Shown: positions 1-64,000, numbered from the stretch's first letter. The stretch: 64,000 nucleotides of DNA from an uncultured Alphaproteobacteria bacterium (GCA_910585375.1 CAJUCZ010000005.1:11380-75379); one strand, 5' to 3'. Made by a program: numbers and translations. Notes: generated by a model from the letters alone, not told the origin.

Positions 1-8364: not shown

Positions 8365-11300
8365 TTAAAACAACTGCGGAACTCCGGCAGCGGGTTCAGT
8401 ATTGTCGTTCTTTTTAGCGCCGCTGTCCGTTTTTTGCGGCGTGGTTGCCGTTACAACTGCCGGACGGTTGGAAACCTGTGCTTTAGACATACCTGCGCCT
8501 GTTCCCGGCGGGGCAACAACCGGCGCACCACCCGGACGAACCGGAGGCTGATAGTATGCCGGCGGCTGGTAGGCCTCTTTCTTACGGCGGGCGCTTTCGC
8601 CACCGTCATCCATCAAAGGAACTTCTTCAACTTCGGCATTGTTCTGCGTATTTTTATATTGAACATTATTGGCAGACGGATAGTTGGCTTTGAAGCGTTC
8701 TTCGTTCGTGCTGTCTACCTGAAGCGGAATATCATCATCCAAACGGCGGGCGCTTTCGTCTTTAGCGCGTTCCTGTGTTCTCAGCCAGAGGTCAACCTGC
8801 GGATAAACAATGATTCTTGTACCTGCCGGAACATAAGTCATAGGCTGAATACTTGCCTTATCCGTCAGGATTTGGTTGAAAATACTGTCCATTGAGTTCA
8901 GGAAGTTCTGGCGCGCATCGTTAGCGGCTTCCTGTTTGGAGTTTTCTGTTTCTCCGTTATTCTTTTCATTTGTATTAATATAATAAGCCGCTGTTGAACT
9001 TAAGATTGTTGTCATCAAAGGCAAAGAATAGCGTTTGAACAGCTGCTGATCCAAATAGCCCAAAGCACCCCCGCGTCCCTGCGCGTCACCGGTCAGGCCG
9101 TTGAAGACAAAGATTGAGCCGTCGGGACGAATCAGGCGCCCCCAGCTGATTTGAATCTTGGCCGAGGTTGATGTTCTTTCGCCATTGGTACTGGTTACGC
9201 CGTCAATTGTGCCAATCAGCCTTGAACCGGCCGGAATCAGAATATTGCGGCCTTCCTCGGCATAGACGTTGCGCTCAACAATTGCCGTTACCGGCGTCGG
9301 GTTGCTGGAATCTATAGAGCGGGCGATAACGGCCGGAATCGGCTTATCAGCCAAAATCATTTCATCCATTTTAACACGCCAAGAAGAGATAACCTGTTCA
9401 ATGCCCTGTTCCGTCCAGTCTTTTTGCATGCCGTCAAAGTCTTCACGATTAAAACCGCTGGAGATTTTGCCGACTGAAATATTCTTCCGGCGTTCGTTCA
9501 TTGCAACACCCAAAGCATATTGGCGCTGAGGGTCATAACGTTCTCCGGGGCCAAAACCGCCGCCGGGGCCGAGGTTGGTTCCGGGACCGACACCAACGCC
9601 ATAAGCCGCACCGGGACCGAATTCTCCGGCAGGAACAAAGATTTCTCCGCCTTGCGGTTTTTTGATTTCTTCAATGCCGATCATCGTTCCGTTGTCATCA
9701 ATTACAATACCGTCAGGAAGTTTGCGCCCCAGAACATTGCCTTTTTTATCGACAACGCGGCCGTCTTCCAGAATATCTCCCAAATAATCACCGTCAGGCG
9801 TTAATGCAATATTAAAAGACTTGCGATATTCGCCGCCGTCAGCCGAACCGGGTATTTTTTCATCAATTGCACCGATTTTTATATCGCTTTTGCCGCCACT
9901 TTGTTTCGGACGAGTTCTCTCTTCCGGCGTTTTTTCATACCAGTTCACGCCGATACCGCCCAAAATATTACCGCTGGCATCCAATACCGTACCGTCTTTA
10001 TCCAATTTGCCGATGATTTTTCCGTCAATGTCTTCAACCGTACCGTCCGGATTGACATAGCCGACAAAGTTGCCGTTGGCGTCATAGGCTTTTTCTTTCT
10101 CAGGCACTTTGCCGATGACTTCATTGTTCAAGCCGATAATCTCGCCGTTTTTATTGCGGTGGCCGATAACATTGCCGTTCTCATCCACAAGTTCGCCGTT
10201 ATCATTTAAATAACCGATAACACGGCCGTCCTTGTCGACAACAATCTGATGGCTGCCGGGGCTGTAAAATTGCAGCGGATTGGCATAAGCCAAAACTTCT
10301 TTATTTTCGTCTTTCAGCTGTCCGAGCCGGTCTATTTTCCCTAAATCTTTATGATTCAGGTCATAAACCGTACCGTCCATGGCAAGTTCGCCGACAACGA
10401 TACGATCCTGATTGCGCAGCAGATAGCTGCGGTTGCCGCGGGCAATGACCTTATCATCGTTATCGACCAGAAAACCGCGGTTAATCCGTCCCAGCTTGCG
10501 GTTGGAAAAGTTCATAACCTCACCGCTGTTGCTGATATAACCGACAGCCTCAAAATTGGCATCATAAACATAAAAATCGTACAGCGCATAACCGGCTTTT
10601 TGCTCATTATGCCAAACATAGCCGTCGTGCGCGACCTGACCGACAACTTCGTTCCGGCCGTTTAACACTTCGCCTTTGGCATTGACCCGTCCGAGATACT
10701 GGTTGGCATTGTCAAAAGCAACCTGATAACGGAACAATTCGCCAATCGGATTGCCGGTTTTGGAATTTACGTTTTCATTGCCCTGAACATAGCCGATAAA
10801 CTGATTGTCTTCATCTGCCACACGGCCATCCAGAATCGAACGGCCGATGATTTTGTCATTAAAGCTCATTACCGGATAATACGGAATCAGGCGGCCGGCA
10901 ATTTCTCCGCCTTTTTTGACCAGACGCCCCTGCGCATTAACACAGCCGATGTTTTCATTATTATAATTTACCGCCGCACCGTTGACAGAGGTTACGCCGA
11001 TGACATTGCCGGTATTATCAACAATACCGTTCAGTTCGACCATATGACCGTTGATTTTGCCGTTTGAACCGACAATTTGTCCGTTGGCCAGAACACGGCC
11101 GATTTGAACGCCGCGGAAATTGCGAATTTCGGCAGCCGGCGTCAAAACGCCGAGGCTTGCGCATTTATCCGTAACGGCGCCGCCATAATTTATAATCCGG
11201 CCGGACAAAATATTCACGTTATCAATAACGCCGCCGTTCTCAACGACCCGGCCGACCGAAGAGCCGTCTTTATCCCTGACAACGCCGTCCAGACCGGCAT

Positions 11301-12993
11301 AGCCCATCAGCTCGCCGTCTACGGAAACAGCCGGAAGAAACGGATAGGCCGATCCCGTCTGCGGCATGAGTTCCGGAGAGTTGTCAGAATTTGTTTTGAC
11401 GGCAGACGTATCCGGCAGCAGCTTTGCAATAATATTGGCATTTTTATCCAATACAAAATTATCGGCGGTTAACAGGCCCAGACTTTCACCGTTTCCGTCC
11501 ACGGCAAAAGAAGCCGCAATATTTTTTCCGAGAATGCGGTTACGTTCATCCAAAACGATACCGGACTGGGTCATGCTGCCGAGGCGGGTGCCGCCGGCAT
11601 TGGTTACGTTACCGTTCAGACCCAGACGGGCGACAACGGCACCGTTAAAACTATATAAATTTTCCAGCGGGCAAGTCTGTCCGACGGCTGTTTCGGAATT
11701 ATCAAAAACATATCCGTAAGGAGAAACCACAATATCCCGTTCGCCGTTTTTTACGGACGACGCAATTGAAACCATGCCAAGGCTTTTGTTATCCGAACCG
11801 ATTATCAAAGCAGGTGACAACACGCCGCCGACAATTTTGCCGTCCGCATCGTATCCCTGCGTGCCTTTAACATAGCCGATACGGCTGCCGCTCAAATCTA
11901 TCAGCGAAGCATTGCTCAGTGCGATGCCCCGCAGGCTGCCGCGATAGTCAAACAGCGCACCCGGCGTCAGGATATTGCCGACAACACGCCCTTCGTTGTC
12001 CTGCACAATGCCGCGCGGACCGACACGACCGATAATTTCTTTGCCCGAAGCGATCAAACCCTCGGGCAGCAGGCGGCCGAGATATTGTCCTTTCAAATCA
12101 GACGCGGTGGCAGCAAAGTCAAGCATATAGCCGATAACAACATTTTTTTCATCGGCGATTGCGCCGTCGGCGCGCAGGCGGCCGACAACTTTTTCGCCAT
12201 TCACGACTTCTCCGTTATAAGACACAAAGCCCAGATATTTGCCGCGATTGTCAAAAGCATAACCGGTACGGACGATCCGGCCGATAATCTCGTTTTTATC
12301 ATTATACACAAAACCGCCGGCACGAATGCTGCCAATGATTTTGCCGTCAAAATCCGAAACTTCGCCGCCGGGAGCTACACTGCCGATAAAGGTCCCGTTC
12401 GGAGAAACAACCATTTTTGAAGAAATCAGGCGGCCGGCCAGAATATAATCACTGACCGCCTTACGGTAAGCATCGCCGGAAGGTGAAACAAAACCGACCT
12501 GCTGTCCGTCCAGCGTGGTAAAGCTGCCGTCCCCGGTAAAGCGTCCGATTGTCTTGCCGGTATCAGAATAAATCAGCCCCGGAAAAAGCACGGCGCCGAT
12601 AATGTTATAAGTATCGTCAATAACCAGACCGTTTGGCAGGGTTTTGCCGATAATTTTGCCGGAAGCAAGGCGGACAGAACCGTCATTACTGACTTTTCCG
12701 AGAAGTTTGGTATCATTTCCGACTGCAACGCCTTGCGGAACAACGCCGCCAATCAACTTGCCGTCAAAATTTACAATAAGGCTGTCGGCCGTCACGTTAC
12801 CAATCAGCTGATTATCCAAGCCGACTACACTGCCGTTCGGAATAACCTTACCTATAAGATCGCCGTTGAAATCTATTGCGCTGATTTCTTCCGCCGAGGC
12901 AGGCTGCAGCATGCAAAAAAACAGACCGGCGGCGAGAACCGCTTTCCGAATCTGACGGAAGAACCGCAAAATTATGTTTTCAAACGTCGTCAC
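8365..12993 (-). CDS. virB10: Giant VirB10/TrbI homolog (1542 aa)
   Basis: C-terminal 250 aa match the VirB10 core (VERNVYAEEGRNILIPAGSRLIGTI; IQISWGRLIRPDGSIFVFNGLTGD.QGRGGALGYLD; YVPAGTRIIVYPQVDLW). The N-terminal ~1100 aa are dozens of ~10/20-aa DG.V.D..G..IG repeats. GTG start at 12993 with a GGAGG site 8 nt upstream. Confidence 0.85.
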   Translation of the reverse strand: MTTFENIILRFFRQIRKAVLAAGLFFCMLQPASAEEISAIDFNGDLIGKVIPNGSVVGLDNQLIGNVTADSLIVNFDGKLIGGVVPQGVAVGNDTKLLGKVSNDGSVRLASGKIIGKTLPNGLVIDDTYNIIGAVLFPGLIYSDTGKTIGRFTGDGSFTTLDGQQVGFVSPSGDAYRKAVSDYILAGRLISSKMVVSPNGTFIGSVAPGGEVSDFDGKIIGSIRAGGFVYNDKNEIIGRIVRTGYAFDNRGKYLGFVSYNGEVVNGEKVVGRLRADGAIADEKNVVIGYMLDFAATASDLKGQYLGRLLPEGLIASGKEIIGRVGPRGIVQDNEGRVVGNILTPGALFDYRGSLRGIALSNASLIDLSGSRIGYVKGTQGYDADGKIVGGVLSPALIIGSDNKSLGMVSIASSVKNGERDIVVSPYGYVFDNSETAVGQTCPLENLYSFNGAVVARLGLNGNVTNAGGTRLGSMTQSGIVLDERNRILGKNIAASFAVDGNGESLGLLTADNFVLDKNANIIAKLLPDTSAVKTNSDNSPELMPQTGSAYPFLPAVSVDGELMGYAGLDGVVRDKDGSSVGRVVENGGVIDNVNILSGRIINYGGAVTDKCASLGVLTPAAEIRNFRGVQIGRVLANGQIVGSNGKINGHMVELNGIVDNTGNVIGVTSVNGAAVNYNNENIGCVNAQGRLVKKGGEIAGRLIPYYPVMSFNDKIIGRSILDGRVADEDNQFIGYVQGNENVNSKTGNPIGELFRYQVAFDNANQYLGRVNAKGEVLNGRNEVVGQVAHDGYVWHNEQKAGYALYDFYVYDANFEAVGYISNSGEVMNFSNRKLGRINRGFLVDNDDKVIARGNRSYLLRNQDRIVVGELAMDGTVYDLNHKDLGKIDRLGQLKDENKEVLAYANPLQFYSPGSHQIVVDKDGRVIGYLNDNGELVDENGNVIGHRNKNGEIIGLNNEVIGKVPEKEKAYDANGNFVGYVNPDGTVEDIDGKIIGKLDKDGTVLDASGNILGGIGVNWYEKTPEERTRPKQSGGKSDIKIGAIDEKIPGSADGGEYRKSFNIALTPDGDYLGDILEDGRVVDKKGNVLGRKLPDGIVIDDNGTMIGIEEIKKPQGGEIFVPAGEFGPGAAYGVGVGPGTNLGPGGGFGPGERYDPQRQYALGVAMNERRKNISVGKISSGFNREDFDGMQKDWTEQGIEQVISSWRVKMDEMILADKPIPAVIARSIDSSNPTPVTAIVERNVYAEEGRNILIPAGSRLIGTIDGVTSTNGERTSTSAKIQISWGRLIRPDGSIFVFNGLTGDAQGRGGALGYLDQQLFKRYSLPLMTTILSSTAAYYINTNEKNNGETENSKQEAANDARQNFLNSMDSIFNQILTDKASIQPMTYVPAGTRIIVYPQVDLWLRTQERAKDESARRLDDDIPLQVDSTNEERFKANYPSANNVQYKNTQNNAEVEEVPLMDDGGESARRKKEAYQPPAYYQPPVRPGGAPVVAPPGTGAGMSKAQVSNRPAVVTATTPQKTDSGAKKNDNTEPAAGVPQLF

Positions 12994-12995
12994 CT

Positions 12996-15900
12996 TTAAT
13001 TCCTCCGGTTTTTAGCGACTTCCGGCAAAGCATAGCCGGCAACCTTTTTATCCAAATCTATAAAGGAGCCGTTATTCTTCAAATAACCGATAACCTCCCC
13101 CTTGGCATCAACAACTTTGCCCTCGGGGTTCAATCTGCCTTTATATTTACCATCATTTCCTAATATTGTCGCCCCTATTTTGTAAATTTTACCAAGAATA
13201 TTATCTGCAGAATCGACTGCAAGACCGCCGGAAAGGCTTCGACCGGAAATCCGTCCGTCTTTGCCGCGGATGCGCCCGTCAAACTCTACAAAGCCGATAA
13301 CGTTATCGGTATTCCCGATGACAATATCGCCCTCAACGACTTCGCCAATCAGTTTTCCGGCCTGCGAGATGACATTGCCGTCAGAAAGCACACGTCCGAT
13401 AACAACATTATTGTTATCAATCACATTGCCGTTCGGCATGACCGCTCCCAAAAGCGCGCCGGAAAAATCAATAACCGCTCCGCGTTTAAGCAGGCTCAGG
13501 TTTTTATCCGTTGCTCCGCCGGGCAAAATGGCGGTCAAGGTATTGCTTTTAAGATCCAGCACATCGCCGACCGAAGTCATGCGGCCGCGATATCCGCCCC
13601 AGATATCAATCAAAATATTTTCAGGGACGACTTCGCCGATAACGGCGTTGCTTTTGTTCAGCACTTTGCCGTCGGAGCTGACACGACCGGTTTCTTTACC
13701 CTCCAAGCTGACAACCCGCCCGTCCGGCAGGACATACCCCAGATAGGCGCCGTCATAACCGATAGCCGCACCGCTGCGAATCACCGCTCCGAGATACTCG
13801 CCTTTGCTGCCGATAAAATTGCCTTTGGCATCAATATTGCCCAAAACATCGCCAAAGCGGTTCTGAACTCTGCCGTCATAATTGCTGCGGCCGATGACTT
13901 TGCCGTCAAACCCGACAATTTGTCCGATACGGACCGGCGTTCCCAAAATCTGATTATAAAAACTCAGTCCGTCGCCGTTAATTTTACCCAGAGATACGCC
14001 TTCGGTATTATAGACTTTTCCATCGGCAAAAATTGATCCCAGATAATCTCCCGATTTGTCGGAAAAAGAAGTCCTGACATCGGCGGCAATGCCGACAATT
14101 TCATTTTTATCATTCAGTACGAGGTTGTTGGCAGACAATTTCAACGGCTGCTGACCGCGCATGTTTACCTCAGCCTTTTGGTCAACAACGTTCATAAAAT
14201 TGCCGTTCAGGTCAAAGGCATACCGGCGGCCGAGAATCCGTCCGACATAACCACCGTCTTTATTAAAGATATCTCCATACATGCCGACACAACCGACCGG
14301 CAGGCCGGCATCATTTACAACCAGACCGTCAGCGCCGACACGCCCCAGATATTTGCCGTCATAATCGACAGCCGTACCTTGTTTCAGGACACCTCCGACA
14401 AGATTGCCTTTTTCATCAAGAACCGTGCCGTCCGGATTGACGCAGCCGACATACTGATTGTTAGAATCTTTAACAATACCGTCATTGCCGGCCTCGCCGA
14501 CCAGCATACAGGCGTTATCAAAAACCTTACCGGTCTTGGTTACTTCGCCGGCATAAGTTCCGTCTTTATTCAACACAATTCCGCTGGGCAGAACTTTTAA
14601 ATCCTGCTCCTCATTATTTTTTATGACTTTGCCGTCTTTATCCAAAAAGCCGAGCTGTTTGCAGCCAAATCCGATGACCAGTCCGCCACGCACCATTTCG
14701 GCTACGACTTCCGCTCCGGACATATCCCGAACCAGCAAATTGGCACCCACACGCCCGACCGGCTGGCGCGACTGGTTTTCAATCACGCCGGAATTTGTCA
14801 GGTTTCCGAGAATCCGCCCCTGCGGCGTTATCGGAATATAACCTTCAACCAGCAGGCGGCCGATAACTTTCCCGTCTTTAGTCATTATCACGCCGTTATT
14901 ATCCGTGCGGCCGATAACATTGCCGTCTTTATCAACAACCGTACCGTCCGGCATGACGACACCGATGGCATTGCCTTCATCATCCAGAGCAACCCGTCCC
15001 GGCCGTGTGATATAACCGATAATGCGGCCATTGCTGTCAACAACATCGCCGTAGCTGTTCAGGCGGCCGATAATCCGGCCTTCCATATCCTCAACCGTAC
15101 CGTCAGCCGTAACGCGCCCTATAACTTTACCGTCTTTATCATAAACAAAACCGTATTCGGCTTCCCGCCCGATAATGTTACCGCTTTCATCCAACACCGT
15201 GCCATCCGGCATGACTTTGCCAAGTACCTTGCCTTCCTTATCCACGACAGAGCCGTCATTATTGGCAAAACCTATGACATTGCCGTTTTCATCGACCACC
15301 AGCTTGCGGTTTTCAGCCACACCGATAATATTGCCGTTATTATCTACGACCATCCCCTGCGCATTGACGCGGCCGATAACATTACCATCCTTATCCCGCA
15401 CATAACCGTCTTCATCAATTGTTCCTATGACGTCGCCGTTCGGACCGATGGCATAACGGGTTACGACATCCGTTTTATTGATAACGGAATCCCTTCCGCC
15501 GGTACCGGAATCGCAAAAATTGCAGTCTTCCTTGCGGATAGCACTGCCGGTCACAGGAACTTTTGCGGCTTTAGCGTTTTCATCACCCAATCCGACTTCA
15601 ACCCAGGTAATGATAAAATTGTTTTGGACATTTCCGGTAACAACCGGAACCCAACTGATTTGGATATGGCAGGTTTCATCACCTTTAAGAATTGTTCCGC
15701 CGCAGCCGTTGGCGAAAGAAAAGCCATCGGCCGGCGGATCGGCCAAGTTAACAGATATAATCTTGACGGACGCATGGCCATTTGTACCCAAGGTCAAAAC
15801 ATTTCGGGCATTGCTGCCAATAATTACCTGACCAAGCGGTACAGGATCCGGCGTCATGGTCAGAGGCACTTCGCCTTCAATAATCCCTCCGATTTCTATA

Positions 15901-16109
15901 TTTGTAGACAGGCCGTTTTTACGGTCAATATTAATCCCGTCATCCGTGTTTTCAAAGTTCATTGAGGTTTCTTCAACCTCTCCGCCGCTCAGCAGCAGGA
16001 GTGAAATTCCGAACAAAAAGATTAAAAGGGAAGTAACACCGACAATCAAAATGATGCGGTTGGTCTTTTTGACATATACTTCCGAATTTGTTAACTGTTC
16101 GTCGCTCAT
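12996..16109 (-). CDS. Membrane-anchored repeat protein paralogous to the VirB10 N-terminal extension (about 1037 aa from Met 16109; the ORF extends to 16160)
   Basis: N-terminal TM helix (IILIVGVTSLLIFLFGISLLLLS) followed by the same DG.V.D..G..IG repeat array as VirB10, with no VirB10 core. TAA stop at 12996-12998 lies 2 nt before the VirB10 GTG. Confidence 0.7.
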   Translation of the reverse strand: MSDEQLTNSEVYVKKTNRIILIVGVTSLLIFLFGISLLLLSGGEVEETSMNFENTDDGINIDRKNGLSTNIEIGGIIEGEVPLTMTPDPVPLGQVIIGSNARNVLTLGTNGHASVKIISVNLADPPADGFSFANGCGGTILKGDETCHIQISWVPVVTGNVQNNFIITWVEVGLGDENAKAAKVPVTGSAIRKEDCNFCDSGTGGRDSVINKTDVVTRYAIGPNGDVIGTIDEDGYVRDKDGNVIGRVNAQGMVVDNNGNIIGVAENRKLVVDENGNVIGFANNDGSVVDKEGKVLGKVMPDGTVLDESGNIIGREAEYGFVYDKDGKVIGRVTADGTVEDMEGRIIGRLNSYGDVVDSNGRIIGYITRPGRVALDDEGNAIGVVMPDGTVVDKDGNVIGRTDNNGVIMTKDGKVIGRLLVEGYIPITPQGRILGNLTNSGVIENQSRQPVGRVGANLLVRDMSGAEVVAEMVRGGLVIGFGCKQLGFLDKDGKVIKNNEEQDLKVLPSGIVLNKDGTYAGEVTKTGKVFDNACMLVGEAGNDGIVKDSNNQYVGCVNPDGTVLDEKGNLVGGVLKQGTAVDYDGKYLGRVGADGLVVNDAGLPVGCVGMYGDIFNKDGGYVGRILGRRYAFDLNGNFMNVVDQKAEVNMRGQQPLKLSANNLVLNDKNEIVGIAADVRTSFSDKSGDYLGSIFADGKVYNTEGVSLGKINGDGLSFYNQILGTPVRIGQIVGFDGKVIGRSNYDGRVQNRFGDVLGNIDAKGNFIGSKGEYLGAVIRSGAAIGYDGAYLGYVLPDGRVVSLEGKETGRVSSDGKVLNKSNAVIGEVVPENILIDIWGGYRGRMTSVGDVLDLKSNTLTAILPGGATDKNLSLLKRGAVIDFSGALLGAVMPNGNVIDNNNVVIGRVLSDGNVISQAGKLIGEVVEGDIVIGNTDNVIGFVEFDGRIRGKDGRISGRSLSGGLAVDSADNILGKIYKIGATILGNDGKYKGRLNPEGKVVDAKGEVIGYLKNNGSFIDLDKKVAGYALPEVAKNRRN

Positions 16110-17806
16110 TGGGTCCTGACTACACTGCAAAATACACCGCTGCGTCCGAGTTTTCCGCAAACAGCATCACCCTCTTCCAGCGAATTAACCGGCCCGACAC
16201 GCAGGTGGAAAAGCTCTTTGCCTTGTCCGTCCGCCGGTGCGTCAACAGAGAAGAACGGATCATAAATGCTCAGGCTGTCTGCGTATTTTTTGGAAAGATT
16301 GTTCCATAAAACCTCCAATTTTGAAACATCGGAATCTGTACCGAGTTCAATGGAAATGTTGTTGGAGCCATCGGCCAAGGTATCTCCGTAGGCAAATTTA
16401 TCAAGATACTTATATCCTTTGCCGTAACGGTTATTATTTGTAATCCGCTGCATTTTGGAATAATCAACGTTTTCCATGCCTTTGGGCATTTTGCCTGCGG
16501 TTTCATAGCCAATTCCGATGTTGCCGCCTGCATTGTTTTTATATTGAGGTTCAATAATCTCGCTGTTGCCGACCTGAATGTCATATTGTGCCGGAGTACC
16601 ATTTTTTGCATCTTCCAGACTTATGCCGCCGGAAGAATCGGATGCTCCGCTTCCGCCAACCCGAACAGAAGCGTTCGGTATGGCGTAAGGGTTGTTAGTT
16701 CCCGGAGCCTGACTCTGCGGCATTCCGGAACCTGGAAGCGGCGCGGGTACATCCCATTGCGGCGGCAAACCTTCTCCGCCCGGCGCATTTTCCAATCCGA
16801 CATCATCGCCGCGACGCAGCTTCAGGCAGATAATCCTTTTACCGTTACGCAACACAATATCACCAATACCTTCAACTATAATCAACCGGTTATCCGGTCC
16901 GGCCGCCCTAAAACCGACGGGAACTTCCATGCGTTCGACAATCAGGGTGGCAATCGGCCGCTGGTTCATATTCAGCGCCCGTTTGCCAAAGTCTATATAA
17001 GTAAAGATATCGTCACGCCAAACGCGTTCCGGCGCAATCACGACGTCATCAGGATTAGGAACATAAACTTCAACGTCAAACTTGAATTTGGACGGATCTA
17101 CCGGAATTTCCCGCAGCCAGTTATCATCCTGGAAGCGGCGGAGCTGCGTTGCATCTGCTGATTTTGCTCCGGATGACAAACCGGCGCTTCCTCCGTTAAA
17201 ATTTCGGCCGTATCCTCCAGACATACCGCCCAGCCCTGTTTTTTTGCCATTTGCCCCGCGGCCGGCAATAACCTCAATATCAATAATGGAATTAGTCAAC
17301 CGTTCAGTATTAACCGCTTCGCTTTTAACATAAAAGACATAACGGTTTCCGGACCGCCCAAAGATAATCACGTTGGTATCAACACCGACATTTGCGCCCT
17401 GCCGGGGATATAAAAGGACGGTATTGGGACCGGAGATTTGTCCGTCAAATGTGGCATTATCCCCGATAAAGACATCTTCAACCATTTCCCACTCAGGAAA
17501 ATTGAGCAAAGTCATCATGCCTTCGCGCAAGCGGACCGGCAAAACCAAATCCGGCGTCCAATAGTATTTGGAATAAGCGGGACGCGACTGCCCCTCACCA
17601 AGGTTTTGCATCGGATCCAGCCAGGCACTTTGTGTCATACCCAAAGAATTGAAGCCGGCATAGCCGAGGTTCATGGGCTGATAGTTGCCGTTGACTTCAT
17701 CTGCACTGTTATTAACCTGATCTACAGTCTGAGCCATAAGGAACGGAGCCCCGGCAACAAAAACCAGCAGGGCCGTGAGGCTGAATTTTACGACTTTGCG
17801 AAACAT
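16106..17806 (-). CDS. virB9: VirB9/TrbG-like protein with a ~230-aa C-terminal extension (566 aa)
   Basis: Signal peptide. VirB9-like N-domain (LVLPVRLREGMMTLLNFPEWEMVEDVFIGD..., TNVIIFGRSGNRYVFYVKS) and C-domain (RPIATLIVERMEVPVGF...IIVEGIGDIVLRNGKRIICLKLRRG), then a G/S/N-rich extension. Confidence 0.65.
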   Translation of the reverse strand: MFRKVVKFSLTALLVFVAGAPFLMAQTVDQVNNSADEVNGNYQPMNLGYAGFNSLGMTQSAWLDPMQNLGEGQSRPAYSKYYWTPDLVLPVRLREGMMTLLNFPEWEMVEDVFIGDNATFDGQISGPNTVLLYPRQGANVGVDTNVIIFGRSGNRYVFYVKSEAVNTERLTNSIIDIEVIAGRGANGKKTGLGGMSGGYGRNFNGGSAGLSSGAKSADATQLRRFQDDNWLREIPVDPSKFKFDVEVYVPNPDDVVIAPERVWRDDIFTYIDFGKRALNMNQRPIATLIVERMEVPVGFRAAGPDNRLIIVEGIGDIVLRNGKRIICLKLRRGDDVGLENAPGGEGLPPQWDVPAPLPGSGMPQSQAPGTNNPYAIPNASVRVGGSGASDSSGGISLEDAKNGTPAQYDIQVGNSEIIEPQYKNNAGGNIGIGYETAGKMPKGMENVDYSKMQRITNNNRYGKGYKYLDKFAYGDTLADGSNNISIELGTDSDVSKLEVLWNNLSKKYADSLSIYDPFFSVDAPADGQGKELFHLRVGPVNSLEEGDAVCGKLGRSGVFCSVVRTQ

Positions 17807-17820
17807 TATAGACTGAACTC

Positions 17821-18564
17821 CTAATCCTTATTTACTTTATTATGGGTCAAAGCATAGCGGTCAACCGTAAAGCCGACCGGATTGTTTAATCTTTCTGAAT
17901 ATTTTACCGTTTTCTGGCGATAAAGCACGCGAAGCGTGGCTGTCCAGTAATTGACGGTCGGGCTTTTTGAATCCGGAAACATATCGCGGGTTTCATACTC
18001 GACCTGCCACAAACCTCGGCCGATTTCATTGACAGACAAGATACGGACTTCCCGCGCAAGGGCTTTGGTTCTGATGATTTCAAGCGCCCGTTTGGCCGTC
18101 CGCTGAATAAACTCTTCATAAACCGGAACGGAAGACATTTCCTGAATTGGCCCGTTCGGCATCCAGCGCGCTTCCATCTCCTGAATATCACGGGTAAAGG
18201 AACTGCGCATCAGAATATACTGGCGGACAAAGACCTCCGTTACCGTTTTATGGTCTTCCATATTGCCGCGAATGCGCTTGATATTATAAACCTGTTCCTG
18301 TTTGTTTTGAAAAGTCAGCAAAAACGGCTCAACGCGGAACAACGGGATAACCTGCATAATGGCAATAATCAGCACAATATTGCAACAAATGCTGACGGCT
18401 GTGATAATGGCAAAAGCACGCGCAGTCCACAGGTATTTTTTTTCGTTACTGTTGCCGATGAACAATTCGGAATCGGCTGATGAGGAATAGTAATCATTGC
18501 GACGAGCGCCCTGATTCCCAATCAGCTTGGTTTCAGAATTGCCAGACCCCAGAATACGCGCCAT
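17821..18564 (-). CDS. virB8: VirB8 paralog 2 (247 aa)
   Basis: Bitopic topology (cytoplasmic N-terminus, one TM helix, periplasmic domain) and C-terminal NPVGFTVDRY (the VirB8 NPxG motif); paralogous to 18958-19719. Confidence 0.7.
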   Translation of the reverse strand: MARILGSGNSETKLIGNQGARRNDYYSSSADSELFIGNSNEKKYLWTARAFAIITAVSICCNIVLIIAIMQVIPLFRVEPFLLTFQNKQEQVYNIKRIRGNMEDHKTVTEVFVRQYILMRSSFTRDIQEMEARWMPNGPIQEMSSVPVYEEFIQRTAKRALEIIRTKALAREVRILSVNEIGRGLWQVEYETRDMFPDSKSPTVNYWTATLRVLYRQKTVKYSERLNNPVGFTVDRYALTHNKVNKD

Positions 18565-18578
18565 TTACATAACTCCGC

Positions 18579-37359: not shown

Positions 37360-38634
37360 GTGTTAGAAGACGCAAACCTGACAGAAGAAGATGTAGAAAA
37401 AGGCAATGAACGGACATGGAGCTCATCCATGACCGTTGCCGGCACGGAATATGCGACGAGCCTCTTCTGGCAGCCGCTGCAAAACCGCGATGATCCGTAT
37501 CAGGAAGTTGAAGAAGCTTCTTCCGGAATTATGGAAGGCGCAGACTTGTTCTGTATCAAGCCAGGTAAAGCACCGCAGTTTGGTATTTGCGTATCGGAAG
37601 AAGGTTTTCGCAAAGGAATGGATGTTGCCGTTGTTGCTTTGGCAACGGCTTTGTCCGACAGGTCTTCTCTGGTTGCAGTTTTTAAGGTAGAAAACGGCTG
37701 GTGGTATGTTTGTATCAGAAACGATATTATTCTTTCTGACGGTGACATGCTGTTCCTTAATGAGGAAGATGCCAAAAGCCAGTTTGAATCGATGATGGCA
37801 GTTCCCGACTGGAGACGCAGGATCGCACCGCCGGAATGGGGATACGAAGACACAGAATATCCTGACCTTGAAAAGATTTTGGCCCGCGGCGGAAAAGCCA
37901 AGCTGAAAAAAATCAAGGCTTTGCGCGGAACAAAACTGATTTTGGTCATTGTTGTTTCGGTATCTGTCGGCTTTTACCTGCTTTCCAATATTTTATCCGA
38001 AATCTTTTTTGCGCCGCCCAAACGCCCTCCGGTCACGGTACCGATTGTACCTAAGGCCGCACCGGTACAGAAACTGCCGGAAATCAAACCTTGGGAAAAA
38101 GTAAAAGATCCGTTTCAGGTTATGACCGGTTGCCAAAATGCCGTGGTTAAGTTGTTGACGATTGTAACGCCGGGATGGGAAATCGGCCAGATAAAATGTT
38201 CGGACAGCAATGCCCAGACCGCATGGAGCAGAAAAGTCGGCCGCGTATCTTGGATAAAAAAAGCCTTGGAAGATTCCGGCGTTAAGTTCAGCGGTGTTTT
38301 ATATTCCGAAACAGGAGATCAGGCAACCGTATCGTTACAATTCGGACCGGTAGCGCAGAAAAAATCTCCCCCTGCTTATGCAACACAGCAGTTGAAACTG
38401 ATTTTAAATGACTTTTTTCAGGGAATCGGCCAAAAAATATCAATGACCAACTCGTCTTTTACTTCTCCTGAGCATAACGTTTACCGTTCGGTTGTTTTTA
38501 AGTTTTCATCGAAGTATAAACCGGTGGTCTGGCGGGATTTGTTAATGAAATTTTCAGGACTTGAGATTAAAAGTATAACTTATACACCATCGACAAAACA
38601 ATGGGATTATGAAGGAGCAATCTATGTGTTATAG
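37360..38634 (+). CDS. Bitopic inner-membrane protein (424 aa), PilO-like by position
   Basis: Cytoplasmic N-domain, one TM helix (LILVIVVSVSVGFYLLSNIL) and a periplasmic C-domain; matches the R64 pilO slot. Confidence 0.4.
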   Translation: MLEDANLTEEDVEKGNERTWSSSMTVAGTEYATSLFWQPLQNRDDPYQEVEEASSGIMEGADLFCIKPGKAPQFGICVSEEGFRKGMDVAVVALATALSDRSSLVAVFKVENGWWYVCIRNDIILSDGDMLFLNEEDAKSQFESMMAVPDWRRRIAPPEWGYEDTEYPDLEKILARGGKAKLKKIKALRGTKLILVIVVSVSVGFYLLSNILSEIFFAPPKRPPVTVPIVPKAAPVQKLPEIKPWEKVKDPFQVMTGCQNAVVKLLTIVTPGWEIGQIKCSDSNAQTAWSRKVGRVSWIKKALEDSGVKFSGVLYSETGDQATVSLQFGPVAQKKSPPAYATQQLKLILNDFFQGIGQKISMTNSSFTSPEHNVYRSVVFKFSSKYKPVVWRDLLMKFSGLEIKSITYTPSTKQWDYEGAIYVL

Positions 38635-40267
38635 TAAGAAAGATTTTAGCCGGAGGGCTTTGGCGGCGCTCATTTTGGGAATGATGTTTTCCGGAAATGC
38701 GATGGCAGCCGATAAAGACTCAGCCATAGATTTGGGATTTGACGACGAATTCGGCATATCTGCCGATGAGCTCGGCGGCTCTGCTGCTCCCAAACCCCAG
38801 CTCAGCATAGACAAAGACGGCAACAAAGGCGGGTTGTTGGCTCCGGCACACGGAATTGTCCCGAAGACGGGCGCTGCGCCGATTGTGCCGAAAACAGGTA
38901 TTGTTCCCAAGACCGGCGAAGCTCCCATTGTCCCTAAAACAGGTGCTTTGCCTAATGGCATCGTTCCCAAGACGGGTGCCGCGCCGATTGTGCCGAAAAC
39001 AGGCATTGTTCCCAAGACCGGCGAAGCTCCCATTGTCCCTAAAACAGGTGCTTTGCCTAATGGTATCGTTCCAAAGACGGGTGCCGCACCGGTTGTACCG
39101 AAAACAGGTATTGTTCCCAAGACCGGCGAAGCCCCCATTGTCCCTAAAACAGGTGCTTTGCCGAGCGGTGTTGTCCCGAAGACGGGTGCCGCACCGGGGG
39201 GTATTGTTCCCAAAACCGGAGGACTTTTGCCTCCGGAACAAGATGTCGCTCCCAGTCTGCCGCAGACAACCGCCGCAATGAACGTTTTGGATGAACTTGA
39301 TGATGAAGTTTTCTCCCAAATGACAGACATTGAAAAACAGACGGCAATTTTGTCATTGGAATTGCGCAGAGAAAAACTCAGAAATGAAATTGAAGCAATC
39401 AAGGCTCAGCGGCTGAAAGCTCAAAACGAAGTTTTTGAAAAAGAAGAAGCAGAAAAGCTTAAAAGACTGGAATGGGAAAAAGAGCAGGAACGCAAAATTA
39501 TTGAAGAGCAAGTCAAATTGCGCAAAGTTGAAATTGCTTATGAAAAAATGCGTCAGGAAGGCCTGTTGAATGCTTATAAAGAGCAGATGCTGAAAGAACA
39601 GCAGCGTTGGATTGAAAACAATGCCGGCATTTATGAGCGAATTGCCCATGAGAAAAAAGACCGTGAGGAATTTACCCAAAATGTTAAAGAAAGGCTGAGC
39701 CGACTGATGGATGCGTTGAATAAAGCCAATCAGATTGCAGAAACAGCCGTGGAAAACCACAAAAAAGAGGTTTCGGAACTGCAGACCCAGATTTCTATTT
39801 TGAAAGCCCGTCTGGAAGCCGAAAAGAAGACTAATCCGTTTGCTGACGGACAGGTTCCGGCCAATGCAGCAGCTGCAGAACAGGAAGAAGAAGACGAAGA
39901 GTTTAGAGTCAGCGACCTTTATGTGGTTATGGAAATTACCGGTCAGGGCGATGAACTGGTTGCCAAACTGATGAACCGCGATGGACAGACATTTTTGGCG
40001 AGAACAGGTACGATGTTGCAAACGGGCCAAAAAGTTGACCAGATTGCCACGACACACGTCCGTGTTGACAGAGGCGGCATTAAAGATTATCTATACTTCT
40101 CTGCCGGCGGCGTGATTGACAAAGAACCATTGAACGGTGCGGCAAAAGCTATTGAAAAAGAGGCCGAGGAAAAGAATAAAGAAAAAACGGCAACGGAAAA
40201 ACCCAAAAAATCGGTTGTTTCCAGCCGCGGGATTCCCGGCGTCAGCAAAGACATGATATTGAGGTAA
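38609..40267 (+). CDS. Secreted PKTG-repeat / coiled-coil protein (552 aa), PilP-like by position
   Basis: Signal peptide (NAMAADKD), about 12 xxVPKTG repeats, a long coiled coil and a C-terminal globular domain. Confidence 0.45.
   Translation: MKEQSMCYSKKDFSRRALAALILGMMFSGNAMAADKDSAIDLGFDDEFGISADELGGSAAPKPQLSIDKDGNKGGLLAPAHGIVPKTGAAPIVPKTGIVPKTGEAPIVPKTGALPNGIVPKTGAAPIVPKTGIVPKTGEAPIVPKTGALPNGIVPKTGAAPVVPKTGIVPKTGEAPIVPKTGALPSGVVPKTGAAPGGIVPKTGGLLPPEQDVAPSLPQTTAAMNVLDELDDEVFSQMTDIEKQTAILSLELRREKLRNEIEAIKAQRLKAQNEVFEKEEAEKLKRLEWEKEQERKIIEEQVKLRKVEIAYEKMRQEGLLNAYKEQMLKEQQRWIENNAGIYERIAHEKKDREEFTQNVKERLSRLMDALNKANQIAETAVENHKKEVSELQTQISILKARLEAEKKTNPFADGQVPANAAAAEQEEEDEEFRVSDLYVVMEITGQGDELVAKLMNRDGQTFLARTGTMLQTGQKVDQIATTHVRVDRGGIKDYLYFSAGGVIDKEPLNGAAKAIEKEAEEKNKEKTATEKPKKSVVSSRGIPGVSKDMILR
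38851..39240 (+). repeat. Three tandem ~129-bp in-frame DNA repeats encoding G(I/V)VPKTGAAPIVPKTGIVPKTGEAPIVPKTGALPN
   Basis: Near-identical 129-bp units are visible directly in the nucleotide sequence. Confidence 0.7.
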
Positions 40268-40276
40268 CCTGAAAAA

Positions 40277-41950
40277 ATGGCAGAAGAGGATGAAGGTTTA
40301 AGCTCCCAAACTCCCGAGAAAGTAGTCTCCAGCGGCGGCGTTATCGAAGAAGAAACTGGCAGAAGAACCGGAAAACGGGTTGAAGACTATTTTCCTCAGG
40401 GCGTTACTCTTCTGACACTTCCGAACAGCGAAGACTTTATCATTAACGATGACACACGCCGCTTGCTGGCTTTGTTCTCAAACGGGCTGTTTCTTGTGTC
40501 GGAAACACATAAGTTTGACGGACGCGTTCTAAGCTTTGAGGTCTTGGCCCGCAAGAAAAAAGTTGTTATCAACAAACCGACATATGTTTCCCAAAACGAG
40601 TTGAACGCCATTTATACTTATGGCGAGCGTGCCGCCAATGTGGCAGCGGAAGAGGCCGATACGGTCGATTTGACCGCCGACCAGATGCAAATGCAAAAAG
40701 ACTTTGTGCAGGTGGTTGAACGCGCCGCACTCTTAAAGGTGTCGGATATTCATATTGTGGTGGCGGACAGTACGCAGATTTTGTTCCGTATCAACGGTAT
40801 GATGCAGACAATGATGGAATATAACAAAGACTGGGGCGAGGCTTTTGTGCGGGCAGCGTTTGCGTCTTCAGACATTTCCGATGCAAACTATACGCAAAAT
40901 GAATTTCAGGCAGCACAAAAACTTGGTTCGACACCGTTGCGCGGTTCTAAGGGCAAACTGATGTTGCCGCACAATGTGTTGGCTATCCGTTTGCAATTTA
41001 ACCCGATTGCTTTCGGATCGCAATATCTGGTTATGCGTTTGTTGTATGCCGATGACAATCCTGACGGTTCCGGCGACTTGCAGGCTTTGGGTTTTGGAGA
41101 ATATGAAGAAAACCTGTTTTACCGGCTGCGCGCCGTGCCGGTAGGCATTTCCATTATTGCGGGTCCGACAGGTTCCGGAAAATCGACCACACTGCAAAGA
41201 AACATGATTAAGCTTTTGCAGGAAAAAAATTATGAAATTAACCTCCTGACCGTGGAAGACCCGCCAGAATACCCCATTCCGGGGGCGCGTCAGATGCCGG
41301 TAACCAACGCCAACACTGAAGAAGAAAAAGACGAACAGTTCAACAAAGCGCTTGCCGCCGCTCTGCGTTCCGACCCTGACGTTATTATGGTGGGCGAGGT
41401 GCGAACATTGGCTGCGGCACAACTGGCTTTTAAAGGCGCATTGTCCGGACACGGAATGTGGACGACCCTGCACGCCAACTCGGCGCCGGCGATTATCACG
41501 CGTCTGATGGATATGGGCGTAGAACCGTTTAAGCTGACCGATCCTGAAATTATGAAGGGACTGATTTCGCAACGTTTGTTTCGCAAACTTTGTCCGCACT
41601 GCCGTGTTTCTGTAAAAGAAAAGCTTGACCAACCTTCGGTAAAGCGGTTAAAAACCGCTTTGGGCGATTTCGGAATTGAAAATACATACATTCGAGGGCC
41701 GGGTTGCAAATATTGCGGCAATCAAGGGGTTAAAGGCCGGATGAGCGTGCCGGAGATTATTCTGCCGGACGCGACTTTTCTGGAGCTGATGACAACCGGC
41801 GAAACCAGAAAGGCCATTGACTACTGGACAGGAGATTTAGGCGGCAGAACACTGCGTGACGCCGCGATTGAGCGTATGCTCAAAGGATATTTGGATTTGG
41901 AAGAAATCGAGCGTTGGTGCGGTTTGCTTGACCAACGTCCGTCATATTAA
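40277..41950 (+). CDS. GspE/PilB-family assembly ATPase (PilQ-like, 557 aa)
   Basis: Walker A (IIAGPTGSGKSTTL), Asp box and Walker B (DPDVIMVGEVR), His box (GHGMWTTLHANSA) and a tetracysteine CPHC...CKYC zinc motif. Confidence 0.85.
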   Translation: MAEEDEGLSSQTPEKVVSSGGVIEEETGRRTGKRVEDYFPQGVTLLTLPNSEDFIINDDTRRLLALFSNGLFLVSETHKFDGRVLSFEVLARKKKVVINKPTYVSQNELNAIYTYGERAANVAAEEADTVDLTADQMQMQKDFVQVVERAALLKVSDIHIVVADSTQILFRINGMMQTMMEYNKDWGEAFVRAAFASSDISDANYTQNEFQAAQKLGSTPLRGSKGKLMLPHNVLAIRLQFNPIAFGSQYLVMRLLYADDNPDGSGDLQALGFGEYEENLFYRLRAVPVGISIIAGPTGSGKSTTLQRNMIKLLQEKNYEINLLTVEDPPEYPIPGARQMPVTNANTEEEKDEQFNKALAAALRSDPDVIMVGEVRTLAAAQLAFKGALSGHGMWTTLHANSAPAIITRLMDMGVEPFKLTDPEIMKGLISQRLFRKLCPHCRVSVKEKLDQPSVKRLKTALGDFGIENTYIRGPGCKYCGNQGVKGRMSVPEIILPDATFLELMTTGETRKAIDYWTGDLGGRTLRDAAIERMLKGYLDLEEIERWCGLLDQRPSY

Positions 41951-41968
41951 AAAACGGAGTTTGAAATT

Positions 41969-43093
41969 ATGGCAAGAGATGACAGAAGATCTGCTTCATT
42001 ACAAAAGGCGATGAAGCGCCTGAATGCCGTTGAGGTGCAATATGCCAGGCTGGTCGTTAACATGTCCAACAACGCACGGCTGAAACTTTATCGCAAAATC
42101 GCCTCGCTGATGCGCAACCGCTTTTCTCTGATGGATGCGCTTGACCGTTTGCATGACGGCATTTCCAATGGCGGAAAAAACGCCGGTGAGCCTTTTGCCA
42201 TTGCCATTGTCGAATGGTCAAAAAAGCTGCAAAACGGTATTCCGTTTTCCGATGCGCTGAAAGGCTGGGCGCCCGACCGCGAAAGGCTGATGCTTTCGGT
42301 CGGTGACGTTTCTGACTTGGAAATGGCGTTATTAAACCTTATCCGCGTGACTGAAGGGTCTGCAAAGATGGTGCGTCCGATTATCGGCGCGGTTACTTAT
42401 CCGAGCTTTTTGTTTATGATGGCGGTTCTGATTATCTATGCCATCGGCGCCTATATGGTGCCGCCGATGATTGACGCCGCGCCGGACGTGGTCTGGACAG
42501 GTTTGGCCAGGGATTTGGTTGACGTTTCATATTGGATTAAAGACTACTGGATTGTCGCGTTTTCGGCGCTGCCGATTATTATGATTGTGATTTACGGAAC
42601 CATCGGAATTTGGACCGGTCCGATACGGGCGATTTTTGACAAATTGCCGCCGTGGTCCCTGTATAAAGTTTTTACCGGCATCAGCTGGCTTTTGGCGCTT
42701 TCAGCTCTGGTAAAAGGCGGAACGCCGGTTTCTAATGCCCTCAGGGCTTTGCGAAGGGATTCCAGCCGTTATCTGAAAGAACGCATTGACAAGACGCTGG
42801 TTTACATTAACGCCGGTGAAAACCTCGGACAAGCTTTGGCCAAAACAAATCTGGACTTTCCGGATGTTGAGATTATCGGCGACCTCAAGATTTATTCCGA
42901 GTTGGACAACTTTGAAGAGGCTTTGGAAAAACTGGCTAACGACTGGCTGGATGAAAGTGTGTACTTGATTGAACAAAAAGCCTCAATCTTAAACATGGTG
43001 GCGCTGTTGTCTATCGGCGGCGTTATCGCCTGGGCAGTTATGGGTACCTTTGAAATGCAAGACCAGATTACCAGCAACATGGGTCGCGGCTAA
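41969..43093 (+). CDS. GspF/PilC-family platform protein (PilR-like, 374 aa)
   Basis: Three hydrophobic helices alternating with two cytoplasmic T2SSF-like domains; follows the ATPase. Confidence 0.75.
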   Translation: MARDDRRSASLQKAMKRLNAVEVQYARLVVNMSNNARLKLYRKIASLMRNRFSLMDALDRLHDGISNGGKNAGEPFAIAIVEWSKKLQNGIPFSDALKGWAPDRERLMLSVGDVSDLEMALLNLIRVTEGSAKMVRPIIGAVTYPSFLFMMAVLIIYAIGAYMVPPMIDAAPDVVWTGLARDLVDVSYWIKDYWIVAFSALPIIMIVIYGTIGIWTGPIRAIFDKLPPWSLYKVFTGISWLLALSALVKGGTPVSNALRALRRDSSRYLKERIDKTLVYINAGENLGQALAKTNLDFPDVEIIGDLKIYSELDNFEEALEKLANDWLDESVYLIEQKASILNMVALLSIGGVIAWAVMGTFEMQDQITSNMGRG

Positions 43094-43110
43094 CCCGCCG
43101 CCGAATGTCG

Positions 43111-43358
43111 GCCTGCACGGCAGGCGCGCGGCGCACCCAGCGGGTGAGGCGTCAGTTTGTCAGTGCCTTAGAACCGCGGCCTAACGTTGGCAGCGATCAG
43201 CTTATGCGGTGCCATGAGACCCGCGATACTATGGCGGGGATGTGATTAAGAAAGTGCTTTGAAGAAGAAGCACTGTCATTTTGAGTGCAACGAAGAATCC
43301 AGTTGATTAATAAGGCTAATTTGTTTGACTGGATCCTTCGCTTCGCTCAGGATGACGG
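43111..43358. repeat. Dispersed palindromic repeat element, copy B
   Basis: Long stretches are identical or near-identical to copy A, including the palindrome CTGTCATTTTGAGTGCAACGAAGAATCCAGTTGATTAATAAGGCTAATTTGTTTGACTGGATCCTTCGCTTCGCTCAGGATGAC; followed by a purine-rich tail (43359-43470). Confidence 0.7.
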
Positions 43359-43473
43359 AGAAAAAGAAAAGAGGATGACGAAAAAAGAGACTCCGGACAA
43401 CAGAGAAAGAGATATAGGCTGACAGATAAAAAATGAAAAACAACTTAAAAACATAACAAAAAAGAGAGGAAAA

Positions 43474-44034
43474 ATGGTAAGTTTATCAGAAAAATTCAAA
43501 AAAATCTCACTGCAAAGGTGGATTTTATCAATTCTGATTATCATCGGCCTTATCGGTTTGATTATGATGACCTTTAAAACCAATCCGAAAATTGTTAAAG
43601 CTGCACAACAAGTTCCGCAACTGGCCGCGTCCATCCGTCAAAAATTTCAGGTTCGGAGCGATTACCGCGGCCTGAACACGGCAGAAGTTCTTAAGTTGAA
43701 AGCTGCGCCGACAGACATGATTGCCGGAAACGGTTTGATGAATGCCCTTGACCTGCCGGTTTTGGTCGGCAACGGTGCAGACGCTACGGCGCTGATGCCG
43801 GGGGCAAGGCGTTTTAATATTGTATATAAAGGGCTGGACAAAAGCGAATGCACCGGTATTGTCTCTTATAACAGCAGTGAAAAAGATCAGCTTGGCCTGA
43901 ATGACATTGTTATCTTATCCGAAAAAGCAGAAAAGACTTACAGCTGGGGCGGAGAAAATCCCTTGCCGGTCAGTCTTTCCGAGGCTAAAAGCAGCTGTGG
44001 CAAAGACAATATCTTAATCTTTGGTTATGAATAA
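43474..44034 (+). CDS. Pilin-like paralog A (186 aa)
   Basis: N-terminal hydrophobic helix (WILSILIIIGLIGLIMM); C-terminal domain shares the IVYKGLDKSECTG motif with the other two pilin genes. Confidence 0.5.
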   Translation: MVSLSEKFKKISLQRWILSILIIIGLIGLIMMTFKTNPKIVKAAQQVPQLAASIRQKFQVRSDYRGLNTAEVLKLKAAPTDMIAGNGLMNALDLPVLVGNGADATALMPGARRFNIVYKGLDKSECTGIVSYNSSEKDQLGLNDIVILSEKAEKTYSWGGENPLPVSLSEAKSSCGKDNILIFGYE

Positions 44035-44140
44035 AACGGGGATATTTAAGTTTTTTTAACAAATAAGTTATATAACCGATATATGACGAAAGTAATAATG
44101 CCTTGGCAAAGTTATATATTTTTTATGACTAAAGTTAAAA

Positions 44141-44169
44141 TTGAATAAAAGTGATAATTTTGCTAAGAT
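44141..44169 (+). promoter_or_regulatory. Candidate sigma70 promoter (TTGAAT-17 nt-TAAGAT) for the major prepilin gene
   Basis: Near-consensus -35 and -10 boxes with a 17-nt spacer, 38 nt upstream of the ATG; GAGGAG ribosome-binding site at 44194. Confidence 0.45.
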
Positions 44170-44206
44170 GAAATCATAAACAGAACGTATTTCGAGGAGA
44201 TGTGTC

Positions 44207-44803
44207 ATGAGAAAGTTTATGAATAGTGAGCAGAGCGGCCGTTCAATGGTCGAGATGCTCGGTGTGCTGGCGATTATCGGCGTACTGTCCGTAGGCGGTA
44301 TTTCCGGTTATTCAAAAGCAATGGCGAAATTTAAAATGTCCAAGGCAATGGATCAGATGTCCATGCTGGTGGCCAATATCCGTACGACCTATGCTTCTAT
44401 GGCGACTTATAGTGGTTTGAATACTAAAGCGGCTCGTGATTATGGTTTGGCCTCCAGAGATATGTACAGTACTGTTGCTGACCATTTAGTTAATGCTTTT
44501 GGTGGTGACGTTTTTGTTTCTGCTATTCCAAATCCGAACTCCGATGTTGCAGCTACAGGATTTGCGATTGTTTATAACGGCTTGGATAAGGAAGCCTGCA
44601 TGGGTCTGGCGACTGCCGACTGGGGTTCTGCCGGTTTGATCGGAATTAGCATTTCTAACGCCAAGGTTGCAGAAGAACCAGATGCTGTGGCAGCAGGTTA
44701 TATAACAACGGCTAACATGCCGGTTAGTTTGGCAACTGCTGCAGCTGATGGGGCATGTAGTGCAGATACGGCAGTAAATTCTATCAGTTGGTATTATTAC
44801 TAA
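44207..44803 (+). CDS. Type IVb prepilin (PilS-like, 198 aa), likely the major pilin
   Basis: Leader MRKFMNSEQSG followed by RSMVEMLGVLAIIGVLSVGGISGY (Glu at +5, hydrophobic N-terminal helix); own promoter and terminator. Confidence 0.75.
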   Translation: MRKFMNSEQSGRSMVEMLGVLAIIGVLSVGGISGYSKAMAKFKMSKAMDQMSMLVANIRTTYASMATYSGLNTKAARDYGLASRDMYSTVADHLVNAFGGDVFVSAIPNPNSDVAATGFAIVYNGLDKEACMGLATADWGSAGLIGISISNAKVAEEPDAVAAGYITTANMPVSLATAAADGACSADTAVNSISWYYY

Positions 44804-44822
44804 GATATAATGGCACATCAGG

Positions 44823-44866
44823 CAAAAGCGCTTTGGCAGAAAACCAAAGCGCTTTTGTTGTTTTAT
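44823..44866 (+). terminator. Rho-independent terminator (AAAGCGCTTTGG-loop-CCAAAGCGCTTT followed by a T-rich tail)
   Basis: 12-bp inverted repeat followed by TGTTGTTTTATGTTT. Confidence 0.55.
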
Positions 44867-45090
44867 GTTTCCGAGACTTTTTGTTCTATAGTCATCCCCT
44901 GGAATGACTATATAGACAGCCTGAAAATAACTATAAAGCAGAGAAGATAACAAAGAGAAAAAAGAGGAAAGTAAAAACGTTTAATTATATAAAATGCAAT
45001 TTTATTATTTTTGTAAAATATATTTTACACTTTTAAATATGACAAAGTTGCTAATGTTCTTAACTTGAAAGTTACCATTACATTATATAG

Positions 45091-45717
45091 TTGGAAGAAA
45101 CAGACAGCATTGCCAACAACAAAACGGAGAAGAAGATGAGAAAGAAAGGTTATTTTGCTGACAAAAAGCACAGGCTGATTGCCGAACTGGTCGGGATTCC
45201 GGTTTTGGCGCTGGTAATTTATCTTATGATTTCTTCTTCGTTCAACAGTTCTGCCGAAAAGTTCAAGTTGTCAAAAGCCATTGAGAACTTGCAAACATTG
45301 AGCAACAATATTCACACGGCTTATGCCGCCACACCGGACTATTCCGGCATGGATATTGATTCTTTACGGGCGACAGCCCTAATTCCGGCCGATATGCTCG
45401 ACAAAGACGGCAACGTGACAAATTCTTACGGCGGTTCGGTCTTTATTGCGCCTACAAAATACCTGAATGTGGATAACGGCGCTTTTGCAATTATTTATAA
45501 CGGACTGAGCAAGAAAGGCTGCGTTTCTTTGTTGTCTACGCCGTTTCAACTGGCAGGTATTGCCGGTGTGGACATCAAGCCGATTGAAACAGACATTCCG
45601 CAGACGGCAGAAACTAAATTTGACAAGTCCGCCCTGCCGATGTCAGAGGAACTGGCAAACACGCTCTGCGAGGCAGAAAACGACCCTACCAACGCCATCA
45701 TCTGGATGTTTTATTAG
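45091..45717 (+). CDS. Pilin-like paralog C (208 aa)
   Basis: Hydrophobic helix (LIAELVGIPVLALVIYLMI) and C-terminal domain with IIYNGLSKKGCVS, as in paralogs A and B. Confidence 0.5.
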   Translation: MEETDSIANNKTEKKMRKKGYFADKKHRLIAELVGIPVLALVIYLMISSSFNSSAEKFKLSKAIENLQTLSNNIHTAYAATPDYSGMDIDSLRATALIPADMLDKDGNVTNSYGGSVFIAPTKYLNVDNGAFAIIYNGLSKKGCVSLLSTPFQLAGIAGVDIKPIETDIPQTAETKFDKSALPMSEELANTLCEAENDPTNAIIWMFY

Positions 45718-45718
45718 T

Positions 45719-46681
45719 TTAATATTCCTGAAACAGGCTCATGCCGCGGGCAAGGCGGGTCATTTGGGTTTCAATTGACGTACCAAGGTTTAACTTGCCG
45801 CTTTTGATAATGCCGCGCACCTGATCGCCGTGGGAAGAGTTCGGGTTGGCAAAGAGGTAGGTCGCTACCGGTTTTTTTACGCTCGTGCCCATTAATCCCT
45901 GATGCAATACGCCGATAATACCACGGGAGAACAAGTCATAGGCCAACTCTTCGCTCATTGACGTAGAGGCGGCGTATTTAACAACAGAATAAATCGCATC
46001 GGTAATGTTATTGGCGTGAATGGTCGAAAGCACCAAGTGGCCGGAAGTGGCAGCGCGCAAGACCTCGCTGGCGGTATCGGGTGTTCTGATCTCTCCTACC
46101 AGAATATAGTTTGGTTTTGAGCGCAATGCCGATTTTAACGAAGCCCCCCAGTCATCATTCTGAGGCTGCGTCTGTTTGCACAAGCCCAAGCCGCCTTTGG
46201 TGGATTTGTAAATCCCGTCCAGAGGCATTTCGGTCGGGTCTTCAATGGTATAAGCAAAGCCGCCTTCAATTGCCAAAAACTCTTTCAACAGCGAAGAAAT
46301 GGCCGTGGTTTTGCCGGCGCCGGTCGGACCTGACCACAGAATAAGACCGGAAGCGTTTGACAATGACAGCAGGAACTTGGTTAATTCATGCGGAAAACCC
46401 AGACTGCCGAAAGGCGGGACTTTCTCCGGCATTTTACGGGCACAATATTGTGTACCGTACAGGCTTTCGGTTCGCTCAACACGGTAAAAAATGTTTTCAT
46501 AAAGCAAGGAATAAGACGGGTTATGGCCGTCCCATTTTTCTTCCAGCCGTTTATAAAAAATGTCAAAATCTTCGGCATCCAAAATTGTCAGGCCGTTTTT
46601 GGTCTGTCCGTCCGGAATGAACGCAATCCGATCCGGCGTGATGTAAATGTCCGAAAATTTGACGTCATTGATTTTTACCAT
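45719..46681 (-). CDS. pilT: PilT/PilU-family hexameric ATPase (320 aa)
   Basis: Walker A (WSGPTGAGKTTAI), YTIEDPTE, Walker B and Asp box (ILVGEIRTPDT), His box (GHLVLSTIHANN); the length is typical of PilT. DotB-like is an alternative. Confidence 0.75.
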   Translation of the reverse strand: MVKINDVKFSDIYITPDRIAFIPDGQTKNGLTILDAEDFDIFYKRLEEKWDGHNPSYSLLYENIFYRVERTESLYGTQYCARKMPEKVPPFGSLGFPHELTKFLLSLSNASGLILWSGPTGAGKTTAISSLLKEFLAIEGGFAYTIEDPTEMPLDGIYKSTKGGLGLCKQTQPQNDDWGASLKSALRSKPNYILVGEIRTPDTASEVLRAATSGHLVLSTIHANNITDAIYSVVKYAASTSMSEELAYDLFSRGIIGVLHQGLMGTSVKKPVATYLFANPNSSHGDQVRGIIKSGKLNLGTSIETQMTRLARGMSLFQEY

Positions 46682-46744
46682 ATCTGCCTGCCTTTTATAT
46701 TGTGTTTTTCCCTTTATTATACGCGGCAGAGCGTAAATTTATGG

Positions 46745-47821
46745 TTAACCGCGGCGGTCAAAATCAATCCGCGGATCAACCAGCGAATAGGTAATATCCG
46801 AAATCAGCTTCAGCACCAGCCCCAGCAAGGCAAAAATGTATAATGTGCCGAAGATTACCGGATAATCGCGGCTCATAATCGCCTCATAGCCCAGCAGCCC
46901 CAGACCGTTGAGCGAGAAGACAACCTCTATCAAAAGTGCGCCGCTGAACAGCATTTTTATCAGCATGGCCGGAAATCCGGCAATCACAATCAGCATGGCG
47001 TTTCTGAACACATGACGGTACAAGACCTGACGTTCGCTCAGGCCTTTGGCACGCGCCGTCAGGACATAGGGTTTGTTAATCTCATCAAGAAAAGAGTTTT
47101 TGGTCAGCATGGTCAGGCTGGCAAAACCGCCGATTACCATAGCCAGTACCGGCAGCGTGATATGCCAGAAATAGTCTGCAATTTTTGCAAAAAAGCCCAG
47201 TTGCTCCCAGTTATCCGAAGTTATGCCCCGCAACGGGAACCATTGAAAATATGTGCCGCCGGCAAAAAAGACAATCAGAAAGACGGCAAACAAAAATACA
47301 GGAACCGCCGAACCGACGACAACGGCAAAAGACGTCCAGATGTCAAAAGGCGAGCCGTCGCGGACTGCTTTTTTGATGCCGAGCGGAATGGCTATCAGAT
47401 AAATTATCAATGTTGACCACAAGCCCAGAGAAACAGATACCGGCATCCGTTCGCCAATCAGTTTTATGACGCTCTTGTCCTGATAAAAGCTTTTGCCGAA
47501 ATCAAACAGCAGATAGTCTTTGATCATTTTCAAAAAGCGGACATGCGCCGGCTTGTCAAAACCAAATTGTTTTTCCAGTTCCTTAACCAGCTCTTCCGGC
47601 ACGCCCTGTGCACCCTGATACCGGCTTCCGGCATTGGACATGTTCATTTGTGCGGTTGAAGAAAACTGCGATTTGCCGTCAACGTTAAATCCGCGGTATT
47701 TGGCCAGCGTATGTTCTACCGGCCCGCCGGGGGCAAATTGGACAATAATAAAATTGAGCGCCAGAATTCCCAGCAAAGTCAGCGGAATAAGCAGCAGGCG
47801 TTTGATGATATAGTTTCTCAT
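46745..47821 (-). CDS. yejB: ABC transporter permease, YejB/OppB family
   Basis: N-terminus [36 protein letters not shown] matches the YejB N-terminus; six hydrophobic segments. Confidence 0.75.
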
Positions 47822-49671
47822 TTTTTATCCTCCGCGGCTTTGTCCCACCAGGTCAGAAACTGCAGGCCAATCGGTTCTTTGGCTGATTTGTGCGCAAATT
47901 TGTTCCAATAGGCAATGCGCTGATACGGCGAGTACCAATGGGGTATCAGGTAATATTCGTGCCGCAGCACCCGATCCAACCCATTTACGGCGGCTATATA
48001 GTCGTCTTTATGCTGGGCTTTGACCACTTCTTCAATCAGGGCGTCTACCGCCGGATTTTGAACGCCGATAATATTAAAACTGCCGTTTATAGCGGCCGAT
48101 CCGGAGCCCCAGATTTCTTTCAGTTCATTGCCGGGGGAAGAACTGCCGGGGTAAGAAATAATTGCCACATCATAGTCAAACTTATCCAACCGGTTTTTGA
48201 AAATGTTGGTTTCTATATTGCGGAAAACAGCCTTAATGCCGATTTTTTGCAGATTGTGCAAAAACGGCAGCATAACACGGGTAAAGGCCGAGCCGTTGGC
48301 CGTATTGCTTAAAATTTCAAACTCCAGCGGACGGCCGGTTTGAAGATTTGTCATTTTGCCGTCTACAAAGTCATAGCCGGCCTCTTTAAGCAGGGCCACA
48401 GCCGCACGCAAATTCCGCCTTGTTTGCAGATAGCCGCCGTGCACCGGATTTTCAGGCATCGTACCGAAGACTTCCGCCGGCAGAAGCTTTTTGTATTTTT
48501 GCAAAAGCCCTAGTTCCTTGCCTTGCGGCTTGCCTGATGCTTCCAACCCGCTGTTGGGAAAAAAGCCTTCAATCCGGCGGTACTGGTTATAAAAAAGTTT
48601 TTCGTTCGCCCAATCGAAATCAAAAGCCAGCGCAACAGCCTGCCGGACTTTTTTGTCCTGAAAAAGCGGACGGCGAAGATTGAAGGCAAAGCTCTGAAGA
48701 TTGGCCGCCTTATTGTGCGCCATATCTTCTTTTATGATCTTTCCGGATTTTATCAGATCATTGTCATAACCGGTTACCCAGATTTTGGCAATGTATTCTT
48801 CCCGCAGATCAATATTGCCGGCAAACAAGGCCTGCAGCGTGACAGTGGTATCCTGATAATAGTCATAGCGGATTTCGTCAAAGTTAAAAAATCCGGCGCG
48901 GCTCGGAATATTTTGCGCCCAATAGTCCTTGTTCCTTTTCAAAACCGTATATTTACCGAAAGAAAAGCTGTCTACCCGATACGGACCGCTGCCAAGCGGC
49001 GGTGTGGTAACCGGTGTGGCAAAGTCTTTGCCCTGCCAGTCTTTTTGAGAAAAAACCGCAATCTGGGTCAAAATCAGCGGCAACTCTTTGTTTTGCGAGC
49101 CGGAGCGGAAATGAAAACGAACATGGCGGTCACTGACCTTTTCCACACGCGCAACGTCTCCGTAATAAACCTTATATATCGGCGAACCTTTTTCAATCAG
49201 AGCATTAAAACTGAAAATCACGTCGTCGGCAAGAATCGGGCTGCCGTCCTGAAACTTTGCCCGCTTATCCAGAATAAAGCCGATAAAACTGTTATCATCG
49301 GGAACTTCAAACTTTTCGGCAATCAGAGGATAGGCCGTCGAGATATCATCCGCCGGCGAAAATCCCAGCGTATCCAAAGTTAAAGCCGCCGTTTCCGGTG
49401 ATGCGATGCCTTTAAAGATATAGGGATTGAAGTTGTCAAAACTGCCATAAGCAGGAAGCACAATCCGGCCGCCTTTCGGCGCCTTGGGATCGGCATAATC
49501 AAAACTTGCAAAACCAGGCGCATACTTTGGTTCGCCATACAGTGAAAAATACGGCAGAATTTTGGTTTCCGCAGCGGCAGACGGGACAAAAGCAACCAGA
49601 CACAAGAACAGAAAAAATTTATTTATAATTTTCTTCATCCACCCAGCCCCGGAAAGGTGAACTGAAAGCAT
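47818..49671 (-). CDS. yejA: Periplasmic substrate-binding protein, family 5 (YejA-like)
   Basis: Signal peptide; about 600 aa; translationally coupled to yejB; cluster C/D solute-binding-protein-like. Confidence 0.65.
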
Positions 49672-50986
49672 CTTCTCCGGCGGCAGGCGCTTTTAACGAA
49701 GGCTCCGTCCGTTGCGGTTCTTCTGCACGGGCAGCAGAAGAACTCATCTGCTCCCACTCGCGGCGAAGGCTTTCCAGCGTACGCTGCGTGTTGCTCAGGA
49801 TCGGGATAACATCATCTTCCACCACAACTTTTTCTTCCGTCTGTTCCTGAGCAAAAACGGTTGGAGATTCAGGCTGCGGCGCCGCGATTTCAAACGACGG
49901 TTCCGCAGACGGCATCACTGGCGCATCTTCGCCGAAGCTGCGCTCTAAAGCCATAGAGAAAGGATCCCGACCATTTTCTTCCGGACGGCGATAATCAATA
50001 TATTCTTCATCCTCACGGTTTTTCCTTTTGCCAAAAAGCGCAAATTTCTTCCCTAACGAAAATTTTCCGGACAGGCTTGGGCGATGCGGTTCCTCTTTTT
50101 CTTCATTCTCCGGTTCCATGGGACGGGGCCTTGCCGGTGCGGACGGCATTGCAGTTTCGCGGCATTCAGTTTTGGCGTCATCAGATACGGCGGCGCGGAA
50201 AACTTCGGTTACGGGAGCCTGCACCGGAGGCATTTGCTCAAAACGGCTCTCACTCAGCACGGCATAAGTCTGTGAGGCTTCCCGCTTACGTTTAAGTTCA
50301 TCGGAAACAGGTGCAAAAATCGAAAAGACTTTTCCCAAAACACCGGTTTCGATAATATTCAAAAAGATTTTCTCGTTATCATGTTTTTCAAACAACTCAA
50401 CAATATTTTGATAGCGGGCGCAGAATTCCATTATGGTTCCGGCAAGCACCATGTCGTGCCCGGCCTTTTCAAACATACGCATCTGAAAAGTCGGCTGACT
50501 TTGGTTAACCTCAATAATTACTTTGCCGAAAGACCATTTGCCGCCGTTTCTGACCTTGCTCCACAGGCGGTCGATTTGCTCCGGCGAGGCCAGAGAACTG
50601 CGTTGGATTATTTCCGAAATCAGTTCATTCATATCTGAAACAAACAAATCAAACTGCTGGACAATAAAACCATCACGAATTTGCTGTTCGCTTTCCAGCA
50701 TGATACGGGCAATCAAGTCCGAGTAGTCCTGATTTTTTTTCATCTGTATGAACAGCTTGTTCAAACTGCGGTTAAAGCGGTAGTCATGCAAAAACTGGTT
50801 GATGACGGCAAAGATAATCCACACGGCAAAGACAGGAAGCAGAATATATGCGGCATAAACCGACACATCGGCTATTCCGGCGGACCGGAGACCACCGGCT
50901 CCGACCGTTTCCAAAACATGCATAACGGCGTAAATGATCCAGAGCAGAGAAGAAAATATTAAGATGAAAAATGACAATGCCAACAA
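49619..50986 (-). CDS. Hypothetical membrane protein (455 aa)
   Basis: Two N-terminal TM helices followed by a long cytoplasmic region with an E/P-rich tail. Confidence 0.45.
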   Translation of the reverse strand: MLALSFFILIFSSLLWIIYAVMHVLETVGAGGLRSAGIADVSVYAAYILLPVFAVWIIFAVINQFLHDYRFNRSLNKLFIQMKKNQDYSDLIARIMLESEQQIRDGFIVQQFDLFVSDMNELISEIIQRSSLASPEQIDRLWSKVRNGGKWSFGKVIIEVNQSQPTFQMRMFEKAGHDMVLAGTIMEFCARYQNIVELFEKHDNEKIFLNIIETGVLGKVFSIFAPVSDELKRKREASQTYAVLSESRFEQMPPVQAPVTEVFRAAVSDDAKTECRETAMPSAPARPRPMEPENEEKEEPHRPSLSGKFSLGKKFALFGKRKNREDEEYIDYRRPEENGRDPFSMALERSFGEDAPVMPSAEPSFEIAAPQPESPTVFAQEQTEEKVVVEDDVIPILSNTQRTLESLRREWEQMSSSAARAEEPQRTEPSLKAPAAGEDAFSSPFRGWVDEENYK

Positions 50987-51109
50987 GCCTAATCTCCCTG
51001 TGTTACAATAAACTGGATTTATACTATTACAAATTGGCTAGATTTCAACGAAAAAGTATGCAATATTTACACAATAAAGCAAAATAAGAGTCGAAATATA
51101 AAAAAAATT

Positions 51110-52126
51110 GTGTTATCAAATCATCAGTTTGAAATAATCAAAGAGAATAGAATGAATACTGAAAATACTCTGGTTTTAGATTTTGAAAAAAACATTGTCG
51201 AGATTGAAGACAAAATGGAAGCACTCCGTCATCTGGCCGAAGGCGAAGACGTGGATATTGCTCCCGAAATTTCCCGATTGCAACAGAAATTGGAGAAACA
51301 GATGAAAGCTTCCTACGCTAATCTGACCCCGTGGCAGAAACTTCAGGTTTCAAGACATCCGCAAAGACCGCACTGCCTTGACTATATTCATGCCCTGATT
51401 GAAGATTTTACACCGCTTTGCGGTGACCGCGTATTTGCCGACGATGAGGCCATGGTCGGAGGAATCGGACGTTTTAAAGGGATTTCCGTTGTTGTACTCG
51501 GCCAGGAAAAAGGGCATGATCTGGAAAGCAGAGTCAAATATAACTTTGGCATGGCCAAACCGGAAGGATACAGAAAAGCTCAGCGTCTGATGGATTTGGC
51601 AAACAAATTTAATATGCCGGTTTTGGCTTTTGTCGATACTGACGGCGCTTTTCCGGGCGTGGAAGCCGAAGCACGCGGCCAAGCACAGGCGATTGCGGCT
51701 TCAATTGAAAAATGTCTGCAAATTAAAGTTCCGCTGGTTTCCATTGTTATCGGCATGGGCGGTTCCGGCGGCGCGATTGCGATTGCGGCGGCCAACCGTG
51801 TTCTGATGCTTGAACATTCCATTTATTCCGTTATTTCTCCGGAAGGCTGCGCTTCTATTTTGTGGCGATCCGCCGATAAGGTTAAAGAAGCGACCGAAGC
51901 CCTCAAACTTACCGCGCAGGATTTGAAAAAGCTTGGCGTTATTGACGAGATTATTCCGGAGCCGACCGGCGGCGCCCACCGTGATCCGCAGCTGACAATT
52001 GAGCGGGTCGGAGACGCGTTGTTGAAACATCTTAAGGAATTGATGCCGCTGAGCGGAGAAGACCTTAAGCGCCTGCGTACAGAGAAATTCTTGAAAATGG
52101 GCCGCAATACCGATTATAAAAAATAG
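51110..52126 (+). CDS. accA: Acetyl-CoA carboxylase carboxyltransferase alpha subunit
   Basis: [21 protein letters not shown]...[21 protein letters not shown]...GGIGRFKG...[23 protein letters not shown] matches the AccA core; the start is probably Met at 51152. Confidence 0.9.
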
Positions 52127-52137
52127 GAAAAAGCAAT

Positions 52138-53274
52138 ATGGTTATAGATTTGCAGCTTATTCTGACCGCTGCAGCGGGAATTTTGATTATCATTAATTTG
52201 CTGATATTGTTTTTGCGCAAAGATGATAAAAAGCTACAAACTATAGCCGATGTTTTTTACCGCGGTCAGGCTGAACTGGCCGGAAGACTTTCCCAGATGG
52301 CAGAAACGAATCAACAGCAACAGCATAAAATTTCCGAAGCCATTGCCGAACAGCGTTTGTCTGTTTTGAAAATGATGGACGAGAAGCTTTTGCAAGTGAC
52401 CAAAAATGTAGGGGAAGGTTTGCAAAAGACAACTATTCAGACCACTCAAACTCTTACGGACTTACGTGAAAGGCTGGCAAAGATTGATACGGCGCAGCAA
52501 AAGATTTCCGCACTTTCGGAGCAGGTTGTGTCTTTGCAGGAAGTCCTTTCCAACAAACAGGCCCGCGGCGCATTCGGCGAAATTCAGCTTAATGATTTGG
52601 TCACATCTATTTTACCGCCGTCAGCTTACGCTTTTCAAGTTGTTTTAAGCAATCAGAAAAGAGCGGACTGTGTTTTAAATTTGCCGAATCCACCGGGAAC
52701 GATTGTGATAGATTCAAAATTTCCGCTGGAAAGTTATCATGCTTTACGGACAGCAGCCAATGATCGGGAAAAGCTGGAAGCTGACCGTTTTTTCAAAGCC
52801 TCGGTTCTGAAACATATTAAGGATATTTCCGAAAAATATATTTTGCCCGGAGAAACCGCCGAATCTGCCCTGATGTTCTTACCAAGCGAGGCGATTTATG
52901 CCGAACTGCATGCCAATTTTCCGGAAGTGGTTGAAACATCTTATCGAGCAAAAGTGTGGATTGTTTCACCAACAACCCTGATGGCAACCCTTAACACGGT
53001 TCGGGCAATTTTGAAAGACGCAAAAATGCGGGAAATGGCAGGCGTTATTCAAAAAGAAGTCGGAACGCTGACTGAGGATATCGGACGGCTGGACGGAAGA
53101 ATCGAAAGCTTGAGCCGGCATTTTAAACAAGCCAACGAAGATATTGACGGGATTAAAGTTTCATCCGGCAAGATTGCAAAAAGGATTCAGCGGATTGAGG
53201 ACATTCAACTCGGCGAAGACAGAAAAGAGCTTGCAGACAATGATGCGCCGGCGGTTATTTCTCACATTGCCTGA
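52138..53274 (+). CDS. rmuC: DNA recombination protein RmuC
   Basis: N-terminal TM helix, long coiled coil and C-terminal RmuC domain (QARGAFGEIQLNDLV...DSKFPLESY...MFLPSEAIYAE). Confidence 0.8.
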   Translation: MVIDLQLILTAAAGILIIINLLILFLRKDDKKLQTIADVFYRGQAELAGRLSQMAETNQQQQHKISEAIAEQRLSVLKMMDEKLLQVTKNVGEGLQKTTIQTTQTLTDLRERLAKIDTAQQKISALSEQVVSLQEVLSNKQARGAFGEIQLNDLVTSILPPSAYAFQVVLSNQKRADCVLNLPNPPGTIVIDSKFPLESYHALRTAANDREKLEADRFFKASVLKHIKDISEKYILPGETAESALMFLPSEAIYAELHANFPEVVETSYRAKVWIVSPTTLMATLNTVRAILKDAKMREMAGVIQKEVGTLTEDIGRLDGRIESLSRHFKQANEDIDGIKVSSGKIAKRIQRIEDIQLGEDRKELADNDAPAVISHIA

Positions 53275-53289
53275 CCTGCACAGCCGGTG

Positions 53290-53560
53290 CGCACCCAGCG
53301 GATGCCGTTCCCTCCCTCTGATGCACTCTTTATTTTCTTTTTCATTTTCTCATCAGGGGTTTGTTTAGTTCTCTCCTTCCCGTCTCTTATCTCCCCTTTT
53401 GTTCTTCGATCTTTCTCCGCCCCTGTTTATTTTCCGCTCTCTTTCTTTTCCACTCACGCTCTCCCTCCGCGGCTCGCTCTCTTTTATCATCGTTTCCCTT
53501 TTTTTATTTTCTGGTTTTGTTTTCTTCATAGAGTTGTTTATTTTTTATTGTTACTTTTTG
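53290..53560 (+). repeat. About 270-bp near-pure polypyrimidine (CT-rich) tract
   Basis: Extreme strand compositional asymmetry; the ORFs predicted here are low-complexity artefacts. Confidence 0.7.
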
Positions 53561-53815
53561 ACTGCCAAAAAGGCCGGAGGCCGGCAGCCACAAAAGCAAA
53601 AATACTAGCCCTAAACTCGTTTTCTAAGTCTTCGTGAAAAAGTTCAGGCCGTCTAAGCACAAGGCTAAGACGGCAAGAAGACACAAAATGTTTTTAATTT
53701 CCTCTTTTTCACAAAGACTAAGAAGTACTCGTTAAAGGGCATATCAACTTAGGCATCCAGGCTCGCTGCGGTTGCTTACGCTTTCCTCGCTTGCCAAGAT
53801 GTTCCAAAGAGCTTG

Positions 53816-53850
53816 CAGACAAAAACAACCGGAGCTGCGGTTGTTTTTAC
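53816..53850. terminator. Hairpin AAAAACAACCG-gagctg-CGGTTGTTTTT (bidirectional terminator-like)
   Basis: 11-bp perfect stem flanked by A-runs and T-runs. Confidence 0.45.
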
Positions 53851-54039
53851 TTAGCGCTCCCCATCCCTCTCATGAGTGAGAGGGGGTGACTGTGCTTCAC
53901 TTTTAACTATTCGCAAAGGGCACCTGAACCGTACCGGACGGGGGAATGGTGCTTTGAAGCATTTGTTATTCTGCGTTACCCTGAGGGTGTGACCCGAGAA
54001 TCCATAAAGAAACAGGCTCTGTTCCGATTGTGAGATGGA

Positions 54040-54190
54040 TCACCGGGTCAAGCTCGGGGATGACCGGTACGACCGGTGGCGCACGTTTTGTACGGTGCTT
54101 CAGAGACCGCGGCCAAACGGCGGCGATCAGTTTATGCGGTGCTCGAAGACCCGCGGTGCTGCAGCGGGAATGTGATGAATGGCAGAGAAA
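54040..54190. repeat. Dispersed repeat element, partial copy C
   Basis: Shares GGCGCACG...CAGAGACCGCGG...GCGATCAGTTTATGCGGTGCTCGAAGACCCGCGGTGCT with copies A and B, followed by a purine-rich tail. Confidence 0.55.
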
Positions 54191-54274
54191 CAAAAAGGAG
54201 ATAACGAGGAAGGAGACTCGGAACAGCTGAGAAAGAGGCATTGGCGGAAAGGCAGGATAACGGAGGATTGGACG

Positions 54275-55090
54275 TTATTTTTGAGGATTGCTCAGGTACT
54301 GAATATTAAAAGTGATTGTTTCCGGCTGTTTTTCCGTTGCAGAAGCTCCGGAGATTTCTGAAATTCCGATATTATTATAGGCGATGACATTAATCACCGG
54401 CACATTAAATAATTTTAAGAACCCATGCAGGTCACTTAAAATAATCCGGTTTTTTATTTCTAATGAGGTTTGATGCAGAAAGTCTTTAAAGTACGGCGAC
54501 CAAGCCGGCGTACCGAAATCACCATATATGACCAGAGGTTCATCACGAAGCGATACAAACTCGGCCAAATTATCAAACACGCCTTTTTGCTCGGAAATTT
54601 TTATGCCGGAAAAATCAACTCTGACCAGCGTTAATCTGGAATTTTCCGAACGATATGCCGTATAGCGGGCTGAATAGCGAGGGCTGAGCTTCACTTTGCC
54701 ATAGCTTTCAACCGTCATTTCGGGGATTTCCGTTAATACGCCGGCATCTGACTGTTTTTGAGGTTCAGAGTATTTCAAAAGAAAAGCTTTATCCGCGGCA
54801 TCAACTTTGGTATTAATGAAAATATTGGAAGCGGAAGATATATAAGCATAACCAAACAACAGCAAAACCAGTGACAGAATCGCATACAGGATTTTGCGGC
54901 AATAAAGCGCAAAAATAAGGATAAAAAGATTAAAAAGATAAAGCTGAAAGAAATAATTTTTAATAAAAAAAGATAAATTTCCGATACCGTCAAAAGAGTT
55001 TACCACTGCAATAATTCCCAAGATTATCAAGGAAACAGCAATAAACATATTTTCACGGCGCTGCTTTTTCTTTTGACTAAAATATCCCAT
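54275..55090 (-). CDS. Hypothetical membrane protein (271 aa)
   Basis: Three N-terminal TM helices plus a soluble domain. Confidence 0.4.
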   Translation of the reverse strand: MGYFSQKKKQRRENMFIAVSLIILGIIAVVNSFDGIGNLSFFIKNYFFQLYLFNLFILIFALYCRKILYAILSLVLLLFGYAYISSASNIFINTKVDAADKAFLLKYSEPQKQSDAGVLTEIPEMTVESYGKVKLSPRYSARYTAYRSENSRLTLVRVDFSGIKISEQKGVFDNLAEFVSLRDEPLVIYGDFGTPAWSPYFKDFLHQTSLEIKNRIILSDLHGFLKLFNVPVINVIAYNNIGISEISGASATEKQPETITFNIQYLSNPQK

Positions 55091-55190
55091 TTTAACTTAT
55101 TTTGTTGTTTTTTTGTCGTTATTAATATAATGTGTTATGTGTCAGATAGTAATAGCTAAAATTTATTTTGTAAATGGTGTAAAATAAAAA

Positions 55191-56567
55191 ATGCTAAAAC
55201 AGATAATAAATACATTTTCTTTAGACAATGTAACGCATTTTATCTCTCTCAAATTAAACAGCTTTGAAGATTTGCTGAACCAATATTTTTCCCATAGCGC
55301 AAACATAAAATTATTATCTGTCGTCATGATGGCCATTGGCGGAATCTTATTTCTGTTCTGGCTGGCAATTGTTATTGCAAAATACCTCGGGCTGGCTGCC
55401 AACGAGGCTGCCGCCCAGTCTCAGCAAAAGAGAAGACAAGAAAAAAACACGGCGGCAAAGCAGGCAGCCGAAGACGAAAGTATTGAGAACGAACGCCTGT
55501 TTGAAGAAGAGACGGAACGGGAAGAGGACGAACGCAGCCGTAAAGCCGCGGAAGAATTAATCCGTGCCGAACTTGAAAAAAAGATGGCGGATGAAAAGCA
55601 ACAGCAGGCTGTGGAAAAGCAGCGCAAAGAAATTAAGGCTGCCGCGGAAAAAAAGAACAATGTTTTGGATCTGGACTGGAAAAAAGGCAAACTGGCCAAT
55701 TTGGAAAGTATGGCGGAAAAAGCAGATATAAGCGCAAACCTTAAATATCAACAGAGCAAAAAACAGCTTTCCGAACTTCTCGGGCTGATTGTCGATATGC
55801 TCGGGCGTAATGTTGACGGTCTGAAAATTGCCCAGACAATTATGTACCGCAACATGAACCAAAATTCCGAAGATGACATTTTGCAAACGGTTGACGCGGT
55901 AAAAGACTTTATTGCCCTTTGTATTAATAAAAAATTTGACAAGCTGATTTCCAAAAACAAACTCCCCAAAATTGAAGAAGCCCTGTATCATCTGGCCAAC
56001 GGCGACACGTCTTACGCTCTGGCGCTGATAGAAACACTGATGGACAACAATATTGAAGCGGCAGCCGCTCTGCCGAACGGTGAAAAAAGAAACGAGATTT
56101 TTGCCGTTACTTCGAATTATGCCACGATTTTCGGCACACTTGCTGCGGTTTCCGATGTTCATCTGGCAACCGGCGCATTTGAGCTGGCTATTGAACTGGC
56201 GCCGCAAAACATCAACGCCTGGAGCAGAGCCGGAGACATGTATCAACTGAGCGATGCCGAATCGAAAGCAATCTGGGCTTATACAAATGTGCTCAACCTG
56301 AGCGACAATGACCTTAACGAACGTCAGACCGCCAATGCCAACAAAATGTTATCGCAATACTATTACAAGCAGGGCAACAGCCTGCAGGCCGCCAAACTTT
56401 ATAACAGCAGCCGCGGATACTATGATTCCATCGGCATTAACCGTAATCTTGACCGGCAGGAAATTGAGATTGTCCGGTTGATTGAAGATAAGCAGAAAGA
56501 AAAGCTGCAAGATACAATTATTGCCGTTTTGAACAACAAAAAACTGGCACAGTACAGCTTTGCCTGA
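55191..56567 (+). CDS. Membrane-anchored coiled-coil / TPR-like protein (458 aa)
   Basis: TM helix (LLSVVMMAIGGILFLFWLAIVIA), E/K-rich coiled coil and C-terminal TPR-like repeats. Confidence 0.45.
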   Translation: MLKQIINTFSLDNVTHFISLKLNSFEDLLNQYFSHSANIKLLSVVMMAIGGILFLFWLAIVIAKYLGLAANEAAAQSQQKRRQEKNTAAKQAAEDESIENERLFEEETEREEDERSRKAAEELIRAELEKKMADEKQQQAVEKQRKEIKAAAEKKNNVLDLDWKKGKLANLESMAEKADISANLKYQQSKKQLSELLGLIVDMLGRNVDGLKIAQTIMYRNMNQNSEDDILQTVDAVKDFIALCINKKFDKLISKNKLPKIEEALYHLANGDTSYALALIETLMDNNIEAAAALPNGEKRNEIFAVTSNYATIFGTLAAVSDVHLATGAFELAIELAPQNINAWSRAGDMYQLSDAESKAIWAYTNVLNLSDNDLNERQTANANKMLSQYYYKQGNSLQAAKLYNSSRGYYDSIGINRNLDRQEIEIVRLIEDKQKEKLQDTIIAVLNNKKLAQYSFA

Positions 56568-56570
56568 TTT

Positions 56571-57263
56571 TTATTTTACGCAAACATCCGGTGCGCGCAG
56601 ATAAACCGGTTTTGGAAAATCAATCTTTTTATTATCAAACTGTTGCCGGGCGCAAGCGGCCACATTATATACGTCTATTCCTCCAGACATTTTAACATAA
56701 TGCAAACTCAGTCCGCTCGGCTGCATTAAAAACCGTTCCGTACCGTCACCGATGACCGTTGTTTTTCTGCCGCCCTTCAGCTGAGCCAGAATGTCTTCCC
56801 GCGTACCGGCTGCCGGCGGGGTCAGGCGTTTGAGGCCGCCGTCAAAAATCTGATAATAAAAATCTTCACGCTTGGTTTCAATAACGACAAGATTTTTTTC
56901 GGCAATTTCATCACAGGAAAGTTCCGGCAAATAAGCATCAAAAGCCGAAACGCCGGCAACCGGCAATTCAGGACAAGCCAATCCGAACGCACGAGCGGCG
57001 GAAATACTTGCCCTGACGCCGGTAAAAGAACCGGGGCCGGTACAAACCGCCAACAATCCCAAATCGGAAAAAGAAAGTTTTTGTTCTTCCAAAATATTTT
57101 TAATTTGCGGAATCAGTACTTCGGCCTGTCCGAACTCCATTGCCTGCGACCAGCGCGAAAGCGTTTGTCCGTCCCGAAGCAGGATGACGGAACAAGCTGC
57201 CGCAGTTGTATCAAAAGCCAAAGTATACATTTTTTCCACTTCCTTAAAAATTACATTTCTCAA
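56571..57263 (-). CDS. tsaB: tRNA threonylcarbamoyladenosine biosynthesis protein TsaB (YeaZ)
   Basis: MYTLAFDTTAAACSVILL...CTGPGSFTGVRASISAARAFGLA matches the TsaB N-terminal signature. Confidence 0.8.
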   Translation of the reverse strand: MRNVIFKEVEKMYTLAFDTTAAACSVILLRDGQTLSRWSQAMEFGQAEVLIPQIKNILEEQKLSFSDLGLLAVCTGPGSFTGVRASISAARAFGLACPELPVAGVSAFDAYLPELSCDEIAEKNLVVIETKREDFYYQIFDGGLKRLTPPAAGTREDILAQLKGGRKTTVIGDGTERFLMQPSGLSLHYVKMSGGIDVYNVAACARQQFDNKKIDFPKPVYLRAPDVCVK

Positions 57264-57305
57264 ATGTTATTTTATATTATAGAATCGTAAAAGAAACAAT
57301 GACTT

Positions 57306-64000: not shown

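What the first reader, a model, noticed from the sequence alone, without database searches (positions are those of the whole stretch)
8365..12993. Giant VirB10 with an ~1100-residue DG.V.D..G..IG repeat array ahead of a canonical VirB10 core
VirB10/TrbI proteins are usually 350-450 aa. Here the conserved C-terminal barrel and antenna domain (VERNVYAEEGRNILIPAGSRLIGTI...IQISWGRLIRPDGSIFVFNGL) is preceded by a signal-peptide-like N-terminus and more than 50 copies of a 10/20-residue motif (xDGxVxDxxGxxIGxV). The periodicity suggests a beta-solenoid. If rigid, this would add tens of nanometres to the envelope-spanning component. I know of no described VirB10 with this architecture.
Basis: partly seen in the sequence, partly recalled or inferred. 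Interest (0 to 1): 0.8.

Follow-up and report, generated by a model that had tools for sequence, protein, structure and literature searches.

The report
Split giant VirB10 with beta-flower array
This gene from a gut alphaproteobacterium encodes the outer-membrane half of an oversized type IV secretion channel protein (VirB10): about 60 beta-hairpin "beta-flower" repeats fill the space between the two membranes, and the membrane-anchored other half is encoded by the gene just upstream.

Summary
The ORF is real: 8365-12993(-), 1542 aa. It has a strong SD before the GTG start, a Sec-type signal peptide, a ~1075-aa repeat array, a Gly/Pro linker, a genuine VirB10/TrbI core and a ~135-aa tail that is predicted disordered from about aa 1419.

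- The period is 17 residues (z=14); lags 10 and 20 are not significant.
- Giant repeat-bearing VirB10s are known (CagY, DotG).
- The architecture is common: >1000 database clusters and 54 species-level gut MAGs, carrying only automatic names.

New here: the upstream ORF (12996-16109) carries what this VirB10 lacks, namely a cytoplasmic tail, a TM helix and an Ig-like module, plus a second array. In a sister clade one 2100-2600-aa gene at the same operon position contains all these modules, and array-less relatives are TM-Ig-TrbI single chains. So the window holds a split VirB10. Both junction ends are the most conserved parts, which suggests non-covalent docking (inferred).

Verdict: new variant of a known kind. 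I found no description in the searchable literature. It gives the beta-flower fold a first machine context.

The parts
8365..12993 (-). Giant VirB10 ORF (1542 aa): the OM-proximal half of a split beta-flower VirB10
13001..13006 (-). Shine-Dalgarno GGAGGA, 7 nt before the GTG start, embedded in the last codons (RRN) of the upstream gene
12892..12993 (-). Predicted Sec signal peptide, aa 1-34: basic n-region, 12-residue hydrophobic core, A-S-A then E35. The leader is variable in homologues and is followed by an invariant mature N-terminus.
   Evidence: no TM-grade hydrophobic window
9664..12891 (-). Beta-hairpin (beta-flower family) array, aa 35-1110: ~60-63 units of 17 aa. A predicted disordered insert lies at aa ~1020-1059. 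aa 36-240 are the most conserved part.
9394..9663 (-). Gly/Pro-rich predicted disordered linker plus one helix (aa ~1155-1170), aa 1111-1200
8776..9387 (-). VirB10/TrbI C-terminal core, aa 1203-1406
   Evidence: (ComB10 2bhv E 9e-21)
8860..9048 (-). Two long helices inside the core (aa ~1316-1339 and 1352-1378), at the position of the VirB10 antenna
   Evidence: alignment to ComB10
8368..8775 (-). C-terminal extension, aa 1407-1542: low complexity, Pro-rich, predicted disordered from aa ~1419, ending in the conserved VPQLF
12996..16109 (-). Partner ORF (1037 aa from the ATG at 16109, in an ATGA overlap with the VirB9 stop): cytoplasmic tail, TM, Ig-like module and beta-flower array. This is the IM-anchored half of the split VirB10.
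15999..16055 (-). Partner TM helix (aa 19-37, mean hydropathy 2.76)
15600..15863 (-). Partner Ig-like module (weak ASH and choice-of-anchor-D hits). It is shared with one-piece and array-less VirB10 relatives.
13032..15464 (-). Partner beta-flower array (~47 units of 17 aa), with an invariant C-terminal tail ...EVAKNRRN
16106..17806 (-). VirB9/CagX homologue (566 aa), immediately upstream of the partner
7385..8353 (-). VirB11-type ATPase, immediately downstream

Best explanation
The ORF encodes the outer-membrane-proximal half of a VirB10 that has been split into two genes, within a chromosomal VirB/ComB-like type IV secretion system of an uncultured gut alphaproteobacterium.

Shown:
- The C-terminal ~200 aa are a true VirB10/TrbI core, with the two-helix antenna position conserved.
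- The ~1075 aa before it are ~60 seventeen-residue beta-hairpins of the beta-flower family.
- The N-terminus has the features of a cleaved signal peptide rather than VirB10's usual cytoplasmic tail plus TM helix.
- The upstream, translationally coupled ORF supplies exactly those missing modules (tail, TM, Ig-like module) plus a second beta-flower array.
- A sister clade encodes all of these modules in one 2100-2600-aa gene at the same position between virB9 and virB11.
- Array-less relatives of ~500-680 aa are TM-Ig-like-TrbI single chains.

Inferred:
- The ancestral VirB10 acquired a beta-flower array in place of the usual periplasmic linker. It was later split, either by fission or by duplication with reciprocal loss.
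- After export, the VirB10 half inserts its core into the outer-membrane cap with VirB9. Its array lies in the periplasm.
- Its highly conserved N-terminal tip docks non-covalently onto the equally conserved C-terminus of the inner-membrane-anchored partner, re-creating the inner-to-outer-membrane bridge that transmits the energised state of the ATPases to the outer-membrane gate.
- With the usual ~14 copies per machine, the arrays would form a very large periplasmic scaffold, ring or cage rather than a longer span.
For: VirB10 core: Pfam TrbI at 123 bits, matching the full-length profile. PDB sequence hits are ComB10 E 9e-21, TraF, TrwE, CagY and VirB10. The top 25 Foldseek hits of the C-terminal model are all VirB10 CTDs, with TMt 0.5-0.56. 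The gene order is VirB8-VirB7-like-VirB8-VirB9-partner-VirB10-VirB11.

Beta-flower: Bflower_2 E 2e-58 with 8 stretches, plus Bflower and DUF3659. The 17-aa period has z=14. The AF2 model has pLDDT 82.9, pTM 0.75 and 120 short strands. The hairpin-tip D..G motif matches the family description.

Signal peptide: a variable leader, A-x-A, then an invariant mature end in 42 homologues, and no TM-grade hydrophobic window.

Split: partner aa 1-1027 aligns to P0144 aa 1-1033 (E 1e-87), and VirB10 aa 38-1406 aligns to P0144 aa 901-2171 (E 6e-109). L057 has a single 2287-aa gene between CagX and VirB11. 16 of 17 proteins of >=1850 aa carry the partner N-terminal module at residues 1-205, and 19 of 62 array-less relatives carry its Ig-like part. 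All informative gut-MAG loci are split in the same way.

Docking: the last 17 aa of the partner score 0.94 conservation, and VirB10 aa 36-86 score 0.90 against ~0.55 in mid-array. The genes are 2 nt apart, with the SD inside the partner's last codons.
Against: There is no experimental or multimer-model evidence that the two halves bind. Part of the conservation of the partner's last residues could reflect the embedded SD sequence. The exact split point cannot be mapped, because repeat alignments at different offsets score alike (~200 bits). Fission therefore cannot be distinguished from duplication with reciprocal loss. Signal-peptide cleavage is predicted from sequence features only. I could not inspect model coordinates, so closed flowers versus another hairpin packing, and the real dimensions, remain unresolved. 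No VirD4 or relaxase was found among the ORFs scanned in the 64-kb window, so the substrate and the role of the system are unknown.
Confidence: 0.7

Rival explanations
1. Surface-exposed adhesin or antigenic-variation module, as proposed for the CagY (and DotG) repeat regions. The array would be displayed outside the cell to contact target cells or evade immunity.
For: There is precedent for CagY and DotG. In the split form the array has a free N-terminus after signal-peptide cleavage.
Against: One-piece homologues are anchored at both ends, by an IM TM helix and an OM core, which pins the array in the periplasm. There are no DNA-level tandem repeats to drive recombination: TRF finds none, and copies are 60-70% identical. 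The array is conserved rather than hypervariable, and its tip is the most conserved part.
Confidence: 0.08
2. A rigid beta-solenoid rod that lengthens the envelope-spanning channel by tens of nanometres.
For: The periodicity is regular, and the model's pTM of 0.75 over 1165 residues suggests a defined and probably rigid overall shape.
Confidence: 0.07
3. An Rhs/YD-like shell: the hairpin arrays assemble into a closed cocoon that encapsulates cargo in the periplasm.
For: The top Foldseek hits are Rhs cores, teneurins and Tc BC shells, with E down to 4e-16. TIGR01643 YD_repeat_2x matches the partner at 28.9 bits against a cut-off of 15.8. Some homologues have faint RHS_repeat hits.
Confidence: 0.05
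4. The partner is an independent accessory protein, analogous to DotF, that merely shares the repeat type. The two proteins do not reconstitute one VirB10.
For: DotF-like bitopic partners of DotG exist in type IVB systems. Array alignments do not fix a unique register.
Against: The single gene in the sister clade contains both module sets at the same operon slot. The partner's N-terminal module is the N-terminus of array-less VirB10 relatives. Adjacency, translational coupling and junction conservation are strict across ~50 species.
Confidence: 0.1

Closest known systems
CagY (HP0527), the VirB10 homologue of the Helicobacter pylori Cag T4SS
   Same: It is a very large VirB10 homologue with extensive repeat regions N-terminal to a canonical VirB10 C-terminal domain. 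That domain is hit by sequence (8cb2, E 2e-5) and by structure (6x6k, 6odi). It is part of an expanded core complex.
   Different: CagY's repeats are a different sequence type. They are DNA-level repeats that recombine to change length and function (and my own knowledge of Barrozo et al. 2013). Here there are no DNA tandem repeats, the repeats are beta-flower hairpins, the array is conserved, and the protein is split into two genes.
[quoted passage not shown]
   Same: It has about 1048 aa with a middle repeat region and a C-terminal TrbI domain, and it works with a bitopic IM partner, DotF (PMC6761968). The DotG dome is a structural hit (9ngw, 7muq).
   Different: DotG's repeats are pentapeptide repeats and are variable and recombining. 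No Pentapeptide Pfam hit occurs here. DotG keeps its own membrane anchor. The operon here is type IVA-like (VirB2-B11 order).
ComB10 of the H. pylori ComB DNA-uptake T4SS, and canonical VirB10/TraF/TrwE
   Same: They give the best sequence match for the core (2bhv E 9e-21; NCBIfam ComB10 E 2e-32 and VirB10 E 5e-29). The fold is the same.
   Different: Canonical proteins are ~350-450 aa single chains with a cytoplasmic tail, a TM helix, a Pro-rich linker and the core. Here the scores fall below the NCBIfam equivalog cut-offs (112 vs 300 and 101 vs 220 bits). The linker is replaced by ~60 hairpins, and the anchor lies on a separate polypeptide.
Beta-flower fold proteins (Pfam PF21784/PF21785/PF21786, clan CL0395; Durairaj et al. 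2023, PMC10584680)
   Same: The HMM matches are well above threshold, and the units are beta-hairpin petals with an acidic/amide-x-x-Gly tip.
   Different: The described examples are small proteins of ~100 residues with a single flower and unknown function, some of them lipoproteins. Here 60 plus 47 petals are fused into T4SS core components.
One-piece beta-flower VirB10 of sister gut alphaproteobacterial MAGs (e.g. P0144, 2287 aa; locus L057)
   Same: It has the same modules, the same operon slot and the same repeat family, with the TrbI core 47-55% identical.
   Different: It is a single polypeptide with its own N-terminal TM anchor. There is no internal signal peptide and no separate partner gene.

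Membership tests
VirB10/TrbI family | C-terminal TrbI domain above the Pfam gathering score | tested here: met
   PF03743 scores 123.4 bits against 35, matching profile positions 2-188 of 188 at aa 1213-1404
VirB10/TrbI family | Fold of the VirB10 C-terminal domain, including the two-helix antenna | tested here: met
   The top 25 Foldseek PDB hits are all VirB10 CTDs, with prob 1.00 and TMt 0.5-0.56. Two long helices occur at aa ~1316-1378. The model is only moderately confident (core pLDDT 60-77).
VirB10/TrbI family | Encoded between virB9 and virB11 in a VirB-type operon | tested here: met
VirB10/TrbI family | N-terminal cytoplasmic tail and TM anchor in the same polypeptide (bitopic IM protein) | tested here: not met
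   The N-terminus has a short hydrophobic core, A-x-A and an invariant mature end, i.e. the signal-peptide pattern, with no TM-grade window. The TM anchor lies on the upstream partner.
VirB10/TrbI family | NCBIfam equivalog score (ComB10 or VirB10) | tested here: not met
   112.3 bits against a cut-off of 300, and 101.3 against 220
Beta-flower (Pfam clan CL0395) | Match to PF21785/PF21784 above the gathering score | tested here: met
   Bflower_2 scores 195.4 bits against 38 with 8 stretches; Bflower scores 74.5 against 25. Homologues carry the same precomputed domains.
Beta-flower (Pfam clan CL0395) | Repeat unit is a beta-hairpin with a [DNEQ]xxG tip | tested here: met
   The consensus is PDGTVVDEDGKVIGRVD. 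The model shows 120 short strands in a 17-aa period.
Beta-flower (Pfam clan CL0395) | Hairpins close into 4-, 5- or 6-fold shallow barrels | tested here: inconclusive
Beta-solenoid / beta-helix repeat proteins | Continuous helical stack of strands resembling solved beta-helices | tested here: not met
Rhs/YD-repeat shells | YD repeats forming a closed shell, with an Rhs core/plug | tested here: not met
CagY-type variable VirB10 | DNA-level direct repeats enabling in-frame recombination | tested here: not met
   TRF returns 0 rows at minimum score 30. Direct-repeat copies are 60-70% identical.
DotG-type VirB10 | Pentapeptide repeats in the middle region | tested here: not met
   No Pentapeptide family appears among the Pfam hits. 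The period is 17, not 5 or 10.

The most novel reading that the evidence does not exclude
The split is functional, not incidental. The IM-anchored half and the OM half, each carrying a long beta-flower array and present in ~14 copies, would assemble into a huge periplasmic cage whose two tiers are joined only by a conserved non-covalent tip-to-tail joint. That joint would act as a regulatable 'clutch', coupling or uncoupling the inner-membrane ATPase platform from the outer-membrane gate, and possibly enclosing a periplasmic chamber. This would be the first known function of the beta-flower fold and a new way of building a T4SS core complex in abundant human gut bacteria.
Probability: 0.15. 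Interest if true: 0.85.

Novelty: new variant of a known kind. Interest (0 to 1): 0.6.

Why it matters
VirB10 is the only T4SS component that spans both membranes, and it transduces ATP energy from the inner membrane to the outer-membrane gate. Three consequences follow.

First, a lineage in which this protein carries 1100-1900 residues of a newly discovered fold of unknown function, and is naturally cut into two polypeptides, offers a natural experiment on how that signal is transmitted.

Second, the beta-flower fold was described in 2023 from predictions only. This places it in a well-defined machine context, which makes its function testable.

Third, the carriers are prevalent but uncultured gut alphaproteobacteria ('Azospirillum sp. 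CAG:239'-type MAGs) from humans and other mammals. Almost nothing is known about their biology, and a conserved chromosomal T4SS next to a type IVb pilus hints at a contact-dependent lifestyle.

Tried and rejected
1. AFDB fold searches (afdb50) were unavailable, so I could not superimpose the model on reference beta-flower models. No tool exposes coordinates, so the shape and length could not be measured.

2. I tried to map the split point with short landmarks (partner C-terminal 120 aa and VirB10 N-terminal 120 aa) on 127 one-piece proteins. Best-hit positions scatter because the repeats are degenerate.

3. I first read the colinear 27% alignment between the partner and VirB10 arrays as specific paralogy. 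I withdrew that reading because other offsets score nearly the same.

4. A PDB sequence search found nothing for the repeats.

5. Literature searches for CAG-239 or RF32 plus T4SS, DUF3659, VirB10 plus gut alphaproteobacteria MAGs, and 'Azospirillum sp. CAG' found no description. Subscription-only papers are not covered.

6. Assembly chimera or frameshift artefact is rejected, given independent recurrence in more than 50 species with a dedicated signal peptide at the new N-terminus.

7. A lipoprotein N-terminus is rejected: there is no lipobox, and the Cys is not conserved.

8. The 1415-aa ORF has no TM-like segments and no family hits, so it is not a VirB6.

9. I looked for VirD4 or a relaxase in the window and found none among the ORFs scanned.


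Full report
OBSERVATION

The ORF at 8365..12993 on the minus strand is real: 1542 aa with a GTG start. The start is well supported. A GGAGGA Shine-Dalgarno sequence lies 7 nt upstream, and the GTG sits 2 nt after the TAA of the preceding gene. Homologues from other species begin at the equivalent position.

Pfam places a full-length TrbI domain at aa 1213-1404 (123 bits against a cut-off of 35).

The region before the core is strongly periodic, but the period is 17 residues, not 10 or 20. Residue autocorrelation at lag 17 is 0.185 against 0.076+-0.008 in 1000 shuffles (z=14). Lags 34 and 51 give z=10.2 and z=9.4, while lag 10 gives z=1.8 and lag 20 gives z=-2.4. An iteratively built repeat HMM gives the consensus PDGTVVDEDGKVIGRVD. 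Gaps between confidently detected units are mostly multiples of 17, so the register runs from aa ~35 to ~1110, about 63 units.

At the DNA level there is no tandem array. TRF finds nothing, and copies are 60-70% identical at spacings that are multiples of 51 nt. The repeats are therefore old and diverged.

WHAT THE PARTS ARE

C-terminal core. By sequence the best solved relative is H. pylori ComB10 (2bhv, E 9e-21), followed by TraF, TrwE, CagY and Xanthomonas VirB10. The NCBIfam ComB10 and VirB10 models match (E 2e-32 and 5e-29) but score below their equivalog cut-offs.

An AlphaFold2 model of aa 1040-1542 is only moderately confident (mean pLDDT 52.8; core 60-77). The linker and the last ~125 residues are predicted disordered. 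Even so, all of its top 25 Foldseek hits in the PDB are VirB10-family C-terminal domains (TrwE, ComB10, Xac VirB10, CagY, TraF, DotG, F-TraB), with TM normalised to target of 0.5-0.56. Two long helices sit where the antenna is (aa ~1316-1378). The core is therefore a genuine VirB10 CTD.

Repeats. They match curated Pfam families: Bflower_2 (PF21785, E 2e-58, 8 stretches), Bflower (PF21784, E 1e-20) and DUF3659. The beta-flower fold was first described in 2023 from AlphaFold models only. It is a shallow barrel of beta-hairpin petals in 4-, 5- or 6-fold symmetry with a [DNEQ]xxG motif at the hairpin tip. No PDB counterpart and no function were known (PMC10584680).

An AlphaFold2 model of aa 36-1200, built from a 43-sequence alignment, is confident: mean pLDDT 82.9, pTM 0.75, and 602 residues at pLDDT 90 or above. 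It consists of 120 short strands, i.e. 60 hairpins, in a 17-residue rhythm.

Whether the hairpins close into discrete 4/5-fold barrels could not be verified. Coordinates are not exposed and the AFDB libraries were unavailable. The high pTM does suggest a defined, fairly rigid arrangement.

N-terminus. In all 42 aligned homologues the leader varies in sequence and length. It has a basic n-region, a 12-18-residue hydrophobic core and an A-x-A motif. It is followed immediately by an invariant (Q/E)EI(T/S)AIDFNGDL. No 19-residue window reaches TM-grade hydropathy. This is the pattern of a cleaved Sec signal peptide (predicted cleavage A34|E35), not the cytoplasmic tail plus TM anchor of canonical VirB10. 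Cleavage is inferred, not shown.

THE UPSTREAM GENE IS THE OTHER HALF

The ORF immediately upstream (12996..16109) starts at an ATG in an ATGA overlap with the virB9 stop and encodes 1037 aa. It has a short cytoplasmic tail and a strong TM helix (aa 19-37). It also has an Ig-like module, with weak ASH and choice-of-anchor-D matches, and a second beta-flower array (Bflower_2 E 2e-54). Only these two ORFs in the window carry the repeat.

An exhaustive search with the TrbI core alone shows three size groups among the nearest relatives: 1400-1650 aa, 1900-2400 aa, and array-less proteins of ~370-680 aa. The large ones all carry Bflower_2 plus TrbI.

One of them, P0144 (2287 aa), begins with a tail, TM helix and Ig-like module like the partner, and ends with TrbI. 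Partner aa 1-1027 aligns to P0144 aa 1-1033 (E 1e-87), and VirB10 aa 38-1406 aligns to P0144 aa 901-2171 (E 6e-109). In its genome the order is VirB8, a 58-aa ORF, VirB8, CagX, this single 2287-aa gene, then VirB11, with no partner gene.

A profile of the partner's N-terminal 215 aa gives the following:
- It hits 16 of 17 proteins of >=1850 aa, at residues ~1-205.
- It hits only 1 of 11 proteins of 1380-1700 aa. That one, P0191, is a one-piece form with a shorter array.
- Its Ig-like part hits 19 of 62 array-less VirB10 relatives upstream of their TrbI domain (best E 1e-10).

The most parsimonious history is therefore as follows. The ancestor was a single-chain TM-Ig-like-TrbI VirB10. A beta-flower array was then inserted or expanded between the Ig-like module and the core. 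In the window's lineage the gene was finally split into two genes, and the downstream half acquired a signal peptide.

Array alignments at different offsets score alike. I therefore cannot place the break point, and I cannot exclude duplication followed by reciprocal loss. The summed array length of the two halves (~810 + ~1075 aa) is close to that of the one-piece array (~1700 aa), which favours simple fission.

HOW IT PROBABLY WORKS

In one-piece homologues the array is bounded by an inner-membrane TM helix and the outer-membrane core, so it must be periplasmic. This is a topological inference.

In the split form both sides of the junction are the most conserved parts of their proteins. The partner's last 17 residues score 0.94, ending in the invariant EVAKNRRN. 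VirB10 aa 36-86 score 0.90, against ~0.55 in mid-array. The genes are translationally coupled.

I infer that the mature N-terminal tip of VirB10 docks non-covalently onto the partner's C-terminus, rebuilding the inner-to-outer-membrane bridge. One caveat is that the SD sequence is encoded in the partner's last codons, which accounts for some of that conservation.

By my own rough geometry, about 12 flowers in VirB10 plus about 10 in the partner, laid end to end, would exceed a normal periplasm. The arrays therefore more likely build lateral bulk, such as a wide ring or cage as in the expanded Cag and Dot/Icm core complexes, than extra span. Larger insertions among homologues are often multiples of 17 aa (17, 51, 102). 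One species has a VirB10 half of ~2370 aa (L039), so array length is evolvable in whole units.

HOW COMMON IT IS, AND WHETHER IT IS KNOWN

The split form has more than 1000 database clusters with the same domain combination. It is present in 54 species-level genomes, all uncultured gut Alphaproteobacteria from humans, deer, rabbit and other hosts, at 36-98% identity. One variant alone is seen in 467 collection blocks, including a 2.03-Mb contig. The window is 96-98% identical to MAGs from human gut and water-deer rectum.

The one-piece form has at least 120 clusters of 2060-2610 aa in similar MAGs.

Names given by pipelines are 'hypothetical protein', 'cOMB3', 'conjugation trbI family protein', 'TrbI/VirB10 family protein', 'DUF3659 domain-containing protein' and '5-fold beta-flower protein'.

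I found no paper describing the architecture; the library does not cover most subscription journals.

Giant VirB10 homologues with repeat regions are known: CagY, and DotG (1048 aa, pentapeptide repeats). Those repeats are different in kind, variable and recombining. Here they are beta-flower hairpins, conserved, and split between two genes.

CONTEXT

The operon contains the following genes, all on the minus strand:
- three VirB2-like pilins
- a VirB3-like ORF
- VirB4
- several unknown ORFs
- a 1415-aa secreted-type protein with no family hits
- two VirB8 genes, with a VirB7-like lipoprotein ORF between them
- a long VirB9/CagX
- the split VirB10
- VirB11

A type IVb pilus cluster lies at 35-43 kb, and the rest of the window is housekeeping. 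No VirD4 or relaxase was found among the ORFs scanned, so the substrate is unknown.

VERDICT

The object is a new variant of a known kind (giant repeat-bearing VirB10). Its two notable features are a beta-flower array and a natural split into IM and OM halves. Interest 0.6.

Noticed in passing
window 35014-43093 (+): This is a type IVb pilus gene cluster adjacent to the T4SS. It contains a TcpQ/PilL-like protein, a secretin, a PilO-like protein, an unknown 552-aa ORF, a T2SSE ATPase (E 3e-68) and a T2SSF platform protein, resembling the R64/ICE thin-pilus sets. A further T2SSE-family ATPase lies at 45719-46681(-).
   Followed up: partly
window 16106-17806 (-); L057 8249-9979: The VirB9/CagX homologue is about twice the usual length (566 aa), with a Gly/Pro-rich middle. 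The homologue in L057 has a faint SPOR (peptidoglycan-binding) hit at its C-terminus. The window protein itself gave only CagX at E<=0.001.
   Followed up: no
window 19729-23976 (-): This is a 1415-aa ORF inside the T4SS operon. It has a signal-peptide-like N-terminus, no TM segments and no Pfam or NCBIfam hits, and it is conserved in synteny (1417 aa in L055). It is not a VirB6-type polytopic protein, and its function is unknown.
   Followed up: partly
window 18579-18767 (-): A 62-aa ORF lies between the two virB8 paralogues. It has a lipobox (LSGC) and is conserved in position (62 aa in L055, 58 aa in L057). It is a likely VirB7-like lipoprotein.
   Followed up: partly
window 31416-32957 (-): There are three tandem VirB2/TrbC-like pilin paralogues (223, 138 and 135 aa). 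The first has a long Cys-rich C-terminal extension. A VirB3-like 100-aa ORF lies at 30048-30350.
   Followed up: no
window 338-6565 (+): Four ORFs (1146, 217, 418 and 269 aa) have no family hits and lie divergent from virB11. A similar set (963, 220, 423 and 239 aa) flanks virB11 in L055 but not in L056. They may be T4SS-associated cargo or accessory genes.
   Followed up: no
window 8368-8775 (-): VirB10 has a ~135-aa Pro-rich C-terminal extension beyond the TrbI core, predicted disordered from aa ~1419. It ends in a conserved ...VPQLF motif in the split clade. The one-piece P0144 ends differently (...SDRMF).
   Followed up: partly
L039 2974-10089: One species has a VirB10 half of ~2370 aa that still begins with the conserved mature N-terminal landmark. 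The array in the split form can therefore nearly double in length.
   Followed up: no
P0239 (1278 aa): This VirB10 relative has a TrbI domain (aa 599-809) fused to a C-terminal VirB11-type T2SSE ATPase domain (aa 1098-1216). It is either a VirB10-VirB11 fusion or a read-through gene call.
   Followed up: no

What the first reader, a model, noticed from the sequence alone, without database searches (positions are those of the whole stretch)
12996..16109. Membrane-anchored paralog made of the same repeats, sitting between virB9 and virB10
This 1037-1054-aa protein has an N-terminal TM helix and then only the DG.V.D..G..IG array, with an Ig-like PVTGSAIRKED...DVVTRYAIGP start and no VirB10 core. 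It ends with TAA 2 nt before the GTG of virB10, which has a GGAGG site inside the upstream gene's 3' end. Either it is an independent repeat-only subunit, possibly a stalk or scaffold partner of VirB10, or virB10 arose by duplication or fission of an even longer ancestral gene. Two tandem genes totalling about 2600 repeat-rich codons inside a VirB operon is highly atypical.
Basis: partly seen in the sequence, partly recalled or inferred. Interest (0 to 1): 0.7.

Follow-up and report, generated by a model that had tools for sequence, protein, structure and literature searches.

The report
Split giant VirB10: the membrane-anchor half
This gene is the inner-membrane-anchored front half of a giant, repeat-filled VirB10 secretion-channel protein that one lineage of uncultured gut Alphaproteobacteria has split into two genes, so it is a natural test of whether this envelope-spanning subunit has to be a single chain.

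Summary
Window 12996-16109 (minus strand) encodes a 1037-aa protein. It has a short cytoplasmic tail, one TM helix, an ASH/PapD-like Ig domain and about 47 β-hairpin repeats of 17 aa (Pfam Bflower_2). It has no TrbI core. It lies between virB9 and virB10 and is translationally coupled to both.

It is not an assembly artefact. In 82 of 82 complete related loci the two ORFs are separate, in all three relative frames. dN/dS is 0.035-0.069.

It is also not an independent paralog. About 100 clusters from related MAGs encode one 1900-2600-aa VirB10 carrying the same N-terminal tail, TM and Ig domain, the same repeats and a C-terminal TrbI domain. That gene sits at the same virB9-[gene]-virB11 position. 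In a TrbI tree rooted with canonical VirB10s, the split forms are one clade nested inside the single-gene forms (50/50 bootstraps). This indicates one gene fission.

The downstream VirB10 half lacks the canonical TM anchor and instead has a cleavable Sec signal peptide (Ala at -1 in 59 of 62 species).

Inferred, not shown: the two halves reassemble in the periplasm into an envelope-spanning strut or collar.

I found no paper describing this. I rate it a new variant of a known kind.

The parts
12996..16109 (-). Gene X ('VirB10-N'): 1037-aa N-terminal half of a split giant VirB10
   Evidence: ORF and translation. Start fixed by orthologue alignment. Colinear with residues 1-1056 of the single-gene giant P0162 (30% identity, E 2.6e-117). 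dN/dS 0.035-0.069.
16106..16109 (-). ATGA overlap of the virB9 stop (TGA) and the X start (ATG): translational coupling
   Evidence: Sequence read.
15990..16109 (-). Residues 1-40: conserved cytoplasmic tail (L-T-x-S-[ED]-x-Y-V-K-K-T-N-R) and a single TM helix, predicted N-in
   Evidence: AF2 helix 8-40. Hydrophobic run has a median of 21 aa in 62 species. The motif is shared with the single-gene giants. Orientation follows the positive-inside rule (inference).
15870..15989 (-). Residues 41-80: acidic, low-confidence linker
   Evidence: pLDDT below 50; poorly conserved.
15537..15863 (-). Residues 83-191: ASH / PapD-like Ig domain with conserved Cys136 and Cys147
15462..15536 (-). Residues 192-216: CxxC-containing (Cys196, Cys199) low-confidence linker
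   Evidence: Invariant Cys columns; pLDDT below 50 for residues 197-216.
13029..15461 (-). Residues 217-1027: about 47 β-hairpin repeats of 17 aa (β-flower type). Units are regular in 222-440 and degenerate, with conserved Cys483/534/556/607, thereafter
12999..13058 (-). Residues 1018-1037: the most conserved 20-aa stretch of X (…VAGYALPEVAKNRRN), ending in a short helix. Absent from the single-gene forms
   Evidence: Conservation 0.90, the top window of the protein. Helix at 1028-1036. The tail does not align to the single-gene giants.
13002..13006 (-). GGAGG Shine-Dalgarno for the downstream gene, inside the 3' end of X
   Evidence: Sequence read. In 60 of 62 species the nearest plausible downstream start lies within -1 to +6 nt of the X stop.
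8365..12993 (-). 'VirB10-C': 1542-aa C-terminal half, with signal peptide, about 60 hairpins, a Gly-rich linker, the TrbI domain and a Pro-rich tail
12892..12993 (-). VirB10-C residues 1-34: cleavable Sec-type signal peptide (…QPASA|EEISAIDF) in place of the canonical cytoplasmic tail and TM
   Evidence: The N-terminus is variable up to an invariant EITAIDFNG. Residue -1 is Ala in 59 of 62 species, -3 is A/V/T/S/L, and the h-region median is 12.5 aa.
9949..12891 (-). VirB10-C residues 35-1015: β-hairpin array of the same type. The first ~170 residues are the best-conserved part outside TrbI
   Evidence: AF2 pLDDT 78.7, pTM 0.72. Bflower_2 2.2e-58. Conservation 0.88 for residues 35-54.
8782..9357 (-). 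VirB10-C residues 1213-1404: TrbI/VirB10 core domain
   Evidence: Pfam TrbI 1.3e-35. NCBIfam ComB10 and VirB10 hits, both below cut-off.
16106..17806 (-). virB9 homologue (566 aa; CagX domain; weak SPOR-like C-terminus)
7385..8353 (-). virB11 homologue
17821..19719 (-). virB8 (18958-19719), a 62-aa VirB7-like lipoprotein gene (18579-18767, lipobox LSGC) and a second virB8 (17821-18564)
   Evidence: The same order is seen in all related loci examined.

Best explanation
X is the N-terminal half of a giant VirB10 that was cut in two by a single gene fission in the ancestor of this lineage of gut and rumen Alphaproteobacteria.

Shown:
- The ancestral-type protein is still one gene in sister lineages. 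Its order is cytoplasmic tail, TM helix, ASH Ig domain, about 1600 aa of 17-aa β-hairpin (β-flower) repeats, Gly-rich linker, TrbI barrel.
- In the window's lineage the first part (tail, TM, Ig and about 47 hairpins) is X.
- The second part (about 60 hairpins plus TrbI) is the downstream gene. It has acquired its own start codon, a Shine-Dalgarno site inside X, and a cleavable Sec signal peptide.
- Both genes are under strong purifying selection.

Inferred mechanism:
- X inserts into the inner membrane with its N-terminus in the cytoplasm. In canonical VirB10 this end contacts the inner-membrane ATPase complex.
- VirB10-C is exported by Sec and its signal peptide is cleaved. Its TrbI domain joins VirB9 and VirB7 in the outer-membrane core.
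- The two rigid β-hairpin arrays then associate non-covalently in the periplasm. The likely contact is the newly created ends, which are the best-conserved non-core segments.
- This would rebuild the envelope-spanning VirB10 strut, a bulky periplasmic collar analogous to the repeat regions of CagY and DotG.
For: Single-gene homologues:
- A search with X residues 1-225 finds 1930-2363-aa proteins that match over the whole N-terminus.
- These proteins carry Bflower repeats and a C-terminal TrbI domain.
- About 100 such clusters exist, all from Alphaproteobacteria MAGs.

Synteny: the order is VirB8, small lipoprotein, VirB8, VirB9, one 2201/2213-aa gene, VirB11. The window and its relatives have two genes at that position.

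Colinearity:
- X aligns to P0162 residues 1-1056, and VirB10-C residues 34-1407 to P0162 619-2064.
- Block HMMs place X 1-520 uniquely on residues 1-460 of the sister giants, and VirB10-C 815-1200 on 1356-1831.

Polarity: in an NJ tree of the TrbI domain with four canonical plasmid VirB10 outgroups, the split forms are monophyletic and nested within the single-gene forms in 50 of 50 bootstraps. Their sister is the P0162 group. All four outgroups are single chains with an N-terminal TM.

Genuine split: 82 of 82 loci have separate ORFs. Relative frames are 21/21/20, and the downstream start lies within -1 to +6 nt of the X stop in 60 of 62 species.

Signal peptide against TM anchor.

Selection: dN/dS is 0.035-0.069 for X, and its length is exactly 1037 codons in all five close relatives.

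Conserved new ends: X 1018-1037 scores 0.90 and VirB10-C 35-54 scores 0.88.

Same rigid architecture in both halves: pTM 0.72 for each.

[quoted passage not shown] The repeat-rich middle domains of DotG and CagY are proposed to form the periplasmic collar (bioRxiv 10.1101/2023.03.22.533729).
Against: - Physical association of the two halves was not tested.
- The strong conservation of the two new ends could reflect array-capping elements rather than an interface.
- The lengths of X and VirB10-C do not compensate each other across species (Spearman -0.03). This gives no support for a fixed total span.
- The split pair is about 390 aa longer in total than the median single-gene form, and the BLAST alignments to P0162 overlap by about 440 aa. 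A partial duplication may therefore have accompanied the split.
- The breakpoint cannot be mapped because the middle repeats match promiscuously.
- The rooting uses distant outgroups (25-35% identity) and NJ only.
- All data come from MAGs. There is no expression or protein evidence.
Confidence: 0.72

Rival explanations
1. Tandem duplication of the whole giant virB10, followed by reciprocal truncation. The upstream copy lost TrbI and the downstream copy lost tail, TM and Ig. This would replace a simple cut, but the end state is the same.
For: X plus mature VirB10-C has a median total of 2618 aa, against 2230 aa for the single-gene forms. The alignments of the two halves to P0162 overlap by about 440 aa. 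Both arrays begin with a similar A-I-(G/D)-x-(D/N)-G-x-(V/L)-I-G cap and align colinearly with each other from their first residues.
Against: Repeat slippage and later unit gains explain the same numbers. Array length varies widely within the split clade: X is 1037-1574 aa and VirB10-C is 1368-2290 aa. No intermediate with two full copies was seen among 82 loci or about 100 single-gene clusters. The middle blocks are not informative.
Confidence: 0.2
2. After the split the halves no longer work together. X is an autonomous inner-membrane-anchored periplasmic scaffold or spacer, functionally like DotF. The secreted VirB10-C functions without any covalent or non-covalent link to the inner membrane.
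For: Lengths do not compensate across species. Legionella core complexes can assemble without the VirB10 homologue (PMC9371333). DotF is a precedent for a separate bitopic partner encoded next to the VirB10 homologue (bioRxiv 10.1101/2023.03.22.533729).
Against: The genes are invariably adjacent and tightly coupled in 82 of 82 loci. The two new termini are the most conserved non-core segments. X is under stronger constraint than VirB10-C. X keeps the conserved cytoplasmic tail of the ancestral VirB10.
Confidence: 0.2
3. X is an independently evolved accessory subunit that merely shares a common repeat type with VirB10. It did not descend from virB10.
For: X has no TrbI domain. β-flower and ASH domains occur in many unrelated proteins.
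Against: The full-length N-terminal match (tail, TM, Ig and CxxC linker) is to proteins that are themselves VirB10s at the same operon position. The downstream VirB10 lacks exactly the parts that X has.
Confidence: 0.04
4. Sequencing or assembly error, or a decaying pseudogene: the two ORFs are really one gene, or X is a remnant.
For: Only 2 nt separate the ORFs in the window.
Against: The ORFs are separate in 82 of 82 loci from independent projects and hosts. All three relative frames occur equally often. The downstream gene has its own Shine-Dalgarno site and signal peptide. dN/dS is 0.035-0.069 with invariant length.
Confidence: 0.01

Closest known systems
Canonical VirB10 / TrbI (A. tumefaciens VirB10, pKM101 TraF, R388 TrwE)
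   Same: The operon position between virB9 and virB11 is the same. X plus the downstream gene together reproduce the canonical order: cytoplasmic tail, TM, periplasmic region, TrbI barrel.
   Different: Canonical proteins are single chains of 400-530 aa. Here the protein totals about 2550 aa, carries about 1900 aa of β-hairpin repeats plus an Ig domain, and is encoded by two genes. The TrbI-bearing half has a signal peptide instead of a TM anchor.
Single-gene giant β-flower VirB10s of related uncultured Alphaproteobacteria (e.g. P0162, 2201 aa; P0325, 2213 aa)
   Same: They share the N-terminal motif, TM, ASH domain, repeat type, Gly-rich linker, TrbI domain, C-terminal …LF and operon synteny.
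   Different: They are one polypeptide. They lack the X tail EVAKNRRN and have no internal signal peptide. They are annotated only as 'hypothetical', 'DUF3659' or 'TrbI/VirB10 family'. I found no paper describing them.
H. pylori CagY and Legionella DotG/IcmE (repeat-expanded VirB10 homologues), with DotF/IcmG
   Same: Both have a large repeat region inserted between the TM and the TrbI core of the VirB10 homologue. That region is proposed to form a periplasmic collar (bioRxiv 10.1101/2023.03.22.533729; PMC9371333). DotF is a separate bitopic inner-membrane partner encoded next to dotG.
   Different: The repeat types are unrelated. DotG has 10-aa units, whereas these are 17-aa β-hairpins. The array here has no near-identical DNA repeats and no length variation among close relatives, so I see no sign of recombination-driven length change. 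From my own knowledge, such change is reported for cagY. CagY and DotG remain single chains. No hit to a DotF/IcmG family appeared in the Pfam or NCBIfam scans of X.
β-flower fold families PF21784 / PF21785 (Durairaj et al. 2023, PMC10584680)
   Same: X passes the PF21785 gathering threshold by a wide margin. It has the [DNEQ]xxG hairpin-tip motif. No solved structure resembles the array.
   Different: The described β-flowers are small closed barrels of about 100 aa with unknown function. Here there are 47 and about 60 consecutive hairpins, predicted as long rigid arrays inside a T4SS subunit. I could not check whether they close into serial five-fold flowers or form a continuous solenoid.
Rickettsiales rvh-type T4SS
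   Same: Both are chromosomal P-type T4SSs with duplicated VirB8, a VirB7, several VirB2-like genes and no nearby relaxase (component list in PMC2653234).
   Different: RvhB10 is a single, ordinary-sized VirB10 with small insertions (PMC2653234). No split and no β-flower array is described.

Membership tests
VirB10/TrbI family (PF03743) | C-terminal TrbI β-barrel domain | tested here: not met
   X has no TrbI hit. The domain is in the downstream gene (1.3e-35, residues 1213-1404).
VirB10/TrbI family (PF03743) | N-terminal cytoplasmic tail plus a single TM helix (bitopic inner-membrane topology) | tested here: met
   X has an AF2 helix at 8-40 and a hydrophobic run with a median of 21 aa; basic residues precede it. 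This is a prediction only. The downstream TrbI-bearing gene fails this feature, because it has a signal peptide instead.
VirB10/TrbI family (PF03743) | Descent from virB10 and position between virB9 and virB11 | tested here: met
   X is colinear with the N-terminal half of single-gene VirB10s at the same locus. The split clade is nested in the TrbI tree.
β-flower (PF21785 Bflower_2, clan CL0395) | Score above Pfam's gathering threshold | tested here: met
   182.5 bits against a cut-off of 38, in 7 stretches.
β-flower (PF21785 Bflower_2, clan CL0395) | Semi-conserved [DNEQ]xxG motif at the hairpin tips | tested here: met
   The units read D-x-x-G-x-(V/I)-I-G-x-(V/I)-x-x-D-G-x-V-x. The motif definition is from PMC10584680.
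β-flower (PF21785 Bflower_2, clan CL0395) | Closed 4-, 5- or 6-fold shallow barrel of hairpin 'petals' | tested here: inconclusive
   Model coordinates could not be inspected. No clear 85-aa (five-unit) super-period was found. A pTM of 0.72 over more than 1000 residues argues for a rigid continuous assembly.
CagY-type recombining repeat VirB10 | Near-identical DNA repeats that allow in-frame recombination and length variation | tested here: not met
   TRF finds nothing. Copies are 60-80% identical. The length is identical at 1037 codons in five relatives of 87-97% identity.
DotF/IcmG-like accessory subunit | Sequence or fold similarity to DotF | tested here: not met
   No such family appears among the Pfam or NCBIfam hits, nor among the PDB fold hits, where only the ASH Ig domain matched. 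The only similarity is topological: a bitopic protein encoded next to the VirB10 homologue.
RHS/YD-repeat proteins | YD repeats together with an Rhs core and toxin cassette | tested here: not met
   The only hit is a weak YD_repeat_2x match with no individually significant stretch, plus 'faint' precomputed RHS_repeat hits. There is no Rhs core or toxin domain.
ASH / PapD-like Ig domains | Fold match to solved ASH/MSP/PapD-like domains | tested here: met

The most novel reading that the evidence does not exclude
A whole lineage of uncultured gut and rumen Alphaproteobacteria (at least 170 species-level genomes) runs its chromosomal T4SS with a VirB10 naturally split into two polypeptides. One is an inner-membrane 'sensor/anchor' and the other a Sec-exported 'outer-membrane channel'. 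The two would re-join non-covalently through giant β-flower arrays. If so, the coupling between inner-membrane ATPases and the outer-membrane gate that is attributed to VirB10 does not need a continuous chain. It would also give the β-flower fold, described in 2023 without a function, its first functional context: the building material of a periplasmic collar.
Probability: 0.5. Interest if true: 0.75.

Novelty: new variant of a known kind. Interest (0 to 1): 0.62.

Why it matters
VirB10 is regarded as the one T4SS subunit that spans both membranes (PMC9371333). From established knowledge, Cascales and Christie (2004) showed that A. tumefaciens VirB10 senses ATP use at the inner membrane, and the prevailing model has it relay this to the outer-membrane channel.

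- A natural, strongly conserved split into an anchor half and a channel half makes the need for covalent continuity directly testable. It also points to where an engineered split might be tolerated.
- It shows that giant (2-2.6 kaa) β-hairpin VirB10s are the norm in a widespread but uncultured group of human and animal gut Alphaproteobacteria.
- It ties the orphan β-flower fold to a defined machine.
- For annotation, X-type genes are currently labelled 'DUF3659 domain-containing' or 'hypothetical'. They should be read as VirB10 N-terminal halves.

Tried and rejected
- Sequencing error or a single gene: rejected.
- Programmed read-through or frameshift joining the ORFs: rejected, because all three relative frames occur equally often.
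- cagY-like recombining repeats: rejected.
- Mapping the breakpoint on the single-gene forms with end-specific HMMs and 130-aa block HMMs failed. Only the outer blocks map uniquely.
- A compensatory length relation between X and VirB10-C: none found.
- An 85-aa (five-hairpin) super-period as evidence for closed five-fold flowers: not seen.
- AFDB Foldseek search: library unavailable.
- My first bootstrap script timed out. The second counted three mislabelled split sequences as impurities, giving a spurious 0/20. This was corrected after inspecting them.
- Literature searches returned nothing on this arrangement: beta-flower, DUF3659, RF32 plus T4SS, VirB10 plus gene fission, VirB10 plus split plus signal peptide.
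- The 1415-aa upstream protein could not be assigned to VirB6: it has no Pfam or NCBIfam hit and no long hydrophobic runs.
Full report
**1. The observation**

The minus strand of the window carries a VirB-type T4SS operon:
- three VirB2-like genes (31416-32957)
- VirB3 (30048-30350)
- VirB4 (27623-30154)
- four genes without family hits
- VirB8 (18958-19719)
- a 62-aa lipoprotein (18579-18767)
- a second VirB8 (17821-18564)
- VirB9/CagX (16106-17806)
- the target gene X (12996-16109)
- VirB10 (8365-12993)
- VirB11 (7385-8353)

Orthologue alignment fixes the X start at the ATG at 16109, not the upstream TTG at 16160. This gives 1037 aa. The ATG overlaps the virB9 stop as ATGA. X ends with TAA at 12998-12996. 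GGAGG lies at 13006-13002 and the virB10 GTG at 12993, two bases after the stop and out of frame.

Pfam finds Bflower_2 (2.2e-54), DUF3659 and Bflower in X, and no TrbI. The downstream gene has the same repeats plus TrbI. The repeat unit is 17 aa / 51 nt. DNA copies are only 60-80% identical and TRF reports nothing.

**2. Anatomy of X**

The AlphaFold2 model used a 31-sequence alignment and has mean pLDDT 82 and pTM 0.72. It shows:
- a helix at residues 8-40 (the TM segment)
- a disordered acidic linker (41-80)
- a β-sandwich (83-191)
- a low-confidence CxxC linker
- from 217 to 1027, an unbroken series of hairpins with alternating 5- and 3-residue strands
- a short helix at 1028-1036

**3. 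The gene is real and the two ORFs are really separate**

X relatives occur in 170 GTDB species representatives. All are uncultured Alphaproteobacteria MAGs from human, ruminant, chicken and other guts. The closest are 97% identical (L007, water deer; L010, human).

In all 82 loci that contain both ends, the X-type N-terminus and the TrbI domain are in different ORFs. The order is always VirB9-X-VirB10-VirB11 (gene calls in 13, 14, 16, 17). The relative frame of the two ORFs is 0, 1 or 2 in 21, 20 and 21 species. The nearest plausible downstream start lies within -1 to +6 nt of the X stop in 60 of 62 species.

Against relatives of 87-97% identity, dN/dS of X is 0.035-0.069. Its length is exactly 1037 codons in all five. 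Assembly error, programmed recoding and pseudogene decay are therefore excluded.

**4. The downstream VirB10 is missing what X has**

Across species, the N-terminus of the TrbI-bearing protein is a variable basic stretch followed by a short hydrophobic stretch. It ends just before an invariant (Q/E)EITAIDFNGDLIGKV. Residue -1 is Ala in 59 of 62 species, -3 is A/V/T/S/L, and the hydrophobic run has a median of 12.5 residues. This is a standard cleavable Sec signal peptide, not the cytoplasmic tail plus TM of canonical VirB10.

X has a 21-residue hydrophobic run (median) preceded by the conserved motif S-[ED]-x-Y-V-[KR]-K-T-N-R. Four canonical plasmid VirB10s fetched as controls all have the usual N-terminal TM.

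**5. Single-gene versions exist**

A profile-free search of 1.84 billion representatives with X residues 1-225 returned two kinds of hit. One kind was the many unrelated proteins that carry ASH domains. The other was a set of 1930-2363-aa proteins matching over the entire N-terminus. These carry Bflower repeats and a C-terminal TrbI domain.

A follow-up search found about 100 clusters of such giants, again from Alphaproteobacteria MAGs. P0162 begins MNEDLLSSSDKYLKKSNRTLLLVGIFAFLAFF… and ends with the same GERYDP-TrbI-…ELF module as the window's VirB10.

In their contigs the order is VirB8, small lipoprotein, VirB8, VirB9, one 2201- or 2213-aa gene, VirB11.

X aligns end to end with P0162 residues 1-1056 (30%, E 2.6e-117). 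VirB10 residues 34-1407 align with P0162 619-2064. With 130-aa block profiles, X 1-520 maps uniquely to residues 1-460 of the sister giants, and VirB10 815-1200 maps to 1356-1831. The middle blocks hit the regular repeats promiscuously, so the breakpoint cannot be located.

**6. Polarity**

I built an NJ tree of the TrbI domain (218 columns, 119 sequences after thinning) including the four canonical VirB10 outgroups. The split forms are one clade nested among the single-gene forms. The P0162 group is their sister. This held in 50 of 50 bootstrap replicates.

Canonical VirB10s are single chains with an N-terminal TM. The single-gene state is therefore ancestral and the window's lineage underwent one fission.

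Whether this was a clean cut or a tandem duplication with reciprocal truncation is open. The split pair totals a median of 2618 aa against 2230 aa for the giants. The two alignments to P0162 overlap by about 440 aa. Array length also varies widely within the split clade, so later expansion explains this equally well.

**7. How it most likely works**

The following is shown by prediction and comparison:
- X is a bitopic inner-membrane protein whose short conserved tail faces the cytoplasm.
- The other half is exported and cleaved.
- Its TrbI core is intact.
- Both halves carry the same rigid hairpin array (pTM 0.72 for each).
- Both are under strong constraint.

The following is inferred. The halves reassociate in the periplasm so that the T4SS keeps an inner- to outer-membrane VirB10 connection. 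The evidence is indirect:
- The genes are invariably adjacent and tightly coupled.
- The single most conserved 20-residue window of X is its extreme C-terminus (0.90).
- The most conserved part of VirB10-C outside TrbI is its mature N-terminus (0.88 for residues 35-54, with the next 150 residues at 0.76-0.81, against 0.4-0.6 for the rest of the array).
- The X tail EVAKNRRN has no counterpart in the single-gene forms.

The caveat is that newly exposed array ends also need caps, which would be conserved for folding reasons alone. Lengths of the two halves do not compensate each other.

By analogy with DotG and CagY, whose repeat-rich middle regions are proposed to form the periplasmic collar (bioRxiv 10.1101/2023.03.22.533729; PMC9371333), the arrays probably build a large periplasmic collar or cage. 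Canonical cores hold about 14 copies, and each copy here would contribute about 1900 residues of array. Why the split was fixed is unknown. Easier Sec export of two 1000-1500-aa pieces, or freedom to adopt different stoichiometries, are speculations.

**8. Comparison and novelty**

X fails the defining domain test for the VirB10/TrbI family, but it is by descent the front half of a VirB10. It passes the Pfam test for β-flower repeats.

It is not cagY-like, because it has no near-identical DNA repeats and no length flux. It shows no similarity to DotF beyond topology. It is not an Rhs protein.

Searches of 8 million full-text papers found nothing on β-flower repeats in T4SSs, on giant VirB10s in these bacteria, or on a split VirB10. 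Database names are 'hypothetical', 'DUF3659 domain-containing' or 'TrbI/VirB10 family'.

I therefore rate it a new variant of a known kind. It is of solid interest to T4SS specialists as a natural split of the envelope-spanning subunit. It is of some interest to structural bioinformaticians as a functional context for the β-flower fold.

**9. Limits**

- Everything rests on MAG sequences and predictions.
- There is no expression, topology or interaction data.
- The phylogeny is NJ with distant outgroups.
- Model coordinates could not be inspected. The higher-order shape of the arrays (serial closed flowers or continuous solenoid) and their length relative to the periplasm remain unknown.

Noticed in passing
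window 35014-43093 (+), possibly extending to 45719-46681 (-): A type IVb-pilus-like cluster lies next to the T4SS. It contains a TcpQ-domain protein, a secretin, PilO (PAP_PilO), an unassigned 552-aa protein, a T2SSE ATPase and a T2SSF platform protein. A second T2SSE-family ATPase is at 45719-46681.
   Followed up: partly
window 31416-32957 (-): Three tandem VirB2/TrbC-like pilin paralogues (223, 138 and 135 aa). The 223-aa one has a Cys-rich C-terminal extension. Only that one reached Pfam significance.
   Followed up: partly
window 18579-18767 (-): A 62-aa lipoprotein (lipobox LSGC) sits between the two virB8 genes. A 62-69-aa gene is present at the same place in every related locus, split or unsplit. 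It is probably the VirB7 equivalent.
   Followed up: partly
window 19729-23976 (-): A 1415-aa protein is conserved immediately upstream of virB8 in split-type loci (1309-1417 aa). It has no Pfam or NCBIfam hit and no long hydrophobic runs, so it is not an obvious VirB6. The unsplit loci L087 and L088 lack a gene of this size at that position.
   Followed up: partly
window 23939-27319 (-): Three further operon genes (504, 241 and 381 aa) have no family hits. At least two start with signal-peptide-like N-termini. They are candidates for VirB5/VirB6-type or lineage-specific subunits.
   Followed up: no
window 30488-31222 (-): A 244-aa low-complexity protein lies between virB3 and the pilin genes. 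It has internal repeats (…GWNEETSERNG…, …APNVDxLNKDLQN…) and a Lys/Glu-rich centre. It has no family hit.
   Followed up: no
window 16106-17806 (-): The VirB9 homologue is long (566 aa). It has only a weak CagX match (43 bits) and a weak SPOR-like C-terminal region (E 0.006). SPOR is also recorded as 'faint' in the orthologues of L003 and L004.
   Followed up: no
window 8365-8781 (-), VirB10-C residues about 1405-1542: After TrbI there is a poorly conserved Pro/Ala-rich tail. It ends in a conserved …P-x-L-F in both split and unsplit forms: PQLF here, PELF in P0162, PRLF in P0188.
   Followed up: no
L078 12394-19392; L076 12184-18504; L074 5751-10490: Array length varies strongly between distant species. 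VirB10-C reaches about 2330 aa and X about 1580 aa, although length is fixed among close relatives.
   Followed up: partly
P0121 (4358 aa): The ASH-type Ig domain of X recurs up to 34 times in giant proteins of unrelated architecture. The N-terminal search therefore needs the tail and TM to be specific.
   Followed up: no
window 338-3778 (+): A 1146-aa ORF with only a sub-threshold Ribonuc_2-5A match (E 2.3e-4). Function unknown.
   Followed up: no
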